NCBI GenBank assembly: GCA_003281085.1
Contig: QCCZ01000001.1
Span: 251,433 to 315,432 of the forward strand
DNA length: 64,000 nucleotides
Direction of reading: 5' to 3'
Origin: OCS155 cluster bacterium AG-349-E07
GTDB lineage: Bacteria > Actinomycetota > Acidimicrobiia > Actinomarinales > Actinomarinaceae
The translations under genes and the position numbers were made by a program. Positions 1 to 64,000 of this stretch are shown here, piece by piece. Positions within the stretch are counted from its first letter, which is position 1. Each line of letters starts with the position of its first letter. Below the pieces are notes generated by a model. That model worked only from the letters and a program-made list of their open reading frames with translations, had not been told where the DNA came from and searched no databases.

Positions 1-384
1 GTTGCTTCAAATGTTGTAAAAAAGATAAACGAAATTGGAATCAGAAATGTACCGTGTCACCAAGATCTTTACCATGCAAATTTCGTAATCTATGAAAATA
101 AAACAATTCTTATTGATTGGGAATACTCATCTATGGGAGATAGCTACTTTGATTATGCAGACTTATTTTGGCAAAATGAATTTGATCATAATGACGAATT
201 TAAAAAAAGTTCATTAATAGAAATAGGGATAGAGTCTGACGAAGATATTGAAAAATTTGAGTACTTTGAAATGCTCTCTATGATTACTTGGGGCCTATGG
301 GCGTTAAGAAGGTCTCCAAATGATAATGATGGCTTAATGGCAATAAATAATGCAATAAAATTAAGCAAAATTAAAAAACTTTGA
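1..384 (+). CDS. Choline/ethanolamine kinase-like phosphotransferase (APH family), 5'-truncated by window edge
   Basis: Frame +1 is open from base 1: CHQDLYHANF (Brenner HxDxxxxN motif) then LIDWEYSSMGDSYFD; the track ORF 133..384 is only the C-terminal part. Confidence 0.8.
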   Translation, partial: VASNVVKKINEIGIRNVPCHQDLYHANFVIYENKTILIDWEYSSMGDSYFDYADLFWQNEFDHNDEFKKSSLIEIGIESDEDIEKFEYFEMLSMITWGLWALRRSPNDNDGLMAINNAIKLSKIKKL

Positions 385-455
385 AAAGATTTTCAATTAA
401 TGGTGAAAATCAGTTAGAATTTCGCAGTTAGGAAAAAAGGAAAAAAATTTAATTT

Positions 456-551
456 ATGGGATCTTTGATCAAAAAAAGACGTAAGAAAATGTCAAAACAT
501 AAATATCGTAAACGTCGTAAATCAAATAGACATAAGAAGAAAAGCGTCTAG
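456..551 (+). CDS. Small basic ribosomal protein bS22 (AURKAIP1/COX24 family), 31 aa, not in ORF track
   Basis: ATG 456 to TAG 549-551 translates MGSLIKKRRKKMSKHKYRKRRKSNRHKKKSV, matching the actinobacterial bS22 start MGSVIKKRRKRM. Confidence 0.9.
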   Translation: MGSLIKKRRKKMSKHKYRKRRKSNRHKKKSV

Positions 552-1400
552 CTAGAGTTCTCTCTCTTCATTTAAAAAGTCTTCAATCTGCTGGACTAAA
601 TTGTCTTCAGAGAAGTTGTCCTCAATACTAACTTCGGCTTCCTCAAGCTTAGAAACATAGTCAGCTAGGTCTTGAGAGTTCTCCATAGCTTTACTTATTT
701 TGAGTTCAAACTGCTGACCTTCACTTTGTATGCCAGAGTCATCAATATCAATTTTTAATATCTCAGAAGTTTTGTTTAAAAGTGCGCTCATTCCTTTAGG
801 ATATCCACCACTACTTAAGTAATGCGGAACAGCAGCCCAAAGACCAGAAGTCTCAATTCCATTATCTCTTAAAGATTGCCCAACAACACTTGTTATGCCT
901 GTTGGTCCTGAGTAATTAGGATTGAGAACATTAAAGCGAGAGTGAAATGTAGGATCTCCACTAACGCCGAAAATTGGAACAGGAAGAGTATGTGCTACTT
1001 GTCCAAAAAAAGCTCCTAAGGTAACAGCTTTTTTGACACCTAGCTCTAAAAGGGTTTCTGTTATATTTTTTGAATATTCTTTCCATCTCATTGATGGCTC
1101 TTCTCCGAATACCAAAATTAGATCACTTTTGAGTTTGTAATCCTCAATTGAATAGAAAGAAGTTTGAGGCCAATGAAAGTTTCTTTCACCAAAGTCTTTA
1201 ACCTCAACAATCGGCCTTCTCATTTGATAGTTATAGTAAGAATCAGAATCTAGCTCAGCAAAAGGATCTACGTCATATGTGCAGCTTAAATTCTCAACAC
1301 AGCCAGTAGCTGTATTGCCTGCATCGCTCCACCCTTCAAAGGCAAGTATTGCTACAGGTTCTGATAAAAGTGGCTTTCTATACCAAACTACATCTTCCAT
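552..1400 (-). CDS. PAC2 family proteasome assembly chaperone-like protein
   Basis: AFEGWSDAG, GEEPSMRW and LWAAVPHY motifs of actinobacterial PAC2 proteins. Confidence 0.9.
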   Translation of the reverse strand: MEDVVWYRKPLLSEPVAILAFEGWSDAGNTATGCVENLSCTYDVDPFAELDSDSYYNYQMRRPIVEVKDFGERNFHWPQTSFYSIEDYKLKSDLILVFGEEPSMRWKEYSKNITETLLELGVKKAVTLGAFFGQVAHTLPVPIFGVSGDPTFHSRFNVLNPNYSGPTGITSVVGQSLRDNGIETSGLWAAVPHYLSSGGYPKGMSALLNKTSEILKIDIDDSGIQSEGQQFELKISKAMENSQDLADYVSKLEEAEVSIEDNFSEDNLVQQIEDFLNEEREL

Positions 1401-1443
1401 AATGAAAGATTAATGTTTTAATAGATTTATATAATATAAATTT

Positions 1444-3534
1444 TTATAGTTTTCTTGATGAATTCAAAACTACTGAAATGCTTGATAGTGCCATGGCTAA
1501 AGCTGCTAAATTTGGAGTAATTGCCCCATACACAGCCAATGGAATCATTGAGGTGTTGTAAACAAAAGCAAGGAATAGATTTTGATAAATTCTACTTTTA
1601 GATTTTTTTGATAATTTAAAAATTTCAGAAATTGTATCTAAACCGCCCTTGTGAATTAAAATATCACCAGCTACTTGTGCTATTTGACTACTACTAGAGG
1701 TAGTTATACCAATATCCGCTTGTTTTATTGAAGGGGAATCATTTACTCCATCTCCAACATAAATAATTTTTTCTTCTAGTTGTTTATTTTTAATAAAGTC
1801 TAACTTTTCTTCTGGAGATTTATTTGAATGATATTTGTCCACCCCAATACTTCTAGCAAACTTTTCAACATTTACTTCTTTATCTCCAGAGAGAATAATT
1901 ATTTCTTTTTCATCTTTTAGTATATTTAAGAAATTTGACGATACGGATACCTCTTCTTCTAAGTAGAGATCAATTTTTTGCTCGTCAATTTTAACAATGA
2001 TTGAAGACTCGTTAGAGTCTTCATTTTTTTCAATTAAAACTTTTTTCTCATCAACTATACCTTGTATCCCTAAGCCGGGAACTTCCTTGACATTATCAGC
2101 TTTAAGCAATTTCAAATCTCGTAATTCTGCTTCATAAACAATACTTCTTGCAATCGGATGCTGAGAATAGTTTTCAAGACTTGCAATAATTTGTAAAATT
2201 GTATTTTCCGTTAGAGATGTATTATTGTCGATCTTTGATATTTTAAAAATACCAGAAGAAAGGGTACCTGTTTTATCAAAAATAAGAGTATTTATATCAC
2301 CAAATTTCTGCAAAATATCAAAATTTTTGAATAAGTATCCCTGTTTTTTACTGAGAGTTGCAGTCTTAAACAAAACTATTGGAGTTGCTAATCCTAATGC
2401 ACAAGGACATGCAATCACCAAAACTGCTATTGAATTTTTTAAGGCATCTAATAATGTGAAATCGCTAATAAAGAATCTAAATAGGAAAGTTAGAAGACTA
2501 ATAAAAAGAACAACTGGAACGAAGTATTGAGTTACTTTGTCCAATGATTTTTGAATCTCTGGTTTAGTTGCTTGAGCCGTTCTAATTAATTCTTCAATTA
2601 TGTTGTAGGTAGATTTTTGATAAGACTCTTGGACAGAGACCTTTAATGCACCATCTAAATTTATACTTCCACCTACAACTAAGTCCCCAGGATTTTTAAC
2701 TAGAGGAATTGACTCTCCAGTTAATAAACTTTCATCAACAGTTGTTGAACCTTCTAAAACAACACCATCAACAGGAATAATCTCTCCAGGGCTTACTTTA
2801 AATAAATCACCAATTGTAACTTCTTTAATAGGTACTTCAAGATGCTCCCCACCTCTTTCCACAATTAAAGTTTTAGGCATTCTGCTTTTTATTGATTCAG
2901 ATTCATTTACGGATTCCTCTATAACCTTATCTTCTATTGCTTTACCAATTAAGATAAATGAAACTATGAAAGCTCCGGTATCTAGGAACATTTTATTATT
3001 TGTGATTGATAAATCAGAGCTAAGAACAGTGCTTGGTAACAGTGAAATAATAAGCGCACTCAAGCTACCGATTGAAATTAGAGTATCCATATTAAAATCA
3101 AGAAATTTAATTTTTTTAAAAGCAGAAATATGAAAATTTCTACCAAGTATCAAGATAACAAAAGAGCCTATTGCATAAGATAAGATATCTAGCCCAGCTT
3201 CAAATGTAAATCTGAGAATGTAAGTAAGAAACAATGAAAATAAAGGTATTAAAAATTTAAATCTAACTTTACTTCCTGAACTAAGGCTGTCTGCTTCTTT
3301 TGCCTTATAGCCAATAGTGTTTACTTTTTTAATTAAATTATCAACATCAAATTCGTCATTATTTTTAATGTCAACAATTGCAGACTTTAAAGGAAAGCTT
3401 ACAGATACGTCTAAGACATCTTCTTGTTTTGAAATTACTCGTTCTATCCGTGCAGCACATGCAGCACATGTCATGCCTTCGATGTCTAAATTTAAAGTAT
3501 TATTCTGACTGGACAACTGTGTAGCCTTGTTCAT
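1444..3534 (-). CDS. copA: Cu(I)-translocating P1B-type ATPase
   Basis: GMTCAAC HMA domain, TGES, CPCALGLATP, DKTGT, HP, GDGVND, YN and MxxSS Cu ligands; true start may be TTG at 3516. Confidence 0.93.
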   Translation of the reverse strand: MNKATQLSSQNNTLNLDIEGMTCAACAARIERVISKQEDVLDVSVSFPLKSAIVDIKNNDEFDVDNLIKKVNTIGYKAKEADSLSSGSKVRFKFLIPLFSLFLTYILRFTFEAGLDILSYAIGSFVILILGRNFHISAFKKIKFLDFNMDTLISIGSLSALIISLLPSTVLSSDLSITNNKMFLDTGAFIVSFILIGKAIEDKVIEESVNESESIKSRMPKTLIVERGGEHLEVPIKEVTIGDLFKVSPGEIIPVDGVVLEGSTTVDESLLTGESIPLVKNPGDLVVGGSINLDGALKVSVQESYQKSTYNIIEELIRTAQATKPEIQKSLDKVTQYFVPVVLFISLLTFLFRFFISDFTLLDALKNSIAVLVIACPCALGLATPIVLFKTATLSKKQGYLFKNFDILQKFGDINTLIFDKTGTLSSGIFKISKIDNNTSLTENTILQIIASLENYSQHPIARSIVYEAELRDLKLLKADNVKEVPGLGIQGIVDEKKVLIEKNEDSNESSIIVKIDEQKIDLYLEEEVSVSSNFLNILKDEKEIIILSGDKEVNVEKFARSIGVDKYHSNKSPEEKLDFIKNKQLEEKIIYVGDGVNDSPSIKQADIGITTSSSSQIAQVAGDILIHKGGLDTISEIFKLSKKSKSRIYQNLFLAFVYNTSMIPLAVYGAITPNLAALAMALSSISVVLNSSRKL

Positions 3535-3709
3535 CTAACAGTTGAGAAACATTCATCATGTCTAAATCAGAAGATGAGATAACTTCAACTGATTTTTTCT
3601 CAATATCAACTGAAACGCTTTCTATTGATTCAACATTATTTAATGTAGATTCAATCGTATCCTTACAATGACCACAACTGATTTCAGGAACTGTAAATAC
3701 AACATTCAT
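3500..3709 (-). CDS. copZ: Copper chaperone (HMA domain)
   Basis: VPEISCGHC motif, about 69 aa, overlaps copA start; ATG at 3709 preferred over the track start at 3718. Confidence 0.88.
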   Translation of the reverse strand: MNVVFTVPEISCGHCKDTIESTLNNVESIESVSVDIEKKSVEVISSSDLDMMNVSQLLDEQGYTVVQSE

Positions 3710-3721
3710 AATTATCAATAT

Positions 3722-3740
3722 TAATACTCGGCGGGCTATA
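3722..3740. promoter_or_regulatory. Possible CsoR-type copper operator upstream of copZ
   Basis: TAATACTCGGCGGGCTATA: GC-rich core flanked by ATAC/CTAT in AT-rich DNA just upstream of copZ; imperfect match to the CsoR TAC..GC-tract..GTA pattern. Confidence 0.3.
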
Positions 3741-3741
3741 A

Positions 3742-3769
3742 ATAAGCCCCTAATTTCTTAGGGGCTTAT
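3742..3769 (-). terminator. Intrinsic terminator-like hairpin
   Basis: Perfect 12-bp stem ATAAGCCCCTAA-TTTC-TTAGGGGCTTAT downstream of ORF 3814..4008; U-tail is short. Confidence 0.7.
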
Positions 3770-3813
3770 AAGAAATCTCTTGGGGGAGATTCCGTTAGGG
3801 GGGTCTTTAAAAC
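3742..3813 (-). ncRNA. Candidate C-rich (6C-like) small RNA or structured 3' UTR
   Basis: Minus strand: GACCCCCCTAAC, then hairpin GGAATCTC-CCCCAA-GAGATTTC, then the terminator hairpin. Confidence 0.4.
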
Positions 3814-4008
3814 TTAAGCAGTTTCTTGTAGAATTCTGCCTCTAACTCTAGGATATTTCACAGGAGCATGATTAAAGCAGTGATCTCTCTTGTTATAAAT
3901 ACTTAATTGAGTACTACAAGATTCATCTTTGCACACTCTGCCCTGGTCAAAACTCTTTGATGGCCTAATTCCGCCCTTTATTTGACTCGCTTTTAATCCG
4001 TCTGTCAT
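3814..4008 (-). CDS. Small basic putative zinc-finger protein (C-x4-C-x12-C-x2-H), paralog of 28029..28229
   Basis: AAGGA SD; 32 of the first 57 residues identical, ungapped, to the second copy. Confidence 0.85.
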   Translation of the reverse strand: MTDGLKASQIKGGIRPSKSFDQGRVCKDESCSTQLSIYNKRDHCFNHAPVKYPRVRGRILQETA

Positions 4009-4026
4009 TTTATTCCTTTATATACT

Positions 4027-4044
4027 TTGTGAATATATTCACAA
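4027..4044. promoter_or_regulatory. Rex operator-type palindrome (also fits CRP/GlxR spacing)
   Basis: Perfect TTGTGAA-TATA-TTCACAA matching Rex consensus TTGTGAA-N4-TTCACAA, between a TATGTT -10 and the SD of ORF 3814..4008. Confidence 0.75.
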
Positions 4045-4073
4045 GCTTAACATAAATATTTTAGAATACAATT

Positions 4074-5972
4074 TTAAATAAGCAAGTTCTTTTGAAATAA
4101 AAAAGCTTCATCATCCCACTTTCTACCTAGGAAGCTTTGCACCATATTTTCTGCAGGAATAGTACCTCCGGGCTTGAGAATCTTATTTTTGTAATCAACA
4201 CCTACTGAATTTGAAAGCACTCCTTCATTTTCAAATCTGCTAAACAAGTCATCACCAATAATTTCTGCCCATAAGTATCCATAGTAAGCAGCATCATATC
4301 CACCAAGTAAATGACCAAATGCTGCCAAATGATTTGTATCTTTGGGGTAGGTGATATTAGTTACTAACTGAGAAGCTTGTTCGATTTGTAAAAGGTCATC
4401 ATTGAAATTCTCACCATGCATATGTTGATCAGCAAGTCCAAAAGATACTTGCCTTAATGCCAACAAACTAACTCCAATGTTTTTTGATTCGTTTAGCTTT
4501 TTACATAGTTGTTCAGACAATGGTTCTGAAGTTTCAATATGTTTTGAAATCCTTTTTAAACACTCTACTTTCCAAACCCAGTGCTCCATAATCTGACTAG
4601 GAGCTTCCACAAAATCCCACTCACAATTTGCACCCACAAACCTTGTATATTTTGATTTACCAATTCCATTATGTAAGACATGACCAAATTCATGAAACAA
4701 GGTTTCAACTTCATCAAAAGTCATAAGCCCATCTCCTGTATTAGGATTTGGAAAATTTGCGACCATTGAACATACTGGTAGCTCTTGCCTTTCGGAACCA
4801 CCAGAAGAAATATCAAATACTGCTGCATGGGTAAACTTTCCTTCTCTTGGATAGAGGTCTAAATAAAAGTAAGCTAGTTGTTCACCATTTTTTTCCCACA
4901 AAGACCAAAGTTCAACATCTTCATGCCACGCAGTTTCATTTGATTCTGACTTAATTTCTAAATCAAAAACTTCTTCACAAACTTTGAACATTTCATTTTT
5001 TACATCATGAATAAAAAAATATTTTTTTAGTTCACTATTTTCTATATTGCTAGTTTTGCTTCTTTTTGATGAAATAAAGTATCGAATATCCCATGGTGAA
5101 ATATCATTAATTTCAATATCATCTATTACAAGGTCTTTTTTTTCTTTCTCAGCAGCTTTTTGCAACTTAGGGATTAAATCTTTATACATAGCATCAACAT
5201 TTTTTGGATTTTTTGCCATTCTGTTTTGCAATCTATATTCAGCCCATGTTTTAAATCCAAACAATTTAGATTTTTCATTTCTTAGCAAAACAGCTTCTTT
5301 AAGGATTGGAATATTATCTTCTACAGCCCGATTATTAAAAGCTTTCCAAACCATTTCTCTTGTGTTCCTGACATTACAGTTTTCAGATACTGCATTTACA
5401 TCAGGATATGCCATTGTAATAATAAATTTTTCTCCATCTTTTTTTAAGTTGTTAAGTTCATTTTTGCTTAAACCGCTTAATTCAACTTCTGAAAATTTAA
5501 GCTCTGTTTTATCTTTTGCTATATTTTCTGAAAAAGCGATACCAAGCTCTATAAGCTTTTTATCAATCTCTATTAACCTATGTCTGCTTTTATCTGACAA
5601 ACCATGACCAGCATTTTTAAAATCTATGCCTAAATCTTTGTGAAACTCAATACTCTCTTTATCTGCATCTGAAATATCAATTTCATTATATTTTTTGTAA
5701 AGATCATCATCATTAAATATTTCAAGTGCAAAATTTTGTATTTTTGAATCTGCTTCATTTCCAAAATCTCTGATCTTTTTTTCAGGGTGTACATCTCCAA
5801 GAAAAGCAATCCTTCCTGAAACGTCATAAACTGTACTTTCTAAATCATTAAAATCATTTAAATTAACGTTTGTTGATGACTTTATGTTTTCAACTAATTT
5901 TTTACATTCTTCTAAAGTGCTATCCAAATCGTTATTCAAGCTCTCTAAGTTTGCCTCAGAATAGTTAAACAT
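4074..5972 (-). CDS. M3 family metallo-oligopeptidase (thimet oligopeptidase/PrlC-like)
   Basis: LDLYPREGK, FHEFGH zinc motif, DFVEAPSQ, GYDAAYYGYLWAE; GGAGG SD. Confidence 0.93.
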   Translation of the reverse strand: MFNYSEANLESLNNDLDSTLEECKKLVENIKSSTNVNLNDFNDLESTVYDVSGRIAFLGDVHPEKKIRDFGNEADSKIQNFALEIFNDDDLYKKYNEIDISDADKESIEFHKDLGIDFKNAGHGLSDKSRHRLIEIDKKLIELGIAFSENIAKDKTELKFSEVELSGLSKNELNNLKKDGEKFIITMAYPDVNAVSENCNVRNTREMVWKAFNNRAVEDNIPILKEAVLLRNEKSKLFGFKTWAEYRLQNRMAKNPKNVDAMYKDLIPKLQKAAEKEKKDLVIDDIEINDISPWDIRYFISSKRSKTSNIENSELKKYFFIHDVKNEMFKVCEEVFDLEIKSESNETAWHEDVELWSLWEKNGEQLAYFYLDLYPREGKFTHAAVFDISSGGSERQELPVCSMVANFPNPNTGDGLMTFDEVETLFHEFGHVLHNGIGKSKYTRFVGANCEWDFVEAPSQIMEHWVWKVECLKRISKHIETSEPLSEQLCKKLNESKNIGVSLLALRQVSFGLADQHMHGENFNDDLLQIEQASQLVTNITYPKDTNHLAAFGHLLGGYDAAYYGYLWAEIIGDDLFSRFENEGVLSNSVGVDYKNKILKPGGTIPAENMVQSFLGRKWDDEAFLFQKNLLI

Positions 5973-6008
5973 AAACCTCCTTAATCTAAGTTATGATACT
6001 ATTAAATT

Positions 6009-6245
6009 ATGGAAATAAAATTAGAGTTTTGTGTAGTCTGAAACTACACCCCTCGTGCAGTTAGTACGATAGAAGACATCTTAGAAATTTACGGAAACAA
6101 AGTAACCTCGATCAATTTAATTCCAAGTGGTGGAGGAGTATTTGAATTCCACCTAGATGACAATTTATTATTTTCAAAAAAAGAACTAGGTCGACATACT
6201 GAGGACGGTGAGATTCTTAAGCTCATAGAAGAAGCGCTTGATTGA
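6009..6245 (+). CDS. SelW/SelT/SelH (Rdx) family selenoprotein, 78 aa, Sec at codon 11 (TGA 6039-6041)
   Basis: MEIKLEFCVV-U-NYTPRAV...LIPSGGGVFEFHLDDNLLFSKKELGRH: CxxU plus GxFEV-like and FSK Rdx motifs continue in frame past the TGA. Confidence 0.93.
6053..6069 (+). promoter_or_regulatory. Candidate bacterial SECIS hairpin of the Rdx selenoprotein
   Basis: TCGTGC-AGTTA-GTACGA 6-bp stem (one G-U pair); loop begins 17 nt after the UGA and has G at its second position. Confidence 0.5.
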
Positions 6246-6976
6246 GTCTACCTTTTGACCTAACCCTTTTTGAATTAATCCTTATTGCTCTATTAATCTT
6301 TATAGGATCATCAGTTCAAGGAATACTGGGATTTGGATTTGCTGTTATTGCATCACCTATAGTTGTACAAATTGAAGCACTGTTAGTTCCTCAACTCTTA
6401 TCACTATTGGGTTTACCGTTAGCAATTCGAGTATTTGTAAGAGAAAGAAATAAAGTTGATTTAAGTTCAGTAAAACCTTTAGTCGCAGGCAGGTTTGTTG
6501 GGGGGCCAATCGGTTTGTTGTTTTTATCAATATTAAATGAAAAATATCTTTCTATTTCTGTAGGTTTAATAGTTTTTTTAGCTGGAATAGCTTCTTTTTT
6601 TGGATGGGTAATTAAAAGAAACAAAACCAATTCTTTCATTGCAGGTACATTTTCTGGAATTTTTGGAATGATTGCCGCAATAGGAGGCCCTCCAATTGCT
6701 CTTCTGTATCGAGATGCCGATCCAGACGAATTTAGACCATCATTAAATAGTGTTTTTATAATTGGAATACTAATCACTTTGTCTTTGCTTGCCTTTACTG
6801 GAAGGATCTACATTGATCACATTTATTTATTTTTGATCAATATTCCATTTGTTTTTTTAGGAATTAGATTATCAAGCTTAATTTTTTCTAAAGTTTCTCA
6901 GAGTTTTCTGTCTGCGTCAGTGACTTATTTTTCTATTTTTTCTGGTTTATATGTGATATTAAGAAATATAAATTAG
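6242..6976 (+). CDS. TauE/SafE (TSUP) family sulfite/organosulfur exporter
   Basis: VQGILGFGF and AIGGPP motifs, about 8 TM; TTG start overlaps the Rdx stop (TTGA). Confidence 0.88.
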   Translation: MSLPFDLTLFELILIALLIFIGSSVQGILGFGFAVIASPIVVQIEALLVPQLLSLLGLPLAIRVFVRERNKVDLSSVKPLVAGRFVGGPIGLLFLSILNEKYLSISVGLIVFLAGIASFFGWVIKRNKTNSFIAGTFSGIFGMIAAIGGPPIALLYRDADPDEFRPSLNSVFIIGILITLSLLAFTGRIYIDHIYLFLINIPFVFLGIRLSSLIFSKVSQSFLSASVTYFSIFSGLYVILRNIN

Positions 6977-7013
6977 TTTATTTCATGAGGTCTAATTATT
7001 AACATAAAAAGAT

Positions 7014-8507
7014 ATGTTAATACGAGCATCCTTAGGAGGGGTACTATATTTTTTAAGCTTTCCTCCTTTTGACTTCTGGTTTTTAATTTTTCCAGCACTG
7101 TATTTTTTTTACTATTCATTGTTATCAGATAAAAAATCTTTTTTAACAGGGTTTATATTTGGGAGTGTCACCTATGGTGTAATTTTATTAGGAATTCAAT
7201 CAATAGGACTTGAAGCATGGATTCCATTAACAATTTTGATGGGATTGATGTATGGAATATTCGCAAAACTGTTTTCTTATCTAAATACAAAATCTGATAA
7301 CAATTTCTTTGTATTGTTGTCAGTTATAGCAATTTTTGATTTGATTAGAGCATATTTTCCATTTGGCGGTTTTCCTTGGGGTTTTCCCTCAACGGTTTTA
7401 TTAACTGGTCCTATAGACAGTTGGTTCATGCTAGATGCTCGTTTATCTTTTGAAGGCTTTGGACCAACTGGATCTTCTCTTTTACTACAATCCTTTTCTT
7501 TAATAATTGCACTTGGTGTCTTTTCAAAAAACAAACAAAAAAATTATTTTAAAAATTATATGATATTTTCATTAGTAGTTTTTTCAATATACGTTTTCAG
7601 TCTTGTAATTATTAATACTGATTACGATGATGCTCAATTAGTAGCATCAGAACTAAACATCGCAATCATTCAAGGTAACAGCCCATGTCCTGGTGCCAAA
7701 AATAGATGTAGTAATGAAAGACAAAAAATATACGATAGCCATTTAACTCAAACCCAATCTCTTGACGGAAATTTTGACCTTGTAGTTTGGCCCGAGAGCT
7801 CAACAGGATTTAACAATGATCCTGGAATACATAGTAGAGTTCAAAACGATATTGCTACCGAAGCTTTGAGGCTAGATTCATATTTTTTAATAGGAGGAGA
7901 CAGACCTATACAAAATCAATATTTTGAAAATTATGGAGTCTTTATAAACAAAGATGGTGAGATTATAGATCAATATTTAAAACAACACCCGGTGCCCTTT
8001 GGAGAGTATATTCCATTTAGAAAATATTTAGACTGGATTCCTCCGTTAGCACTAGTTCCACGTGACATGATCAGGGGTGATGGTCAAAAAATATTTATGG
8101 TAAACAATACGAAAATTTCAACTGTTATCTCATTTGAAGGATCGTTCCAAAGATATATCAGGAATAGTGTTCAGGATGGTGCAGAATTAGTTGTAATACT
8201 TACTAACCAAGCAAGTTATGGAGAAAGCGGTATGTCAGATCAATTTATATTAATGTCTAGGGCAAATGCAATTTCAAATGGGAGACCAATTGTACATGCG
8301 GCTATAACTGGTAAATCAGCATTTATTGATCATAAGGGAAAAGTGATTGCTAAAACGAAATTATTTGAAACAGGAGTACTTACTGAAAAACTTGAGGCAA
8401 AACAGAAAGAAACTCCATACAGCAGATATGGAAATTATTTAAATTATATTTTTATAATATTTGGTGCCTTTGTTTTTGGTAAAAAATTTATTCGTCCAAC
8501 TGATTAA
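7014..8507 (+). CDS. lnt: Apolipoprotein N-acyltransferase with Cys-to-Ser at the nucleophile position
   Basis: GGFPWG, IIQGN, VVWPES, YLKQHPVPFGEYIP; the canonical ICYE reads ISFE. Confidence 0.9.
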   Translation: MLIRASLGGVLYFLSFPPFDFWFLIFPALYFFYYSLLSDKKSFLTGFIFGSVTYGVILLGIQSIGLEAWIPLTILMGLMYGIFAKLFSYLNTKSDNNFFVLLSVIAIFDLIRAYFPFGGFPWGFPSTVLLTGPIDSWFMLDARLSFEGFGPTGSSLLLQSFSLIIALGVFSKNKQKNYFKNYMIFSLVVFSIYVFSLVIINTDYDDAQLVASELNIAIIQGNSPCPGAKNRCSNERQKIYDSHLTQTQSLDGNFDLVVWPESSTGFNNDPGIHSRVQNDIATEALRLDSYFLIGGDRPIQNQYFENYGVFINKDGEIIDQYLKQHPVPFGEYIPFRKYLDWIPPLALVPRDMIRGDGQKIFMVNNTKISTVISFEGSFQRYIRNSVQDGAELVVILTNQASYGESGMSDQFILMSRANAISNGRPIVHAAITGKSAFIDHKGKVIAKTKLFETGVLTEKLEAKQKETPYSRYGNYLNYIFIIFGAFVFGKKFIRPTD

Positions 8508-9708
8508 AGGGTAAATTTTTAACAGCTACTGCTTCAAGCAGTCCATTCTGAAAAACTCTTAGGCCAAATTTTGGAAGAATAGCAAATAAGTGATCAAAAA
8601 TATCGGACTGAATTTTTTCATACGCCTCCCACTCAGTCGTATTTGTGAATGTATAGATTTCTAATGGCACACCTTCTGGAGAGGATGGAAGTTGTCGAAC
8701 AAGGAATGTCATAGTTTCAGTATTTAAGTTTGAATTTTGTTTCAAATAGCTTTCAACATAAGCTCTGTACGTACCTATATTTGTCAATTTTCTAGTTTCA
8801 ATATTGTTATCTGTATTTTCAATAGAAGCATTAAATTCAGATAATTCGTTATTTTTAAATGATATGTAATCCTTTAACGGTGCTAATTTTTCTAATTCCG
8901 AAATTTCTTTGGCCGTTAAAAATTTGATACTTGAAATATCTATAAGTAAAGATCTTTTGATTCTTCTTCCACCATACTCAGACATTGCTCTCCAATTCTT
9001 AACAGAAGTGTTTACAATTTTTGATGTCGGAATTGTTGTTATTGTCTTATCCCAGTTTTGAACTTTTACAGTATGAAGAGCAATGTCTACTACATCACCA
9101 TCTGCTCCAAATTCTGGAACTTCAATCCAGTCTCCAATTTTGATTATGTCATTTTGACCTATTTGAACTGAAGCTACAAATGACAAAATTGTATCTTGAA
9201 AAACTAATAGTAAAACAGCTGTAAGAGCACCAAGTCCACTTATGTAATAAGCTACAGACTGTCCAGTTACGATTGCGAAAATTATAATCACCACAAAAGC
9301 AGAGATTATAATTTTAAGAATTTGTATATAACCTTTTATTGGTCTATCTTTTAAAACATCAATTTTTTCAGAAATTTTATTGAAAACGCTTAAGACTTCT
9401 AAAATTGTCAATCCGACTAATAGTGCAAATGCAGCATCTATTAGTCTCGAAACAATAACATTGCTAAACAGGTCAATACTAAATTCTGGAGTTGCGGTCA
9501 ATATATTGAAAACGATAAAAACTACAACATAGGAGAACCTATTTAAAAATTTTTTATCAAGAAATAAATCATCAATAAACGTTGATGTCCTATTTGCTAA
9601 TTTTTTTACAGCTGGAAAAAAAATAGATCGTAAAATTCCATAAGAAACAATCAATATCCCTAATAAAATTAAAGCGGTTGTTGTTTCCGAATTTAATAAA
9701 TTATCCAT
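8488..9708 (-). CDS. MscS family mechanosensitive channel (YbdG-like)
   Basis: GDWIEVPEFGADGDV, VKVQNWDKTITTIPT, GGRRIKRS, YEKIQSDIFDH. Confidence 0.92.
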   Translation of the reverse strand: MDNLLNSETTTALILLGILIVSYGILRSIFFPAVKKLANRTSTFIDDLFLDKKFLNRFSYVVVFIVFNILTATPEFSIDLFSNVIVSRLIDAAFALLVGLTILEVLSVFNKISEKIDVLKDRPIKGYIQILKIIISAFVVIIIFAIVTGQSVAYYISGLGALTAVLLLVFQDTILSFVASVQIGQNDIIKIGDWIEVPEFGADGDVVDIALHTVKVQNWDKTITTIPTSKIVNTSVKNWRAMSEYGGRRIKRSLLIDISSIKFLTAKEISELEKLAPLKDYISFKNNELSEFNASIENTDNNIETRKLTNIGTYRAYVESYLKQNSNLNTETMTFLVRQLPSSPEGVPLEIYTFTNTTEWEAYEKIQSDIFDHLFAILPKFGLRVFQNGLLEAVAVKNLPFNQLDE

Positions 9709-9723
9709 ATTTTAATAATAACC

Positions 9724-10404
9724 TCAAAATCCTTTTTGTTGACTTGTCCATGGCTCAGGTGTGTTATTTATAAATTCTTCTACACTTGGCCCATTTAATT
9801 TTTGTAGTCTTTTTTGACCAACAATATATGTAACAACTAACAAAATGAGAGTACTTTGATTTGAAGTTGCAAGTTTTATTACTATAAGAATTTCTGGGTT
9901 GTTGTAAAAATAAATTTGTAGACCTGCCTTTACTAAAAGATACAATGTCCAGATAATAGCCACCAAAGTGTACGCTGGCTTTACTTTTTTATGTAAGTAC
10001 CATTCTTTTGGCCAATTTCTAAAAGCTTTTGAACTATATATTGTAAAAGGCCTACCTACTATGATTGACACAACTCCTACAAAAGCTATTGCGCCATCTC
10101 TAATAATTCCTGGGAGAAAAAATCCAGATGCACTTCCTTGTATTCTGGCAATAAACAAAGCAATTAAAGATCCGATGAAACCATAAAATACATATTTTAA
10201 ATTTTGTTTTTTAAATACTCTGTAAAAAACAATTGCAGATAATAATGCTGCTGTACTGTAAATCGCTTGATTTAATTCTAAAAAATTAGCACTTACAACA
10301 AAAAATATCGGCGCAATTATTGAATCTGTGATTGATTCATTGTTAGGATTGAGATTTTTAATTTCATCTTTGATCTCTATGAATTTGTTTTTAAAATTTT
10401 CCAA
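9724..10404 (-). CDS. DUF3159 family membrane protein
   Basis: DSIIAPIFF, GSASGFFLPGI and WP-x-x-W features; actinobacterial family. Confidence 0.7.
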   Translation of the reverse strand: MENFKNKFIEIKDEIKNLNPNNESITDSIIAPIFFVVSANFLELNQAIYSTAALLSAIVFYRVFKKQNLKYVFYGFIGSLIALFIARIQGSASGFFLPGIIRDGAIAFVGVVSIIVGRPFTIYSSKAFRNWPKEWYLHKKVKPAYTLVAIIWTLYLLVKAGLQIYFYNNPEILIVIKLATSNQSTLILLVVTYIVGQKRLQKLNGPSVEEFINNTPEPWTSQQKGF

Positions 10405-10405
10405 A

Positions 10406-11668
10406 TTAAGTTAATTTATCCTCAAAAAATTCTTTATTGATGTTTTTATTTTCAGGAGTGTCAAAATTAGGAAATTTAACATTGAAATGTTTTTCGAGAT
10501 TGGTTTTTAATTCATCTGGACTTGAGTTTTTAAATGTTTCTTCCTGAATTACCTTGTAAGCCTCTTCTCTATTAACGCCAACGCTTACAAGATGAGATAG
10601 CATTTGTTGACTCATTGTTTTACTTTTAGCATTATTTAAATTGATTTCAATTTGTTCATAATTAATGACAAGGTCACTAATAATTGACGTTAGTTCTGAA
10701 GTCATAAAGCAAATTAAATTAAAACAATCTGGTAGTGCAATCCTTTCTACTGAAGAATTAGATATATCTCTTTCATTCCAAAGTACCATATTCTCTAAAC
10801 CACTTAATGTGTATCCCCTGACAATTCTTGCAAGTCCAGTAATTCTCTCGCTGCCTATAGGATTTTTTTTATGAGGCATTGCAGAAGAGCCTTTTTGCCC
10901 ATCTTTAAATGGTTCATACATTTCAGAAATTTCTGATCTTTGATAACTTCTTAAGTTAGTTGAGATTCTCTCGTAGGTTGAAGCCAGAATAGAAAGAGAA
11001 GTAAATACCTCAGCGTATCTATCTCTGCTCACTATTTGACTTGCAAATATTTCAGGTTTGAGTCCTAGTTTTTCAAGTGTTATTTTTTCCATTTCTTCTG
11101 TAACAACTGTGTGATTACCAACAGGGCCACTTAGTTTTCCATAAGCAATTGAAACTTTTGCCCTTTCAACTCTATCAAGAGACCTTTTAATTTCTAGATA
11201 CCAGTTTCCAAATATATTACCAAGAAAGGTTTCTTCAGCATATACTCCATGAGTTCTGCCAATAATTTTGGTATCTTTATTTTCTTTTGCTTTTAATTTG
11301 AGTTCTTTAAGCAAATCAAGAATCAACTCTTGAGCTATTTCTATAGATTGTAATATGAGTAAACTATTAGCACTATCTACAATATCTGAACTAGTAAGAC
11401 CATAGTGAATCCAATTCGAACCCTTACCAACTTTTTTTTGAAGTATATCTACAAATGAGGCTAAATCATGATTTGTAACCTCCTCTTGTTTATATACTTC
11501 TTCTTTTGAAACTTCAGCCTCTCGAATTTTTTTTGCAATACCAGCTTCTGCTATTTTTAGTTGTTCAAGAGTTTCAACATATTTCTCCTGTATGAGTTTC
11601 CATGTATCAAATCTATTTTGATCATTCCAAATTGCATTAACTCTGTTATTTATGTATCTTTCAATCAT
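10406..11668 (-). CDS. purB: Adenylosuccinate lyase
   Basis: MIERY, HYGLTSSD, GRTHG, GSSAMPHKKNP. Confidence 0.97.
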   Translation of the reverse strand: MIERYINNRVNAIWNDQNRFDTWKLIQEKYVETLEQLKIAEAGIAKKIREAEVSKEEVYKQEEVTNHDLASFVDILQKKVGKGSNWIHYGLTSSDIVDSANSLLILQSIEIAQELILDLLKELKLKAKENKDTKIIGRTHGVYAEETFLGNIFGNWYLEIKRSLDRVERAKVSIAYGKLSGPVGNHTVVTEEMEKITLEKLGLKPEIFASQIVSRDRYAEVFTSLSILASTYERISTNLRSYQRSEISEMYEPFKDGQKGSSAMPHKKNPIGSERITGLARIVRGYTLSGLENMVLWNERDISNSSVERIALPDCFNLICFMTSELTSIISDLVINYEQIEINLNNAKSKTMSQQMLSHLVSVGVNREEAYKVIQEETFKNSSPDELKTNLEKHFNVKFPNFDTPENKNINKEFFEDKLT

Positions 11669-12940
11669 TTAAATAATTATATTTTCTGTTCTCTCTGGTC
11701 CAACAGAGATAAACGTAATGGGTACTTCTATAAAGGTTTCAATTGCCTTTATATAACTTTGAGCATTATCTGGTAAATCTTCAAAAGACTTAACTGCTGA
11801 AATATCATCCATCCAACCATCAAATGTTTCATAAACTGGCTCAGCTGAATTTAAGATTTTTTGATCATATGGATAGTCAGTGATAACTTCGCCGTTGTTT
11901 TTGTAACCTACACAAAGTTTTATTTCTTCAAGGCCTGAAAGCACATCAAGTTTAGTTATAAAAAGTTCAGTTAAAGAGTTAACTCTTGCTGAGTATTTTA
12001 GAGAGATTAAATCAAGCCATCCACATCTTCTCCTTCTACCAGTAACAACTCCAAACTCTGCTCCCTTTTCTATTAAATAGTCGCCAATTTTGTTTTTTTG
12101 CTCTGTAATAAAAGGACCACTACCAACACGAGAAATATATGCTTTTGTTACACCAACAATTTTATCTAGATTTTTAGGACCTATGCCTGAGCCAATAGCT
12201 GCATTGCCAGAAGAAGTATTTGAGCTTGTTACAAAAGGATACGTTCCATGATCAATGTCTAATAAAGTTCCTTGCGCTCCCTCGAATAAAATTGTTTTTT
12301 TATTTTTTATTGCATTTGCGATCAATAAAGATGTATCTGCTACATGACTAGTTACAATATCTTTGTAGGCACTGAACTCGTCAATAATCTCATCAACTAT
12401 TATTGGAGGCTGGTTATAAATTTTTGTAAGAGTTAGGTTTACATCCTCTACATTATTTCTAACTTTTGTTTCTAAATTTGTTTTATCTAATAGATCTTGA
12501 ATTCTTATTCCTTTTCTTTGAATTTTATCGGCATAACACGGTCCAATCCCTTTTTTTGTTGTTCCGATTTTGTTTTCTCCTAAACTTTCTTCTATTAACT
12601 CATCGAGTAATTTATGATATGGCATTATTACATGTGCATTTGGAGAAATCACTAATTTATCAGTATTAATATTTTTTTTGTTTAACATTTTAAGTTCTTC
12701 TTTTAAGAACCCAAGATCAACAACACAACCCGAGCCAATTACCGGGGTACAATCAGGATAAAGCACTCCTGATGGTGTTAAGGATAATGCAATTTTGTCA
12801 TCTCCAACCACAATTGTATGACCAGCATTGTTTCCACCTTGAAATCTGACGACAAAATCGGCTGTTGAAGCAAAAAAATCTGTGACTTTACCCTTACCTT
12901 CATCTCCCCACTGGGCTCCGAGAACTACGGTAGTGGACAA
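11669..12940 (-). CDS. purA: Adenylosuccinate synthetase
   Basis: GAQWGDEGKGK, GGNNAGHT, GTYPFVTSS, TGRRRRCGWLD. Confidence 0.98.
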   Translation of the reverse strand: MSTTVVLGAQWGDEGKGKVTDFFASTADFVVRFQGGNNAGHTIVVGDDKIALSLTPSGVLYPDCTPVIGSGCVVDLGFLKEELKMLNKKNINTDKLVISPNAHVIMPYHKLLDELIEESLGENKIGTTKKGIGPCYADKIQRKGIRIQDLLDKTNLETKVRNNVEDVNLTLTKIYNQPPIIVDEIIDEFSAYKDIVTSHVADTSLLIANAIKNKKTILFEGAQGTLLDIDHGTYPFVTSSNTSSGNAAIGSGIGPKNLDKIVGVTKAYISRVGSGPFITEQKNKIGDYLIEKGAEFGVVTGRRRRCGWLDLISLKYSARVNSLTELFITKLDVLSGLEEIKLCVGYKNNGEVITDYPYDQKILNSAEPVYETFDGWMDDISAVKSFEDLPDNAQSYIKAIETFIEVPITFISVGPERTENIII

Positions 12941-13140
12941 TTTTTCTCCTTAGATACAACATAAAATGATAACCTAAGTTTTTACTAATAAGAACAAGTT
13001 TCTTAGCGAATTTAATCTAAATTGCAAATTTTTTGAATTTTTAAGGTTTTTTTCATTGATACAAAATCCTAACTATATTAGATTTATATACATACGGCCT
13101 CTAAAGAGGCTGTCTACTTTTAATTAAAAGGAGATAAACA

Positions 13141-14220
13141 TTGAATAAAAAAGCAATTGTTTTTCTTTTAGTATTTGCAATGGTAATCGTCGCTTGTGGA
13201 GACACAACCGAAGAAGCTGCTGTTGAAGCTACTGAAGAAGAACATGACCACGAAGGCGAGTCAACGCTTGAACAAGTTCAAGAAAGAGGCTTCCTTAAGT
13301 GCGGTGTTAGCACAGGTGCAACTGGATTCACTGAAGTAGGGGACGACGGTTCTTATTCAGGATTCGACGTTGACTACTGTTATGCAGTTGCTGCTGCTAT
13401 CTTCGGTGATTACAGTAAAGTTGAATTTAAACAACTTACTGCAGCTGAAAGATTTACAGCACTTAGCGCTGGAGAAGTTGATGTGTTGATAAGAAACACA
13501 ACTTGGACTCAAAGCCGAGACACAGAGCTTGGTAACGATTTTGGACCAACAACTTACTTTGACGGTCAGCAATTAATGGGAAGAGTTTCTGATGGACTTT
13601 CATCATCTTCAACTCTTGCTGATATTGACGGACTAAGAGTATGTACAAATGCTGGTACAACCACAGAAAAGAATATTACAGAAGGTGCTGGACTTGTAGG
13701 AGCTACAATTGAGCTCGTTACAGTTGAAGCATTCTCAGAGGCAATTGACAAGTTCATTGCTGGTGAATGTGATATTGTTACAACTGACGGTTCAGGATTA
13801 GTTGGTAGAAGAGCAGTCAATGACGCTCTTAATGACTGGGCAATTTTCCCACAATCACCAATTTCAAAAGAACCATTAGGTCCAACATACAGATCAAATG
13901 ATAGCCAATGGGCTGACATCATTAACTGGACTGTTTATGCAACAATCATTGCAGATGAGTACGGAGTTACAAGAGCTAACATCGATTCATTTGACTATGA
14001 TGCTGCACCAGAAATGGGTAGATTATTTGGTAAGAATGACGGAGAGCTTCAAACAAAGATGGGTCTTAGTGCCGATGCGTATTACAACGTTATAAAACAA
14101 ATTGGTAACTACGATGAAATCTTCTCAAGAAACCTAAATCCATTAGGTCTCTATAGAGAAGGTGGAGCTAACGCTCGCTGGACAGAAGGCGGATTAGTTT
14201 ACGCACCACCAGCAAGGTAA
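13141..14220 (+). CDS. aapJ: General L-amino acid ABC transporter substrate-binding lipoprotein (AapJ/BztA)
   Basis: Lipobox VIVAC, LKCGVS, GFDVDYC, RNTTWT, ISKEPLGP, GGLVYAPP; AGGAG SD. Confidence 0.93.
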   Translation: MNKKAIVFLLVFAMVIVACGDTTEEAAVEATEEEHDHEGESTLEQVQERGFLKCGVSTGATGFTEVGDDGSYSGFDVDYCYAVAAAIFGDYSKVEFKQLTAAERFTALSAGEVDVLIRNTTWTQSRDTELGNDFGPTTYFDGQQLMGRVSDGLSSSSTLADIDGLRVCTNAGTTTEKNITEGAGLVGATIELVTVEAFSEAIDKFIAGECDIVTTDGSGLVGRRAVNDALNDWAIFPQSPISKEPLGPTYRSNDSQWADIINWTVYATIIADEYGVTRANIDSFDYDAAPEMGRLFGKNDGELQTKMGLSADAYYNVIKQIGNYDEIFSRNLNPLGLYREGGANARWTEGGLVYAPPAR

Positions 14221-14239
14221 TTTTTACCTATTTATAATT

Positions 14240-14270
14240 AGTAAAAGGGGCTTTTAGCCCCTTTTACTTT
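14240..14270 (+). terminator. Strong hairpin/terminator between aapJ and aapQ
   Basis: 13-bp stem AGTAAAAGGGGCT-TTT-AGCCCCTTTTACT followed by TT. Confidence 0.8.
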
Positions 14271-14303
14271 GAATAAGAAAAATATTTCTGATAGGATTTA
14301 TTT

Positions 14304-16103
14304 ATGAAAAATGCACTTAAGACGTTATCGTTTTTTAGGAATGTGGTATTTCTTAAGTGGGCTTCACAAATAGTATTTTTAGTAGGTCTTCTATATATAA
14401 TCTGGAGCTATATCCAAAATGCAGTCGTAAATCTTGAACAAACTAATATCGCTTTTTCATGGGGATGGCTAGGAGAAACGCCAGGAGTTTCAATTGCAGA
14501 AGGAATGTATACTCTCCCTAATTCAGGTCGACAGATGATCCAAGTCGGTATGCTCAATATGCTAAGGGTCACAGTTACAGGTATATTTGCAGCAACATTT
14601 TTGGGTACATTTCTTGGTATTGCTCGTTTATCAAAAAACTATATAGTAGAAAAAACTTCAACAGGTTTGCTAGAAGTTGTTCGTAATGTTCCTCTGTTAG
14701 TACAAATTTTCTTTTTCCAAGCTTTTGTATTGACTTTTCCTAGATTAGAAGTCTTTGATGTAGGAACTTATAATCTTCATGTAAGTGCAAAAGGTATTGC
14801 CTTTCCTTGGTTTAACAGACAACCTACAGCATATTTATTCTGGGTTTATTTGATAGCCATTTTAATTTTGGCTAACAAAATTTATAAGTGGAGAGTACAA
14901 ATTCTTGAAAGAGAGGGTAGAGAAACAAGGCCTTTTCTTTGGTCATTTGGTATCTTTTTTGGATTATTAGTCGCTGGCTGGTATGGAGGATATCGAGTCA
15001 TGGGAGTTATAGGATTCTTAGCCGGATATATTTCAACAGGAGTTGACCTTTTGCCTGCAATTTTTTATCAAATACTCTTCTCTTCAATTGCAGTATTTAT
15101 TGGTTATAGATCTACAAAGAAGTTTATAGATAGCAAAAAATCAGAAGAAGCCCAGGGAATTTACAGTGATGATGATTACTTTAAAATCATATTAAATGTC
15201 ATAGTTGTATTGTTAGTCGTTGTCTTAATGTTTTCCTCTGTAGGGCTGGGACTTTCTAACTTTCTAGTTGGTGATGAACTTGTTTTTAAAGCAGATTGGG
15301 GCGTTCCTCAATTTTTTGACGGTGTTAATAATAAACTATATTGGAACCCAGAGGCAAAAATTGTATTAGATGCACAGCTGGATGGTATGAAGAGAGCAGA
15401 TATTATAGATTGGATTGCTGTACCCGGCACAGAAGTAACAAAAGGTGATGTAATAGCAAGAGCTACAGCAAAAGACTTAAAGGGTGATTTGAATCAAGAG
15501 ATATCCATTTATGCAAAATATACAGGTGTAATCGAAGAGGTTTTTGTATCTAAGGGAGACACTGTAAAAATAAACGAAAAAACATACGATATTCGAGTAA
15601 CAGATAGTAAACCATTAGAACTGTCAAGACCAAGAATAGAGCAAATTGGTACTACTAAGTTTAAAAAATATGCTGATGGGTTTGGTAAGAGTCTCTCGGT
15701 AGGATATTTTGCTATTTGGCTTGGAGTTGTTTTGTATACAGCAATATTCATTTCTGAAGTTGTGAGAGCTGGAATAATGGCAGTTTCAAAAGGACAGTCT
15801 GAAGCAGGTCTTTCTCTTGGGCTAGGCCGAGGTGCACTACTAAGGTTAATAGTCTTACCACAGGCAATCAGGGTAATGCTTCCACCTATGGGTAATCAGT
15901 ATCTAAACCTTGCAAAGAACACATCTTTAGGTATAGCTGTTGCATATCCAGAAATTGTTGCTGTAGGGCAAACCCTTTACAACCAAGAAGGACAAACCTT
16001 GCCAGTATTTTTAATCTGGATGGCGTTTTACAGTACAGTAAGCTTGACTATTTCAACAATAATTAATTATTACAATAGAAAAATGAAAATAGTGGAGAGG
16101 TAA
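14304..16103 (+). CDS. aapQ: Amino acid ABC permease (AapQ/BztB-like), enlarged, with an inserted lipoyl/biotinyl-like domain
   Basis: GIARLS, RNVPLLVQ, EVVRAGI..VSKGQSEA, PPMGNQYLNLAKNTSL; insertion at about 15357-15599. Confidence 0.88.
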   Translation: MKNALKTLSFFRNVVFLKWASQIVFLVGLLYIIWSYIQNAVVNLEQTNIAFSWGWLGETPGVSIAEGMYTLPNSGRQMIQVGMLNMLRVTVTGIFAATFLGTFLGIARLSKNYIVEKTSTGLLEVVRNVPLLVQIFFFQAFVLTFPRLEVFDVGTYNLHVSAKGIAFPWFNRQPTAYLFWVYLIAILILANKIYKWRVQILEREGRETRPFLWSFGIFFGLLVAGWYGGYRVMGVIGFLAGYISTGVDLLPAIFYQILFSSIAVFIGYRSTKKFIDSKKSEEAQGIYSDDDYFKIILNVIVVLLVVVLMFSSVGLGLSNFLVGDELVFKADWGVPQFFDGVNNKLYWNPEAKIVLDAQLDGMKRADIIDWIAVPGTEVTKGDVIARATAKDLKGDLNQEISIYAKYTGVIEEVFVSKGDTVKINEKTYDIRVTDSKPLELSRPRIEQIGTTKFKKYADGFGKSLSVGYFAIWLGVVLYTAIFISEVVRAGIMAVSKGQSEAGLSLGLGRGALLRLIVLPQAIRVMLPPMGNQYLNLAKNTSLGIAVAYPEIVAVGQTLYNQEGQTLPVFLIWMAFYSTVSLTISTIINYYNRKMKIVER

Positions 16104-17905
16104 TGGTTGACTTAATTAAAAAGAACGCAAAGTCATTACAGGAGAGTTTATTTTCGTCTGTCGGATCTGCAGCTTTAACTATTGCTACAACGTATCTTGT
16201 AATTAACTTTTTCAGAGGAATGCTTGGTTTTGCATTAACGTCAGATAAAGATTGGCTGGCTGTATTAAACAATATGCAGCTATACATGGTTCAAGCATAT
16301 CCAGAGGAAGATTTTATTAGAGTCTGGTTATCAGTTGGCCTTACTTTTGTCCTTGCAGGATTATCAATTGGCATTTGGAGAAGTGATGATAGAGTAAAAA
16401 GTTCTCAGGTATTTAATTCCTTTTTTAAAGGCGGACTAGGTGTACTTTTCTTTACAATAATTGCTCCAACAAATTCAAGCTTTATGGGAAATGATGGATC
16501 GGTTATAACTGAAGAAGTCTTTTCTATGGAAACAAGGTTAGGAATATTAATTCCAGTTGCTATTTTCTGTGTAATATTTTTTAGTATCCGATTTATAAAT
16601 ATTAACTTTACTGTAAATAGCTCTGACATGGTTTTCTTTTATTTATTCATCCCTGTTGCACTTCTTTGGTTTATCAAGCTACCCACTATTCAACTGGATC
16701 AAAATAATGAAAGAATTATTCCTGACCCTGTAATGCCAATAGCTGATACCACAAAGATTCCTTGGACAGTCATCTTTGTATCATTCTTGGCTAGCTATTT
16801 TATTGGAATGTATCTTAAAAATATAAAAAGTATTAAGTCAATCATGTCTTTATCATGGTTTTTATTACCTCTTTTAATTTTTTCTTGGATTTTCAAAAAA
16901 CCACAAATTGACATGTCAGTCGTGCTTGGCAGTGACCTTCCTATATTCGGAGCTTTCTTACTTTGGGGTTTTTTAGTAATTACTTTTGTTAATAACTCTA
17001 TATTTAAAAAATATTACTCAACTTACTTAGGACTTACTTTCCTATTAACACTTGTTGGTGTCTTTTCTGGTTTACCGATGTTGGCTAAAACTTGCTTACT
17101 CTTGATAGCATTATTCTCGGTCGTGGTTCCAGCTGTATCAACTTCATCGCAGGGTAAAAGAAGTCTTTTAATCGTGTGGGCAGTTGCATTAGTTACCCTT
17201 ACCTTTTTACTAAGAGGGGGAGCATCAGATACTGGCATAGTCGTTCCGGGTTCAAGTATTTTTGGAGGTTTTTCTTTAACATGGTTACTGGCCATATTTG
17301 GAACATATGTTTCTTTTCCACTCGGAGTCTTATTGGCACTAGGGAGAAACTCAAAACTACCAATAATTAGAATTGTCTGTACTGGAATTATTGAATTAAC
17401 TAGGTCTGTGCCATATATCACATGGTTATTTTTTGCAAGCGTCACCTTAGCAGTATTTCTACCCGCAGGAGTTGAGTTCAACTTAATAGTTAGAGTGTTG
17501 ATGGTGACAGCTTTTTTCAGTGGTGCTTACTTTGCAGAAAATATTAGAGGTGGTCTCCAATCTATTCCAAAAGGACAATATGAAGCGGCTGATGCTATAG
17601 GAATGAGCCCATTTCAAAAGATTTCTCTAATTATTATGCCACAGGCTCTAAGAGCAGTTATACCTACTCTTGTTAGCAGTGCTATTACAGCTTTTAAAGA
17701 CTCAAGTCTTGTGACAATTATTGGATTATTTGATTTCCTCACTATTGGAAAAACTGTTATCGGAAATCAATCAATACCTGTAAACTTTGTTGGTCATGAC
17801 AGAGAGAATTTAATTTTTGTAGCAATTGTATATTGGATATTTACTTTTACGCTTTCTAGAAGAAGCATGAAAGTTGAAAAGAAGTTAGGATTAGGAGAGA
17901 GGTAA
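16103..17905 (+). CDS. aapM: Amino acid ABC permease (AapM/BztC-like) with extra TM segments
   Basis: FPLGVLLALGR, AENIRGGLQSIPKGQYEAA, FKDSSLV. Confidence 0.88.
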   Translation: MVDLIKKNAKSLQESLFSSVGSAALTIATTYLVINFFRGMLGFALTSDKDWLAVLNNMQLYMVQAYPEEDFIRVWLSVGLTFVLAGLSIGIWRSDDRVKSSQVFNSFFKGGLGVLFFTIIAPTNSSFMGNDGSVITEEVFSMETRLGILIPVAIFCVIFFSIRFININFTVNSSDMVFFYLFIPVALLWFIKLPTIQLDQNNERIIPDPVMPIADTTKIPWTVIFVSFLASYFIGMYLKNIKSIKSIMSLSWFLLPLLIFSWIFKKPQIDMSVVLGSDLPIFGAFLLWGFLVITFVNNSIFKKYYSTYLGLTFLLTLVGVFSGLPMLAKTCLLLIALFSVVVPAVSTSSQGKRSLLIVWAVALVTLTFLLRGGASDTGIVVPGSSIFGGFSLTWLLAIFGTYVSFPLGVLLALGRNSKLPIIRIVCTGIIELTRSVPYITWLFFASVTLAVFLPAGVEFNLIVRVLMVTAFFSGAYFAENIRGGLQSIPKGQYEAADAIGMSPFQKISLIIMPQALRAVIPTLVSSAITAFKDSSLVTIIGLFDFLTIGKTVIGNQSIPVNFVGHDRENLIFVAIVYWIFTFTLSRRSMKVEKKLGLGER

Positions 17906-17911
17906 TATCGT

Positions 17912-18640
17912 ATGAGCATAATTCAAACAAAAGATGTAAAAAAATGGTTTGGAGATTTTCAAGCATTAAAAGGTATAAGCATGGACGTTGCAGAAGGAGA
18001 GGTTCTTGTAATCTGTGGTCCATCAGGTTCAGGTAAATCTACATTCATACGATGCATTAACAGGCTTGAACAACATCAAGAAGGTCAAATAATTGTTGAT
18101 GGTATAGAGCTTACAAATGATTTGAAGAACATAGAAGCTATCAGATCTGAAGTTGGAATGGTTTTTCAGAGCTTTAATCTTTTCCCACATTTAACAGTTA
18201 TGCAGAATATTACCCTTGCCCAGATATGGGTTAGAAAAAAGAATAGGGCAGAAGCTGAAGAAAAAGCAATGGAGCTTCTCGAAAGAGTTGGAATTCCAGA
18301 ACAGGCTCAAAAATTTCCGGGACAGCTCTCTGGCGGTCAGCAACAAAGAGTAGCAATTGCTAGAGCACTAGCAATGGAACCAAAGATTATGCTTTTTGAC
18401 GAACCTACTTCTGCATTGGATCCTGAAATGATTAAAGAAGTATTAGATGTTATGAAAGAATTAGCACAATCTGGTATGACAATGATTGTGGTTACTCATG
18501 AAATGGGTTTTGCAAAAGAAGTCGCAGATAGAGTCATGTTATTTGACGAGGGTCAACTTGTAGAGGAAAATACTCCTGAAGAATTCTTTAATAATCCTGA
18601 GAGTGATAGAACTAAGCTATTTTTGAGTCAAATTCTCTAG
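17912..18640 (+). CDS. aapP: Amino acid ABC transporter ATP-binding protein
   Basis: [35 protein letters not shown]. Confidence 0.95.
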
Positions 18641-19779
18641 AGATTATCCCATAGATTTTTTTCAGCTAAATCAATAATTGTTGTCCCCATGGCATAAGCA
18701 CCATCATATATAGCTTTGTGGCCACCTGGAGCTATTGTTGCAGCGGCATATTCTGGTTGATGGTTTACGGCATTTTTAGCATCTATAGACAACATAGGGT
18801 GAATTGAAGGGAATACTTGAGAAATATTTCCCATATCTGTTGATCCTAAACCAGGGCTTGTAGCGTCTTTTTGTAAAATCATTTTTCGTTCTATATCAGC
18901 AGAATTAGCAACGTATAGTTCATACATTGTTTTATTATTATCAATTTCTTCATAGCGGTAATCAGGAAAAGTTATTTTTACTTCACACTTTGTAGACATA
19001 GCTGCTGCATTAGCAAAATTGTAAAAATCACTTTCAAGTTTGTCTAGCCCCTCTTTATTTAATGATCTCAAATACCATTCAGACTTTGTGTATGAAGGGA
19101 TTATATTTGGCTTAAATCCTCCATCTTTGATAACACCGTGCATTCTGTTGCTCTGTACCATTTGCTGTCTATAGGTTGAAGCATTTACAAAAAGTTGGAT
19201 TTGTGCATCTAAAGCATTTATTCCTTCTTGGGGTGCTCCAGCAGCATGAGCATCTTTACCAAAAAACTCAACAGTGTATTGCTGTATGGTTGTAAAAGTA
19301 GGATTAACTACATTTTCGTATCCTGGATGAATCATCATTGAGCATTTAGCATCCTCAAAAGCTCCATTATCAAGTAAAATAATTTTTCCTCCACCACCTT
19401 CTTCAGCTGGAGTTCCAAGAAGTTTGACTCTAATACCTAAATCATCCGCTAAATCTTGCAGGCCTAAACCAGCACCAATTGATGCAGTTGCAATGATATT
19501 ATGTCCACATGCATGTCCAATTTCTGGTAGAGCATCATATTCAACACACAACACGACAAGGGGTCCAGAATCTCCAAAAGTTACATCAAAAGCCGTATCA
19601 AGATTATGTGAAGGATAATTAACTTTTGCATTCTTGCTCTCAATAAAATTTACTAAGTATTTTGAAGTTTCATATTCCTCAAATCCTAGTTCTGGGTTGT
19701 GGTACATCCAATCACTTACATCACAAAGCTCTTTGTGAAGACTATCTAGAGTATCTCTGAACTTTTCTTTATTAGTCAT
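18637..19779 (-). CDS. M20 family amidohydrolase (ACY1L2/AbgB-like)
   Basis: [39 protein letters not shown]. Confidence 0.92.
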
Positions 19780-21065
19780 GATTCAATTTTAGTAAAATAA
19801 TTTGCATCATACACACTGGAATTGTTCCAGATTATCCAATCAAGTCCCATATCTTCTGCAGCTTTTATATTTAATCTTACATCTTCTGGAGTATGCCAAA
19901 ATCCTTGCAAATAAGGCCTCAACTGTTCAACCTTAGTCCCTCTGTACAGCCCATCGCTGAGTGCAGCAGTAACAACTTCATAGGGATGTTTGTTTGGATA
20001 TTTATAACCAAAGGATCCATTTGAGTAATGAGACGGATAAACCATTGGTGATATAAAATCTACTGATTTAACAATAGTTTCCAAATGTTGACCAATTCCA
20101 TTATCAGACTTAGATTGTAAAACATATCCAAATATGTCTGCAGACACTAAACAGCCTTCTCCATGAAGTATTTTTGTTGCCTCATGTAAAAATGAATTTA
20201 TATTGCGTGTTCTATTTTCAAAATTGCTTTCTTCTTCATAAACTAAATGGTGATTCATTGCATCTGGGTATCTAATATAATCAAATTGAATCTCGTCAAA
20301 ACCTAAATGGCATGCTTCTATTGCAATATTTAATACATAATTTCTACTTTTTTGATCACTTGGATCAAGAAAATATTGTCCATTTTTTGAAAAAATAGAA
20401 TTAGTTATAGAGTTAAATACAGATGATTCTTCGTATGTTTTTGCAAATAAAGGATCTTGGAACGCAACAACTCTTCCAATTAAATATAAATTGTGATTGG
20501 TTTTAAGATCTACCAGAGATGCTTTGTTAAATTTTACTCTTTCAATATTAACTTCATAGCTTTCTTGAACATTGCTGTCGTACATTAAGTGACCGTGGTC
20601 TGTTTTAACATCAATAACTAGAGTGTTCACAACTGTTTCGTCAATTATTGTTTTAATTGATGACATTTTGTCTGAATTTAAAAAGTCATAGCTATTTAAA
20701 TAAATTCCTTTGATTCCACCAAATTCATTAACAAATTCTCTATATTTATAAATTGCTAGTTTTTTATTCACTTCTTTGTTAATTTGAATAATTGAGTTTT
20801 CATAACTTTTAATTAAATTATTTTGAAACTCTAAATCAGCTACCTCTAGTTCGTCTAATTTGATTTTAAGAAGAGCTGCTTGGTCATTAGTCAAACTAAT
20901 TTCATCTGGATTTTTTACTTGAGCTTTAACTACGGTATGAATTAACTCAGTTTTTATGTTTTTTACAAGTTCTAAATAGTTAATATTTTCATTTTCAAAA
21001 TTCTCAATAGTAAGTGGAAAAACAATTAATAAAATAGATAAAAATATAAAAACTACCCTGTTCAT
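19776..21065 (-). CDS. Putative glycoside hydrolase (DUF4015-like) with N-terminal anchor
   Basis: KGIY, VIDVKTDHG, GFDEIQFDYIRYP, SADIFG, ISPMVYPSHY, RPYLQGF. Confidence 0.8.
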   Translation of the reverse strand: MNRVVFIFLSILLIVFPLTIENFENENINYLELVKNIKTELIHTVVKAQVKNPDEISLTNDQAALLKIKLDELEVADLEFQNNLIKSYENSIIQINKEVNKKLAIYKYREFVNEFGGIKGIYLNSYDFLNSDKMSSIKTIIDETVVNTLVIDVKTDHGHLMYDSNVQESYEVNIERVKFNKASLVDLKTNHNLYLIGRVVAFQDPLFAKTYEESSVFNSITNSIFSKNGQYFLDPSDQKSRNYVLNIAIEACHLGFDEIQFDYIRYPDAMNHHLVYEEESNFENRTRNINSFLHEATKILHGEGCLVSADIFGYVLQSKSDNGIGQHLETIVKSVDFISPMVYPSHYSNGSFGYKYPNKHPYEVVTAALSDGLYRGTKVEQLRPYLQGFWHTPEDVRLNIKAAEDMGLDWIIWNNSSVYDANYFTKIES

Positions 21066-21176
21066 AGTTTCATATTAAGGTGTCTTATTAAAATATCCAA
21101 AAGTTAGGCAATTAAAAATAGAAATAAAAGATAAACTTAATAATATAATTTATTTTTTATTTAAGAGGAGCTCTCA

Positions 21177-22868
21177 ATGTCAGATAGTCAACTAGTCGGT
21201 CTAGCTAAAGATTTTTTTCAAAATTCTTTAGATTCTTCACCAACATCAGCAATTATGCGAGGGCATAAAAAATATTTTGATCAAATAGAAGAACTCACAG
21301 AAGAGCAATTCCAAAAAGAAAAAGATATAGTTGATACATTTATTCAGCGTTTAAACGCTATTGAGAAAGATAATTTAACAAGTAGAGAAAAAGTAACTCA
21401 TGGAATGTTGGAATTTGCTCTTAGTTCAAACAAAGACTCACTTCTTGATAGAAGTTGGGAATTTGGAGCTGGAGTAGCCGGCTTTACAGGATTCTTAATT
21501 GATTACAATCAACAAATGTTTGTACCTGATTCTGAATCAGCAGACATGATGTTAAAAAGACTTGAATTATACAAGAGACTGTACACTCAAATTGCCGACG
21601 TTCAAAAATTGGGTTTAAATAATAATAGAGTTGCAACAGAAAGAAACCTATTACGAACTATTGATCAATTAGAAAACTACCTAACTTCTTCTTTGGATCA
21701 GGATCCATTGCTTTTAGTCAACTTCTCACCAGAGATTTCAGATTCAGAAATATCTGAATGGAAAGATAAAGCAAAAAAAATTATTGAAGTAAATATTAGG
21801 CCAACTGTATCAGCTTACTTAGATCAATTAAAAACTGAGCATCTTCCTAAAGGGCGAGGAGATGACAATTGTGGGATTATGTGGATTGATGGTGGAGAAG
21901 AGTCTTATTTAAGATCATTAAGAAAATACACAGGACACAAAGAAATAACTGTAAAAGAAGTTCATGAAATAGGTCTATCAGAAATAGAGAGATTAAAAAA
22001 AGAATTTTTTGAAATTGGAAAAAATGTATTTGATGGAGTTGATACTCCTGAAGATGTAATACACAAAATGCAAACAGAACCATCAATGAGATATGAAAGC
22101 AAAGAGCAGATGTTACAGTTAGCAATTGATACCATAGAAAGATCATATAAGCCTTTAGATGAGTGGTTCACAGTGTTTCCAAAATCTCCATGTAAAGTTC
22201 TTCCGGTACCTGCTGAATCTGAGCAACATGCTCCTCCGGCTTATTACTACCCGCCTTTACCAGATGGTTCAAGAGATGGTACGTATTTTCTTAATACATA
22301 TAAAGCAGAAACAAAAAGCATATTTGAGGCTGAATCTGTTGCTTTTCATGAGGCTATACCGGGACATCACCTTGATAGAACTATTGCAGTTGAGCTTCAA
22401 GACGTACCAGATTTTCAAAAGTATGTTGCTTCCACGGCATTTGTTGAGGGGTGGGGACTCTATTCAGAGCAATTAGCTAATGAAATGGGTTTATACTCCA
22501 ATGATGTACAACAGCTAGGAAGACTTGGAAATGATGCATGGAGAGCTTGTCGTCTTGTTCTTGATACAGGCATGCATGGCATGGGTTGGTCAAGAGAAAA
22601 CGCAATTAATTTTTTCAAAGCAAATTCTCCAATTGAAGCTATAAATGCTGAAATCGAGACAGATCGATATATTGCTTGGCCGGGACAAGCATGTTCATAT
22701 AAAATGGGTCAGTTAAAGATCGAAGAATTACGTAGAAAAGCTGAAAACGAACTAGGAGATAAGTTCGACATTAGATACTTCCACGATGAAGTTCTATGCG
22801 ACGGGGGAATTACTCTTCCTATTTTAGAAAATAAGATTAACTCTTTTATTGCAAAATATAAAAGTTAA
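21177..22868 (+). CDS. DUF885 family protein (putative metallopeptidase)
   Basis: HEAIPGHH, FVEGWGLYSE, RLVLDTGMH, PGQACSYKMG. Confidence 0.92.
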   Translation: MSDSQLVGLAKDFFQNSLDSSPTSAIMRGHKKYFDQIEELTEEQFQKEKDIVDTFIQRLNAIEKDNLTSREKVTHGMLEFALSSNKDSLLDRSWEFGAGVAGFTGFLIDYNQQMFVPDSESADMMLKRLELYKRLYTQIADVQKLGLNNNRVATERNLLRTIDQLENYLTSSLDQDPLLLVNFSPEISDSEISEWKDKAKKIIEVNIRPTVSAYLDQLKTEHLPKGRGDDNCGIMWIDGGEESYLRSLRKYTGHKEITVKEVHEIGLSEIERLKKEFFEIGKNVFDGVDTPEDVIHKMQTEPSMRYESKEQMLQLAIDTIERSYKPLDEWFTVFPKSPCKVLPVPAESEQHAPPAYYYPPLPDGSRDGTYFLNTYKAETKSIFEAESVAFHEAIPGHHLDRTIAVELQDVPDFQKYVASTAFVEGWGLYSEQLANEMGLYSNDVQQLGRLGNDAWRACRLVLDTGMHGMGWSRENAINFFKANSPIEAINAEIETDRYIAWPGQACSYKMGQLKIEELRRKAENELGDKFDIRYFHDEVLCDGGITLPILENKINSFIAKYKS

Positions 22869-24007
22869 ACAAAAAGATAAGTTAGTTTTCTCCAAAACCA
22901 TTCTAGAGGTCCATAATTAAATCTATCTAAAATTGGTTTTGACCAAGATATTTGAATCATCCAAACTGTAAATACATAGACTATTAACTGTGATCTTGAA
23001 AACGTATCTAAACCAAATGCACCTAAGATAAAAACTCCAAAGACTGTCTGAATAATATAATTTGTAAATGCCAACTTACCGCATGCTCGCAATCTTTCAC
23101 TTATAGAATCTTTTAGTTTCAAATTAAGAATTGTCAAAAGTCCTGTATATCCTAAAACCATTGGTATGACTGATAGAGTGTTAAAAATATTGCTGATGAA
23201 AAGGACAGATGGATCATAGTTTGAACTAATAAGCAAATAGATACTGAAGACAGCCAAGGGTAAGCCTATTGAAAATCCAAAAAGAGACATTTTTTTATAA
23301 TATGATATTTCTTTTTTACCTTGAATTATGTTTAATTTGTATAACAAAAAACCAAATAGCATTAAAGATATTGCTCTAAAAAATGCTCCAATATACCACC
23401 ACATGGCAACAAGATTGCCCCAAGATTCTGAATCTGGAAACCAAAACTTACCATATGATAATGTACCGCCTTCACTGGCTAAAAGAACCCACTCTTCCTG
23501 CGAAATCAAGTTTCCACTTGTATCGTATAACGAAGAGAAATAGTTTGTTATTAAAATAAATGCTGTCATCAAAAAAACTATTGCGGCAAATATGAATTTC
23601 GGATTTTCAACTTTGGGAAATATGATTAGCAAAAAAGCACAAATTGCATATGGTGCAAGTACATCACCTTCCCAAATTGATAAGTGAATCAGCCCAAAAC
23701 AAAATAATAAAAAATTTCTCCAAATAGCTAGTATTTTTGGTTTTGAAGTCTTTTTTTCTGCATTATCTAAAAATATCACTATGCCAACACCAAAAAGCAT
23801 AGAAAATAAACCCATCATTTTTTGTTCAAAAAACACTGATGAAATCACCACAACTATCCAATCAAGAGTATTATCAATTCCGTATGTTGACTGATTTGTA
23901 GTTGCAGTAAGCGGAAGGCCAAACGCTATAACGTTTATTACAAGTATTCCGAGTAGAGCAAAACCTCTAATAAAATCTAAATTTGTAATTCTCTGAACAG
24001 AGTTCAT
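22865..24007 (-). CDS. DUF418 family membrane protein (YeiB-like)
   Basis: RITNLDFIRGFALLGIL, LFSMLFG, GKLAFTNY, GPLEWFWR. Confidence 0.92.
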   Translation of the reverse strand: MNSVQRITNLDFIRGFALLGILVINVIAFGLPLTATTNQSTYGIDNTLDWIVVVISSVFFEQKMMGLFSMLFGVGIVIFLDNAEKKTSKPKILAIWRNFLLFCFGLIHLSIWEGDVLAPYAICAFLLIIFPKVENPKFIFAAIVFLMTAFILITNYFSSLYDTSGNLISQEEWVLLASEGGTLSYGKFWFPDSESWGNLVAMWWYIGAFFRAISLMLFGFLLYKLNIIQGKKEISYYKKMSLFGFSIGLPLAVFSIYLLISSNYDPSVLFISNIFNTLSVIPMVLGYTGLLTILNLKLKDSISERLRACGKLAFTNYIIQTVFGVFILGAFGLDTFSRSQLIVYVFTVWMIQISWSKPILDRFNYGPLEWFWRKLTYLFV

Positions 24008-24019
24008 TAAAAATTTATA

Positions 24020-24238
24020 TTACTCTTCTTCTTCAGAGTAGCTTTTATTAAACATCCATAGGATTGTGTACGCCAGAGCAAGACCGAAAATATAGAAATT
24101 GAAGTTCTCAACTTCATTAATTTGTAACCCAAAAATACCATCAATGATTGCAATAAATACTCTTAGAACTATTCCGGTTCCAACTAATCTGATAAAACTA
24201 AACTTTTTTAAAAAAAGAATTATGTTGCCTGTATCCAT
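24020..24238 (-). CDS. Hypothetical 2-TM membrane protein
   Basis: Fills the gap between hspR and DUF418 on the same strand; two hydrophobic segments. Confidence 0.6.
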   Translation of the reverse strand: MDTGNIILFLKKFSFIRLVGTGIVLRVFIAIIDGIFGLQINEVENFNFYIFGLALAYTILWMFNKSYSEEEE

Positions 24239-24248
24239 CTAGCTTATC

Positions 24249-24638
24249 TTAATTTGTTTTTTTAATTGATTTGTTAGTTTTTTTAACAATTTCATTTTTA
24301 TAACTTTTGTGTATTTCTCGTTCTTTATTTCTTGAATCAACTTTTTGAGTAGACATTTCATCTTCTAAAGAGATTATTTTACTCTGTAATTCTTCTATTT
24401 TGTCTTTCATTTCATATATGATTTTTATTCCATCTAAATTTATACCTCTCTGAGAAAGATTTTGAATCTGAATTAATTTATCTATGTCTTCCTGTGAATA
24501 TCTCCTTGTTCCTCCACCTGTTCTAAAAGGTTTAATTAAACCTTTTTGTTCGTATGTTCTTATTGTTTGTTGATGGATTCCTGAAAGAGTTGATGCTACG
24601 GAAATAAAATATATTGCTTTCGAGTCTTCATTATTCAT
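24249..24638 (-). CDS. hspR: Heat-shock repressor HspR (MerR family)
   Basis: YFISVASTLSGIHQQTIRTYE, RTGGGTRRYS, GINLDGIK; follows dnaJ; ATG 24638 overlapping the dnaJ stop preferred over the track start 24671. Confidence 0.92.
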   Translation of the reverse strand: MNNEDSKAIYFISVASTLSGIHQQTIRTYEQKGLIKPFRTGGGTRRYSQEDIDKLIQIQNLSQRGINLDGIKIIYEMKDKIEELQSKIISLEDEMSTQKVDSRNKEREIHKSYKNEIVKKTNKSIKKTN

Positions 24639-25716
24639 ACAAATAATCCCTCGGAGAGTCTCCAGACTCAAATTGATCTCTATAGTTTTCCAAATGTTTT
24701 TTTGCAGATCTTGATAAATTTGTTGGAGGGGTTATGAAAACTTTTATAAATAAATCTCCTGGCCTTCTGCCTTGCGGAGCAATTCCCTCACCTTTTATTT
24801 TAAAAGTTTTTCCACTTGGAGTACCCGCAGGAATTTTTAATGTTACCGATTTTTTAAGCGTTGGTATCTTTACACTTGCACCAAGAGCTGCCTCTGTAAA
24901 TAGCAAAGGAACTTCTAGAATAAGATCGCTATTGTTTCTTTTAAAGAATTTGTGTGGTTCAACGGCAACTTGAACTAATAAATCTCCATCTGGTGCGCCT
25001 GCATCTCCAGGACCGCCTCTTCCTCGTAATCTAATAACTGTACCATTATCTACTCCGGCAGGGACTTTTACTTTTATTGACTCATTCTCTATTACTGAGC
25101 CAGAACTTCTACAAGTTTTACAGGCTTTATCAATAATATTTCCCTGCCCTTTGCAAGCTGTACATGTTTGAGCAAAAGAAAAAAATCCTTGATTTGAAGC
25201 TGTCTGTCCACTTCCATTGCAAATGTTACATCTATGGAAAGCTTCTCCTTTATCTGCTCCTGTTCCTTTACAGTAAGAACATACTACTTCCTTTCTGAGA
25301 GGAACTACACTTTCTACTCCTGAAGCCGCATCATTAAAAGATATATTAATATTTGTTTGATAAGTCTGGCCCTTTCTTCTTCCACCAGCACCTCCGAATC
25401 CAAATATATCTCCGAGATTTCCAAATAAATCACCGAAATCCTCTACATTAAACCCTTGTCCGCCAAATCCTCCAAACCCTGAAGCACCCATCGCACGAAC
25501 CTGGTCATACTCTTGTCTTTTCTTTTCATCACCGAGAACCGAGCTAGCTTCTGAAATTTCTTTGAATTTTTTTTCAGCTTCAGTATCTCCCGGGTTTAAG
25601 TCCGGATGATTTTCTCTTGCAAGCTTCTTATACGCTTTTTTTATTTCTTCAGTACTTGCCTCTTTTGTTACGCCCAGGGTGGCGTAAAAGTCTTTGTCTA
25701 ACCAGTCTCTACTCAC
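24631..25716 (-). CDS. dnaJ: Chaperone DnaJ
   Basis: J-domain HPD, G/F region, four CxxCxGxG-type repeats. Confidence 0.97.
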   Translation of the reverse strand: MSRDWLDKDFYATLGVTKEASTEEIKKAYKKLARENHPDLNPGDTEAEKKFKEISEASSVLGDEKKRQEYDQVRAMGASGFGGFGGQGFNVEDFGDLFGNLGDIFGFGGAGGRRKGQTYQTNINISFNDAASGVESVVPLRKEVVCSYCKGTGADKGEAFHRCNICNGSGQTASNQGFFSFAQTCTACKGQGNIIDKACKTCRSSGSVIENESIKVKVPAGVDNGTVIRLRGRGGPGDAGAPDGDLLVQVAVEPHKFFKRNNSDLILEVPLLFTEAALGASVKIPTLKKSVTLKIPAGTPSGKTFKIKGEGIAPQGRRPGDLFIKVFITPPTNLSRSAKKHLENYRDQFESGDSPRDYLYE

Positions 25717-26200
25717 TTTTCACTTTAACCATTGCAGGGCGAATCAAACTACCCTGAAATAGATATCCTTTGCGTAGAACCGCATCGATTATCTGCGAAT
25801 CACCTTCACCAGAATGTTCAACAGCTTCATGTAGAGATGGATCAAAATTTTCTCCAATTTTCCCTACTTCTTCAACTTGTAAGTCCTGGAGAACTGAGGT
25901 AAGTATACTATTTAGTGCTTCTACTTCTTTAGCTACTTTTTCCTGTGCCATAGCCATTTCAAAATTATCAATGAGTGGAAAAATAGCATTAACGAAGTAA
26001 GCTATTGAAGCAGCTCCAATATTTTCTTTCTCTTTTTCGGCTCTTTTTTTGTAATTGTCAAAATCAGCAGCAAGTCTTAAATAGTCGTCTTTTATTTTTT
26101 CGTATTGTGACAGAGAGACAGTTGATTCTTCAGATTCTTCATTAACTGCTTTATCTGAAGTTTTGTCTACTTCATCAATAGAGGGTTCTTCCTTATTCAT
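25709..26200 (-). CDS. grpE: Nucleotide exchange factor GrpE
   Basis: [31 protein letters not shown]. Confidence 0.96.
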
Positions 26201-28001
26201 CCTCTATAACTTCACCTTCGACTACATCTTCTGAACCATCATCAGGTGAGTCTGGTGCATCGTTTTGGGTTTCAGCGTAAAGTTTTTCTGCAAAAGACTG
26301 ACTTGCTTTAGCTAACTCATCAATTCCATTTTTTAGATCATCTACAGACAAATCTTCGTTTTCAAGAAGTTTTTTTAATTTATCATTCGCATCAGTGATT
26401 GCTGCAACTTCTTCTTCAGTAGCTTTATCTTTATTTTCATCGAGCATTTTTTCAGTTGAAGTAACCATACCTTCTGCCATATTTCTTGTTTCAACAAGCT
26501 CTTTCTTTTTAGCATCTTCATTGGCATGTTGTTCAGCATCTTTTATCATTCTGTCGATTTCATCATCTTCAAGTGCAGTTCCGCCAGTAATAGTTATAGC
26601 TTGTTCCTTCCCAGTACCAAGGTCTTTGGCATTAACATTTACGATTCCATTGGCATCAATATCAAACGTTACTTCAATTTGTGGGGTCCCAGCCATCGCA
26701 GCAGGAATATCCGTAAGGGTGAATCTACCTAGGGATTTATTACCAGCTGCCACTTCCCTTTCCCCTTGCAAGATATGAATTTCAACTTGAGTTTGATTAT
26801 TTTCTGCTGTGCTGAAAACCTCTGATCGCTTGGTAGGAATAGTTGTATTTCTCTCAATCATTTTTGTCATAATTCCACCTTTTGTTTCAACACCTAAAGT
26901 AAGAGGAGTAACGTCTAACAAAAGAACATCTTTTACATCACCTTTAAGGACACCAGCTTGAATAGCTGCTCCTGAGGCTACAACTTCGTCCGGGTTAACT
27001 CCCTTATGTGGATCTTTTCCGGTTAAAGTTTTTACAAGTTGTTGAACAGATGGCATACGTGTTGAGCCACCAACTAAAATAATGTGATCAATATCAGAAT
27101 ATTGCATACCTGCATCAGACAATGCGTTCTCTACAGGTTCTTTAGTTCGTTCAACTAAGTCAGCTGTTATTTTTTCAAATTCTGATCTACTTAATTTTTC
27201 AAGCAAGTGTTGAGGCCCAGCATCATTGGCGGTAATAAAAGGTAAATTTATTTCTGTCTCACTTGTTGAAGATAGTTCAATTTTGGCTTTTTCAGCACCT
27301 TCTTGAATTCTTTGAACTGCCATTTTATCTTTTGACAAATCTATCCCTGTGGATGATTTGAATTTATCTATCAACCAGTCCATAACTCGTTGATCCCAAT
27401 CATCCCCACCCAGTTTTGAGTCACCAGAAGTAGATTTAACTTCGAACACACCTTCTGAGATTTCAAGTATTGAAACATCAAAAGTACCTCCACCTAAGTC
27501 AAATACTAAAATTTTTTGATCTTCATTATTTTCTAGACCATAAGCTAATGATGCAGCTGTTGGTTCATTAATTATTCTCAGGACATTCAGACCAGCAATT
27601 TGTCCAGCTTCCTTTGTTGCTTGCCTTTCTGCATCATTAAAATAGGCTGGTACTGTAATTACGGCCTCGGTAACATCATCTCCCAAGTAAGCTTCAGCGT
27701 CTCGCTTTAGTTTTTGTAAAATTCGTGCAGAAATCTCTTGAGGTGTATATTCTTTATCTTCAAATTTTTCTTTCCAATCAGTCCCAATATGTCTTTTGAT
27801 AGACCTTACTGTATTGTCGGGATTGGTGATGGCCTGTCTTTTTGCAAGCTCTCCTACAAGCACTTCTTCAGATTTAAATGCAACAATAGAAGGGGTTGTT
27901 CTATTTCCTTCTGCATTTGCTATAACAGAAGGCTCTCCACCCTCTAAAACTGCTACAACACTGTTTGTTGTTCCCAAATCTATTCCCACAGCTTTACCCA
28001 T
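26193..28001 (-). CDS. dnaK: Chaperone DnaK
   Basis: [27 protein letters not shown]. Confidence 0.99.
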
Positions 28002-28028
28002 TTTGTATATTTCCTTTCGTAAAAATTA

Positions 28029-28229
28029 TTAAATTGGTTCTTGTTCTCTTGGCAAATGACCTCTTACCCTTGGATAGGAGATAGGAGCATGCAGAAAACA
28101 AAATTTCTTTTTGTTGTAAACACTAATTACGGTCTCACAAGTTTCAAATGCGCAAACTCTACCAGTAGTGTATTTTTTTGATCTTCTAACACCTGGTTTA
28201 ACTTGTGATGCTGTCAATGTTCCACTCAT
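28029..28229 (-). CDS. Small basic putative zinc-finger protein (C-x4-C-x12-C-x2-H), first gene of the dnaK operon; paralog of 3814..4008
   Basis: GRVC-x4-C-x-T-xx-S-x-YNK-xxx-CF-x-HAP-xx-YPRVRG shared with the paralog; AGGAAGG SD; 27 bp upstream of dnaK. Confidence 0.85.
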   Translation of the reverse strand: MSGTLTASQVKPGVRRSKKYTTGRVCAFETCETVISVYNKKKFCFLHAPISYPRVRGHLPREQEPI

Positions 28230-28265
28230 TTTTAACCTTCCTAATCTAATTTAGTTTTAATATAT

Positions 28266-28324
28266 AATCTAAGTATATTTACTTAGATTTGTTATTAATA
28301 TATCATATTTGCAATTTAATGCAA
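28266..28324 (-). promoter_or_regulatory. dnaK operon promoter with a HAIR-like inverted repeat (candidate HspR operator)
   Basis: Minus strand TTGCAT-16 nt-(TGA)TATATT, followed by perfect 10-bp IR AATCTAAGTA-N4-TACTTAGATT at 28266-28289. Confidence 0.6.
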
Positions 28325-28393
28325 AAAATTTAATAAAAAAGATAAAAAATAAGCAATTTTAGTAATTATTAAACCACCTGATAATATTGAATA

Positions 28394-29188
28394 ATGAAAA
28401 AGATAGATATCAGTATTTTAGGGCTTGGGAATTTAGGAACAGCTTTTTTTGAGGGCTTACGAAAAAATAAAAACCTCAATCTTTATTTTTATGAAGAAAA
28501 TGAAAAAATTAGAAATGATTTCGCCAAATTACATGATGTAATAACTTCTCCGCACATTAACACTCTTGATTCAGGAGTTTTAATACTTTGCATTAAGCCA
28601 CAAAATATAAATAATTTCTTTGAATCATTTTCTAAAAACATTGAGAAAGATGTCCTTATTTGCTCACCTGTTGCTGGCTTAGAAATTGAAACGATAAACA
28701 AATATGTTAAAAATAGAGTTATTAGGGTAATGCCTAATCTATTAATTAGAAAAAACAATGGATTTATTCCATTTGTAAAAAATTATGATGATGACTACTT
28801 AAGTTTTATAGAAATAGCATTATCTTCTTTGGGGCTTACGAGAGAATTTACTGAGCAATTGTTCCCACTTGTTACAGCATTATCAGGAAGTGGCCCAGCA
28901 TGGTTCTATGAGCTTTCAAGGCAGCTTACAAATTCAGCTATTCAATTAGGTATGAATGAAGATGATGCTGAAGAACTAGTTAAAGAATTAATTAAAGCAT
29001 TACCAAACTTAATTAGTGTAGAGGATTCTTTTACTGAGTTGGTAAATAAAGTGAAATCACCAAAAGGCACTACAGAGGCAGGTCTTGATTCGCTTATTAA
29101 TGATTCCTTTGATAAAATAATTTTCAATGCAATTCAACAGGCAACAAATAGATCAATTGAGATATCAGCTGAATTAAAAAATGAATAA
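28394..29188 (+). CDS. proC: Pyrroline-5-carboxylate reductase
   Basis: GLGNLG, IKPQ, RVMPN, TALSGSGPA, VKSPKGTT. Confidence 0.92.
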   Translation: MKKIDISILGLGNLGTAFFEGLRKNKNLNLYFYEENEKIRNDFAKLHDVITSPHINTLDSGVLILCIKPQNINNFFESFSKNIEKDVLICSPVAGLEIETINKYVKNRVIRVMPNLLIRKNNGFIPFVKNYDDDYLSFIEIALSSLGLTREFTEQLFPLVTALSGSGPAWFYELSRQLTNSAIQLGMNEDDAEELVKELIKALPNLISVEDSFTELVNKVKSPKGTTEAGLDSLINDSFDKIIFNAIQQATNRSIEISAELKNE

Positions 29189-31337
29189 ATTAAAAAGCTT
29201 AAAGGGCAATGATTATGTTCTACTTCTATCTGCAGGAGCTTCTCTTGGTACATTATTTCTTTGGGGAGCCAGCTATATTTTTCCTGAAGGAGAGATAATT
29301 GAAGGAAGACGTGTTTTTGAAAATATTCCTAAAGTCCTTCAATATATATTTTATGTATTAAGTGCTTCTACTATTTACCTATCTGGTTATCTACTTTCTC
29401 TTAGAGTTAAAAACTGGACAAGAGGTAAAGAAGAAAAAAGAAATGTAAAATTTTCTGCTCGTCTTTGGAGCTTTTTTGATGGAATAACAATGAGAACAGT
29501 GCTTAGGTTTAAAGCTGCCGGACTAATGCATTCTTTAATATATATTGGTTTTCTTGGTTTGTTTGCTGGGACTATTACTCTTGAAATTCATCATTTAATG
29601 CCTCCTAAATGGAAGTTTCTACAAGGAACTACCTATATTGTTTATTCATTCCTTCTTGAGTTAGCAACTATAGCTTATCTAATCGGTCTTTTCTGGGCTT
29701 TAATAAGAAGATTAAGAGGCGCAGAATATCGAATACAAACAAAGACTACAGTTGATGATTATCTAACGTTATCTTTGTTAATTTTTATTGGTATATCAGG
29801 TGTTACTACAGAAGCTGGAAGAATTGCACTTGAAAATTTTCCAGATTACGAGAAGTGGTCATTTATTGGATATTTTGTAGCTGATTTCTTAAATCTATCA
29901 AACCCCGAGCTGTTTCATAGGGTTTCCTGGGTTTTGCACGTTGTTTCTTTCTTCGTGTTTTTGATTGCATTACCTATTTCTAAGTTACGCCATATTATTA
30001 CGTCACCAATAAACATGTTTATGTCACCTAAAGAGAGACACAAAGGCGCTATGAGAGATATTGGAAACTTACTAGAAGCAGAAGATATTGATAATGTTGG
30101 CACAGAAATAATTGACCATTTCACATGGAAACAACTTATGGACTTAGATGCTTGCACAGTTTGCGGAAGATGTACTTCAGTATGTCCAGCAAATCAAACA
30201 GGTAAATCTCTTGATCCAAGAGAGATAATCTTAAAAGTAGGGCAAGTAATGTCTGAATCTGGAGATCCTGCTGTTCCAGCAACTATCAGCACGCCAGGAC
30301 CCCTAAAAGTAAATTCATCAAATGTTTTTGAAAGAATAACCTCAGAAGAAGTCTGGGCCTGTACTTCGTGTAGAGCTTGTGATGAAATATGTCCTGTAAA
30401 TATAGAAATTTTGGACAAGATACTTGATATGAGAAGACATCTAGCTTTGATGGAATCAGATTTTCCATCAGAACTTGGTAAAGCTTATGTTGCAATGGAG
30501 AATTCATCTAACCCTTGGGGGGCATCACAAAACGATCGTTTGAAGTGGACGGAAGATCTTGATTTTGAGGTACCTGTTATTGATGAATCGAACTCTGAAG
30601 AATACGATTATTTATACTGGATCGGATGTGCCGGAGCTTTCGACGATAGAAATGTGCCTGTGACAAAAGCTGTTGCGACACTTTTAAAGCGAGCTGGAGT
30701 ATCGTACGCTGTTTTGGGGCCCAAGGAAGTTTGTACGGGAGATTCTGCACGAAGAACAGGTAATGAATTTGTTTTTCAACAACTTGCGATACAAAATATT
30801 GAAAACATGAACAATCTAAAAGTAGATAAGATCATTACACAGTGTCCACACTGTTTTAATACCATCGCAAATGAATATCCTCAACTTGGCGGCGAGTATA
30901 AAGTTATTCATCACAGTCAATTACTAACAGAACTTGTTCAGTCTGGGAGAATAGAAGTTGGAACGAGTGACAAGCCTTACAAAATTACATATCACGATTC
31001 ATGTTACTTAGGTCGGCATAATGACATTTATACAGCACCGAGAGAAATCGTTGGCTCAATTGGTGGAATAGAAATTAGAGAAATGAAGCGCCAAGGAACC
31101 CAGAGCTTTTGTTGTGGTGCTGGCGGTGGAAGAATGTGGATGGAAGAGTCTGTTGGCAAAAAAGTAAATGTTGAAAGATCTCAAGAAGCAATTGAGACCG
31201 GTGCTGATGAAGTTGCAGTTGCTTGTCCATTCTGCTACATAATGATGGATGACGGTGTTAAAGAGCTTGGATATGGGGATAACGTAAGAGTTAGAGACGT
31301 GTCTTTAATACTTTTAGACAACCTCAAAAAAGACTAA
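29181..31337 (+). CDS. Membrane-bound Fe-S oxidoreductase (FadF/EtfD/HdrD-like, CCG domains)
   Basis: N-terminal TM region with His residues, CTVCGRCTSVCP and CTSCRACDEICP ferredoxin motifs, YHDSCYLGR, CCGAGGG. Confidence 0.9.
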   Translation: MNKLKSLKGNDYVLLLSAGASLGTLFLWGASYIFPEGEIIEGRRVFENIPKVLQYIFYVLSASTIYLSGYLLSLRVKNWTRGKEEKRNVKFSARLWSFFDGITMRTVLRFKAAGLMHSLIYIGFLGLFAGTITLEIHHLMPPKWKFLQGTTYIVYSFLLELATIAYLIGLFWALIRRLRGAEYRIQTKTTVDDYLTLSLLIFIGISGVTTEAGRIALENFPDYEKWSFIGYFVADFLNLSNPELFHRVSWVLHVVSFFVFLIALPISKLRHIITSPINMFMSPKERHKGAMRDIGNLLEAEDIDNVGTEIIDHFTWKQLMDLDACTVCGRCTSVCPANQTGKSLDPREIILKVGQVMSESGDPAVPATISTPGPLKVNSSNVFERITSEEVWACTSCRACDEICPVNIEILDKILDMRRHLALMESDFPSELGKAYVAMENSSNPWGASQNDRLKWTEDLDFEVPVIDESNSEEYDYLYWIGCAGAFDDRNVPVTKAVATLLKRAGVSYAVLGPKEVCTGDSARRTGNEFVFQQLAIQNIENMNNLKVDKIITQCPHCFNTIANEYPQLGGEYKVIHHSQLLTELVQSGRIEVGTSDKPYKITYHDSCYLGRHNDIYTAPREIVGSIGGIEIREMKRQGTQSFCCGAGGGRMWMEESVGKKVNVERSQEAIETGADEVAVACPFCYIMMDDGVKELGYGDNVRVRDVSLILLDNLKKD

Positions 31338-31651
31338 GAATTTTTTCCCATAAAAAAATGTGCAATATCCCCATTTGATTTATTAATGCTATAAATCACG
31401 TATATTGCAGTAGTAAGGTTGCCTAAAATTAAAACAAAAAATGACCATATAATTGTTGCAGACAAAGACTCTTTATAAGCAATCCACAAGCAAACTAGAA
31501 TAAATCCACCATAAAGATCTACAAGAGAAACTATACCCCATGGTAAATCTGGAATAGGAGAGTCAAATAAAGAAACTTGATTTTGTGCCCAAATTATTAC
31601 TCCTATCATTGAGACACTTATAAAGTATGAAATTAATTTTGTTATAGTCAT
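31334..31651 (-). CDS. DUF1475-like small membrane protein
   Basis: PWGIVSLVDLYGGF, WIAYKE, LGN motifs. Confidence 0.75.
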   Translation of the reverse strand: MTITKLISYFISVSMIGVIIWAQNQVSLFDSPIPDLPWGIVSLVDLYGGFILVCLWIAYKESLSATIIWSFFVLILGNLTTAIYVIYSINKSNGDIAHFFMGKNS

Positions 31652-31680
31652 TAAGTAGATTTTAAATAAATCAAAAAAAA

Positions 31681-32307
31681 ATGAATGATAAAAAAATAAT
31701 ATCCCGCATATTACGTCTTGATAAAGAGATTTATAACGAGCTTTTAGTTCAGGATGGAGCTTTTCAAAAATCTATTGCTATCTTTGTAAGCACGACAATT
31801 TTAGTCACTATGAGTGGCTTTAGATTTCTTTCAGGTCTGTTAGATTATTTACAAGAAAACTTAATTTTATTTCAACAGGATTTTCAACAAGAATTTTCTC
31901 AAGAAGAATTTAATTTGTTTCAATCATTGATTGAAGAGTTGCAAACTTTTATAAACTCTTCAGACAGTACTACTTCATTATTTTCATCGGCCTTCTCATC
32001 TCTCGTTGCCACAGTTACAGGATTAGTGATAATTTACTTAATACTCAGATTTCTTTTCAGGAAAGATCCAATTCCTAAAGATCTTCTAATGATCAATTTT
32101 TTTGCTTCAACTCCATGCTTGCTTGTCGTGCCTGCACTATTTGTCTCGTCAATTTTTCTTCAGGGTTTTTTAATTTTGATAGTTTCAATATATTCAATTG
32201 TTTCTTTTGGTTCAGGGCTAAAACAAGTTTATATGTTGAGAAATATTGAAGTCATACTATTAATTGTTTCATTAACGTTTGGTACAAGTATTTTAGGTGG
32301 TGCATAG
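31681..32307 (+). CDS. Hypothetical multi-TM protein (Yip1-like topology)
   Basis: About 5 hydrophobic segments; N-terminal RILRLDKEIYNEL. Confidence 0.6.
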   Translation: MNDKKIISRILRLDKEIYNELLVQDGAFQKSIAIFVSTTILVTMSGFRFLSGLLDYLQENLILFQQDFQQEFSQEEFNLFQSLIEELQTFINSSDSTTSLFSSAFSSLVATVTGLVIIYLILRFLFRKDPIPKDLLMINFFASTPCLLVVPALFVSSIFLQGFLILIVSIYSIVSFGSGLKQVYMLRNIEVILLIVSLTFGTSILGGA

Positions 32308-32308
32308 A

Positions 32309-32905
32309 ATGAATGCAGGAGTTATACTCGCTGCTGGTGACTCAACAAGAATGGGATTTCCTAAGCAGCTTGCTGAAGTTAAAAACAAGCCATTATTAGA
32401 ACTTGTAATTGAAAAAGTAAACACCTACTTTGAGTTATCTACTGTAGTTCTGGGGTCCGAAAATGAAATTATTGAAGAAAAAATAAATTTTTATAATTCA
32501 AATATTTTAATAAATGAAAACTGGGAAGAAGGAATAGTTTCATCAATTAGAACAGCTCTATTTTTCTATCAAGAACAAAAGCAAATAGAAAATCTTATAT
32601 TTTTTTTGGGAGACCAACCTGAAGTAAGGGATGAAGTGATCATTGCTTTACAAAATAATGAAATGGACAACTCAAAAATATTAATTCCTCAATATAGATA
32701 CAAGTTGGGTTTTCCAGTTTTAGTCCCGCGTCTATTTTGGTCAAAGTTAGAATTATTGACACAAGATGATCCTGGTGAATTTGAAATTTCAGCATATAAA
32801 GATTTTGATCTAATCGATTATTTTGTTTCATCTGAGGTAAAAATTGAAAAACTTAATTTTAATTTTCTTGGTCCAACGGATTATGACGAAGAAAAAGATT
32901 TTTGA
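32309..32905 (+). CDS. NTP_transf_3 nucleotidyltransferase (MocA/YgfJ-like)
   Basis: GVILAAGDSTRMGFPKQL, NENWEEGIVSSI, LGDQP, GFPV; ATG 32309 preferred, track start 32297. Confidence 0.85.
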   Translation: MNAGVILAAGDSTRMGFPKQLAEVKNKPLLELVIEKVNTYFELSTVVLGSENEIIEEKINFYNSNILINENWEEGIVSSIRTALFFYQEQKQIENLIFFLGDQPEVRDEVIIALQNNEMDNSKILIPQYRYKLGFPVLVPRLFWSKLELLTQDDPGEFEISAYKDFDLIDYFVSSEVKIEKLNFNFLGPTDYDEEKDF

Positions 32906-32968
32906 GAGTGGGAAAATCTCTTAAAAAAAAGCATTTGTTTATAAAATAAATTTTGTAAAATCAAAAAC

Positions 32969-33373
32969 ATGAATTCAATTGATTCGATAAATGGCATGAC
33001 TCATACTGAGGCAACAAAATTAAGAAGAGCAAGAGTCAGAACAACAACAACATTCCTTCAGATAGCTTCATCTAGATCTGGAAGGGCTTTATTGACAAAA
33101 GAGACAGGGATTAGCTCACCAAAGCTTCTTCACTGGGCAAGAAGAGCTGAACTGATGAAAATTAAAGACCTGGGTAGAGATTATGCTGACTTATTAGAAG
33201 CAGTTGGTGTTGAAAGCGTTTCTGAATTAAGAAGACGCAACCCTGAATCATTGCATGAATCAATGCAAAAAATAAATATTAAAGCCAAAATTGTTGAAAG
33301 AATGCCTTCAATTAAAAGAGTTAATAGATGGATAGAAGATTCTCAGCATATAGAAATTAAGGTTTCTTCTTAA
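32969..33373 (+). CDS. DUF4332 family protein (HhH-like)
   Basis: LLHWARRAELMKIKDLGRDYADLLEAVGVESVSELRRRNP. Confidence 0.85.
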   Translation: MNSIDSINGMTHTEATKLRRARVRTTTTFLQIASSRSGRALLTKETGISSPKLLHWARRAELMKIKDLGRDYADLLEAVGVESVSELRRRNPESLHESMQKINIKAKIVERMPSIKRVNRWIEDSQHIEIKVSS

Positions 33374-33399
33374 TAACAATAAGAATCTATCATTAAAGT

Positions 33400-35106
33400 G
33401 TGGATAAAAAAACTATAAGAATAACAGGTGCTCAATGTTCTTTTTCGGTGGGTGCAATTCAAGAAAACAAAGAAACTATACTTAATTGTTTTGAAGAAGC
33501 TGAATCAGTAGAATCAGACATCGTTATTTTTCCAGAGCTAGCAATTACAGGATACCCACCAGAAGATTTGTTACTTCGTGAAAGTTTTATTGGTAAAAAT
33601 TTTGCAGTACTGGAGGAGATCGCAGCTTTTTCATCTCACACAAGTGGAGTTATTGGTTTTGTTGATAGAAAGAACGATCCCCACAATCAAGACAATAATA
33701 AACGGACGATAGCCAATGCTGCTGCAATTGTGCAGAATGGAGACGTTAGAGGAATATATCATAAATCATTTTTACCAAATTATTCAGTTTTTGATGAAGC
33801 TAGATATTTTTCCAAAGGCACAGAACCGAATACTTTATTTTGGTATGACGACATTGCTATTGGGATTAATATTTGTGAAGATATTTGGATTGAAGACGGA
33901 CCAGCAGAAGAGCAAGTGAAACAAGGTGCATCACTAATTATAAATATAAATGCATCACCTTATGATATTCATAAAAGCGAAACTCGAAAAGAAATAGTCA
34001 TGAAAAAGGCATTAAAACTAAATGTACCAATAATATATTTGAACATGGTGGGTGGTCAAGATGAACTAGTTTTTGACGGAGGTTCGTTTGTTGTAAATGA
34101 CCTTGGTGAAATTATCTACCAGGCCTCAAGTTTCAAAGAAGAAGTATTCCACTTAGATATTGATTTAAAAACTAATAAACAAAATGACAAATCTCCTCTA
34201 ATAATCAGGCCAAAAACAATTGAATTGAAAGATGTTGAAAGCAAGGCTTCATTGAGTAAGAATGAATCTATTTATTCTGCGTTAAAATTGGGACTTAAAG
34301 ACTATGTAAGAAAGAATAAATTTACAAAAGTATTAATAGGTATTTCAGGTGGAATTGATTCAGCTTTGACTGCTGCAATTTGTGTTGATGCATTAGGCGC
34401 AGAAAATGTAATTGGAGTAGCTATGCCCTCTAAATATAATTCCAAAGACTCTTTAGACGATGCAATTAAACTATCAGATAATTTAGGAATAACTCTAAAA
34501 ACAATTGAGATCGAAAAAATAGTAGATGATTTTAGAGAAACTCTTACGAATTCTCTCAATGAAGATCTTGGGCAAATAACTGATGAAAATATTCAATCAA
34601 GGGTTAGAGGTAATATTTTAATGGGATTATCTAACCAAACCGGTGCAATGGTTGTTTCTACTGGTAATAAATCAGAAATGGCAGTTGGCTATTCTACTCT
34701 TTATGGCGATCTTGCTGGTGGATTCGCATTGATAAAGGATTTATATAAAACTAAAGTTTATGAATTATCAAACTACATAAATTCAATTTCTGATGCTATA
34801 CCAAAAAACATTATCACTAAAGAGCCAAGCGCAGAACTTCGCCCTAATCAGTTTGATAGCGATGCACTTCCTGATTATGAAGTACTCGATAAAATATTGA
34901 ATCTTTATATTGAGGAAGATAGTTCGTCTGAAAAAATTATCGCTTCAGGAGTTAATCCAGATTTAGTATTTGATGTTCTTGAAAAAGTAGATAGAAATGA
35001 ATATAAAAGAAAACAAGTTGCACCTGGAGTAAAGCTCACTCAAAAAGCTTTTGGAAAGGACAGAAGAATGCCTATTACAAACACATACATAAGACAAAAG
35101 GAATAA
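33400..35106 (+). CDS. nadE: Glutamine-dependent NAD+ synthetase
   Basis: FPEL..GYPPEDL, ICEDIW nitrilase domain; SGGIDS, NIQSR, TGNKSE. Confidence 0.97.
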   Translation: MDKKTIRITGAQCSFSVGAIQENKETILNCFEEAESVESDIVIFPELAITGYPPEDLLLRESFIGKNFAVLEEIAAFSSHTSGVIGFVDRKNDPHNQDNNKRTIANAAAIVQNGDVRGIYHKSFLPNYSVFDEARYFSKGTEPNTLFWYDDIAIGINICEDIWIEDGPAEEQVKQGASLIININASPYDIHKSETRKEIVMKKALKLNVPIIYLNMVGGQDELVFDGGSFVVNDLGEIIYQASSFKEEVFHLDIDLKTNKQNDKSPLIIRPKTIELKDVESKASLSKNESIYSALKLGLKDYVRKNKFTKVLIGISGGIDSALTAAICVDALGAENVIGVAMPSKYNSKDSLDDAIKLSDNLGITLKTIEIEKIVDDFRETLTNSLNEDLGQITDENIQSRVRGNILMGLSNQTGAMVVSTGNKSEMAVGYSTLYGDLAGGFALIKDLYKTKVYELSNYINSISDAIPKNIITKEPSAELRPNQFDSDALPDYEVLDKILNLYIEEDSSSEKIIASGVNPDLVFDVLEKVDRNEYKRKQVAPGVKLTQKAFGKDRRMPITNTYIRQKE

Positions 35107-35107
35107 A

Positions 35108-35923
35108 ATGTATTTGATTGACGGGGTCCAAGTTGAAAAAGAAAATTTCATTCTTCCTGTAGAAAATATTGGAGTATGGAGAGGCGATGGAATTTTTGAA
35201 GCAATAAGAATTCATAAAGGTTATCCGTTTGGAATAGATTTACACATTGAAAGATTCAAAAATTCTGCTTCCAAGGTATTTTTTAAAGATATAAATTTTG
35301 AGAAGATAAAAAAAGATATTTTATTTGTGGCAGAAAATTTTCAAAATGGATATGTTAGGACGTTAATTTTAAGAAATGAAAAAGATTCATTTAATGTATT
35401 TTGCTTTTATCAGCCACCTATAGATGTACCAGCATATTTTACTTTACAAACTCAAAAAGCCTACTGGCAGAGTGGTGGAGACTTTATTGAACAAGATGTA
35501 TTCAACGTTGGTACAAAATCTACATCGTACGCAATGAACATAAGTCATACAAGACAAGCTGAATTAAATGGGTATACGGATGCTTTATTAGTTAATAGAG
35601 AAAACATCATTCTTGAAGGTCCTACTTGGACTTTTGGGTGGATATTGAATGATAAAATACACGTACCAGACCTAGATCTTGGGATCCTAGATTCAATAAC
35701 TCGAAAATATTTAATTCGCTTTGGAGAAGAAAAAAAGCTAGATGTATCTATCGGACGTTTAGCTGAAGACGAATTAGACGCTATACAATGTGGTTTTGTA
35801 TTATCTACCGCAAAACATGCGATACCTGTATCTAGAATAAATAAAATAGACTACTCTCACCACCCCTTAATTAATGAAATTCAAAAAACTTTTAAAAACC
35901 AAGTAAGTATTGAGCGCCCTTAA
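35108..35923 (+). CDS. PLP-dependent aminotransferase class IV (IlvE/PabC-like)
   Basis: RGDGIFE, HIERF, KSTSYAMN, LEGPT, ILDSITR. Confidence 0.88.
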   Translation: MYLIDGVQVEKENFILPVENIGVWRGDGIFEAIRIHKGYPFGIDLHIERFKNSASKVFFKDINFEKIKKDILFVAENFQNGYVRTLILRNEKDSFNVFCFYQPPIDVPAYFTLQTQKAYWQSGGDFIEQDVFNVGTKSTSYAMNISHTRQAELNGYTDALLVNRENIILEGPTWTFGWILNDKIHVPDLDLGILDSITRKYLIRFGEEKKLDVSIGRLAEDELDAIQCGFVLSTAKHAIPVSRINKIDYSHHPLINEIQKTFKNQVSIERP

Positions 35924-35934
35924 AAGGAGGTGGA

Positions 35935-36975
35935 ATGAGATTAACTGAGTACTCACATGGTGCTGGTTGAGCATGTAAGCTCTCACAAAAAGAGCTTGCT
36001 CAGGTACTGACGCATTTTAGACAACAAAATAATTCCAATACTTCACAAATACTGGTTGGTCTAGATTCGCCTGACGATGGAGGTGTAATTGATATTGGTA
36101 ATGGAATCAGAATAGTTCAGACTGTAGACTTTTTTACACCTATATTGGATAACCCATTTGATTGGGGAAGAGTTGCAGCCGCTAACGCATTATCTGATAT
36201 TTATGCAATGGGTGGAACCCCAATATCTTCCTTACAGCTTGTTTCATGGCCAAGAGAAGATTTAAGTTTTGAAATATTGTCTGAAGTAATAAAAGGTGGT
36301 TTAGAGACTATGCAAAGTGTTGGTTGTAACATCATTGGAGGACACAGTATCGACGACAAAGAGCCAAAGTATGGTTTTGCTGTAACAGGAATAATCAATG
36401 ATGTTATTTATAAAAAAAGAAATCTTCAAGTAGGCGATAAACTTTTTTTGACTAAACCTTTAGGTTCTGGAATTATCTCTTCCGCTATAAAAAAGAATAT
36501 AGCAAGTGAAAAAGCGATATCTGAAGCAACTGAAGTGATGACAACATTGAATGACAAAGCACTAGAAGCTGCCAGAGAATTAAATGCAAATGCAATAACA
36601 GATGTCACTGGTTTTGGACTATTAGGGCACTTAATAGAAATGATTGGAGATTCTGAAGTTACAGTAAATATATATTTAGATAATGTACCAGTTATAGAAC
36701 ATGCAAAAGAATATTTCAACAATGGAGTTTATCCTTCTGGGTCTAAAAGAAATTTTGATTCAGCTAAAGAAAATATAATTTATAACGATGATCAAGAATC
36801 TTTTGTAAAAATATTATCAGATGCTCAAACAAGTGGTGGTTTACTAATTTCAGCACCAAATGACAACTCAATAGATTTAGATGATATATCTGACAGACTT
36901 GGACTAAATATATGGGAAATTGGAGATATTGTTTCTAGATATAAAAATAAAGTCAATATCATTAATAGCAAATGA
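35935..36975 (+). CDS. selD: Selenide,water dikinase, selenocysteine-containing (TGA 35968-35970), 346 aa
   Basis: AGGAGG SD; MRLTEYSHGAG-U-ACKL, then DDGGV, VQTVDFFTPI, AANALSDIYAMGG, GGHS, TDVTGFGLLGH, DAQTSGGLL, all in frame with track ORF 36145..36975. Confidence 0.96.
35977..36014 (+). promoter_or_regulatory. Candidate SECIS region of selD
   Basis: Hairpin AAGCTCT-CACAAAA-AGAGCTT (35977-35997) and TGC-TCAG-GTA-CTGA-c-GCA (35997-36014), the latter resembling the CAGGTCTG apical element of E. coli fdhF. Confidence 0.5.
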
Positions 36976-37895
36976 TAAAAACAATTACTAAATTTTTTGC
37001 TTTTGCGACAATCTTGAAAAACTTGCTTGAAACAAAAAAGGGAGATATTTCTGGTAATACTCAAATTCATCCAAGTAAGTTTCCTGGCAGAACTATTTTT
37101 GTAAGGGAAAAAGAGTATTTTATTAGAGAATCATATGTAGACGGAACAACCCCTATTGTTTTTTTGCATAGCTGGGGGACTGATTCGTTAGGTAGTTGGT
37201 TTAAAGTATTGCCAAAAATAAAAAATAAAAATTCATTTATTGCAATTGATTTAAGAAATCATGGAAAGTCAGATTCAAGTTGGAAAAGATGGGACGTAGA
37301 CGAAAATGCAGATCTGGTTATAAGCATTCTAGAAAAACTTGGTATAGAAGAGTGTGATATTGTTGGTTGGTCGATGGGAAGCGCTGTTGGAATGTCTGTT
37401 GCTAGAAAAAAACAATCCTTAATTAGAAAATTAGTTTTAATAACCCCATTTAGCTGGCTAGGCGGTGCTGTTTATAGTGATAAATTAGCATTTAAGGTTT
37501 TCATAAGTTTTGTAAGAATTCGAGAAAGACTTTTTCCAAATTTTAATCCTAGATCAAAATTTTCTTTCTTAAGGAAATCCCAATCTATTGAAGATGAGTA
37601 CACAGAGTGGGCATGGAATAATCTACATAGGTCAAAAGATGACTTTATATATGGTGATGGAGGAAGGTTCGTTGTACCTTATGATGCAAGACCATGGATT
37701 CATGAAATACATTCTGAAACCTTGGTCATTACTGGTGGCAAAGATAAACTAGTCCCTGAAGAAACATCTAATGAAGTGATAAATCGTTTAAATACTGTCA
37801 AATCGAAAGTTATTAATGATGCTGGTCATTCTGTTCCGTGGACTCACGCAGATGAACTATTAGAAGAGATTAATAGCTTTTTAAACAATGAATAA
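36972..37895 (+). CDS. Alpha/beta hydrolase
   Basis: FLHSWG, IDLRNHG, GWSMG nucleophile elbow, GGKD, AGH. Confidence 0.9.
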   Translation: MIKTITKFFAFATILKNLLETKKGDISGNTQIHPSKFPGRTIFVREKEYFIRESYVDGTTPIVFLHSWGTDSLGSWFKVLPKIKNKNSFIAIDLRNHGKSDSSWKRWDVDENADLVISILEKLGIEECDIVGWSMGSAVGMSVARKKQSLIRKLVLITPFSWLGGAVYSDKLAFKVFISFVRIRERLFPNFNPRSKFSFLRKSQSIEDEYTEWAWNNLHRSKDDFIYGDGGRFVVPYDARPWIHEIHSETLVITGGKDKLVPEETSNEVINRLNTVKSKVINDAGHSVPWTHADELLEEINSFLNNE

Positions 37896-39021
37896 AGTTT
37901 TATTTGTTTCTCCAACTGTTTATTCCAATCCTGTAACAAAAGATATTCAAAAAAAATTTCAATCTCTCTCTAAAGTTTGTAATCCTATAGTTTATGCATT
38001 CAGTGAGGAAAAGTTTAGAACTAGTGTTGAAGGTGTTGAAGCTATGTTTAATAAAAAAAATAAAAATAGGTTTTTAAATTATCTTAAAATTATATTTCTA
38101 TTCTTTTTCAAGATCCCAAAAATAGTAAAAGACCAAAATATAGATATTGTTTGTTTGCAAGACCCTATTACTGGTTTCTTTACAATCTTTTCTTTAAAGA
38201 TTAGAAAATCACCTGTAAAAATTGTAGTTGAAACCCATGGAGATTTTATCGACACGATTGGATTGGAAAAAAATTTATTGCTACCAAAATTTTATACTTC
38301 AATATTTAGCTACCTAGCAAAATATTCAATCAAAAAAGCAGATTTAATTAGATCTATCTCCGACTTTACAGAAAAACAAGTTTTAAATTTTGGATATCAA
38401 GGACTATTTGTTCGTTTTCCTGCATGGATAAATATTGATAATTATCTAAATACTGATATTCAAAGATCATACTCAGATACATTTAAAATAATATTTGTAG
38501 GGAGTGTTACAGATAGAAAGAATCCAAAGATAATCATTGAGTCACTTGAGACAATTGATGGGGATGTTTCATTGGAAATAATTGGACAAACACCTAATTT
38601 AAAATATCTGAAAGAATTAAACAATCTCATTTCTAGCTCTAAGTATTCAGAGAGAATAACTATGACACCTTTTATCGAAGCTGAACAATTAATTTCAAAA
38701 TATGCATCAGCAAATTTATTTATTTTGCCTTCTAAATCTGAAGGATTAGGTAGGGTAGTAATTGAAGCACAAGCCACAGCATGTCCCGTCTTAGTTTCAA
38801 GCAACACCGGAATGGTCGATTTAATTATTGAAAATGAAACTGGTTATATATTTGAAAACAACAATAAAAATGATTTATCAAACAAAATTCAATACATTAT
38901 GAACAATTATGAAAGTGCTTTACAAACAGGATTGAATTCTAAAAACTTTATTAAAGAAAACCAAAGTGTTGCCAATTTCGAGTTTGGTTACAAAAAACTA
39001 ATTGACTTAGTCTCTATATAA
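37888..39021 (+). CDS. GT4 family glycosyltransferase
   Basis: FVGSVTDRK, FILPSKSEGLGRVVIEAQA (E-x7-E), ETGYIF. Confidence 0.9.
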   Translation: MNKVLFVSPTVYSNPVTKDIQKKFQSLSKVCNPIVYAFSEEKFRTSVEGVEAMFNKKNKNRFLNYLKIIFLFFFKIPKIVKDQNIDIVCLQDPITGFFTIFSLKIRKSPVKIVVETHGDFIDTIGLEKNLLLPKFYTSIFSYLAKYSIKKADLIRSISDFTEKQVLNFGYQGLFVRFPAWINIDNYLNTDIQRSYSDTFKIIFVGSVTDRKNPKIIIESLETIDGDVSLEIIGQTPNLKYLKELNNLISSSKYSERITMTPFIEAEQLISKYASANLFILPSKSEGLGRVVIEAQATACPVLVSSNTGMVDLIIENETGYIFENNNKNDLSNKIQYIMNNYESALQTGLNSKNFIKENQSVANFEFGYKKLIDLVSI

Positions 39022-39078
39022 TTTAGCTTTACTTAACCCAATTATTAAATTGTCTGCCTTTATTGCTATTCTTAAGGC

Positions 39079-40101
39079 ATGGAAATTATATTTTATGTGT
39101 TAATAGTCCTTCTTCTTTGTATGAACTTGTATTTTGTAACCAGAAAAAAAGATGAAGGCAAAAAAGAAGATGAGTATTTGATTAAAGGAATTGTAAGTGA
39201 AATTATTGAAAATGAAGAATCGCAGATATATAAACTACTTAATAAATCTGATCAAACAGTAAAAGATTTCATTGAAAAAACTGGTGAAATCAAAAGCTCT
39301 ATAACGGGTGTTGATCAGCAAACGCGAAATTTAATTTCAGTTCTTAACAACAATCAAAGCAGAGGTCAGTGGGCTGAGTTTCAAGTAGAAGATCTTTTGG
39401 GAATAATGGAATATAAAGACGGCATCCATTATGAAACGCAAAAAATAATGAAAAGTGGAACTAAACCAGACTTTACTTTTTATCTTCCTGATAATAAAAC
39501 AATTAATATGGACTCAAAATTTCCACTAACAAATTACATGGAAATCGCCAAGTTAAATCGTGACTTAGATGATGAGACTCTTGATCAAATTTCAAGAAAA
39601 GAAATAAATGATTTAATTAAAAACAAGAACAAAGAATTTTTAGATAAGGCTATAAAAACTAAAATTGATGAAACTTCAAGCAGGGAAGGTTATATTTCGT
39701 CTGAAGAGGGTACAGTTGATTTTGTACTCATGTATATTCCACTTGAAAACCTTTATCATTTCCTACTTACTTCAGTCATAGGCTCGAACAAAACGCCAGT
39801 AATTCAATACGCTTTTTCAAAAAAAGTAATTCTTGTTAGCCCCCAAACTTTAATGGCTTATTTAGAAACAATTAGACACTCCATGAAATTATTCAGTTTA
39901 CAAACTGATACCAAAAATATTTTAATTACCCACGAAAAGGTTAAGAATGAAGTTAGAAAGTTTATAGATTCTTTCGACGATGTAACTAAGCGATTAGACC
40001 AAACTGTTCAATCATTTGAAGTATTAAAAACAACAAGAGTTAACAAGTTAGAAAAGTCTTTTGATGAATTAGATGAGGTAAATAAATCTTCTGAAAATTA
40101 G
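39079..40101 (+). CDS. rmuC: DNA recombination protein RmuC
   Basis: RGQWAE, KPD..LP, MDSKFP, DFVLMYIP, SPQTL. Confidence 0.9.
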   Translation: MEIIFYVLIVLLLCMNLYFVTRKKDEGKKEDEYLIKGIVSEIIENEESQIYKLLNKSDQTVKDFIEKTGEIKSSITGVDQQTRNLISVLNNNQSRGQWAEFQVEDLLGIMEYKDGIHYETQKIMKSGTKPDFTFYLPDNKTINMDSKFPLTNYMEIAKLNRDLDDETLDQISRKEINDLIKNKNKEFLDKAIKTKIDETSSREGYISSEEGTVDFVLMYIPLENLYHFLLTSVIGSNKTPVIQYAFSKKVILVSPQTLMAYLETIRHSMKLFSLQTDTKNILITHEKVKNEVRKFIDSFDDVTKRLDQTVQSFEVLKTTRVNKLEKSFDELDEVNKSSEN

Positions 40102-40490
40102 TAGTGTTCTGACAATCTTGTAACGACCATAATGCATTTGTCATCGATAAAATTTTTATTGTTTTCATTTAGATAAGTGGAAATTTTTTGACTTTCAGCA
40201 CCCGGTTGATACCAAAAATTGTCATAATTATTTCCTACTAATTCTTTTGTAATTTCAAACCCAACATTTGGAGGTACTACAAAGTTAATTATTGAAGGAG
40301 ATAATTCAAGATCCATAACATTTTTATATGATTTAATGCCAGATATCATTTCCTCCTTGTTATTAATTGGAGCGACGTTATATCCTTTCGAAATAAGATC
40401 TAGTAAAATTTTATTGCCATATTTTTTTGGATCATTGCTTGCACCAACTAATGCTATAAGATTGTTTTTATTTTTTAAAGTATCAAGCAA
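40098..40490 (-). CDS. CoA-binding protein (YccU-like)
   Basis: IALVGAS..PKKYG, PIN, WYQPGAE, CIMV. Confidence 0.9.
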   Translation of the reverse strand: MLDTLKNKNNLIALVGASNDPKKYGNKILLDLISKGYNVAPINNKEEMISGIKSYKNVMDLELSPSIINFVVPPNVGFEITKELVGNNYDNFWYQPGAESQKISTYLNENNKNFIDDKCIMVVTRLSEHY

Positions 40491-42278
40491 TTAAAAGCTT
40501 TCAGCTTTTATATTGAATAAATCATCTTTGCCAGCAGTGACGGAAGCAGCATAACCAGATGCTAAAGGCAGAAGTTGTTCAATATAAAACTTTGATAATG
40601 TGATTTTATCGTTGTAAAATTCATCACCTGTTTCTTCAAGTTTCTTAGTAGCTAAAATTGCTGCTTTACCCATGTAATAGCCTCCAAGAACTTGTCCAAA
40701 CATCTTCAAATACGGGGTTGCACCGGCACTTGCATCTACAAGTTCACCTTCAAGCATTTTTGAACCTAACCATAAAGTGACTTCTGAAAGCCTATCAACC
40801 TCAACTTTTAATTTTTGTGCCAGGTCTGATAAAACTTCTCCACCTTCATTCATTTCATCGATAACTTTATTTACATCAGCTAGCAACCTTTGCATTGCCT
40901 GCCCATTGTCAAGGGGAAGCTTTCTAAACATAAGGTCTAATGCTTGAATACCATTGGTTCCTTCATAAATGGGAGCAATACGAGAATCTCTTAAGTATTG
41001 AGCCACACCAGTTTCTTCTACATAGCCCATTCCTCCATATACTTGAATAGCAATAGAAGATAATTCAACACCTAAATCTGATATCCAGGCTTTAGTTATA
41101 GGTGTAAGAATACCGCATCTCTCTTCACCAAACTCTTTAAGTTCTCCTTCTGCGAAGTACTCTAAGTCAAGCATTAATTGGTTATCATACATTAGGTATC
41201 TCATAGCATCTACATAAGATTTAATTGTTATAAGCATTCTTCTTACATCCGCATGATCAATAATTGTTGATTTTTTGGCGTCCTCTTTAGACATTCCTAC
41301 GGGTCTTCCCTGAACTCTGTCTCGAGCATATTGAGATGCTCCTTGTAGTGCACCAGATGCACAAGCCAAACCTTGACCGCCTACCCAAACTCTTGCCTCA
41401 TTCATCATGGTAAACATGTAGTTTAGCCCTCTATTTTCTTCACCAACTAAATAGCCTACTGAACCATCGTATTCCATTACACATGTAGGACTAGCATGTA
41501 TACCAAGTTTTTCTTCTATGGATATACAGGACACATTATTATTGTCACCCAACGAACCATCATCGTTAACCACAACTTTTGGAACAATAAACATAGAAAT
41601 ACCTTTAGTTCCTTCCGGAGAACCAGGCACTTTTGCAAGAACTAGGTGGATTATATTTTCAGTCATATTATGTTCACCAAAAGTAATCCAAACTTTTGTA
41701 CCAGTAACCTTATATGTACCATCATCTTGTTTTTCTGCTTTTGTTGTTATAGTTCCCAAATCAGAACCTGATTGAGGTTCACTTAAGTTCATCGTTCCTG
41801 TCCATTCTCCTGAGACAAGCTTTGGAAGAAATTTATCTTTCTGTTCTTGATTTCCATGAAAATTGATTGCGGATATTGCCCCGGCACTTAATCCGGGAGC
41901 CAATCCAAATGCTAAATTAGCAGTACTTAAAATTTCTAACGTACCACCGGAAAGAGTTATCGGCATCCCTCCTCCACCTATTTCTTCAGGTAGTGATATA
42001 GATGCCCATCCAGCTTCAGCAAATTTTTTATATGCATCAACGAATTCCTCAGGCATTGTTACATTGCCATTCTCAATGGTTGCCCCTTGTTGGTCACCTA
42101 TAGCATTAATGGGAGCCAGTACTTCTTCAGAAAATTTTGCACATTCTTCCATAGTTGGGACGACAATATCTTCAGAAAAATCACTAAACTCAGATATTTT
42201 ATTCAATACATTATAAGAATCAATTACTTCGTAGCCAAAAACAATGTCTTTGACTGGTGCTTTGTAGGGAACTGCCAT
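40491..42278 (-). CDS. Acyl-CoA dehydrogenase (long DmdC/FadE5-like type)
   Basis: GTMNLSEPQSGSDL, EEKLGIHASPTC, MFTMMNEAR, IYEGTNGIQALDL. Confidence 0.93.
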   Translation of the reverse strand: MAVPYKAPVKDIVFGYEVIDSYNVLNKISEFSDFSEDIVVPTMEECAKFSEEVLAPINAIGDQQGATIENGNVTMPEEFVDAYKKFAEAGWASISLPEEIGGGGMPITLSGGTLEILSTANLAFGLAPGLSAGAISAINFHGNQEQKDKFLPKLVSGEWTGTMNLSEPQSGSDLGTITTKAEKQDDGTYKVTGTKVWITFGEHNMTENIIHLVLAKVPGSPEGTKGISMFIVPKVVVNDDGSLGDNNNVSCISIEEKLGIHASPTCVMEYDGSVGYLVGEENRGLNYMFTMMNEARVWVGGQGLACASGALQGASQYARDRVQGRPVGMSKEDAKKSTIIDHADVRRMLITIKSYVDAMRYLMYDNQLMLDLEYFAEGELKEFGEERCGILTPITKAWISDLGVELSSIAIQVYGGMGYVEETGVAQYLRDSRIAPIYEGTNGIQALDLMFRKLPLDNGQAMQRLLADVNKVIDEMNEGGEVLSDLAQKLKVEVDRLSEVTLWLGSKMLEGELVDASAGATPYLKMFGQVLGGYYMGKAAILATKKLEETGDEFYNDKITLSKFYIEQLLPLASGYAASVTAGKDDLFNIKAESF

Positions 42279-42320
42279 AGTAATAATATATTAGTAGATT
42301 TTTTGAAAAAGTATAAATCG

Positions 42321-43172
42321 CTAACGTGGGTTTACCTCAACAAGTTCAGCAATTTCTTCTATTTTTTCAATTGTAGGTTCATCATTAGTTCCAGCCACAA
42401 TTGCACCAGCTGCGCAGGCTTTTTTGATGTTGGGAATCAAATCTTCAACACCAAACGCAGCAATATAGGCAGCTGTTGTATCACCAGCCCCATTTGCATT
42501 TATTGTTTTAAAATCAGGAGGAACAATCTCTATTGCTCCTTCAAGACTAATTAATCTTGCTGGTAGATTTGACGATGTTAATAAAATATATCTTACAGTT
42601 TTTGATTCCACTAAATCATTTGCTTCATTCACGGTAATTTCATCCTTACTTACGGTTAAAAAATCTAATTTGTAATCAATCTTGTGTTCATATCCCGCTT
42701 GGCTAACAAACAAATTTTTATTTTTTTGAATTTCAATAAGGTCTTCTTTTACAAATTCAATTGAATATCGATCTAACATTAGTGAGTCATATGAATCTAT
42801 ATTATCAAAGTTGTTCCAACTTGACTTTTGGTACCCTGAAGAAACAATAGTTCTCTCTCCAGTTTTGTCTACAAAGATTGAGCAAGTAGGTGTGATACCT
42901 TTATCGATTATTAAATCATCATGATTAATGTTTTTTGACTTAAGATGATTTAATAAATATTTCCCTAAAGGATCTTTGCCAATGCTATTTCCTCTTACAT
43001 GAACAGATTTGTTCCAAAGAACAATTTTTTCAGCACAATTAATTGCTGTACCACCCGCTCTGATAAGCGAATCTGAACTTCTGATATCGTCACCTTTTTT
43101 TGGTATTTCATCAACAAAGTAAATTAAATCAGGGTTTAATGTTCCAAAGCAGAGTATCTTTTCGAAAGACAT
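42321..43172 (-). CDS. PfkB family carbohydrate kinase
   Basis: AGGTAIN, GKDPLG, GERTIV, NANGAGD. Confidence 0.88.
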   Translation of the reverse strand: MSFEKILCFGTLNPDLIYFVDEIPKKGDDIRSSDSLIRAGGTAINCAEKIVLWNKSVHVRGNSIGKDPLGKYLLNHLKSKNINHDDLIIDKGITPTCSIFVDKTGERTIVSSGYQKSSWNNFDNIDSYDSLMLDRYSIEFVKEDLIEIQKNKNLFVSQAGYEHKIDYKLDFLTVSKDEITVNEANDLVESKTVRYILLTSSNLPARLISLEGAIEIVPPDFKTINANGAGDTTAAYIAAFGVEDLIPNIKKACAAGAIVAGTNDEPTIEKIEEIAELVEVNPR

Positions 43173-43193
43173 AAATTAAATTTAAGCTTTACT

Positions 43194-45161
43194 TTAAACT
43201 AAACCACTAATTACTGCGCCAGCAACAAGTATTGCAATATAACTAAATAGACCACCAACTATAGCTGCTAGCTTCATGCTGCGTGATATAGCACTTGGTC
43301 CAGCAAGATGATAAACAAGAACACCAAAAAACGGTACCAGATAAACCACCCCCAACCACACATATTTCATACTTCCATTTACTTTGTCGTTAGAGTCAAT
43401 ATCTTTTATTGCTAAAGCAGCCCAAGCAGCGTACAACACAAACGGCATTAAGTATCCGTATAGTTGAAATAACAGCTGCCATAATGTTGGGCTTGAAATT
43501 GGAACTCCGCTCATAATTATCTCCTTTTCAGCATTGTAGTAATTTTCTAAATCCTCATTAAGTAAATCCGTAGGTACATTTATTTCTTCTAAGTTTGGTA
43601 CAAAAAATAAATTTATTGCTGGAGATGGCTTATTAATATCAGAAAACTCCATATTCATCTGTTCTTTTGGCCAAGGGTATTCTTTGTATCTATTTTTGTC
43701 TAAATCAGTAGTTTGTGCATCAGCAAAAAATCCAGCAAGCATCATGAGCCCCGAAGGGTCACCTTGTAGTGGAAACCTGGCAAGAATATTAGTTGAATTT
43801 ATTGAACTACAGTTGTGTACTTGCTCAAGTAATGGAGGTGTGCTGGTTTGGTAAACATTATTTTCAAAACAGTTTCCAGGACCCCAAGGACCAGCTAAGG
43901 CTAAATCTGTATACCCAGAGTCTAAAACAACATTATCAACAACACTTACATGTTGTGAAAAGTATAAATTTGCATCAAGCATCGGGCTTGCGACAATTCC
44001 ATAACGGTCATGATTTATCACTAAGTTTTTTTCAATGACATCTCCAACCCTTCCTGGAACAACAATCCCCATCCCTTTAGCTACAACGCCAAAGCGATTT
44101 GTAGGAGCTTCATAGTTATTATTGTTAATCACAAGATTTCCTACAATTGTTGTTTCCCTACCAGGAGGATTGAGCTCAGAGTCAAGAGTATTTGGAACAA
44201 TACCTGACATATTATCGCGCCATATATTGTTATATAAATACAGATGACCACCTGCATTAGTTCCTGAATAACCTAATGCATTACCCTCAATTACATTATC
44301 GTATATTAAGGAATTACAGGGATAACACTGTCCTATATAAATTCCACTATCAGGGTGTCCAGAAGCGTATATATTATCAAATACACCGTCAGTTGAATTA
44401 AATGCATATACACCGTAATCTCCATTGTTGTAAACAGTTAAATAAGAACCTTTAAACCCTTTTGCTGTATTCCAATAAACGCCATTTAGTGTAAAGTTTC
44501 TTACAGACAAATTCTCAACTGTTACCCCATCAGTATCATAAATCTGTATTCCGTTTTCACTCATAAATTGGCCATCTATTATTACTTTGTTTCTATCAGT
44601 ACCCCTCAGTGTTAAATACGAAGTAGTCACAGTTATGCTTTCGTTATAAACTCCTGGGTTAATTAGAATCAAATCTCCTTCTTGTGCAACATCAACAGCA
44701 TCTTGAATTTTTGTAAATTTTTTATCCTGTCCTACACTCAAAACATTTTCACTTAAACTGACGATCACTTTTTCAGGTTCAACTGCATAATCAACATCAC
44801 CTACAATAACTGTACCGACCATACCTTTGTTGTTAGTTCCATGATATGGACAGTAATAATCGTAAACTCCCGGCTCATTAAATGTGTGTTCATATTGATC
44901 GCCTTTTGTAATAATTCCATATTCAAAATAGTCTGATGATATTGCTTGCCATGAACCGTCACTCGCAATCACATTGTGATCATTTGCTCCACCAGATTCC
45001 CAAATTACTGTAGTACCAGGTTCAACTCTTAAAACTTTTGGAGAAAATTCATCATCGACGACTCTTATAACTTGTGGATCCAAATTTGCAGATTCTTCAC
45101 CTCCACATGCAAAAAGCATCATAAGAAAAGATAAAAAAAGTATGCGCAGAATATTATGCAT
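43194..45161 (-). CDS. Lipoprotein with cupredoxin domain, right-handed beta-helix and C-terminal TM (PLDc_N-like) anchor
   Basis: LFAC lipobox; HNV...YYCPYH...GM type-1 Cu ligands; IQDAVD..GD.I.I.PGVY beta-helix start; three C-terminal TMs. Confidence 0.82.
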   Translation of the reverse strand: MHNILRILFLSFLMMLFACGGEESANLDPQVIRVVDDEFSPKVLRVEPGTTVIWESGGANDHNVIASDGSWQAISSDYFEYGIITKGDQYEHTFNEPGVYDYYCPYHGTNNKGMVGTVIVGDVDYAVEPEKVIVSLSENVLSVGQDKKFTKIQDAVDVAQEGDLILINPGVYNESITVTTSYLTLRGTDRNKVIIDGQFMSENGIQIYDTDGVTVENLSVRNFTLNGVYWNTAKGFKGSYLTVYNNGDYGVYAFNSTDGVFDNIYASGHPDSGIYIGQCYPCNSLIYDNVIEGNALGYSGTNAGGHLYLYNNIWRDNMSGIVPNTLDSELNPPGRETTIVGNLVINNNNYEAPTNRFGVVAKGMGIVVPGRVGDVIEKNLVINHDRYGIVASPMLDANLYFSQHVSVVDNVVLDSGYTDLALAGPWGPGNCFENNVYQTSTPPLLEQVHNCSSINSTNILARFPLQGDPSGLMMLAGFFADAQTTDLDKNRYKEYPWPKEQMNMEFSDINKPSPAINLFFVPNLEEINVPTDLLNEDLENYYNAEKEIIMSGVPISSPTLWQLLFQLYGYLMPFVLYAAWAALAIKDIDSNDKVNGSMKYVWLGVVYLVPFFGVLVYHLAGPSAISRSMKLAAIVGGLFSYIAILVAGAVISGLV

Positions 45162-45221
45162 ACTAAATTTTACCTTCCCCTAATTGCAGATTCCATCTAA
45201 AAAAATAATTAGTATAAGAAC

Positions 45222-45449
45222 ATGGAAGAAAGATATCCAACACAACAAAAAATTTGGACATGTCCTAAATGTGAATCAACTGAATACTATGAAGATACAG
45301 TGACCATGACTGGTAAAACTTGGTCAAGATTTATGAATATACAAAATAGAAAGTTTTTAGCAGTAACTTGCTCAAAATGTAACTATACAGAGTTCTATAA
45401 AGGTGTTTCTAAAGGTTGGGAAAGCGTTATAGACTTTTTAGGCAACTAA
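45222..45449 (+). CDS. Zinc-ribbon nucleic-acid-binding protein (YpzJ-like)
   Basis: CPKC...SRFMNIQNRKF..VTCSKCNYTEFY. Confidence 0.85.
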   Translation: MEERYPTQQKIWTCPKCESTEYYEDTVTMTGKTWSRFMNIQNRKFLAVTCSKCNYTEFYKGVSKGWESVIDFLGN

Positions 45450-46294
45450 GCCTGAATCCAATCTTCAGGATTGTCATCGACAAAAAAGTCTGATACAAGT
45501 TTTGCCTCTGGATCTATCGCATACTGATCAAAATCTGTAACGCCTTCTTCTTCAAGTACATCTTGGTCTAAAAAGAAATTACCGGTACATGACGAAGAGT
45601 CTCTTTTTAATACTGCATATGCGGCATCAGCATATATTGAAGGCTTTCTGGAACCTTTTACTAGCTCTTCTCCAATTACATTTCTTACAGCTGCGGTATC
45701 AAGTGAAGTTCTTGGCCACAGACAATTAGATGCAACATTGTGCTTCCCAAGTTCTTCAGCCAGACCATGTGCAACAAGTGACATTCCATACTTTGCAGTT
45801 GTATAAGCAAGGGTCATACCAAACCACTTTCTCGCTATATCTAAAGGCGGTGAAAGCGTCAAAATGTGTGAATTATCTCCTTTAATAAGATGAGGTATAC
45901 ATTTTTGGCTAAGCATAAAAGTACCACGCACATTAATGTTATGCATCAAGTCATATCTTTTCATAGGCGTATTGACAGTATCAGTTAAATGTATGGCACT
46001 TGCGTTATTGATACATATATCTATACCACCAAATTTACTTGCTGTTTCCTCAACAGCTGCCTCTACTTGATCTTCAAATCTAATATCACAAACTATTGGA
46101 AGTGGATTGCCTCCAACTTGCTTAATTTCATCTGCAGCTGTAAAGATTGTTCCTGGAAGTGTTGGATGTGGTTCTGTAGTCTTCGCTAGAATTGCAACAT
46201 TTGCTCCGTCTTTGCCAAGCGCTTTTGCAATCTCAAGACCAACTCCACGAGAGCCTCCGCTCATAATTATTGTTTTATTTTTAAAGTATGTCAT
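45446..46294 (-). CDS. SDR oxidoreductase (HSDL2-like)
   Basis: SGGSRGVG, AKTTEPHPTLPGTI, NNASAI, YTTAK. Confidence 0.92.
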   Translation of the reverse strand: MTYFKNKTIIMSGGSRGVGLEIAKALGKDGANVAILAKTTEPHPTLPGTIFTAADEIKQVGGNPLPIVCDIRFEDQVEAAVEETASKFGGIDICINNASAIHLTDTVNTPMKRYDLMHNINVRGTFMLSQKCIPHLIKGDNSHILTLSPPLDIARKWFGMTLAYTTAKYGMSLVAHGLAEELGKHNVASNCLWPRTSLDTAAVRNVIGEELVKGSRKPSIYADAAYAVLKRDSSSCTGNFFLDQDVLEEEGVTDFDQYAIDPEAKLVSDFFVDDNPEDWIQA

Positions 46295-46410
46295 TTGTAT
46301 ATTCTATTAAAAATGCGTAATTTCTGTAGAGTCTTTTATCGAAAGTACATTCCTCAAGGTACCTATAGTGAAATATTAAATTTTACTCGATTAAAAGATT
46401 GGCTTTTCTA

Positions 46411-47526
46411 TTAATTTTGGCTTGCTGCAACACTTGCTATGATAATTATTAAAGTTATCACACCTGCGGATGCAATTAAAACTTCATTTCTGGTAATTTT
46501 TATTTTTGGTGCTGAGCTCATCACACTCGCAAATAAAAGTATCGCAGCTGAAATTATTAAGGCAAACAAAGGTGCATAATCATGAAAGTTAAGGAAAACT
46601 TGAGCAATCGCAACGGATATGACTCCACCTACAACAATAGCCCCCAATGGAATAACAATAGAACCAACAATCCTATTTCTAATTTTATTAGCTTCGGTAT
46701 TTTCATCACTTTCTAGTCCTTTAGGGACTCCTAAAATCATTGAAAGTACAGAAATTGCCGCTTGTATGAATGTTGACAAAATCACTATTCTCCAAAACGC
46801 TCCTCCAACACTGATAAGGTTTGTGACAGGATCTTCGGGTAAAATTCCTAAGATTGTTTGACCGACACTATTTATAATATAAAAAGCTGATGAGGACCCA
46901 AAGACAAGACCTAGTCCGACACCGGTGTATATAGATTCCCTATCATTTGTAAGCACCCCAAAACCTTCATAATTAGTTTCTAGAAATTTTTTGATATTTA
47001 AGGAATTTAATGCTCCAATAAATGCAGTTGTTAATGAAACAATAAGCACAAAAGAAACAGTGCTATATTCTGCAGTTAGTTTTTGGGTTTCAGCTTCTAA
47101 AATTAAACCATCATAAAGAAAAGAACTTGCAAGCAGTCCTTGAATGAACCCTGCTAAAACTCCAAAACCGAGTCCATACTTTACAGATTTTAAAATTTTT
47201 TGACTTATAGAAACGGGTGGAGGTGAATCGTCAACTATAACAGTTGCTATAGCACTGATCTCTTCAGCCGGTATCTCAAGTGGTGTCTCTTCAACAATCT
47301 CTTCTGTTTCATTTTCGATAACTTGTTTTTCAACAGCTACGTCTGTTTTTTCAACGGTAGTTACTTCTGAAATAGGGGTCGGTATTGAATCACCACCACT
47401 CCAGTTATTTAATATATCATCTGAAGAGACGCCAGTTGCTTCTGCCCTAGCTTGAATAGATCTAGATAAAAGATCTAGTGGTATACCACTAGAGCTACTT
47501 AGCTGTTCTAATTTTTGTCCATCCAT
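46411..47526 (-). CDS. Hypothetical membrane protein at the end of the oxidase operon
   Basis: Small N-terminal helical domain, acidic linker, about 7 TM segments; same strand as and 17 bp after ctaG. Confidence 0.75.
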   Translation of the reverse strand: MDGQKLEQLSSSSGIPLDLLSRSIQARAEATGVSSDDILNNWSGGDSIPTPISEVTTVEKTDVAVEKQVIENETEEIVEETPLEIPAEEISAIATVIVDDSPPPVSISQKILKSVKYGLGFGVLAGFIQGLLASSFLYDGLILEAETQKLTAEYSTVSFVLIVSLTTAFIGALNSLNIKKFLETNYEGFGVLTNDRESIYTGVGLGLVFGSSSAFYIINSVGQTILGILPEDPVTNLISVGGAFWRIVILSTFIQAAISVLSMILGVPKGLESDENTEANKIRNRIVGSIVIPLGAIVVGGVISVAIAQVFLNFHDYAPLFALIISAAILLFASVMSSAPKIKITRNEVLIASAGVITLIIIIASVAASQN

Positions 47527-47543
47527 AATAAATCTATATAATT

Positions 47544-48323
47544 CTAATCAGTTGAACTATTTCTAACGACATCATCAAACGTTTTTTCATTTTGATACCA
47601 CTTCATCCATATAACTAAAATAGAAATCCAGAGTATTATGCCTCCTCCAAGCTTGAGTATTAATCCTGCTAGCGTTTGATCGTTAATCACAGATATGTTG
47701 TAAATATTTTCGACATTTACATAAGCGCTGTAAAGTGGCTCTGTACCAAAAGCAAGAAAACTTGCAGGGATTGTTGGAAGTAGTGATTGAAGAAACAAGT
47801 ATCCTATTTTTGCAGCTGAATTCATAGGTTTAATTTCATCATTAAAACCAATAACAGGAATCCACATATTCAGTGAGACCAGAAGCATCACAGAGTGTAT
47901 TAAAAAATGGAATAATGTATTTGTTACCATCAGATTTACAACTGTAGACCAATGCATTCCAACCATTACAAAATTGAATAAGAAAAACGCAACAACAGGT
48001 TTTGCAGTTATTTTAAGTACGGATACTAGTGGTTTAACAGACACTAATTTTTTCATTTCTTTATGCATACCCATAAGCAATAAAGGTGGAGATACAAGAG
48101 CTAAGACTAAGTGTTCAGCTGAATGAACAGAAAACAAATATCTTTCACCAATGTCGTGAATTGGATAATCTGTAAAAGCCCAAAGAATTAGTAAACCTGA
48201 ATACCACAACCTTCTTTTATCTTTTTTTATTGTTTTGTCTTTAGTTGATAGTTCAAAAAATATAACTAATGAAACTATCAATGCCCAAACATCATAATGT
48301 GGATGAAATGGTAAATTTTCCAT
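47544..48323 (-). CDS. ctaG: Cytochrome c oxidase assembly factor (Caa3_CtaG family)
   Basis: YLFSVHSAEH, PPLLLMG, DQTLAGLILK. Confidence 0.88.
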   Translation of the reverse strand: MENLPFHPHYDVWALIVSLVIFFELSTKDKTIKKDKRRLWYSGLLILWAFTDYPIHDIGERYLFSVHSAEHLVLALVSPPLLLMGMHKEMKKLVSVKPLVSVLKITAKPVVAFFLFNFVMVGMHWSTVVNLMVTNTLFHFLIHSVMLLVSLNMWIPVIGFNDEIKPMNSAAKIGYLFLQSLLPTIPASFLAFGTEPLYSAYVNVENIYNISVINDQTLAGLILKLGGGIILWISILVIWMKWYQNEKTFDDVVRNSSTD

Positions 48324-48329
48324 AAAATT

Positions 48330-48629
48330 TTAAGAAAAGTTAGCTGATGCACGCTCTATCATTACAATTGCAAATAACACTAAAGCCAATATCATCCCAC
48401 CAGTAAAGAATCTGTTGACCATTTTATTTTCAAACCTAAGGTGCATAAACCATCCGACAACAATTATGAATTTTCCGACAGCTAGAATTATCAATATAGG
48501 ATCGGTGAAAACCCCTACAATGTCCTCTGTATAATATAAAGCTATTTCAATTGCGGTTAGTATCCCAAGAACAATTGCAATTTGTACATACTTTTTTGGA
48601 GTGGGATGATCTATATGATTTTCGGACAT
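48330..48629 (-). CDS. ctaF: Cytochrome c oxidase subunit IV (prokaryotic)
   Basis: LTAIE, KFIIVVGWFMHLRFE. Confidence 0.88.
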   Translation of the reverse strand: MSENHIDHPTPKKYVQIAIVLGILTAIEIALYYTEDIVGVFTDPILIILAVGKFIIVVGWFMHLRFENKMVNRFFTGGMILALVLFAIVMIERASANFS

Positions 48630-48630
48630 T

Positions 48631-49215
48631 TTAAATCAAATATACTACTGTAAACAATACTATCCATACAATATCAACAAAGTGCCAGTAAAGGGCTACA
48701 AACTCAAGATTCATACCACCCTCTAAAGTAAGGCCTTTTTGTCTTTGTCCAATACCCCAAAGAGCAAGGAGGAGAACCACGCCAATGAATACATGAAGTC
48801 CGTGAAAACCAGTAAGAACATAAAAAGTTGAACTGAAAATATTTGTAGAAAGCTCGAAACCTTTATGGTAAAACTCTGTGAATTCGTAAATTTGTCCTGC
48901 TAAAAATACCGCACCTAACATCGCGGTTGCTAAAAGCCAAACTCTTGTTTTTTCTTGATCGTTTGCTTCTAGTGCATTGTGTGCCAAAACCATAGTTAAA
49001 GAACTCATGAGAAGTATAAAAGAGCTAATTGAAGTAAATGGTATGTCGTAGACATCTGTTAATTTGATGCCTGGAAAGTCTCTTCCTTTAAAAATCATAA
49101 AGGTAGTAATCAAAGTCCCAAAAAAAAGTATTTCAGTAGATAGAAATACCCACATTCCAAGTTTTCTGGTTTCTACTCCTGTAGGTTCATGTGGATATGA
49201 ATGAGAACTACTCAT
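48631..49215 (-). CDS. ctaE: Cytochrome c oxidase subunit III
   Basis: GMWVFLSTE, LTGFHGLHV, YWHFVDIVW. Confidence 0.95.
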   Translation of the reverse strand: MSSSHSYPHEPTGVETRKLGMWVFLSTEILFFGTLITTFMIFKGRDFPGIKLTDVYDIPFTSISSFILLMSSLTMVLAHNALEANDQEKTRVWLLATAMLGAVFLAGQIYEFTEFYHKGFELSTNIFSSTFYVLTGFHGLHVFIGVVLLLALWGIGQRQKGLTLEGGMNLEFVALYWHFVDIVWIVLFTVVYLI

Positions 49216-51169
49216 GCTCTAAATTTTCTTCAACCTCTTCTTCTAGTGGTTCCGTTCCCCACCCAAAACCTCCAATTAGAAGAAATAAAGTACCAATTAA
49301 GGCAAGGGGAATGGATTTATAAATTACTGCATAACCTAAAAATGGAAGACCAGCAGCAAGTAAAATAGGGAAATATGAAGGATTAGGCAATACAATATTT
49401 TCTGATGGATTTAGACCCTCTTCTTCAAGTTCAACAAGCATTTGATCGGTAGATTCTTTTCTTACTGCTCTCCCATCCTCATCTTCATCATATTTTGAAT
49501 GCCAAAAATCATCTAATGATTTCACTTCTGGAGCTTTTGAAAAGTTCCATACAGGTGTTGGTGATGGGATAGTCCACTCTATCGTTCTTGCATCCCAAGG
49601 ATCAAATGGAGCTTTTTCTCCGTTTCTTTTTGAAAAAATCCAATTAATCATAAATACAATTATTGAAACTGCAATTATAAAAGCACCAATTGTCACAATA
49701 ATATTCCAAAATTGAAGATTAGTTTCTTCAGCGTAAACCCAAGTTCTTCTCACTTGGCCTTGAAGACCTAACCAGTGCATAGGTCCAAAAGTTAGATTAA
49801 ATCCAATTAACATTAACCAAAAATGAATTTTTCCTAGAGTTTCGTTATACATTTTTCCCCAAACTTTTGGAAACCAGTAGTAAAGTCCTGAAAAAATTCC
49901 AAACAATGCGCCTCCAAAAAGTACATAATGAAAATGTGCAACAATGTAATAAGTATCAGTTTGCTGTGTATCAGCAGGTACTACTGAATGTGTAACACCA
50001 CTTAATCCACCAATAACAAACATTCCGATAAAACCTAAAGAAAATAGCATAGGAGTATTAAGTTTGATTTTTCCACCCCAAATAGTACCCAACCAATTAA
50101 AGATTTTTACTCCTGTAGGTACCGCTATAACCATTGTTGAAAGTCCAAAACCCGCTTGAGCCACAGGACTAATTGCAGATGCGAACATATGGTGTGCCCA
50201 TACTCCAAAACCTATGAAAGCAATTCCAAAACCCGCAAAAACAATTGCAGCATAACCGAATAAAGGTTTCCTAGCAAAAGTAGGTAGAACCTCAGAAACT
50301 ATACCAAACGCTGGAAGAATAAGAATGTATACCTCTGGATGACCAAAAAGCCAAAACAAATGTTGCCATAGCACTGGATCCCCACCTCCTTCTGTGAGGA
50401 AGAAAGTAGTGCCAAATTTTCTATCAAATGTTACATAAAAAAGTGCAATTGCAATGATTGGCAAAGAGAAGGCAAGTAGGAACGAAACAGCAAAAGTCAT
50501 CCATGTAAATACTGGCATCCTCATAAATCTCATACCTTTTGTTCTCATGTTGATAATTGTTGTAATGAAATTAAATGCGGATATGAGTGATGCGATTCCT
50601 AGAATCTGGAGCCCAATTGCCCAATAATCCATTGCTGTTCCGGGAGAATATTTCAGTCCAGCATTTGGTTGATAACCAAACCAGCCACCATTGGGAGCAG
50701 ATCCAAGCCAACCAACTTCCTCAGCAAGATATCCTCCATCCGGAGCTCCTGCAGTTCCAAAAATAAAAGTAGAATAAAGAAAAGCTCCTCCAAATATAAA
50801 TATCCAAAAAGAAAGAGCGTTAAGCCTTGGAAAGGCAACATCTCTGGCTCCAATTTGAAGAGGAAGCAAATAATTGAAGAACGCTGCACTTATTGGCATA
50901 ATTGCCAAGAATATCATTGTAGTTCCATGCATCGTAAACATTGCGTTATATTCTGCAGCTGTTAAAAAATTGTTATCAGGCTGTGAAAGCTGAATTCTCA
51001 AAACTAACGCCTCAAGACCACCGATTAATAAAAAGAAAAACGCTGCGTAACCATACATTATGCCTATTCTTTTATGGTCAACAGTTGTTATCCAACTCCA
51101 AATACCTGTTTCAGAAGAGGGTCTTTTAAAAATATTACTTTGTTTATTCGGCTCAATTATTTTTGTCAT
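49208..51169 (-). CDS. ctaD: Cytochrome c oxidase subunit I (type A1)
   Basis: TVDHKRIG, TMHGT, GHPEVY, WAHHM, AHFHY. Confidence 0.98.
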   Translation of the reverse strand: MTKIIEPNKQSNIFKRPSSETGIWSWITTVDHKRIGIMYGYAAFFFLLIGGLEALVLRIQLSQPDNNFLTAAEYNAMFTMHGTTMIFLAIMPISAAFFNYLLPLQIGARDVAFPRLNALSFWIFIFGGAFLYSTFIFGTAGAPDGGYLAEEVGWLGSAPNGGWFGYQPNAGLKYSPGTAMDYWAIGLQILGIASLISAFNFITTIINMRTKGMRFMRMPVFTWMTFAVSFLLAFSLPIIAIALFYVTFDRKFGTTFFLTEGGGDPVLWQHLFWLFGHPEVYILILPAFGIVSEVLPTFARKPLFGYAAIVFAGFGIAFIGFGVWAHHMFASAISPVAQAGFGLSTMVIAVPTGVKIFNWLGTIWGGKIKLNTPMLFSLGFIGMFVIGGLSGVTHSVVPADTQQTDTYYIVAHFHYVLFGGALFGIFSGLYYWFPKVWGKMYNETLGKIHFWLMLIGFNLTFGPMHWLGLQGQVRRTWVYAEETNLQFWNIIVTIGAFIIAVSIIVFMINWIFSKRNGEKAPFDPWDARTIEWTIPSPTPVWNFSKAPEVKSLDDFWHSKYDEDEDGRAVRKESTDQMLVELEEEGLNPSENIVLPNPSYFPILLAAGLPFLGYAVIYKSIPLALIGTLFLLIGGFGWGTEPLEEEVEENLEHE

Positions 51170-52185
51170 TTAAGTGTCTCCAGATACGCAATTAAAGCAT
51201 TAATTTCCGATTCAGTCAATTCTAGGTTCGGCATAAATGTACCAGGTTTTAACTCTGCTGGATTAGCTAGCCATTTTGTAAGGTTTTCTGGATTATTTTT
51301 CAATGCTGCACCGGCAAAGACATTTCGATTAGCAAAATGGGTTAGATTTGGCGCAATTCTATCACCTTGAATATCCCAAACACCATTTATAACATGGCAT
51401 TGTGTACAACCCGCATTCAGATAAACTTGCTGACCTTCTGCTGCTAAAGATAAATCATCGGTACTAAATGCAACTGCATCTTTTTGTTGATTTTTTACCC
51501 ACGCATCAAAATCACTTTGGGACATTGATAAAACTCTTCCGCGCATTTTTGAATGACTCAATCCACAATATTCACCACATTGAGCCCAAAACTCATTTGG
51601 TGAATCGGCATGAAGATTAAGATAAGTCGTTTGTCCAGGAACAAGGTATCTTTTACCATTTAATTTAGGCACCCAGTAGTTATGAAGAACATCATTAGAC
51701 CACATTTCAAGTCTTACTGGTCTGTCTGCTGGAATCACTAGAACATTTGCAGTGGTTATTCCATAATCAGGATATTTATATTCAAACCACCATTGATGAC
51801 CAATTACTTCAATTTTAAGGGCATTCTCTGGTTCTCTTGCTAAATCAAAGATTGTTCTTACTGTTGGTACAGCGATCGCAGCCAAAATTAATACAGGTAT
51901 AACTGTCCATAATATCTCGAGTTTTGTATTTCCATGAATTTGTTTTGGCTCTGGAGAGTCTGGTTTTTCTTTATACACAAATACTGACAGTAGTAACGCA
52001 CCCTGCACAATTACAAAGATTACAACAGCAATCCAAAAAGTTATCCAGAATAGTTCATCGATTGATCTTGCATAAGGACCCTCAGGGCTAAGGGAGTCGA
52101 GAGGAGCATTTTCAATACATGCAGAGAGGAAAACTAACAGCATATATTTTAAATTCTTTAACTTAAAAATTTTTTTCACAAGCAT
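51166..52185 (-). CDS. ctaC: Cytochrome c oxidase subunit II with fused cytochrome c domain (caa3 type)
   Basis: LSAC lipobox, HQWWF, CuA ligands H..CGEYCGLSH..M, C-terminal CTQCH and KPGTFMP. Confidence 0.95.
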   Translation of the reverse strand: MLVKKIFKLKNLKYMLLVFLSACIENAPLDSLSPEGPYARSIDELFWITFWIAVVIFVIVQGALLLSVFVYKEKPDSPEPKQIHGNTKLEILWTVIPVLILAAIAVPTVRTIFDLAREPENALKIEVIGHQWWFEYKYPDYGITTANVLVIPADRPVRLEMWSNDVLHNYWVPKLNGKRYLVPGQTTYLNLHADSPNEFWAQCGEYCGLSHSKMRGRVLSMSQSDFDAWVKNQQKDAVAFSTDDLSLAAEGQQVYLNAGCTQCHVINGVWDIQGDRIAPNLTHFANRNVFAGAALKNNPENLTKWLANPAELKPGTFMPNLELTESEINALIAYLETLK

Positions 52186-52256
52186 ATTTATATTATCAAC
52201 AATATTTAAGAATAGCGTTCAAACAATATATAGTGTAATTAAAGTACTATGACACT

Positions 52257-53138
52257 ATGAAGGTTCAAACAAAAAAAGTTGCTTCTAATTATTTAAAACT
52301 TTCTAAATTAAGAATTGTTGAGCTGCTACTTATTACAACTGTGCCATCAATGGTTGTCTCTATATATGGCTTTCCACCTGTTGAGTTGGTTTTGTTTACA
52401 TTATTTGGTGGTACAGCATTAGCAGTAAGCGCTAATGTTCTAAATCAAATTTTTGAAATCGAAACTGATAAATTAATGGCAAGAACATCTGACAGGCCCC
52501 TTGTCACTGGAACTATTTCTGTAAAAAATGCATATATGTATTCAATTTTGTTGGCACTAATAGGATTTATGATTTTATACACACAAACAACTCCGCTAGC
52601 AGCATATATTGCATTAATGGCAAACATTTTTTACTCATTTATATATACATTAATTTTAAAACCTAGAACAAATCAAAATATTGTTATTGGGGGTGCAGCT
52701 GGGGCTGCCCCTGTTCTTATAGGATGGGCTGCAACAGGAACTGCACTTGATACGGGATCGTGGCTTTTATTTCTACTTGTTTTTCTTTGGACTCCTGCTC
52801 ATTTTTGGGCGTTATCAATTGAAAATGTAGAAGACTACAGGGGTGCAGAATTTCCAATGTTACCAACCCAAGAGTCAAAAAAAAGAACATCAATTTTTAT
52901 TGGTGTTTATTCATGTGCTACCGTAATAACATCTCTTTTAATTGCACCGGTATTACAACTTGGTTTGATTTATTTATTTTTGGCATTAATTTTTGGAATC
53001 TATTTAATGATTAAATCTTATGGTTTGTACTCAGATAAAATCAAACCAATATCGTACTTTGTATTTTCTAATACTTATCTAGCAGTTATATTTTTGTCTA
53101 TGATTGCTGACATTCTTTTTACAATAAGGAATACTTAA
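52257..53138 (+). CDS. ctaB: Protoheme IX farnesyltransferase
   Basis: DKLMARTSDRPL, LKPRTNQNIVIGG, WTPAHFWAL. Confidence 0.96.
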   Translation: MKVQTKKVASNYLKLSKLRIVELLLITTVPSMVVSIYGFPPVELVLFTLFGGTALAVSANVLNQIFEIETDKLMARTSDRPLVTGTISVKNAYMYSILLALIGFMILYTQTTPLAAYIALMANIFYSFIYTLILKPRTNQNIVIGGAAGAAPVLIGWAATGTALDTGSWLLFLLVFLWTPAHFWALSIENVEDYRGAEFPMLPTQESKKRTSIFIGVYSCATVITSLLIAPVLQLGLIYLFLALIFGIYLMIKSYGLYSDKIKPISYFVFSNTYLAVIFLSMIADILFTIRNT

Positions 53139-53140
53139 TC

Positions 53141-53974
53141 ATGGAAGAAATATTTTTTTCAATAACTTATCCTCCAATACCAATTACTAAAGTTGGGCCA
53201 GTCTTTCTTTCCTTACATGGAGTTTTTGCAGCAATTGGATTTTATTTTGGGGCTAGTCATGCTTTAAAACTCTCAGAAAAAGATGGAGCAAACCCAATTT
53301 TATTTTCTGAGGCGCTAACCTGGGCAATCTTTGGAGCTATTCTTGGTGCAAGATTTTTTACCATACCTGCACAATGGTATGCGAATCCAGGGTATGGATT
53401 AAGCGATGTTTTTACATTAGCTGGTAGCTATTCAATTATGGGTGGTATGGCAGGGGGAATTATTGCTGCATATCTAAAAATTAGCATTTTTAATAAAGAA
53501 GACTTTAAACAATATGGAGATTACGCTGCCACAGGATTAATACTTGGAACTGTTATTGGAAGAATTGGCGATCTTGCTATCGTTGAACATCTAGGAAGAG
53601 AAACAAGTTTCTTTTTAGGTTATGAAATTAAGCCAGGATATGACGTTGCCCCACAACACAATTCTTTAGAATGTATGGAGCCACTGCTAACTTGTGGAAC
53701 ATACCATCACGTTGCACTGTATGACTTAATCCTTGCATTAATTGTTTTCTTTATTTTTAGATCATCACAAAATCGTTATGAATTTGGGAAAGGATCTTGG
53801 ATTGGTTTATGGGCAGTATGGTATGGAACTCAAAGAGCATTTCTAGACACCTTAAGATTTGGAATGGGAGATTCTACGATTGGTGTATTTACCTGGAATC
53901 AAATTGGAGGAGCCCTTCTCGCATTTTTAGGATTAATCTTTTTCTTAAAAAATAAAAATATTAAAAAAGACTAA
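53141..53974 (+). CDS. lgt: Prolipoprotein diacylglyceryl transferase (divergent)
   Basis: GAILGAR, SIMGG, IGRIGD, H..ALYD, RAFLDTLR. Confidence 0.82.
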   Translation: MEEIFFSITYPPIPITKVGPVFLSLHGVFAAIGFYFGASHALKLSEKDGANPILFSEALTWAIFGAILGARFFTIPAQWYANPGYGLSDVFTLAGSYSIMGGMAGGIIAAYLKISIFNKEDFKQYGDYAATGLILGTVIGRIGDLAIVEHLGRETSFFLGYEIKPGYDVAPQHNSLECMEPLLTCGTYHHVALYDLILALIVFFIFRSSQNRYEFGKGSWIGLWAVWYGTQRAFLDTLRFGMGDSTIGVFTWNQIGGALLAFLGLIFFLKNKNIKKD

Positions 53975-54884
53975 TAATAAATAGAAGATAAAAAGCTATA
54001 AAAGAATACCCAACAACAATGTTTCTTTTAATGACATTTCTTGATAAAAATATTACAAGAAAAGAAACAAAATACATCATAAATAGCTGGTAATCAATTC
54101 TTGAAAGAATACTTCCAGGGCTTATTGAAATTGCCACACCACCAACCAATCCAATATTAAAAAGATTTGAACCAAAAATATTTCCAAAAACAATGTCAGG
54201 CTTTCTCATCCTCGCCGCTGCTATTGTTCCAGCAACTTCTGGAAGACTAGTACCAATTGCAATAATTGTTGAACCTATTACCAAAGATGAAACGCCAAAT
54301 GTTTCTGCTAGCTTAACTGCATTATCAACCACTAACTGACTTCCATAAAGAGTTGCAGCTAAAGAAAGTAATCCCCTGAGCCACACGTAGTTTTTTTCTT
54401 CAGGTTTGAAATCTTCTTCTTCAACACTGTCAGCACTTACCATTTTGTAAACTACATAAATTGTCAAAACTAATAGAACAATCCCTAAGTAAAGCGGAAA
54501 GCTACTAAAGAGAACATAAGTTGATACAAATACAGTGGTGAGGATTGCCATCCAAACCGGACTAAGTTGATTGAGTTTAATTTTCTTGTCAAAGTCCTTT
54601 GGAATTGCAAGATACAAAACTGCCACTACAAGTAATGAATTAGCTATATTTGAACCTACTATATTTCCAATTCCTAGATCCAAATCTCCATTTAATGCAG
54701 CTCCCGTACTTGCAAACAATTCTGGTGCAGATGTACCAAATCCAATAAATGTTGCACCTATGATAGAGCTAGGAATTTTGAATTTTAAAGCTATTTGGAC
54801 CGCAGAGCTAACCATTTCATCAGCTCCCTTTACCAGTAAGACTAATCCAATCGAAAACCCAACAAAAAGAATTACTATTTCCAT
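53961..54884 (-). CDS. Calcium/sodium antiporter (CaCA, YrbG-like)
   Basis: GTSAPE and GTSLPE alpha repeats with GN..GSN. Confidence 0.93.
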   Translation of the reverse strand: MEIVILFVGFSIGLVLLVKGADEMVSSAVQIALKFKIPSSIIGATFIGFGTSAPELFASTGAALNGDLDLGIGNIVGSNIANSLLVVAVLYLAIPKDFDKKIKLNQLSPVWMAILTTVFVSTYVLFSSFPLYLGIVLLVLTIYVVYKMVSADSVEEEDFKPEEKNYVWLRGLLSLAATLYGSQLVVDNAVKLAETFGVSSLVIGSTIIAIGTSLPEVAGTIAAARMRKPDIVFGNIFGSNLFNIGLVGGVAISISPGSILSRIDYQLFMMYFVSFLVIFLSRNVIKRNIVVGYSFIAFYLLFIISLF

Positions 54885-54896
54885 GATTTCAATTTT

Positions 54897-55712
54897 CTAC
54901 TTAGAGTCTCTCCATGCAATCCACTCTTTTACTTGTGTGAGGTCATATCCTGGCCCATTCACAGCAAGCGTAATTTCAGTTGCACCAGCTTCTAGCAAAT
55001 CATCTGCCAAATCTATTCTTTTTATATCAATTCCAATTGATCTTTTGATTTCATTTGGATCTCTTCCAACTTTGTCACACCAGTTATTAAGTACATTATT
55101 TTTATGTGCGACTGTTTCAATCCCGCTTCTTTCTTCAGTTTTTGTAGCAAATCCATGCCATATATCTGCATACTGAGCCACTAATCTTAAAGTAACTTTT
55201 TCTCCACCACCACCGATAAGAATAGGGATTTTTCGTTTAGGTTGAGGATCGAGTTTACCCATTCTGTTTACAATTCTTTCGAGTGATTTTTCTAATTCTT
55301 TTAACCTCCATATTGCAGTGCCAAATTCATAACCATACTCTTCATAGTCTTGTTCAAACCAGCCTGAACCTATTCCAAAAATTAATCTACCATCTGATAT
55401 ATGGTCAACAGTTCTGGCCATATCAGCAAGTAGTTCTGGATTTCTATACGAGTTACATGTTACTAAAGGACCTATCTCGACAGAGTTAGTTACCTCTGCC
55501 CAACTTGAAAGCATTGTCCAACATTCAAAATGTTTACCTTCACGCCTTTCTCCTTCAGCCCACTGGGTTCCATCTTCTTTGTATAAAGGGTAAAAATGAT
55601 CCCAATTATAAATTACATCTGCACCTATTTTTTCAGACTCTATTGCAGCAGCCCTTATCTGATCATACTCAGCATGTTGTGGTTGTAAAAATACAGCTAT
55701 TCTTGGTTTCAT
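54897..55712 (-). CDS. LLM class F420-dependent oxidoreductase
   Basis: NWDHFYPL, HFECW, YRNPELLADMARTVDHIS, IGGGGEK. Confidence 0.9.
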   Translation of the reverse strand: MKPRIAVFLQPQHAEYDQIRAAAIESEKIGADVIYNWDHFYPLYKEDGTQWAEGERREGKHFECWTMLSSWAEVTNSVEIGPLVTCNSYRNPELLADMARTVDHISDGRLIFGIGSGWFEQDYEEYGYEFGTAIWRLKELEKSLERIVNRMGKLDPQPKRKIPILIGGGGEKVTLRLVAQYADIWHGFATKTEERSGIETVAHKNNVLNNWCDKVGRDPNEIKRSIGIDIKRIDLADDLLEAGATEITLAVNGPGYDLTQVKEWIAWRDSK

Positions 55713-55723
55713 ATTTATTCTCC

Positions 55724-58237
55724 TTACAGTTCAAATTTAGTATTAATAAACTCATCCTTTATTGCGTTTTTAAATTTTATATTCGCATCCATTCGCTCAA
55801 TATTTTGTCTTGTTATTTTTTCGGCTGATGGAAGTGGATTTTCATTAACAAAAGATTTAATTTCTTCACTCAGTAACTCGTCATATATTGATGGCAGTGA
55901 ATCAAGTATTCGTGATGCTGTCCACCCAGGCATTAATTCGAGCAAGGCACTCCAATTATTTTTTATTTCCATAAACCCGTTAGAAGCATTCTTACTATTT
56001 GAAAGTAAAGTAGCGATTATATAAGGGGCATCTGCCCCTCTGATTGTTTGATCCAAAATTGCTCCAATTACATTTTTTGGAGTACCAGGGTCACTTAATG
56101 TACCGATGACCCCTCTATATCTTGCTTCTATTTGGGGTGATGATGAATTTTTAAACTTTTCAATATATATTTCTGAGGAACACTCTTGATTCATTCCAGC
56201 AATTGATAACACTAAATTAAAATAATTACCATCAGCGTATTCTTCATATTCATTTGAAATAAATTGATTTGCAAAAAATTCAATAAATTTTGTATCTTCA
56301 GTTATCTTTGCATAAGTTCCACACAGTAAGGACCTTAACTGGGATTCTTCTTGATCAAATTTATCTTGATAGTCTTTTCCTAGAGATTCTATTAACGGAT
56401 AGCTAAAATCTTTTACATAATTTTTAAAACTATCATTTTCTCCAATTTTTGCAAAGGTAGAAAATATGCTACTAATTAATGACCAAACATTTACATCTTT
56501 TTCCCCTGTATATAAGTTTAAAAGTTTGATAAAAAGTGATAGCTTCAACTCACCTATTCGCAATGCCATCCAAGAATCTTCTAAAATTCTATATTTTTCG
56601 TTTAAGTCAAGTTTTTCAAAATTTAATAATATTTCTTCAAATATATCTTTACTATATGATGAGTGAAAAAATGACCAACCACCATTATTTATAAATGGAA
56701 TTTCACCATCATTTTCAATCGTGATTGAATCAGAATCCATAATTAACTTATTAACTTTTTCGTTATCCAAGTATCTAATATTCAATGGCACGCTCCAAAG
56801 AGAGCTGTCGGTGCTTCCATCAATCAAATATTTCTTTTGAGATATTTTAAAACTGGAACCTTCTTTTTCGATATTTACTATTGGATACCCTTCTTGTTGT
56901 ATCCATGTAGGAAGAATTTCACTAAGGTTATAAGAACTTGCACTTGTAAGTTCGTTCCAAAGGTCAGAAGAGTGTGTATTTTTATACTCATATTTTTTAA
57001 GATATTTTCTCACGCCATCCTTAAAAGTTTCTTCACCTATAAATGTTTCAAACATCCTGAGTACGGTAGAACCTTTTTGATAGGTTAATACATCAAACAT
57101 TTCTTCTGCTTCTTCAGGAGTTTTTACTTCAAACTCAACTGGCCTTGAAGACTTTAATGAGTCAACTCCAAACCCTCTTGACCTGTCCAGGTTCATCTGA
57201 TTCCACAATTTAAACTCGGGGTAAGTTGCTTCAGAAGCTATAACTTCCATTAAACTTGCAAATGCTTCATTTAGCCAAATACCATCCCACCAGTTCATGG
57301 TTACCAAGTCTCCGAACCACATATGAGCCAATTCGTGAGCAACTACTTCAACAGACCTTGATAATTCTGCTCTTGTTGCTTTTTCTACATCAATAAGCAG
57401 TAGCGTTTCTCGAAAAGTAACGGCCCCAACATTTTCCATTGCACCCATAGCAAAATCAGGTATTGCTATAAGATCTAATTTTGATCCTGGATAATTTATC
57501 CCGTAGTAATCCTCAAAGAAATCCAGAATTTTTATTGCAGCTGTGCCAGCAAAATTAGTTTGTTTAGAAAAACCTGGCCTATGCACTATTCCTACATCAG
57601 TTGTTTTTGAAGATCCTATCTTAGAAACTTCTAATTTACCAACAACAAAAGCTACTAGGTATGTTGACATTCTCATAGAGTCAACAAACTTAGTTGTAGT
57701 TCTATTGTTTTCAGTTGATTCATTCAACACTTTTTCATTGCTAATTCTTATCAAATCACTGTCTGTAGTTAAAGCTATGGAAAATATAGCTTTGAATTCT
57801 GGCTCATCCCAACAAGGAAATGCCATTCTCGCTGCTGTTGGTTCGAATTGAGTAGTCGCAATCCAAACATCTTTATTTTCTGAATCTTTAAAGCTACTCC
57901 TGTAAAACCCTCTTAATTCATCAACTATTGTGGCTTTGAAATCAAGATAAAGTTGCCAATCTCCTTGAGTAACTTTATCTTCGAAAATAAGCGAAACTCT
58001 CTCTTCTTCAGGTAAATAATTAATTGAAGCCTCAATATGTTCACCTGAGTCATTTTCTATAAAAGCATTTTTTATATCAATTCCTAATGAGTGAAGCTGT
58101 AATTCTTTTGTTTCATCAACTATTTCCAAAAAAACAACTTCTTTGCCCGTGTAGCTGAATTCTTCTAAGTTAATGTCTAGATTGATTTCGTATCTTTGAG
58201 GAATTGCTATTTTTGGTAGCCTAATGTTTTCATTCAT
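55724..58237 (-). CDS. pepN: M1 family aminopeptidase N
   Basis: TQFEPTAAR, GAMEN, HELAH-x18-E, YQKG. Confidence 0.93.
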   Translation of the reverse strand: MNENIRLPKIAIPQRYEINLDINLEEFSYTGKEVVFLEIVDETKELQLHSLGIDIKNAFIENDSGEHIEASINYLPEEERVSLIFEDKVTQGDWQLYLDFKATIVDELRGFYRSSFKDSENKDVWIATTQFEPTAARMAFPCWDEPEFKAIFSIALTTDSDLIRISNEKVLNESTENNRTTTKFVDSMRMSTYLVAFVVGKLEVSKIGSSKTTDVGIVHRPGFSKQTNFAGTAAIKILDFFEDYYGINYPGSKLDLIAIPDFAMGAMENVGAVTFRETLLLIDVEKATRAELSRSVEVVAHELAHMWFGDLVTMNWWDGIWLNEAFASLMEVIASEATYPEFKLWNQMNLDRSRGFGVDSLKSSRPVEFEVKTPEEAEEMFDVLTYQKGSTVLRMFETFIGEETFKDGVRKYLKKYEYKNTHSSDLWNELTSASSYNLSEILPTWIQQEGYPIVNIEKEGSSFKISQKKYLIDGSTDSSLWSVPLNIRYLDNEKVNKLIMDSDSITIENDGEIPFINNGGWSFFHSSYSKDIFEEILLNFEKLDLNEKYRILEDSWMALRIGELKLSLFIKLLNLYTGEKDVNVWSLISSIFSTFAKIGENDSFKNYVKDFSYPLIESLGKDYQDKFDQEESQLRSLLCGTYAKITEDTKFIEFFANQFISNEYEEYADGNYFNLVLSIAGMNQECSSEIYIEKFKNSSSPQIEARYRGVIGTLSDPGTPKNVIGAILDQTIRGADAPYIIATLLSNSKNASNGFMEIKNNWSALLELMPGWTASRILDSLPSIYDELLSEEIKSFVNENPLPSAEKITRQNIERMDANIKFKNAIKDEFINTKFEL

Positions 58238-58262
58238 TTAAAAATATTAGTAAGAATTTAAA

Positions 58263-59615
58263 TCAATCCCATTCCAAGTGGATAAATTCGTCAGAATTTT
58301 TAAATTGCACTTGATGCGCACCGAAATAATCTCTTTGAGCTTGAATTAAAGCAGAGGGATTAAATTTACTTGATGTTCCTACAAACCAGTTGTATGAAGA
58401 ATTTATAACGGGAATTGAGATACTGCTATCAACACACGATTTAATTACTTCTTTTGCATCACTGAGATTATTCTGTAATAAATCTTGAATAGAAGAGGTT
58501 GTAGTAATAGGGTTCAGTAGCTTTGCATTACCCAATTCATTTAGAAGGTCAGATCTAATAATGCAACCAGCTGACCAATTCTGCAAGACCTCTTTTAAAT
58601 CTATATCTAATTGCTCTTTGTTACTCACATGCTGGATAAAGAGCAAACCTTGAATCATTGTTGCTAGTCTTGCAAAATATATTGCGTTGTTTAAAGATTC
58701 TGAAGAAATATCTATTAACTGTCCATCAATATTTTTTGACCATAAGTTTTCATAGTTACTCTCTACTCTTGCATTGAATGCTTCAAAGACACTAGGTAAT
58801 GGAAAACCATAGTTAAGTGAGGTCTCAACTGTTAGTTTGCCTGTTCCTTTATGATTTGCATTATATTGTATTTGATCAAGTAAATATCCTGAATCGTTTT
58901 TCTTTAATAAAATTTCTGAAGTTATTTCAATTAAGTATGAAGATCTGTTTTGTGGGGAAAATTCCTTGAAAAACTCACTTATCTCAATATTGGTATAGTT
59001 TGCTCTTTTTAAAATATGGTAAGCCTCAGTAATAATTTGCATTTCAGCATACTCAATACCGTTATGAAGCATTTTAATAAAATGGCCAGTTCCGTAACCT
59101 TTATAAAACCCAATACTTAATGAGTTTTCATAACTCGCAGCTATTGAAGATAAAGAATCTTTTAATTCATTATTAATTGATTTCTCTGAACCAATCATTA
59201 AGGCCGGGCCATTTCTTGCACCCTCTTCTCCTCCCGAAACACCCATTCCTATAAAATCTATCTCTTTCTCAGCACACAGAGCACCCAGTATGTTGCTGTC
59301 AAGATAGTATGCATTACCCCCGTCAATCAATATGTCATTTGGTTCGAGATAGCTAATTACTTTTTTTGCCATATCGAATGTTGGTTTACCAGATGGAATT
59401 AGCATAAGAATTTTTCTCGGTTTTGGTAAAGATTCTATAAAATTCTCGAGGTCAGTAGAGCCAGAAATGTTCCCATGAGAGTCTTTCTCTATAAGAGAAT
59501 TAATCTTATCTTCAGATTTATTAAATACGTGAACAGCCGTGCCCTTTTCAGAAAAATTAAGAGCAATATTGCTACCCATTACCCCAACACCAATTAAACC
59601 AATAGATTTAGTCAT
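58263..59615 (-). CDS. gnd: 6-phosphogluconate dehydrogenase, decarboxylating
   Basis: GVGVMG, IDGGN, GVSGGEEGA, KMLHNGIEY, QAQRDYFGAH. Confidence 0.96.
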   Translation of the reverse strand: MTKSIGLIGVGVMGSNIALNFSEKGTAVHVFNKSEDKINSLIEKDSHGNISGSTDLENFIESLPKPRKILMLIPSGKPTFDMAKKVISYLEPNDILIDGGNAYYLDSNILGALCAEKEIDFIGMGVSGGEEGARNGPALMIGSEKSINNELKDSLSSIAASYENSLSIGFYKGYGTGHFIKMLHNGIEYAEMQIITEAYHILKRANYTNIEISEFFKEFSPQNRSSYLIEITSEILLKKNDSGYLLDQIQYNANHKGTGKLTVETSLNYGFPLPSVFEAFNARVESNYENLWSKNIDGQLIDISSESLNNAIYFARLATMIQGLLFIQHVSNKEQLDIDLKEVLQNWSAGCIIRSDLLNELGNAKLLNPITTTSSIQDLLQNNLSDAKEVIKSCVDSSISIPVINSSYNWFVGTSSKFNPSALIQAQRDYFGAHQVQFKNSDEFIHLEWD

Positions 59616-60931
59616 GATAAAAGTTTAACAACATCTTTTTGAAGCAGATTTTCTAGGTAATAATTTCTAATTTCTACAATTACTTCTAATCCCTCTTCAA
59701 TATTTTTAACACTTATGATGGAAGAGTACTTGTGTAGTTGATCCAAGTCCTTAGGCGATATTATAAGCGAAACTTCATTTAGATCACCAAAGACATTTGT
59801 TGTAATCTCGGAAATTAATTTTTCAATGTTTGTCCCTTTTGTTGATGATACAAATATTGCATCTGGATATTTTTCTGTTAAATAATTTAAAGACGCCTTG
59901 TCAATTCTATCTATTTTATTGAAAACCAATATTTCAGGCACATCTGCTTCAATCTGGTCTAGTATTTCATGCACAGTATTTATGTGCATTTCTGGTATTG
60001 CAGATGCTGCGTCAACAACATGAATTAATAAATTTGCTTCTTTAACAACTGTAAGTGTTGATTTAAAAGATTCAATCAATGTTGTTGGAAGATTTTGAAT
60101 AAACCCAACTGTATCCGAGAGTATTATGTGCTCATTTATTCCATCAATTTTTAACTCTCTTTGTAAAGAATCAACAGTTGCAAATAACTCATTAGCTACA
60201 TATGTTTTCGAAGACGTAATTTTTTCTAGCATGGTAGATTTTCCTGCATTCGTATAACCAACAATTGAAACAAGGGGTGTATTATTTTTCTTTCTAAAGC
60301 TAGATTGCACTTCTCTTTGTTTACTAACTTTTTTAATTTCCCTTTTTAATTTATTAATTCTGTTGTCAATTAATCTATTGTCTGTTTCAAGCTTTGTTTC
60401 ACCAGGTCCTCTTGTTCCTATACCACCGCCCTGCTGATTCAAAGTTTTACCTAAGCCAGCTAAACGTGGTTTTAAGTAAATTGATAAAGCTAATTCAACT
60501 TGTAAGCTGGCTTCCTTTGACTGAGCATGAAGTGCAAATATATCAAGGATAAGACCAGTCCTGTCTACTACATCACACTTGAATAAAGCTCTCAATTCTT
60601 TTTGTTGATTTGGAGTTAATTCGCAATCAAATAAAACCACATCAATATCATTTGCATCTGAGATATCTACCAATTCTTTTATAGAACCTTTACCAATAAA
60701 AGTTTTAGGATCAATTTTTTCAACCCTTTTAGTCTGGATTATTGTTGGACTTGATCCAGCAGTTTTTACTAAATTTACAAGCTCTTTAAGAGACTCTTCC
60801 TTGTCAGCTCTTATTTCGTTTTTTAAGACTATTCCAATTAATAATGCTTTTTGAGTAGTGACAAAGATATCTCTATCAGATACTGTTAGAAGCCTTCTAT
60901 CTGATTGGTTTGGATTATTTCTTTGATTCAA
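59612..60931 (-). CDS. hflX: Ribosome-splitting GTPase HflX
   Basis: GGGIGTRGPGETKLE, GYTNAGKS, DTVGF, NKID. Confidence 0.97.
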   Translation of the reverse strand: MNQRNNPNQSDRRLLTVSDRDIFVTTQKALLIGIVLKNEIRADKEESLKELVNLVKTAGSSPTIIQTKRVEKIDPKTFIGKGSIKELVDISDANDIDVVLFDCELTPNQQKELRALFKCDVVDRTGLILDIFALHAQSKEASLQVELALSIYLKPRLAGLGKTLNQQGGGIGTRGPGETKLETDNRLIDNRINKLKREIKKVSKQREVQSSFRKKNNTPLVSIVGYTNAGKSTMLEKITSSKTYVANELFATVDSLQRELKIDGINEHIILSDTVGFIQNLPTTLIESFKSTLTVVKEANLLIHVVDAASAIPEMHINTVHEILDQIEADVPEILVFNKIDRIDKASLNYLTEKYPDAIFVSSTKGTNIEKLISEITTNVFGDLNEVSLIISPKDLDQLHKYSSIISVKNIEEGLEVIVEIRNYYLENLLQKDVVKLLS

Positions 60932-61261
60932 TTATTTCATTATAGGTAATTGGCCATTTTCAGAAGATTTTGAAAGCTCTTCTTCAGCAATAATTTGAGA
61001 TTCTCTAACAGCTAAAACTACTTTTCCAGTTGGAGGCCAGATAAATTTCCATGCACCACTAGCTACAGCCCAGAACTGCTGTCCTGTATCAACATCAATA
61101 AGAGGAAGTGCTTCTGAAGTTTTTTCACTACCAGCTGGTACAAGAAGTCCTGACTTAGTAATTGTCTCTTCTTTTAGGTGACCAACTCTCCAACCTGGAG
61201 AAACTTTGAATCCGGCAGGTGCTTCTTGCACCTCATCTAATAAGTTTTTTTCTTCTGCCAT
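60932..61261 (-). CDS. Divergent GroES/Cpn10-like protein
   Basis: EETITKSGLLVP mobile-loop-like motif and C-terminal G..VLAVRESQIIA; the V.AVG.G roof segment is missing. Confidence 0.55.
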   Translation of the reverse strand: MAEEKNLLDEVQEAPAGFKVSPGWRVGHLKEETITKSGLLVPAGSEKTSEALPLIDVDTGQQFWAVASGAWKFIWPPTGKVVLAVRESQIIAEEELSKSSENGQLPIMK

Positions 61262-61296
61262 TTTTCTATATTAAACATGTATATCTTATAAAGTAG

Positions 61297-61388
61297 CGGA
61301 GGTGGACAGGAATCGAACCTGCCAAAGACTTTTACACCTTTCAACAGTTTTGAAGACTGTGGAGCCCACCAGGCGCTCATTCACCTCC
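61297..61388 (-). tRNA. selC: tRNA-Sec (anticodon UCA)
   Basis: GGAGGTG acceptor, D-arm with TGGT loop, ACAGT-CTTCAAA-ACTGT anticodon arm (anticodon at 61351-61353), long variable arm, GCAGG-TTCGATT-CCTGT T-arm, discriminator G; CCA not encoded. Confidence 0.95.
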
Positions 61389-61440
61389 ATTATTAAGACT
61401 AGTTATATAAAAAAATATTATTTGAATAGAATTAAATGTA

Positions 61441-62025
61441 ATGAAAAGTTTTCACCAAATATTTAATGAGCTTAAGAAAGATAGAGGATTAAGCAACAAA
61501 CAGATTGCTTCATTTACTGGTGTAAAACTAAAAGAAGTTAAACAATGGGAAGCAGGAACCAGTTTTCCAATTGAAACTAAGGTAGTTGATGCACTAGAAG
61601 GATTACTAGGTACTGAAATTAGCGAATCATTAGAAGGATACAGTTCGAAAAGCAAAATAAATAGCCAAGTCAAAACTGCCGAGGACGATATTTTCAAAGT
61701 AAAAAAAGAAAAAATAGATGTTACAAATACAAAGATTGATAAGTTACGAAACTTGTTTCAAAAACAACCTCAGAATACTACGGAGTATGAATTTGATAAT
61801 GAAATTCAACACATAACGGATGATTACTATTTTGAAGAAGACACAGCTGTGCCTGCACAAAATGTTTTAGAAAAACCCTATATATATGATGAAAATCAAA
61901 TAGGTTTTTATTTTTCGAGAAATTTAAAAACTATTGGTCTGCTTTCTGTTTTAGGTGTAATTATTTTTAGTTTTTTTCAGCTATTTTGGGACTCCTTTAA
62001 CTTATTTTTAGAAAACTTACTGTGA
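61441..62025 (+). CDS. XRE-type HTH protein with C-terminal TM anchor
   Basis: RGLSNKQIASFTGV..V.QWEAG..FP; hydrophobic C-terminus. Confidence 0.75.
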   Translation: MKSFHQIFNELKKDRGLSNKQIASFTGVKLKEVKQWEAGTSFPIETKVVDALEGLLGTEISESLEGYSSKSKINSQVKTAEDDIFKVKKEKIDVTNTKIDKLRNLFQKQPQNTTEYEFDNEIQHITDDYYFEEDTAVPAQNVLEKPYIYDENQIGFYFSRNLKTIGLLSVLGVIIFSFFQLFWDSFNLFLENLL

Positions 62026-62906
62026 GATTACTTTTTTACACAAAACTAGGTTTAGTCCTTTCAGTACTCTCTATCCTTGCTGGTGCATTTGTTAGGGCAA
62101 CAGGATCAGGGGATGGGTGTGGTGCAACTTGGCCAACATGCAAAGGAAAAATAATTCCAACGCTTTCAGATACATCAGAAATTATTGAGTTTTCACATCG
62201 AAGCATTAGTGGAGTCTTATTAATTGTTACTTTGTATATTTTTATTAATTCAAGAAAATTAGAAAAAGACAGTATTGCAAGAACCGCTGTAAACTATCTC
62301 ACATTTTTTGTACTATTTGAGGCATTAATAGGTGCTGTAATAGTGGTATTTGAATGGGTAGGATTAAATAGTTCATTACCTAGAATTATTGCTGTACCAA
62401 TCCACCTTGTTAACACATTCGGCCTTTTAGCTAGCTACGTAATTCTCTATAAAATACTTGAAAATAAATTAGACAGCATAAAAAATCTTTGGGATCGAAA
62501 TTTTATAATTATATCTATTTTCTTTCTTCTTACAGGAGCTACAGGATCAATAACTGCCCTTGCTGATGTACTATATCCAAGCGCATCTTTTTATGAGGGT
62601 TTTCTTGATGATTTTGATAAAACTTCTGAGTTATTGACCAGATTGAGAATTTTTCATCCTATAATTTCAACAATTTTATCAATAGGTTTATACATTGAAT
62701 CCAAGCAACTTAAAGAAAGATTCAATATAAACACAAATTTTCTTAAATTTTTGATTTTTTCAGCAATTTTTCTTGGTGTTATCAATGTTTTATCAAACAT
62801 TGTTCTATTTCTTAGTATTTTTCACCTAGCAATGGCTGATTTACTATGGATTACCTATATATATGTGAGTTTGGATAAGGTAAAAAATAATCTACCTACA
62901 AATTAG
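62022..62906 (+). CDS. ctaA: Heme A synthase (COX15/CtaA)
   Basis: GAFVRATGSGDGCGATWPTC, IEFSHR, conserved His residues. Confidence 0.92.
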   Translation: MRLLFYTKLGLVLSVLSILAGAFVRATGSGDGCGATWPTCKGKIIPTLSDTSEIIEFSHRSISGVLLIVTLYIFINSRKLEKDSIARTAVNYLTFFVLFEALIGAVIVVFEWVGLNSSLPRIIAVPIHLVNTFGLLASYVILYKILENKLDSIKNLWDRNFIIISIFFLLTGATGSITALADVLYPSASFYEGFLDDFDKTSELLTRLRIFHPIISTILSIGLYIESKQLKERFNINTNFLKFLIFSAIFLGVINVLSNIVLFLSIFHLAMADLLWITYIYVSLDKVKNNLPTN

Positions 62907-62976
62907 CTTTAAATTAAACACTGTTATAGACTTCACCTTTGTAACTAGATGAGAAAAGGAAAAGTCAAAATATACG

Positions 62977-64000
62977 ATGGTAACTAAAACAATTCCTTCA
63001 AAACCAAAACCTGAGGCTAAAGAGGTCGATTTTTCAAATGAAGACATTACTTTAACACCTGAACAGGAAAAAGCTGCTCGTGAAAAAGCTAAATCTCTTA
63101 CAAAAAAATTAGCTGATGACAAAGGAAAACTTACTACTGATCTTGTGAGTCAATATCTGACAGCTATTGGTAACTTTGACTTATTGACTGCTGAGCAAGA
63201 AGTCGAATTAGCACAAAAAATTGAATCAGGAGAAAAAGCTGCTGTCAAACTTCACAAAAAACAATTCAAAGATAAAAAAGGTGAGATAAGACTTAAAAGA
63301 GACAGAAAAAAAGGTGCAGAAGCGAAAGATGCGTTTTTGACAGCTAACTTAAGACTTGTTGTTGCAAATGCTAGAAGATACGCTAACACATCTGGAATTG
63401 ACTTTTTAGATTTGATTCAAGAAGGTAACTTAGGCTTAATTAGAGCAGTTGAAAAATTTGATTGGAGAAAAGGTTTTAAATTCTCAACTTACGCTACTTG
63501 GTGGATTAGACAGGCAATTACAAGAGCAATAGCAGATAAATCTCGTACTGTAAGAATCCCTGTTCACTTACATGACACAATGGCAGCTGTTAGAGCAGCA
63601 CAAGCACAATTAAAAGCTGAGTTAGGTAGAGATCCAAAACCGCAGGAAATTGCTAAAGAAGCAGGCGTAGGCGTAGACAAAGTGGAACTTGCTTTAAGTG
63701 TTGCTGATACTGTTTCTCTAGAACAGCCAGTTGGTGAAGACGGTGCTCAACTTGGAGATTTTATTCAAGATGAAGATGCAAGTGACCCTTCGTTGATAGT
63801 TCAAGATCTTGATGTTGCTGAAAGTTTACGAGACAGCATTAGCAGATTACCTGAGAGAGAGGGAAGAATTCTTGCTCTGAGATATGGTTTTTATGATGGC
63901 GTTCCTAGAACCCTTGAAGAAATTGGTGAAGAATTTGATTTAACAAGAGAAAGAATTAGACAATTGGAAAAACTCGCTCTTTGTAGATTAAGACATCCGT
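62977..64000 (+). CDS. RpoD/SigA-family sigma70 factor (group 1 or 2), 3'-truncated by window edge; not in ORF track
   Basis: ATG 62977 open to the end: [70 protein letters not shown]. Confidence 0.95.

Follow-up and report, generated by a model that had tools for sequence, protein, structure and literature searches.

The window analysed here, a stretch of 64,000 nucleotides from OCS155 cluster bacterium AG-349-E07, encodes two small CCCH proteins, ORF A and ORF B. Comparison of the loci shows that in this genus the two paralogs carry different predicted stress switches, with ORF A placed under a Rex-type operator and ORF B heading a dnaK-grpE-dnaJ-hspR operon. We consider it very probable that the genes, the family to which they belong and their wiring are, taken together, real. 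A genome of about 1 Mb with very few regulators and paralogs keeps two or three copies of this uncatalogued zinc-finger protein of about 65 residues, in a tiny Rex regulon and at the head of the only recognisable HspR-type operon. Identifying the partner of the protein would fill a gap in the heat, thiol and redox stress response of actinobacteria outside the well-studied Actinomycetia.

The paralogs and their family

The two genes of the window are the following.

3814..4008, minus strand: ORF A, a basic CCCH microprotein of 64 aa and the Rex (redox) copy (ORF and BLASTP; dN/dS over 12 orthologs)
28029..28229, minus strand: ORF B, a CCCH microprotein of 66 aa and gene 1 of the dnaK operon (ORF and BLASTP; dN/dS; RNA-library contigs)

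Aligned without gaps, ORF A and ORF B are identical at 32 of their first 57 residues and at 33 of 62 (BLASTP E 4e-26). In both, the motif C-x4-C-x12-C-x2-H begins at residue 26, and YPRVRG is common to the two. The coordinates, lengths, 32/57 gapless identity, CCCH motif and YPRVRG of an earlier, sequence-only reading of this DNA were all reproduced, as were the Shine-Dalgarno-like stretches it had placed ahead of each ORF, namely AAAGGA 5' of ORF A and GGAAGG 5' of ORF B. Both proteins are basic, with 12 K+R against 6 D+E and a pI of 9.7 in ORF A, and 12 K+R against 4 D+E and a pI of 10.0 in ORF B. A third paralog of 61 aa, located on contig C24 (L003:1489-1674, minus strand), brings the number of copies in the genome to three, with lengths of 61-66 residues. 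Purifying selection, whose absence the sequence-only reading had named as an argument against itself, is strong in the genus, the median dN/dS being 0.026 for ORF A (12 orthologs) and 0.046 for ORF B (18 loci), and both copies are retained in 32 of the 36 genomes of the genus. RNA-library contigs from all four metatranscriptome runs (4/4, from four studies) cover ORF B, and two of them bridge the dnaK/ORF B junction, namely X1 record 7 (27540-28097) and X8 record 32 (27783-28209). This comparison spanned the dnaK region only, and contig-based depth cannot rank genes, so it gives no expression levels.

A search of a set of 1.84 billion proteins returned 296 representative proteins at E <= 1e-3, distributed over Actinomycetota and two viral contigs. 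Although the family is present in a quarter of the sampled Actinomycetota genomes, including 77 of 151 Acidimicrobiia genomes, it is without name, structure or function. Across 65 sequences, five positions never vary (R24, C31, Y38, C44 and H47) and five more hardly do (C26, S36, N39, R56 and G57); surface-type residues and both arms are conserved as well. As read from the aligned sequences, the architecture is one Cys3-His metal site, an N-terminal basic arm (R..K.Y..GR-V-C) and a C-terminal P-R-x-R-G tail; the metal is presumably zinc. Long forms of the family carry a second site, C2HC, and short forms have one site.

Neither Pfam nor NCBIfam holds a model for the family, the window proteins match 0 Pfam families at E <= 10, and a literature search found no paper on it, in agreement with the earlier statement that no named family could be recognised. 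A search for longer or fused forms gave only two proteins, neither with a Pfam domain, and nothing in PHROGs matched the three paralogs or the three ORFs next to the C24 copy. Protein P0146 contains the C-x4-C-x12-C-x2-H module four times in tandem, followed by an HNH endonuclease domain, and is the only HNH fusion among the 150 matches listed. The finger region of P0178 aligns with the non-catalytic part of the phage HNH family phrog_1271. The AF2 model (pLDDT 86) is almost without secondary structure, and searches with it returned 0 matches at E <= 10 in Foldseek and 0 of 48,161 chains at Z >= 2 in VIA-align, such tiny irregular folds being hard to match. The long-form model (pLDDT 59) was too poor for a fold search, and the long-form profile gave chance-level matches only against PDB and Pfam.

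Predicted operators and gene neighbourhoods

The ORF A locus is composed of the following elements.

4027..4044: Rex-type operator TTGTGAA-TATA-TTCACAA, a perfect match ending 18 nt 5' of the ORF A start codon
4009..4073, minus strand: gap separating the M3 peptidase gene from ORF A, which contains the SD AAAGGA and, just 5' of the Rex box, a likely promoter (ortholog upstream alignment)
3744..3767, minus strand: G+C-rich 10-bp hairpin AAGCCCCTAA/TTAGGGGCTT in the ORF A-copZ gap, a probable ORF A terminator
3500..3718, minus strand: gene for a copZ-like heavy-metal-associated protein, 3' of ORF A (HMA, E 2.2e-11)
1444..3534, minus strand: copA-like P-type ATPase gene (N-terminal metal-binding motif and likeness to the Pfam-checked L036 ortholog)
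4074..5972, minus strand: M3 family peptidase gene, the conserved neighbour 5' of ORF A (Peptidase_M3, E 1.9e-112)

The element at 4027-4044, TTGTGAATATATTCACAA, is a perfect 18-mer palindrome situated in the promoter region, and it matches perfectly the Rex consensus TTGTGAAW4TTCACAA as given in PMC2883068. We placed the ORF A promoter by visual inspection of aligned upstream sequences from the orthologs; in this placement the box lies at the predicted transcription start. A consensus scan did not call a promoter. Three perfect Rex-type boxes were observed in the genome where 0.013 would be expected; over 200 shuffles the average was 0.01 box and no shuffle had more than one, so the palindrome is not a chance match. 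The other two boxes precede nuoA (nuoA-nuoB) and a whiB-like gene, both of them published kinds of Rex target: according to PMC5355995, nuoA1-N1 and wblE of S. avermitilis are under Rex repression. The genome encodes rex, with Put_DNA-bind_N and CoA_binding domains, and this gene and the nuoA box are 1.4 kb apart. Perfect Rex boxes are present in every one of the 36 genomes of the genus, two to five per genome and typically three, with 0 matches in the reversed control, and the box is identical at the 12 ORF A orthologs examined (12/12), where the flanks have diverged. With this perfect, conserved box and its companions at nuoA and the whiB-like gene, the earlier proposal of a Rex-type palindromic operator at ORF A stands, and as a prediction from sequence we regard the operator as well supported. 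The box also nests a Crp-type pattern, TGTGA-N6-TCACA, which could in principle be recognised by a Crp-family regulator. Since such a regulator is encoded in the genome, which protein binds the ORF A box is something we infer. Besides the strong hairpin downstream of ORF A there is a weaker one, around 3772-3793; an equivalent of the strong hairpin occurs in 5 of the 12 orthologous loci, and the remaining 7/12 have none, with a short spacer.

The ORF B locus contains the heat-shock genes listed below.

28266..28289: palindrome AATCTAAGTA-N4-TACTTAGATT, core TCTAAGT-N6-ACTTAGA at 28268-28287, the presumed HspR operator
28297..28325, minus strand: promoter-like site of ORF B/dnaK, with -35 TTTGCA, a 17-nt spacer and a TG-extended -10 TATATT (9/12 consensus matches)
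26193-28001, minus strand: dnaK, in an operon with ORF B
25709-26200, minus strand: grpE, in the same operon
24631-25716, minus strand: dnaJ, in the same operon
24249-24671, minus strand: hspR, of MerR type, the last gene of the operon

The dnaK-grpE-dnaJ-hspR block spans 24249..28001 on the minus strand and is led by ORF B. The palindrome is situated directly 3' of the predicted promoter, itself a consensus match only, and starts 8 nt after the -10, and we take it to overlap the promoter. This lineage-specific palindrome is the sole perfect site in the genome and hence not a chance match. An inverted repeat at the promoter of this hspR-ending operon is conserved in all 18 ORF B loci, with perfect arms in 15/18 and one change in 3/18. 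The sequence-only reading had called the operator at dnaK HAIR-like. A conserved palindrome is indeed present at the promoter, but its likeness to HAIR is loose, with 4/7 bases per arm and a spacer of 6 rather than 7 bases relative to the consensus CTTGAGT-N7-ACTCAAG given in PMC6102357. In this genome, which is 85% complete, no promoter region contained a canonical HAIR with <= 3 mismatches, nor was there a second promoter-proximal copy of the ORF B palindrome, and thus no wider HspR-type regulon was seen. We presume from its position that the palindrome is an HspR operator, and the predicted heat-shock wiring of ORF B is supported by the operon position, the unique conserved palindrome and its placement after the -10.

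Outside the genus, the CCCH genes are differently placed. None of 20 loci in other Acidimicrobiia carries a Rex box within 4 mismatches, which makes the split between a Rex and a heat-shock regulon genus-specific. The claimed division between redox and heat-shock control therefore holds within the genus (Rex box at ORF A, dnaK operon at ORF B) and not beyond it (0/20 Rex boxes). Likewise, the conservation of operators and contexts on which the sequence-only reading had staked its case was found inside the genus (12/12 for ORF A, 18/18 for ORF B), but the wiring is not kept at the 20 loci elsewhere. There, CCCH genes are situated after an M3 peptidase gene and ahead of cueR-copZA, after sigH-rsrA (3/20 loci, with an ECF sigma gene nearby in 4 more) or after lnt. 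The order M3 peptidase, CCCH gene, copZ-copA is present at 12/12 loci in the genus and at 4 loci of another family of the class, where a MerR/CueR-type regulator belonging to the copper genes follows the CCCH gene; that regulator is missing in the genus, and CsoR was not found. The dnaK operon, the sigH-rsrA operon and the metallopeptidase neighbours are contexts that suit a role in proteostasis no less than one in transcription.

Proposed function and its alternatives

If the wiring operates as predicted, ORF A would be de-repressed when NADH/NAD+ rises, jointly with nuo and the whiB-like gene, and ORF B would be de-repressed by heat or unfolded protein, provided that its palindrome is an HspR site. 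The weakest step concerns the protein itself, which we tentatively read as a stress-induced, single-finger module binding nucleic acid, a reading to which we give somewhat less than an even chance. Its target would most likely be DNA, or DNA within the transcription machinery; the zinc knuckle, together with arms rich in Arg, Tyr and Asn, would hold on to the backbone or a groove, and synthesis under stress could then adjust transcription or protect nucleic acid. The indications of function obtained here all point to nucleic acid: they are the tandem modules and HNH domain of P0146, the alignment of P0178 with phrog_1271, a marginal match, the sole one to a solved structure, with zinc site 1 of the DNA-binding SBP domain, and the basic character and conservation of surface-type residues and arms. 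Contrary points are that the SBP match is not significant (E 0.11), that P0146 is a single fusion among the 150 matches listed, and that the fold searches were empty.

The main rival to the nucleic-acid-binding reading, which we judge unlikely, is a zinc-thiol switch like Ruc or Hsp33, in which oxidation or heat would free the zinc and turn the protein into a holdase or a DnaK helper handing clients to DnaK/DnaJ/GrpE, with the extra CCCH copies filling the role of Ruc in lineages that lost it. PMC7448276 describes M. tuberculosis Ruc as a small, HrcA-repressed and SigH-induced zinc protein that co-purifies with DnaK, and places Ruc genes of other phyla in dnaK/dnaJ/grpE loci. CCCH genes show wiring of this kind, at the head of the dnaK operon here and near sigH-rsrA or ECF sigma genes (3/20 loci and 4 more). 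Moreover, Zn_ribbon_8, the Ruc-type domain, exceeds its cut-off in 93 of 151 Acidimicrobiia and in 0/36 genomes of the genus, 0/7 of f10 and 0/5 of f12, and in every genome of these last three groups the CCCH family is present, mostly as 2-3 copies. In one example of the domain, L068:1408-1620, the CxxC pairs occupy residues 8/11 and 29/32, which is the Ruc arrangement, and we take Ruc to belong to PF09723, the matching cysteine positions being our sole support. The complementarity rests, however, on three lineages at most, and f2 (15/15) and f15 (5/5) have both proteins. Control of ORF A by Rex implies a reducing rather than an oxidising signal, and the occurrence in viral contigs and with an HNH endonuclease fits a chaperone poorly. 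Ruc acts via a variable disordered C-terminal half, whereas the CCCH protein is conserved over its whole 60 residues, arms included, which suggests one specific partner.

A second rival involves RNA polymerase. An analogue of the WhiB-like proteins would dock, through protein-protein contact, on the polymerase or the principal sigma factor and alter promoter use in stress, while its P-R-x-R-G tail would contact DNA much as an AT-hook does, a resemblance and no more; we think this somewhat less probable still than the Ruc-like holdase. The similar size, the metal-cysteine centre, the restriction to Actinomycetota and viral contigs and the stress wiring all favour it, as do the shared Rex operator type and box-to-ATG distance (18-19 nt) of ORF A and the true whiB-like gene, the failure to find RbpA in any of 151 Acidimicrobiia, and the listing of wblE as a Rex target in Streptomyces in PMC5355995. 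On the other hand, the sequence shows no kinship with Wbl, the genome retains three true WhiB genes, and CCCH and RbpA are not complementary in the phylum, f41 having both and many families neither. A complex prediction of ORF B (with alignment), residues 105-351 of the principal sigma factor and Zn gave a score of 0.00 and no tool verdict, and weighs neither way. Simple replacement of RbpA was rejected: its domain (PF13397) has no match in the window proteins, the genome or the 151 genomes of the class (0/151), but CCCH is present in 77/151, and besides f41 with both there are large families with neither. That the protein is a stress-made ribosome- or RNA-associated factor resembling the small basic zinc-knuckle ribosomal proteins seems improbable. 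Zinc-binding ribosomal proteins are small, very basic and have little secondary structure, much like the confident CCCH model, but no likeness to any ribosomal protein family was found, the family is missing from about half of the class, and its genes lie outside ribosomal gene clusters. Least probable is metal handling, in which the protein, tied to the adjacent copZ-copA genes, would buffer, sense or chaperone zinc or copper. The gene order kept at 12/12 genus loci and 4 loci elsewhere speaks for it, together with the missing CueR-type regulator in the genus and the failure to find CsoR; against it, the copper genes of the other family have their own MerR/CueR-type regulator, a strong terminator hairpin separates the CCCH gene from copZ in 5/12 loci, most family members lie in contexts without metal genes, and metal buffering would make no use of the conserved basic arms.

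A bolder synthesis, which we put forward as a long shot, would make the CCCH family a zinc-based, phage-carried counterpart of the WhiB-like proteins that acts on promoter DNA or RNA polymerase, with a finger akin to that of SBP and EsV-1-7 proteins and with extra copies put in stress operons where Ruc was lost. If true, CCCH proteins would be a second class of small metal-cysteine factors, restricted to Actinomycetota and re-programming transcription upon a change in redox state, thiol oxidation or heat, and the SBP/EsV-1-7 finger, seen in eukaryotes and giant viruses, would have its bacterial relative in their single finger.

Comparison with known systems

SBP proteins occur in plants and green algae, and their two zinc sites have the spacings C-x4-C-x16-C-x2-H and C-x2-C-x3-H-x11-C. 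Zinc site 1 of the SBP box (SPL5, PDB 8j49 and 8pfc) resembles the CCCH finger in its Cys-Cys-Cys-His order, with C-x4-C followed by C-x2-H, and in having L-S and an aromatic residue between the ligand pairs and basic surroundings; the second site of the CCCH long forms, C2HC, also orders its ligands as SBP site 2 does. The spacer measures 12 residues in CCCH versus 16 in SBP, however, and the His spacing of the second site differs. A 65-member profile run against PDB sequences gave SPL5 as its best match at E 0.11, no Pfam SBP match was obtained, and the long-form profile does not find SBP; the window proteins, as short forms, have a single site. A C-x4-C...C-x2-H module of the same kind is present in EsV-1-7 (PF19114), the CxC6 of KDZ transposases (PF18721) and the WRKY19 finger (PF24906), none of which has, to our knowledge, a characterised function. 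Weak matches to these models were distributed among the 65 members (CxC6 18/65, EsV_1_7_cys 8/65, Zf_WRKY19 6/65), all below the gathering cut-offs, with best E values of 6.3e-4 for EsV_1_7_cys, 0.01 for CxC6 and 0.089 for Zf_WRKY19, and the window proteins gave no match. In the Atlas, the nearest named clusters were small bacterial EsV_1_7_cys proteins (score 0.77), which we treat as a lead only.

Wbl proteins hold a 4-Cys Fe-S cluster. Like CCCH proteins, they are small metal-cysteine proteins restricted to Actinomycetota and phages and wired to stress, but CCCH proteins have no Whib (PF02467) match and conserve three Cys and one His rather than four Cys. Ruc (Rv0991c), as described in PMC7448276, is likewise a small protein with zinc and cysteines; it is controlled by a heat-shock repressor and SigH and tied to DnaK either physically or through genomic position. 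It combines a CxxC...CxxC zinc ribbon with a variable disordered tail, in contrast to the C-x4-C-x12-C-x2-H motif and conserved arms and tails of CCCH, in which no PF09723 match and no sequence relation to Ruc was found. Regarding the regulons, the texts of the papers cited here, supplementary regulon tables aside, describe no small zinc-finger gene under Rex or HspR. The wiring itself follows known lines: ORF B heads a dnaK-grpE-dnaJ-hspR operon, as in Streptomyces, and the ORF A box equals the Rex (ROP) sequence published in PMC2883068, alongside the nuo and wbl targets reported in PMC5355995.

The paralogs and their protein family

A search across the whole assembly (954,793 bases, 24 contigs, 85% complete, 32.6% G+C) identified three members of the CCCH zinc-finger family:

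3814..4008, minus strand: ORF A, the copy with the Rex-type operator, 64 aa
28029..28229, minus strand: ORF B, the copy of the dnaK operon, 66 aa
contig C24, L003:1489-1674, minus strand: third paralog, 61 aa

As the sequence-only reading had claimed, ORF A and ORF B are alike, having identical residues at 32 of the first 57 positions and at 33 of 62, without gaps (BLASTP E 4e-26), and both carry C-x4-C-x12-C-x2-H from residue 26 together with YPRVRG. Their basic character was equally evident, each protein containing 12 Lys plus Arg, with a pI of 9.7 for ORF A and 10.0 for ORF B. A third copy was otherwise seen in only one genome of the genus (G069). On contig C24 (2.5 kb), ORFs of 109, 58, and at least 339 aa lie downstream of the third paralog, and these had zero Pfam or PHROGs matches.

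ORF A and ORF B are genuine genes. The 30 loci obtained from the genus comprised 12 orthologs of ORF A and 18 of ORF B, the window's own locus being among the latter. The pairwise median dN/dS was 0.026 for ORF A (52/55 pairs usable) and 0.046 for ORF B (149/153), with about half saturation of synonymous sites; purifying selection on both copies is strong, as the sequence-only reading required. Residue substitutions were concentrated in four positions between the first and second Cys. The family was present in all 36 genus genomes, and the two main copies are usually spaced 21-24 kb apart on the same contig. The dnaK stretch was carried by 20 runs from 9 studies, including 13 RNA-recorded runs that contained half or more of the words sampled from it. 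Contigs from four RNA runs (four studies), placed on window positions 12001-32000, covered ORF B, and the dnaK/ORF B junction was spanned by a contig of run X1 (27540-28097, 0 differences) and one of run X8 (27783-28209, 2 differences); being assembled contigs, these document presence and continuity with dnaK rather than expression level or transcript ends. A variant among populations at 28215, in Leu5 of ORF B, was synonymous. Additionally, an ABC-type substrate-binding lipoprotein gene (13141-14220, plus strand) had very deep contigs in these four marine RNA runs, a depth that gives no basis for ranking genes, and RNA-run contigs were seemingly cut at a short repeat (21110-21165).

No Pfam or NCBIfam model matched ORF A or ORF B, even at E 10, in keeping with the sequence-only reading, which had recognized no named family, and literature searching found no publication on the family. 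A phmmer search with ORF B against 1.84 billion representative proteins returned 296 matches at E <= 1e-3, mostly of 60-80 residues. In a 65-member alignment (consensus R..K.Y..GRVC....C.T.LS.YN....C..H.P...PR.RG), R24, C31, Y38, C44, and H47 were invariant, while C26, S36, N39, R56, and G57 were almost invariant. Structure prediction with Foldseek and a survey of copy number across Acidimicrobiia had been proposed as checks. The AlphaFold2 model from this alignment reached a pLDDT of 86 with regular secondary structure nearly absent, and comparison with solved structures (Foldseek, VIA-align) revealed nothing similar. The weak matches were all fingers of the C-x4-C...C-x2-H type, one being zinc site 1 of the SBP domain, which binds DNA (E 0.11), and below-threshold Pfam matches among members comprised CxC6 (18/65), EsV_1_7_cys (8/65), and Zf_WRKY19 (6/65). 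Of the 151 Acidimicrobiia sampled, 77 yielded the family, all-or-none per taxonomic family, with at least two matches in 32 of the 36 genus genomes; across sampled Actinomycetota it occurred in 104/401, or 93/390 without 11 positive genomes flagged unpublished. Other forms include a long version seen repeatedly (103-148 aa), which adds a second invariant site, C-x2-C...H...C (its structure model was too low in quality for use), and a 54-aa viral version without the PRxRG tail, closing a lysis module on two viral contigs.

Predicted operators of the two main copies

The following predicted operator sequences were located:

4027-4044: Rex-type operator TTGTGAATATATTCACAA, ending 18 nt before ORF A, perfect consensus match
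C6:34957-34974 (contig C6, outside the window): Rex box 13 nt upstream of nuoA-nuoB, 1.4 kb from the rex gene
C3:57157-57174 (contig C3, outside the window): Rex box 19 nt upstream of a 92-aa WhiB-family gene
28268-28287: palindrome TCTAAGT-N6-ACTTAGA, upstream of ORF B, the sole perfect copy in the genome

The genome contains exactly three perfect matches to the Rex site consensus TTGTGAAW4TTCACAA (PMC2883068), against 0.013 expected by base composition and a mean of 0.01 (maximum 1) in 200 block shuffles. According to PMC5355995, Rex of Streptomyces avermitilis has nuoA1-N1 and wblE among the targets that it represses directly. Because the other two boxes (loci L057 and L071) mark known Rex targets, the ORF A box can credibly be assigned to Rex as a predicted operator, which agrees with the operator type first proposed for it. 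The box and its TATA spacer were unchanged at 12/12 ORF A orthologs while the flanks diverged freely, and every test of Rex operator membership that was run came out in its favor. As a caveat to this assignment, a Crp-family regulator is encoded in the genome as well, and the usual Crp-type site nests inside a Rex box. Each of the 36 genus genomes had 2-5 perfect boxes, and a reversed control pattern had 0 matches in them; given so few boxes, the Rex regulon of the genus appears minimal.

The ORF B palindrome begins 8 nt past a TG-extended -10 element and is followed by ORF B, dnaK, grpE, dnaJ, and a MerR-type hspR, ORF B and dnaK being separated by 27 nt. Its arms were perfect at 15/18 ORF B loci and had a single change at 3/18. 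Compared with the HAIR consensus given in PMC6102357 (CTTGAGT-N7-ACTCAAG), it matches 4/7 bases per arm and has a spacer one base shorter. What makes the palindrome HAIR-like is thus mainly where it lies and not its sequence: as an HspR site, the palindrome agreed in its context, an operon ending in hspR, but not in its consensus.

Gene contexts outside the genus and likely history

For comparison, 20 loci were hand-picked from the matching genomes, covering 13 Acidimicrobiia outside the genus, with long contigs being preferred, and neighbors were annotated by clustering followed by a Pfam check of cluster representatives. The family member (X) occurred in these recurrent contexts:

L036, L044, L051, L053 (one taxonomic family): M3 peptidase, X, copZ/copA, PAC2
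L039, L042, L043: ECF sigma and ZAS anti-sigma factor immediately upstream of X
L045, L048, L049, L054: ECF sigma at most two genes upstream; Zincin_2, tilS, and hpt downstream of X
L040, L046, L047, L050: lnt upstream of X

In addition to the four copper-linked loci, a fifth (L037) had copA nearby in a different orientation, and the remaining four loci had other contexts. None of the 20 contained a Rex-like box with up to four mismatches; the differential wiring proposed for the copies thus holds within the genus but is lineage-specific.

In a maximum-likelihood tree (24 sequences, 65 columns), ORF A, ORF B, the C24 copy, and the viral version clustered with support of 89/85, which falls under the tool's star threshold; the viral version was the nearest neighbor of the C24 copy, and the copper-linked copies were nearest to ORF A. 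The alignment is short, and a common A+T-driven composition could help make the grouping. With these caveats, the likeliest history is that ORF A represents the ancestral copy, beside peptidase and copper genes, and ORF B a genus-specific duplicate placed ahead of dnaK. L036 and L044 were confirmed to have a MerR/CueR-type regulator gene separating X from copZ; the genus lacks this gene, a search for CsoR did not find it, and no copper regulator was recognizable beside copZA. The gap from ORF A to copZ (3719-3813) holds two G+C-rich hairpins (the genome has 33% G+C); a strong hairpin was present in the window and at 5/12 loci, while 7/12 had a short spacer alone.

Elsewhere in the genome, a 124-aa ORF (L066:1100-1474, minus strand, contig C4) follows the sole ECF-type sigma factor and precedes secE and nusG; it has H-x3-C-x2-C and a hydrophobic C-terminal stretch, is missed by Pfam zf-HC2, and probably encodes a ZAS anti-sigma factor anchored in the membrane. 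The principal sigma factor gene (351 aa; about 62,892 onward, plus strand; L065:892-1947) crosses the window end, and the window's sole Rfam match is a selenocysteine tRNA gene (61298-61388, minus strand; RF01852, 75 bits). The RbpA domain was found in 0/151 sampled Acidimicrobiia and only 52/401 sampled Actinomycetota; those of family f41 matched the profile at positions of about 19-76 only and so are core-only forms.

Candidate functions and known systems

We tentatively favor a single zinc finger binding nucleic acid, a reading to which we give somewhat less than even probability. The only informative fusion, the single protein P0146, has the module four times in tandem ahead of an HNH endonuclease domain, the place in which homing endonucleases carry DNA-binding modules, and in another member the stretch with the finger could be aligned with a phage HNH family, outside its catalytic part. 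The same reading is favored because the sole characterized relative, a marginal one, is a DNA-binding finger, because the protein is very basic, and because conservation extends over the two arms and over residues of surface type (Arg, Tyr, Asn, Gly), a pattern as would be expected of one conserved macromolecular partner.

The main rival, a zinc-thiol holdase resembling Ruc, the redox-regulated zinc-ribbon chaperone of M. tuberculosis, is rather improbable. Ruc is described in PMC7448276 as a small, HrcA-repressed, SigH-induced, DnaK-bound zinc protein occurring at dnaK loci in other phyla, a wiring strikingly similar to that found here. Moreover, the Ruc-type Zn_ribbon_8 domain exceeded its cut-off in 93/151 Acidimicrobiia but in 0/36 genus, 0/7 family f10, and 0/5 family f12 genomes, all of which carry the CCCH protein, mostly in 2-3 copies. 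Against this rival, the complementarity is based on at most three lineages, and families f2 and f15 own both proteins. Ruc also works via a variable disordered tail, whereas the CCCH protein shows conservation along its whole length; control by Rex points to reducing rather than oxidizing conditions, and the viral and nuclease occurrences are ill-suited to a chaperone. A WhiB-like (Wbl) role in docking to RNA polymerase, suggested by the operator type and geometry common to ORF A and the true whiB-like gene, seems more doubtful still, and a role on the ribosome or in metal handling ranks lower again.

The earlier interpretation as a basic, putatively Zn-binding stress factor was supported in part: the family is unnamed, both copies are under purifying selection, and their wiring differs. 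When membership in the SBP, EsV-1-7/CxC6/WRKY19, Wbl, Ruc, and RbpA systems was considered, the two proteins fell outside every one. The family is an uncatalogued form, standing alone in bacteria and phages, of a finger type already known, recruited lineage-specifically by known stress regulons, and is of moderate-to-high relevance to work on streamlined genomes of marine bacteria and on how actinobacteria regulate their stress responses.

Follow-up and report, generated by a model that had tools for sequence, protein, structure and literature searches.

A lipoyl-fold domain inserted in an AapQ-type amino-acid ABC permease of Candidatus Actinomarina

The names AapQ, BztB and YhdX are family names for the permeases of general L-amino-acid ABC importers of one type. 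The solved core for this type is that of ArtQ (4YMS). The Actinomarina permease described here agrees with the type in the operon order, the TIGR01726 region, the EAA motif and the C-terminal core. It differs by the addition of an 84-aa insert with a lipoyl fold.

An added domain of a similar kind has been described for MalF of the Escherichia coli MalFGK2-MalE importer. According to the excerpt of PMC4245157, the P2 domain of MalF lies in the periplasm, is restricted to a lineage and holds MalE throughout the transport cycle. Similar to P2, the Actinomarina insert is soluble, confined to one lineage and built into an outward loop of a permease of a type I importer, its sidedness being deduced from topology. 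However, P2 is Ig-like, has a mass of about 20 kDa and lies between MalF TM3 and TM4, ahead of the core, whereas the Actinomarina insert is a 9-kDa domain of lipoyl type, lies between extra helices and core TM3, and its binding of AapJ is putative. The likeness to P2 concerns a possible way of working and not membership.

By its fold, the insert belongs with the lipoyl domains of the E2 subunits of 2-oxoacid dehydrogenases (PF00364; 1LAB; 3CRK chain D) and with a 90-aa lipoyl protein of the same genome. It resembles them in size, fold, homology and the shared motifs G-x-I-x-x-W, P-G-D and G-x-V. Unlike the E2 lipoyl domains, it sits in the outer loop of a membrane permease, has no conserved lysine, carries a longer hairpin and is not accompanied by an E3-binding or catalytic domain. 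The adaptors split the lipoyl domain by a long alpha-hairpin at the lysine site, whereas the insert has only an extension of 6-7 residues there; its sequence relatives are E2 domains, and the adaptor Pfam models stay below their cut-offs. What it has in common with the adaptors MexA, MacA, HlyD and BesA is an unmodified lipoyl-fold domain outside the cytoplasm, serving assembly or gating in these proteins as given in the excerpt of PMC8277102.

The sequence-only reading of this DNA knew of no described fusion of this kind. Literature searches on Actinomarina amino-acid ABC transporters and on lipoyl domains in permease loops likewise brought up no description of one. Titles and abstract openings found under lipoyl, permease, periplasmic loop and ABC dealt only with efflux or antimicrobial-peptide export.

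The locus and the boundaries of the insert

The window (the whole stretch of 64,000 nucleotides analysed) comes from a Candidatus Actinomarina genome. It contains an importer operon in the order of binding protein, insert-bearing permease, second permease and ATPase:

13141..14220, + strand, AapJ-like substrate-binding lipoprotein of 359 aa with the lipobox VAC-G and SBP_bac_3 (ORF; Pfam SBP_bac_3, E 1.9e-14; TIGR01096, E 3.9e-41)
14304..16103, + strand, AapQ-type polar amino-acid ABC permease of 599 aa, its BPD_transp_1 core split by a long insert (ORF, BPD_transp_1, TIGR01726, ArtQ 4YMS)
16103..17905, + strand, AapM-type second permease of 600 aa, core at aa 386-585 behind a long membrane N-terminal part (ORF; BPD_transp_1, E 5.2e-18)
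17912..18640, + strand, ABC ATPase subunit of 242 aa (ORF; named from its position and Walker-type sequence)

The order of binding protein, two permeases and ATPase was identical in all ten operons compared, with an ATPase subunit identity of 88-95% over ten operons. The mature part of AapJ has 320 aa in all 36 operons listed. AapQ matched BPD_transp_1 (PF00528) at E 3.9e-9 with 37 bits (cut-off 26.4), the best stretch being aa 469-594. The three-helix region TIGR01726 was found at aa 78-138 with 44.2 bits (cut-off 42.2), and ArtQ 4YMS was aligned at E 9.3e-19 over aa 81-156 and 475-595. The core with its EAA motif, the TIGR01726 region and the operon make-up place the protein among the AapQ-type permeases. 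The predicted substrate range is a broad one of L-amino acids.

A lipoyl-like peptide had been reported inside this permease. The translation of 15357-15599 (+) contains the quoted peptide and two more residues, in frame within the ORF 14304..16103. The domain was delimited by comparison with insert-free orthologues. In alignment A1, 8 of the 15 rows show a clean gap at the insert, and the orthologues from 30 genomes match AapQ in two pieces, aa 1-348 and aa 435-599. The loop is thus divided as follows:

15270..15353, + strand, N-terminal flank of the outward loop, aa 323-350, common to insert-free orthologues (alignment A1)
15354..15605, + strand, insert with the lipoyl fold, aa 351-434, 84 aa, a single whole domain that has no linkers (gap in alignment A1, split matches, PF00364, hhalign, structure match)
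15459..15497, + strand, beta-hairpin of increased length, aa 386-398, where lipoyl domains have the lipoyl-lysine turn (6-residue gap in the aligned lipoyl partners)
15492..15494, + strand, codon of Asn397, the canonical lipoyl-lysine column (alignments to 1LAB and the genome's own lipoyl protein)
15606..15698, + strand, C-terminal flank of the outward loop, aa 435-465, common to insert-free orthologues (alignment A1; strands at aa 438-465 in the low-confidence full-length model)

An assembly chimera or a mis-joined contig would give the same picture in one genome, but this explanation has next to no probability and is refuted by the genome survey and by junction-bridging contigs. The 599-aa form was found in 30 full or near-full genome matches and in 2 partial ones. 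It also occurs in many independent metagenome clusters, one of them with 1209 member sequences. The GC content of the insert (0.353) matches that of the rest of the gene (0.356). The sequence-only reading had named unsupported junctions as grounds for its own dismissal. Both junctions are bridged by contigs from three studies, X2 (DNA) and X14 and X16 (RNA libraries), which differ from the window in 2, 2 and 19 letters, and no contig skips the insert. A fourth set, X5, was not counted as bridging, its two checked contigs (15189-15359 and 15341-15603) extending less than 31 letters past the junctions. In one contig of X16, position 15576 is followed by an additional A.

AapQ-type permeases had been said normally to lack such a domain. 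This agrees with a survey of 65 genomes of the order, in which the insert was found in 32, an insert-free permease in 30 and no orthologue in 3; the domain is therefore absent from 30 of the 62 orthologue-bearing genomes. The 30 insert-free Actinomarinales orthologues have a length of 512-540 aa. In a quick tree, 27 rows with the insert form one side of a branch with a support of 98, apart from 23 rows without it. The insert was gained once, with no instance of its loss observed in the 32 carriers.

Fold and relatives of the inserted domain

The insert shares its ancestry with the lipoyl domains of E2 and has a lipoyl fold. The resemblance to the E2 pattern, noted earlier from the letters alone, is beyond chance by the PF00364, 1LAB and hhalign matches. 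In the profile comparison with PF00364, an 81-aa piece reached 26.3 bits (E 6.6e-6) at a curated cut-off of 22.1. The domain alone scores 25.7-26.3 bits, and the whole protein, with 19.3 bits (E 0.001), stays below the cut-off. Orthologous inserts from 18 genomes all match PF00364 at E <= 0.01 (18 of 18, best 3.6e-11). The best PDB sequence match of the loop profile is the solved lipoyl domain 1LAB (E 3.4e-5). Furthermore, the same profile aligns with the genome's own 90-aa lipoyl protein at an hhalign probability of 97.4% and E 1.4e-11.

When the insert profile was compared with 1.84 billion representatives, 678 matches were obtained at E <= 0.001. Among the best 40 of these 678, PF00364 is present in 38, E3_binding in 21, the E2 catalytic domain in 16 and BPD_transp_1 in none.

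The AlphaFold2 models are of low confidence: the mean pLDDT is 51 for the loop (66-76 in the domain core) and 60 for the full-length protein. The fold evidence leans on the middling loop model, and the full-length model was left out of the fold search. The structure match (VIA) to 3crk_D covers 78 of 78 residues with Z 10.0 and an rmsd of 2.0 A, at a domain pLDDT of 66-76. The top Foldseek matches of the insert model are lipoyl or biotinyl domains throughout. The model of the domain is an eight-strand flattened beta-barrel of about 80 residues, with a confidence of only 66-76 pLDDT. A look-up in the ESM Atlas with aa 345-437 gave no usable match.

Adaptor lipoyl domains were also matched in structure (BesA, Z 8.4; HlyD, Z 8.2; MexA, Z 8.0). 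A periplasmic adaptor domain of the HlyD/AcrA kind was nevertheless rejected as the identity of the insert: HlyD_D23 reaches 16.5 bits against a cut-off of 30 and Biotin_lipoyl_2 21.4 bits against 29.8. An alpha-hairpin of the adaptor type at the lysine site was rejected as well, as the predictions place no helix within the insert. Among the matches listed, the nearest sequence relatives are E2 lipoyl domains rather than adaptors.

In the search for a donor, the best single-domain scores were 42-45 bits among the 150 of 678 representatives listed. They belong to several actinobacterial-looking E2 N-terminal domains and to one 90-aa lipoyl protein of the Actinomarina type. Within the genome itself, the insert profile gives 41.8 bits with the stand-alone 90-aa lipoyl protein, whose gene adjoins an E1-beta gene, and 22.5 bits with E2. 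No single donor thus stands out from these scores. A membrane-core profile used to find other permeases with a related insert had 0 matches among the same 150 of 678 representatives listed.

Sidedness and the cofactor site

The insert probably faces outward, outside the membrane, since its loop lies directly before core TM3 and the cytoplasmic EAA motif. The five-helix core topology of ArtQ-type permeases is taken as the basis here. Two features of the core bear on this placement:

15699..15773, + strand, core transmembrane helix 3 (TM3), aa 466-490, the sole helix that separates the loop from the EAA motif (hydropathy maximum at aa 469-487; model helix 466-496; ArtQ alignment from aa 475)
15789..15824, + strand, first part of the EAA coupling motif, aa 496-507, taken to mark the cytoplasmic side (aligned to the same motif of ArtQ)

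The ArtQ alignment flanks aa 157-474 of AapQ on both sides. Two short loops within this part are rich in Lys and Arg (aa 194-231 and aa 268-294, 6 K+R each) and fit a four-helix insert that ends outside. The EAA motif is a cytoplasmic loop in the excerpt of PMC4245157. The earlier proposal of a barrel-sandwich domain in a soluble loop is borne out by the profile, hhalign and structure evidence for a lipoyl domain in a loop of an AapQ-type permease. For the sidedness of this loop a topology prediction had been proposed: by topology rules, hydropathy, charge and the ArtQ alignment would put it opposite the EAA motif. With the insert outside the membrane, it would therefore be beyond lipoylation or biotinylation by cytoplasmic ligases.

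The canonical lipoyl-lysine column is occupied by Asn in 14 of 27 inserts, by Lys in 12 and by Thr in 1. In the window's clade the canonical lysine has been lost: Asn, here Asn397, occurs in all 14 of its genomes, and Thr is found in one more genome. The 12 inserts with Lys show a D-K-Q context in the ~75% clade, and the retained residue could reflect ancestry or residual function. The sequence-only reading had seen a longer, Lys-containing loop in place of the ETDKA turn. The lengthening was right, the hairpin exceeding those of 1LAB and the genome's own lipoyl protein by 6-7 residues, but the extra TAKDLK sits just upstream of the canonical turn, the canonical position being that of Asn397. 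Aa 386-398 are the most clade-divergent part of the domain, with clade-specific hairpin sequences.

A working lipoyl or biotinyl carrier with a redox or acyl-carrier role at the transporter, which the sequence-only reading had offered as its modified alternative, would agree with the homology to carrier domains, with the lysine kept in 12 of 27 inserts and with the LplA/LipB-type catalytic domain that adjoins the genome's E2 gene. The conserved modifiable lysine that a functional carrier has at the tip of its central hairpin (DKA or MKM) is lacking, however, and the topology argues for a location out of reach of LipB/LplA or BirA. AapQ itself contains neither an E1 nor an E3-binding or catalytic partner domain. 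A modified role is unlikely, given the Asn at the canonical position and the extended hairpin; a working carrier at the transporter is highly improbable, and the loop opposite the EAA motif and the Asn in all genomes of the window's clade turn the case against the earlier alternative.

Selection on the domain and its possible role

The insert is kept under purifying selection. In three clades, dN/dS of the domain is 0.07, 0.23 and 0.04, compared to 0.03, 0.06 and 0.04 for the membrane part and 0.004-0.10 for the loop flanks. The domain values of 0.04-0.23 hold over dS 0.4-0.7, in a set without L024 and the partial L021 and L030 and with codons containing N skipped. The domain nevertheless evolves faster than its host: between clades its identity is 35-44% versus 74-82% for the rest of the protein.

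The chain enters and leaves a lipoyl domain at neighbouring points, so it fits a loop without strain. A tolerated passenger might therefore be considered, namely a duplicated lipoyl domain in a permissive loop, without a function of its own, the fold being kept since its misfolding would be detrimental to the permease. The domain is dispensable in about half of the orthologues (30 of 62), its sequence drifts faster than the rest, and no fixed changes in the partners accompany it, all of which would suit a passenger. Low dN/dS in three clades and the absence of losses in the 32 carriers speak against it. Moreover, a useless 84-aa insert would be expected to erode in a genome of this kind, as Actinomarina genomes are highly streamlined and have about 1 Mb (excerpt of PMC7771536). 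A passenger is accordingly considered unlikely.

The most likely function, reasoned by analogy, is that of an accessory domain without modification, which either docks AapJ or acts as a brace at the outer face. In the explanation preferred here, one complete E2-type lipoyl domain of 84 aa would have entered the last outward-facing loop of AapQ, just before core helix TM3, in the ancestor of a single clade of the genus Actinomarina. The hairpin that formerly bore the lysine is now longer, and in the window's clade the canonical lysine is gone. The domain may now serve as a built-in accessory module at the outer face, where it would hold or orient the membrane-anchored AapJ as MalF P2 does with MalE, the lengthened hairpin possibly forming the contact tip. 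Taken as a whole, the gain of an outward, cofactor-free E2-type lipoyl domain as an accessory module by one clade's ancestor has about an even chance of being correct. The docking mechanism, in which the domain would hold or orient AapJ at the transporter, is put forward tentatively, by analogy. That the cofactor-free exapted domain might be a receptor for the lipoprotein AapJ, with the hairpin reaching AapJ or its cleft, is possible but rather doubtful.

The partners were compared in 4 insert-bearing and 6 insert-free operons. Fixed columns that differ between the two groups number 0 in AapJ and 1 in AapM, and the AapJ proteins of the window and of the nearest genome lacking the insert share 91% identity. 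With no group-specific fixed columns in AapJ and this identity, no co-adaptation of the partner is visible. A complex prediction for mature AapJ (A5) with the AapQ loop (A2) gave no answer, at a score of 0.00 and a mark of 0.32, which speaks neither way.

The lack of group-specific changes in AapJ also fits a domain that acts at the outer face without touching AapJ. Such a domain might stabilize the unusually large ten-helix permease or its contact with AapM, or restrict the entrance to the translocation pathway. Unmodified extracytoplasmic lipoyl domains stabilize efflux adaptor assemblies and form a gating ring in MacA, as given in the excerpt of PMC8277102, and the structure matches to BesA, HlyD and MexA point the same way. 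The adaptor Pfam models below their cut-offs, the E2 domains as nearest sequence relatives among the matches listed and the single group-specific fixed column in AapM do not favor it. A brace or gate of this sort is, on its own, a somewhat unlikely explanation, although a purely bracing or gating role is nearly as likely as docking.

Actinomarina belongs to the most abundant photoheterotrophs of the surface ocean (excerpt of bioRxiv 10.64898/2026.04.03.716425). It shows auxotrophy for Arg, His and Trp and depends on amino-acid importers (excerpt of PMC7771536). The importer is therefore central to the lifestyle of these bacteria, and the gain and selective retention of a domain in a genome this small, of about 1 Mb, point to changed amino-acid uptake in half the genus. 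The insert is a clean and datable case of domain exaptation, in which a cytoplasmic cofactor carrier was moved outside, as the topology suggests, while its cofactor site decayed and the fold was kept. Next to MalF P2, it would give the type I ABC importers a second kind of outer domain that is specific to a lineage. The natural orthologues with and without the insert, sharing a 91% identical binding protein, make a ready comparison for experiments. If the docking reading is true, AapJ would be parked on the transporter, with better capture of scarce amino acids in one very abundant clade, and the domain would be the first cofactor-carrier fold recruited as an accessory domain of an importer.

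The host permease and its operon

The permease is encoded by the second gene of an operon for an ABC importer of amino acids. The window's ORF listing and annotation give the following order:

13141-14220, family-3 binding lipoprotein (AapJ), gene 1 of 4
14304..16103 (+), AapQ-type permease, ORF of 599 aa, gene 2 of 4
16103-17905 (+), second permease (AapM-like), 600 aa, gene 3 of 4
17912-18640, ATPase, gene 4 of 4

The window has a G+C content of about 33%, and the assembly comprises 954,793 bases. All 10 operons compared share this gene order and are flanked by purA upstream and by an M20-type peptidase gene downstream. Permease homologues come from sources labelled, among others, 'Candidatus Actinomarina sp.' or 'Candidatus Actinomarinales bacterium'. 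When insert-bearing genomes are compared with insert-free ones, AapJ is 78-91% and the ATPase 88-95% identical, but the AapM-like permease, the least conserved subunit, only 48-66%. Its Pfam core is confined to aa 405-582 of 600, and its N-terminal part of about 385 aa contains many helices without a family match. AapJ carries between lipobox and folded part an acidic low-complexity linker, Glu-rich and with a short His-containing stretch (13141-13260, +).

Apart from its insert, the protein is unremarkable for an AapQ-type permease. The sequence-only reading had placed a lipoyl/biotinyl-carrier-like domain within it, and the peptide it quoted is the exact translation of 15357-15599. In an alignment of 15 permeases, eight show a clean gap at the place of the domain and seven contain it. 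The insert is thus delimited as aa 351-434 (nt 15354-15605). The hhalign match to the genome's own lipoyl protein covers aa 352-435, nearly the same span, so the insert amounts to a single whole domain, with no linkers. Its G+C is 0.353, that of the remaining gene 0.356.

The fusion is no artefact of a chimeric assembly. Among four sequencing runs compared, a DNA contig of run X2 (14900-15794) spans both junctions, as do RNA-library contigs from different studies (X14, 15153-15794; X16, 15235-15763), and no contig of these four runs skips the insert. The stretch is present in 19 public runs from 12 studies, and independent metagenome clusters with the 599-aa form are numerous; one of them has 1209 members. 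Finding the stretch in RNA libraries does not prove that it is transcribed. One X16 RNA-library contig has an extra A behind 15576, within the insert; this would cause a frameshift, and either an assembly error or strain variation may account for it. Three short proteins of the representative set (P0122, P0129 and P0139; 163, 96 and 64 aa) begin or end within the insert and continue into sequence unrelated to it; they resemble gene calls of this permease that were truncated or frame-shifted on short metagenome contigs.

Lipoyl fold and cofactor site of the insert

The Pfam family Biotin_lipoyl (PF00364) matches the whole permease with 19.3 bits (E 0.001), under the cut-off of 22.1, and the 81-aa piece alone with 26.3 bits (E 6.6e-6), so that the suspected family is recovered above cut-off on the piece and not on the whole protein. 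Scanned singly, the domain segments of 18 genomes all match PF00364 (E <= 0.01, best 3.6e-11); 11 also match Biotin_lipoyl_2 and six HlyD_D23, all more weakly. Automated annotation already labels relatives PF00364 + PF00528. A profile of the soluble loop finds the solved lipoyl domain 1LAB over its full length (E 3.4e-5), followed by E2 and biotinyl domains. A domain-only profile searched against 1.84 billion representative proteins gave 678 matches at E <= 0.001. Among the best 40 of these, Pfam found PF00364 in 38, E3_binding in 21, the E2 catalytic domain in 16 and BPD_transp_1 in none; the two family-less proteins are short fragments of the permease insert itself.

AlphaFold2 models the loop poorly as a whole (mean pLDDT 51) but reaches 66-76 across the domain. 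Every top Foldseek match is a lipoyl or biotinyl domain. The human PDC lipoyl domain 3crk_D aligns with Z 10.0 and rmsd 2.0 A over 78/78 residues, and lipoyl domains of adaptor proteins give Z 8.0-8.4. Sequence profiles, library search and structure matches together therefore show that the insert is genuinely homologous to E2-type lipoyl domains and, by fold and descent, a member of the lipoyl domain family.

Ordinary PF00364 domains occur three times in the own genome; their frames measure 425, 104 and 569 aa. The 104-aa frame contains a stand-alone lipoyl protein of 90 aa (L034, 1459-1731 (-), at ~113.3 kb of own contig C1). Its turn is the canonical T-D-K, and its gene immediately follows that of a 327-aa E1-beta-like protein, on a contig other than that of the 425-aa-frame E2. 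This lipoyl protein is the genome's best match to the insert (hhalign with the loop profile: probability 97.4%, E 1.4e-11, 78 columns). Just after the E2 gene lies a 548-aa open frame with an LplA/LipB-type catalytic domain (L046, own contig C3, 5868-6440 (+)); this exceeds the length expected of a lipoyl transferase, and a fusion partner such as lipoyl synthase may be present.

Both 1LAB and the own lipoyl protein, when aligned with the insert, show a 6-residue gap directly ahead of the D-K turn and have their lipoyl-lysine opposite Asn397. TAKDLKGD, read from the sequence as a longer, Lys-containing replacement of the turn, does hold extra residues; these lengthen the segment upstream of the canonical turn, and the canonical lysine itself is missing in the window's protein. 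Among 27 inserts this column holds N in 14 (the whole of the window's clade), K in 12 and T in one. The invariant residues are mostly structural (Ile, Trp, Pro-Gly, Gly), along with a Met-Lys pair at 362-363 in the first loop. This pair was dropped as a biotinylation motif because hhalign pairs its Met with a Met of the own lipoyl protein.

Distribution and constraint

The search for the permease covered 65 genomes of the order: the own genome, 63 others of its genus and one of a second genus. The match runs uninterrupted through the insert in 30, and two more give partial matches including it; 30 others, the second genus among them, give split matches (1-348, 435-599) within one open frame of 516-540 aa. 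The insert is accordingly present in 32 orthologs and absent from 30. Three genomes, all incomplete, yielded paralogue-level matches only. In a quick maximum-likelihood tree with the insert columns excluded (27 rows with insert, 23 without; L021, L024 and L030 omitted), a branch with support 98 separates every insert row from the rest; the sister is an insert-free lineage, and the remaining insert-free rows fall outside. A single gain explains this pattern. Against the insert profile the 90-aa lipoyl protein scores 41.8 bits, at most 4 bits from the library's best single domain, and the own E2 22.5 bits; the donor cannot be named from these scores.

Pairwise dN/dS (Nei-Gojobori estimates; dS 0.4-1.1)
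Clade A, 14 genomes (91 pairs): domain 0.07, membrane part 0.03
Clade B, 6 genomes (14-15 of 15 pairs usable): domain 0.23, membrane part 0.06
Clade C, 7 genomes (20-21 of 21 pairs usable): domain 0.04, membrane part 0.04

Between clades, identity is 35-44% in the domain vs 74-82% in the membrane part. Both comparisons point to constraint on the domain that is looser than on the core. A tolerated passenger is a live rival to the accessory role proposed below.

Sidedness and possible role

The five-helix permease ArtQ (4YMS), the sole solved relative by sequence, aligns to aa 81-156 and 475-595; aa 157-474 are therefore all extra, between core helices 2 and 3.

Topology from hydropathy and model helices
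aa 15-41, N-terminal helix
aa 86-109, core TM1
aa 125-146, core TM2
aa ~175-193, 210-226, 249-267 and 295-313, four further helices
aa 323-465, soluble loop of 143 aa
aa 466-490, core TM3

The short loops 194-231 and 268-294 hold six Lys+Arg each, as expected of cytoplasmic loops. The EAA motif (aa 496 onward), described in a passage of PMC4245157 as the cytoplasmic loop coupling to the ATPase, directly continues from TM3. A single helix thus separates it from the soluble loop, so by topology rules the loop and its lipoyl-fold domain would face outward.

A working cofactor carrier is unlikely, because the window's clade no longer has the lysine, the hairpin has changed and the domain would lie outside, away from the LplA/LipB-type enzyme encoded beside the own E2. 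The insert falls short of a carrier in lysine, location and partners.

No published description of a lipoyl-permease fusion was found in the literature searched, and the word 'lipoyl' does not occur in the Actinomarina genome papers checked. Judged by title and opening of the abstract, the papers that combine lipoyl, permease, periplasmic loop and ABC all deal with efflux or with the export of antimicrobial peptides. According to PMC8277102, the lipoyl domains of efflux adaptors carry no modification; they stabilise assemblies and, in MacA, make up a gating ring. A role in bracing or gating is a live rival here as well. Passages of PMC4245157 describe the P2 loop as a domain restricted to enteric MalF, which wraps MalE and retains it on the transporter.

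We regard the domain as a probable accessory on the outer face. Counted against docking of AapJ are the absence of AapJ columns fixed within yet different between four insert-bearing and six insert-free operons (AapM has one), its constant length (folded, mature AapJ is exactly 320 aa in 36 of 36 operons listed) and the 91% identity between the window's AapJ and that of the nearest insert-free genome. If AapJ is bound by the domain, the binding surface would be one that needed no change. Most likely, the domain would dock or retain the membrane-anchored AapJ at the transporter.

Follow-up and report, generated by a model that had tools for sequence, protein, structure and literature searches.

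The window, which is the whole stretch of DNA that was analysed (64,000 nucleotides), corresponds to G000:C1:251433-315432 of an assembly of 954,793 bp in 24 contigs, with a GC content of 32.6% and a completeness of 85%. It contains the selD gene for selenide,water dikinase, the reading frame of which is crossed by a TGA at codon 12. The closest named public records of the encoded SelD, with identities of up to 97%, belong to uncultured Candidatus Actinomarina sp.; together with an assembly of 0.95 Mb at this completeness and GC content, this agrees with the sequence-only reading, which had taken the source to be a streamlined actinobacterium. The full genome is about 1.1 Mb in size. The features of the selD locus are, in window coordinates:

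35925..35930, + strand: Shine-Dalgarno (SD) sequence AGGAGG of selD, 4 nt 5' of the ATG at 35935
35935..36975, + strand: selD, selenide,water dikinase, 346 aa with predicted Sec at residue 12; TIGR00476, PF00586 and PF02769
35968..35970, + strand: in-frame UGA of selD at codon 12, predicted Sec12 in HGAG-U-ACK, equivalent by alignment to Cys17 of E. coli SelD
35978..35996, + strand: selD hairpin 1, AGCUCU/AGAGCU with loop CACAAAA, in which the G of the bSECIS consensus is missing
36000..36010, + strand: selD hairpin 2, UCAG-GUA-CUGA, with the loop G at +37 from the U of the UGA

The terminal TGA of selD (36973-36975) is directly followed by TAA, and overlaps with the start codon (ATG at 36972) of the following ORF. 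With the internal TGA read as U, the protein comprises 346 residues and starts with MRLTEYSHGAG-U-ACK. It matches the TIGR00476 selD profile with 374.9 bits (cut-off 125; SelD residues 2-310) and the NF002098 profile with 348.4 bits (cut-off 299; residues 1-340), and Pfam assigns two AIRS domains, PF00586 at residues 47-154 and PF02769 at residues 165-340. In a full-length pairwise HMMER alignment to E. coli SelD (PDB entry 3U0O; E 2.4e-79), U12 is placed on Cys17 and K15 on Lys20. The predicted activity of the protein is ATP-dependent selenophosphate synthesis. The sequence-only reading had described a Sec-containing SelD with a strong SD sequence, a GAG-U-ACK motif and downstream hairpins, and every one of these elements is present at the locus.

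If the TGA were a true stop, selD would be in decay or would have lost its N-terminal part, with the TTG at 36145 as the only possible start of translation. Some pseudogenes do occur in small genomes, and conventional translation (table 11) without read-through indeed gives a single ORF, 36145-36975, with its TTG start at codon 71. The product of this ORF, however, is devoid of residues 1-70, which include the catalytic loop and a portion of the AIRS N-domain. Moreover, the 11 codons 5' of the TGA vary in their third positions and differ by synonymous changes, while the encoded peptide is conserved, from which it follows that this segment is translated in the selD frame. The gene has also kept its own SD site, as a GGAGG or GGGGG-like sequence is found 5' of selD in 19 of the 20 genus relatives listed (GGGGG only in L038). 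Among the 80 closest public loci, which span several phyla, 79 have TGA at exactly codon 12, the exception being a TGC in a record labelled Binatia. Considering in addition that the Sec machinery of the genome is complete (see below), termination at this codon is extremely unlikely.

Of 24 genus genomes in a first draw, 23 share the TGA at codon 12 and the remaining one (G007, 80% complete) gave no match; a second draw has it in 45 of 47 genomes, where the remaining two have no selD match. None of these 47 genomes gave a Cys-type selD, and all of 20 relatives, with identities down to 59%, have retained the TGA. The possibility that a TGT or TGC was turned into TGA by a sequencing or assembly error, for which no support was found, is contradicted by this recurrence of the codon in 45/47 genus genomes, as well as by the contigs of four runs from four studies. 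The latter comprise three DNA runs (three studies) and one metatranscriptome library, and contain no variant at 35968-35970, the sole nearby difference being G>A at 35979. A Cys codon at 35968, which the sequence-only reading had named as evidence against its proposal, is thus seen in none of these runs, and the probability of such an error is negligible. The metatranscriptome contig spans selD, but the library may hold DNA, and its coverage does not equate to demonstrated transcription. Outside the genus, the other Acidimicrobiia sampled comprise 42 genomes with a Sec-type SelD versus 43 with a Cys-type SelD, while 68 of 153 gave no match at E 1e-60. A Sec-type SelD is therefore common in the Acidimicrobiia, and not a peculiarity of a streamlined lineage.

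The genome encodes the other components of the bacterial Sec pathway at two further sites, of which selC is given in window coordinates and selA and selB in contig coordinates:

61296..61388, - strand: selC, tRNA-Sec with anticodon UCA, identified with ARAGORN and Rfam RF01852
G000:C1:106453-107748: selA, TIGR00474 with 383.3 bits against a cut-off of 267.9 (match at 106480-107739)
G000:C1:107745-109419: selB, 557 aa, ATGA overlap with selA; TIGR00475, GTP_EFTU and SelB-wing_3

The tRNA-Sec gene lies 25 kb downstream of selD and matches model positions 1-91 of RF01852 with 75.4 bits (versus 47). The genes next to it encode HflX, 6-phosphogluconate dehydrogenase, aminopeptidase N and a 109-aa ORF without family assignment; selA and selB are not among them. 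Instead, they form an overlapping pair on the same contig, 145 kb upstream of the window. The sequence-only reading had noted their absence from the window, and both are indeed located elsewhere in the genome. SelB scores 202.2 bits against TIGR00475, below the curated cut-off of 242.25, with model positions 2-570 of 581 covered; it contains a GTP_EFTU domain at residues 4-146 and the SECIS-binding SelB-wing_3 domain (PF09107) at residues 507-547 (E 3e-12). All parts of the canonical bacterial Sec pathway are thus present in one genome. A selU gene was not found in the genome, where the best match is a 20-bit fragment against a cut-off of 219.75, so that the most likely use of selenophosphate is the synthesis of Sec.

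The machinery is widely conserved among the 41 genus genomes (this genome included): selA exceeds the cut-off in 34, and a tRNA-Sec match of at least 70 bits is present in 36. Searches with the proteins of this genome recovered neither selA nor selB from five genomes (G009, a single contig of about 1.0 Mb, and G010, G006, G017 and G041). Since all five carry the TGA-containing selD, we assume that the missing genes reflect gaps in the assemblies.

A scan of the entire assembly for reading frames that continue through a TGA yielded 45 candidates. The Pfam search covered 42 of them as read-through products, and selB and gnd in the form that lacks their extensions of 12 and 10 codons, respectively; the last candidate, outside the Pfam search, is an ORF antisense to secG (C12:1936-2229). 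In only four of the 45 does a domain span the TGA, with the predicted Sec at a redox-active or catalytic Cys position: SelD, an Rdx/SelW-like protein, an AhpD-like protein and a thioredoxin (Trx)-like protein. The last three and the hairpin of the Rdx gene are located as follows (positions without a contig prefix are window coordinates):

6009..6245, + strand: Rdx/SelW-like selenoprotein, 78 aa, CVVU at residues 8-11, predicted Sec11, TGA at 6039-6041
6053..6069, + strand: SECIS-like hairpin of Rdx, UCGUGC-AGUUA-GUACGA, 11 nt after the UGA, loop G at +22
C3:43877-44437, - strand, outside the window: AhpD-like CMD protein with CEYU (CxxU)
C9:16677-17159, + strand, outside the window: Trx-like/Redoxin protein with UGVC (UxxC)

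The Rdx assignment is based on a PF10262 match across the TGA (residues 3-74; 58.8 bits against 22.6, E 6.1e-16). The gene occurs in 39 of 41 genus genomes, with one TGA in each of 40 matches; the AhpD-like gene occurs in 35 of 41, with a TGA in every match that covers the site, and the 36 orthologous matches of the Trx-like gene in the genus have exactly one TGA each. The tRNA-Sec and the Rdx selenoprotein that the sequence-only reading had placed elsewhere in the window were both recovered, at 61296-61388 on the - strand and at 6009-6245, respectively. Its expectation that more TGA-split genes exist genome-wide held in so far as two were added from outside the window, the AhpD-like CxxU and Trx-like UxxC proteins, but the extent is modest, with four genes in all. 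This number is a lower bound, because the scan is blind to Sec within 8 codons of either end, to products of less than 70 aa and to the missing 15% of the genome.

The other 41 candidates were rejected, because they either have no domain assignment or have a domain that does not extend across the TGA. A DegT|GT2 pair at C1:78257-80038 represents two genes that share one frame and not a selenoprotein. A formate dehydrogenase selenoprotein was not found in the read-through scan of the assembly. A TGA-containing TauE was also considered and dropped, as there is no in-frame TGA among the 41 matches listed; wherever the TauE gene occurs in a genus genome, it lies directly 3' of Rdx.

These data also bear on how the selD UGA is read. 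In bacteria a low level of near-cognate read-through of UGA occurs, and the codon might in principle be read by something other than Sec-tRNA-Sec, either through near-cognate suppression with Trp or Cys, or through a lineage-wide reassignment. Against this, TGA is an ordinary stop for 197 of the 926 ORF-based genes (21%), which means that the recoding is local and that the code is not globally changed. In addition, the domain-backed in-frame TGAs (4/45 candidates) are confined to Cys-equivalent redox or catalytic sites, tRNA-Sec, selA and selB are present and conserved, and the hairpins described below are specific to Sec-type genes. A reading by other means than Sec-tRNA-Sec is therefore highly unlikely. 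From the gene, its conservation and the accompanying machinery we infer that Sec is inserted, and selD is very probably a working gene in which the UGA at codon 12 would be decoded as Sec at the catalytic position.

Hairpins follow the UGA in all four genes. The Rdx hairpin, with AGUUA or AGUUG as the loop, occurs in all 12 relatives examined. The Trx-like gene has a hairpin of the form UGA-N10-GGCGGG-AGUUA-CCUGUC and the AhpD-like gene has UCUCC-GGUC-GGAGA at +24 to +37, each likewise found in 12 of 12 relatives examined. The three hairpins have a GU in the loop in common. In the SECIS element of E. coli fdhF the loop contains G23/U24, and the loops of Rdx (G22 U23) and of the Trx-like gene (G21 U22) nearly match this geometry.

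For the region following the UGA of selD, the folding energy is -14.1 to -15.5 kcal/mol (z about -2.4), and 3-4 of 200 shuffled sequences fold equally well. The codons used in this region are rare in the genome: CTC and CTG account for 4.4% and 3.3% of the Leu codons, and GAG and CAG for 22% each of the Glu and Gln codons, respectively. In Actinomarina hairpin 1 is extended by a lower stem, in which UGAGC (35968-35972) pairs with GCUCA (35998-36002); the fold of 35968-36002 amounts to -13.3 kcal/mol, and all 5 pairs of the lower stem are present in 22 of 24 distinct Actinomarina sequences. Hairpin 2 is, in Actinomarina, the 4-bp core of a 6-bp hairpin GCNCAG-GUN-CUGNGC, and is kept in 23 of the 24 distinct sequences. 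It has a folding energy of only -0.7 kcal/mol on its own. In the stable fold, its 5' arm is instead taken up by pairing with the UGA region.

Within the genus alone covariation is not decisive, since 96% of the cells pair and only one pair covaries, and a wider alignment was therefore needed. In a set of 80 Sec-type selD sequences (54 distinct), pair 33-43 occurs as UA (30), GC (13) or CG (7), and pair 36-40 as GC (36), AU (13) or GU (4). The covariation score of 0.253 compares with 0.134 in shuffled alignments, none of 500 of which reaches 0.253, and with at most 0.124 in slid controls. In genes that encode AHVV in place of AQVL, the bases differ accordingly and the pairing is retained. Sec-type and Cys-type genes were compared in other Acidimicrobiia and one Binatia record (48 sequences collected, 3 dropped because the motif was not found), with the following result, in which, as in the covariation analysis, the counts overstate independence because the genomes are related:

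Hairpin 1, all 6 pairs form: Sec-type 18/21, Cys-type 1/24
Hairpin 1, mean number of pairs (of 6): Sec-type 5.86 (n=21), Cys-type 4.17 (n=24)
Hairpin 2, all 6 pairs form: Sec-type 17/21, Cys-type 0/24
Hairpin 2, mean number of pairs (of 6): Sec-type 5.76 (n=21), Cys-type 2.38 (n=24)
Hairpin 2, GUN loop: Sec-type 21/21, Cys-type 15/24
Mean MFE: Sec-type -22.5 kcal/mol (n=21), Cys-type -14.0 kcal/mol (n=24)

Both selD hairpins are associated with Sec-type genes. No SECIS family was reported in the window by Rfam at the gathering threshold, the tRNA-Sec being the sole report. The bSECIS consensus (section 5 of PMC13188914) requires 3-9 nt in the loop, with a G among the first two of them, 4-16 bp in the stem, a distance of 16-37 nt from the UGA and an MFE of -7.5 kcal/mol or lower. 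With its GUA loop, 4 bp and distance of 33 nt from the UGA hairpin 2 fits these rules, except that it reaches -0.7 kcal/mol alone versus the limit of -7.5 kcal/mol; the entire region folds at -14.1 kcal/mol. Hairpin 1 fails the G rule. Hairpin 2 is likely to be the SelB site, with the predicted SECIS loop. A more far-reaching model, which we put forward as tentative and on balance doubtful, is that Sec-type selD genes share a two-hairpin SECIS element, from Actinomarina through other Acidimicrobiia to Marinimicrobia-labelled records, in which hairpin 2 (loop at +37) would be the SelB site and the reason for the A-Q-V-L / A-H-V-V peptide; AT pressure would have eroded hairpin 2 to 4 bp in Actinomarina, where the lower stem, specific to this lineage, would pair the UGA with the 5' arm of that hairpin. 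If this model is true, the arrival of the ribosome could switch the fold, and SelD synthesis would be a checkpoint of the selenium supply for the whole pathway.

On the basis of these components, the following mechanism can be proposed. SelA would convert Ser-tRNA-Sec to Sec-tRNA-Sec, using the selenophosphate made by SelD. The SelB·GTP·Sec-tRNA-Sec complex would be tethered via the C-terminal winged helix of SelB to a hairpin following the UGA, in selD most likely hairpin 2, and in this position would deliver Sec to the ribosome at codon 12. As SelD makes the selenophosphate for its own translation, the system would be dependent on itself, and such a self-dependent loop is established for Sec-type SelD. 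In Actinomarina the pathway would serve at least four small redox or selenium proteins, i.e., SelD and the Rdx/SelW-like, AhpD-like and Trx-like proteins. One of the smallest free-living cells of the ocean thus keeps a dedicated pathway for a 21st amino acid, with no more than about four proteins to serve. The genes of these proteins are split or lost by standard gene callers, and selD as well as the Rdx, AhpD-like and Trx-like genes of Actinomarina should be called through the TGA.

The Sec-SelD system of Actinomarina is already known, as it was reported in April 2026 in the preprint 'Actinomarina, resolved' (bioRxiv 10.64898/2026.04.03.716425). According to its accessible text, selC, selA, selD and a divergent selB are found in 84 complete Actinomarina genomes, without YbbB, and about 5 selenoproteins are predicted per genome, including a Sec-SelD of 342-346 aa starting with MRLT. 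The shortfall of SelB below the cut-off was also seen there with KofamScan. The two analyses differ in several respects, as far as the accessible text of the preprint goes. The preprint attributes Sec-SelD to about half of the genomes and states that the rest "presumably" have Cys, whereas here 45/47 have TGA and none Cys. A 78-aa family that is uncharacterized in the preprint, the accessible text of which does not contain the terms SelW, Rdx, AhpD or thioredoxin, is here assigned to Rdx (PF10262), so that this selenoprotein can be named Rdx/SelW-like. The selenoprotein group "K07090" of the preprint is probably the TauE gene 3' of Rdx, included through overlap-based mapping. Finally, the preprint found no SECIS element with Rfam models, whereas hairpins are described here for all four genes.

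The hairpins resemble the bSECIS consensus (PMC13188914, section 5) in that they directly follow the UGA and have a UGA-to-loop distance of 16-33 nt; unlike that consensus, selD has two Sec-specific hairpins, of which the one that fits is distal (+37) and has 4 bp in Actinomarina. This double Sec-specific hairpin may be the sole part that is new. No description of it was found in the literature searched, the older SECIS papers being outside its scope, and a selD SECIS element is not described in the mycobacterial Sec paper. The double hairpin in selD offers a concrete, testable SECIS model where Rfam models fail.

At the protein level, the SelD described here shares with E. coli SelD (PDB entry 3U0O) the GxG(C/U)xxK loop and the conserved AIRS N- and C-domains, and the same loop and domains are found in Aquifex aeolicus SelD (PDB entries 2YYE and 2ZOD; full-length alignment with E 1.6e-67). 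Unlike the present gene, E. coli selD encodes Cys and is devoid of a UGA or SECIS element. Sec-containing SelD proteins of Haemophilus influenzae and Methanocaldococcus jannaschii were reportedly described by Guimaraes and co-workers in 1996. Like these proteins, the Actinomarina SelD is predicted to have Sec in place of the catalytic Cys of the N-terminal loop, so that synthesis of the enzyme would need its own product. Unlike in those organisms, the gene resides in a genome of about 1.1 Mb with few other selenoproteins, which are small and thiol-oxidoreductase-like. In the Global Ocean Sampling survey the most numerous prokaryotic selenoprotein families are SelW-like CxxU (427), SelD (357), Trx-like 1 UxxC (321) and AhpD-like 1 CxxU (299) (PMC2398784, Table 2). 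These four families are exactly those of the present genome. That survey gives no organism assignment; Actinomarina may account for a good part of its counts, and the match suggests that lineages like Actinomarina may shape the selenoproteome of the surface ocean.

At position 35979 of the window the selD gene of the source genome has a G, which forms a G-C pair of hairpin 1, the first of two hairpins following the UGA for Sec12. Contigs from all four runs (three DNA runs and one metatranscriptome library) carry an A at this position, resulting in an A·C mismatch in the hairpin, and the same A is present in 48 of the 49 Actinomarina-like loci among the 80 closest public loci, the exception being locus L077. 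Sampled Acidimicrobiia genomes outside Actinomarina that have a SelD match are divided between 42 with the Sec type and 43 with the Cys type. In Acidimicrobiia, Sec-type SelD retains an AQVL or AHVV peptide C-terminal to its catalytic loop, a constraint that the RNA hairpin apparently imposes; the same stretch is variable in the Cys type.

In an organism able to read UGA as Sec, selD closes with two stop codons in tandem, its own TGA and directly behind it TAA (36972-36978). The next gene overlaps the TGA with its ATG:

36972-37895, alpha/beta hydrolase gene

Searches of genus relatives with the source genome's proteins gave neither selA nor selB in the assemblies G009, G010, G006, G017 and G041. 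All five carry a TGA-containing selD, and four also a TGA-containing Rdx gene, the exception being G010, which has no Rdx match. The G009 assembly is a single contig of ~1.0 Mb. The preprint 'Actinomarina, resolved' (bioRxiv 10.64898/2026.04.03.716425) places selA near a hypervariable region, and the missing selA and selB genes most likely reflect assembly gaps near that region.

An in-frame TGA is also found in locus L007 of the source contig:

G000:C1:78257-80038, minus strand, DegT/DnrJ aminotransferase and GT2 glycosyltransferase in one frame

The single TGA separates the DegT/DnrJ (residues 10-352) and GT2 (residues 376-531) domains. As these lie on either side of the TGA, the locus was rejected as a selenoprotein. 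Read-through to a DegT/DnrJ-GT2 fusion is possible; the locus is read here as two genes.

Five ORFs in the window, of 105-371 aa, could be assigned to no Pfam family with the cut-offs applied:

31334-31651, minus strand
31681-32307, plus strand
46411-47526, minus strand
60932-61261, minus strand, flanking tRNA-Sec
61441-62025, plus strand, flanking tRNA-Sec

For the two flanking tRNA-Sec there is either no match or only a weak one, to the HTH family RstR (26.6 bits versus 80).

Directly 3' of the Rdx selenoprotein gene, and overlapping it by 4 nt, lies a TauE/SafE-family gene:

6009-6976, plus strand, Rdx and TauE/SafE-family membrane protein (PF01925, 244 aa)

The two genes adjoin in all genus genomes where both are detected, and among the genus genomes searched neither was found in G010 and G023, where they are absent together. 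The pair may constitute a functional module, for example of a redox protein and an anion exporter. Its adjacency probably accounts for the 'K07090 selenoprotein' group of the preprint (bioRxiv 10.64898/2026.04.03.716425).
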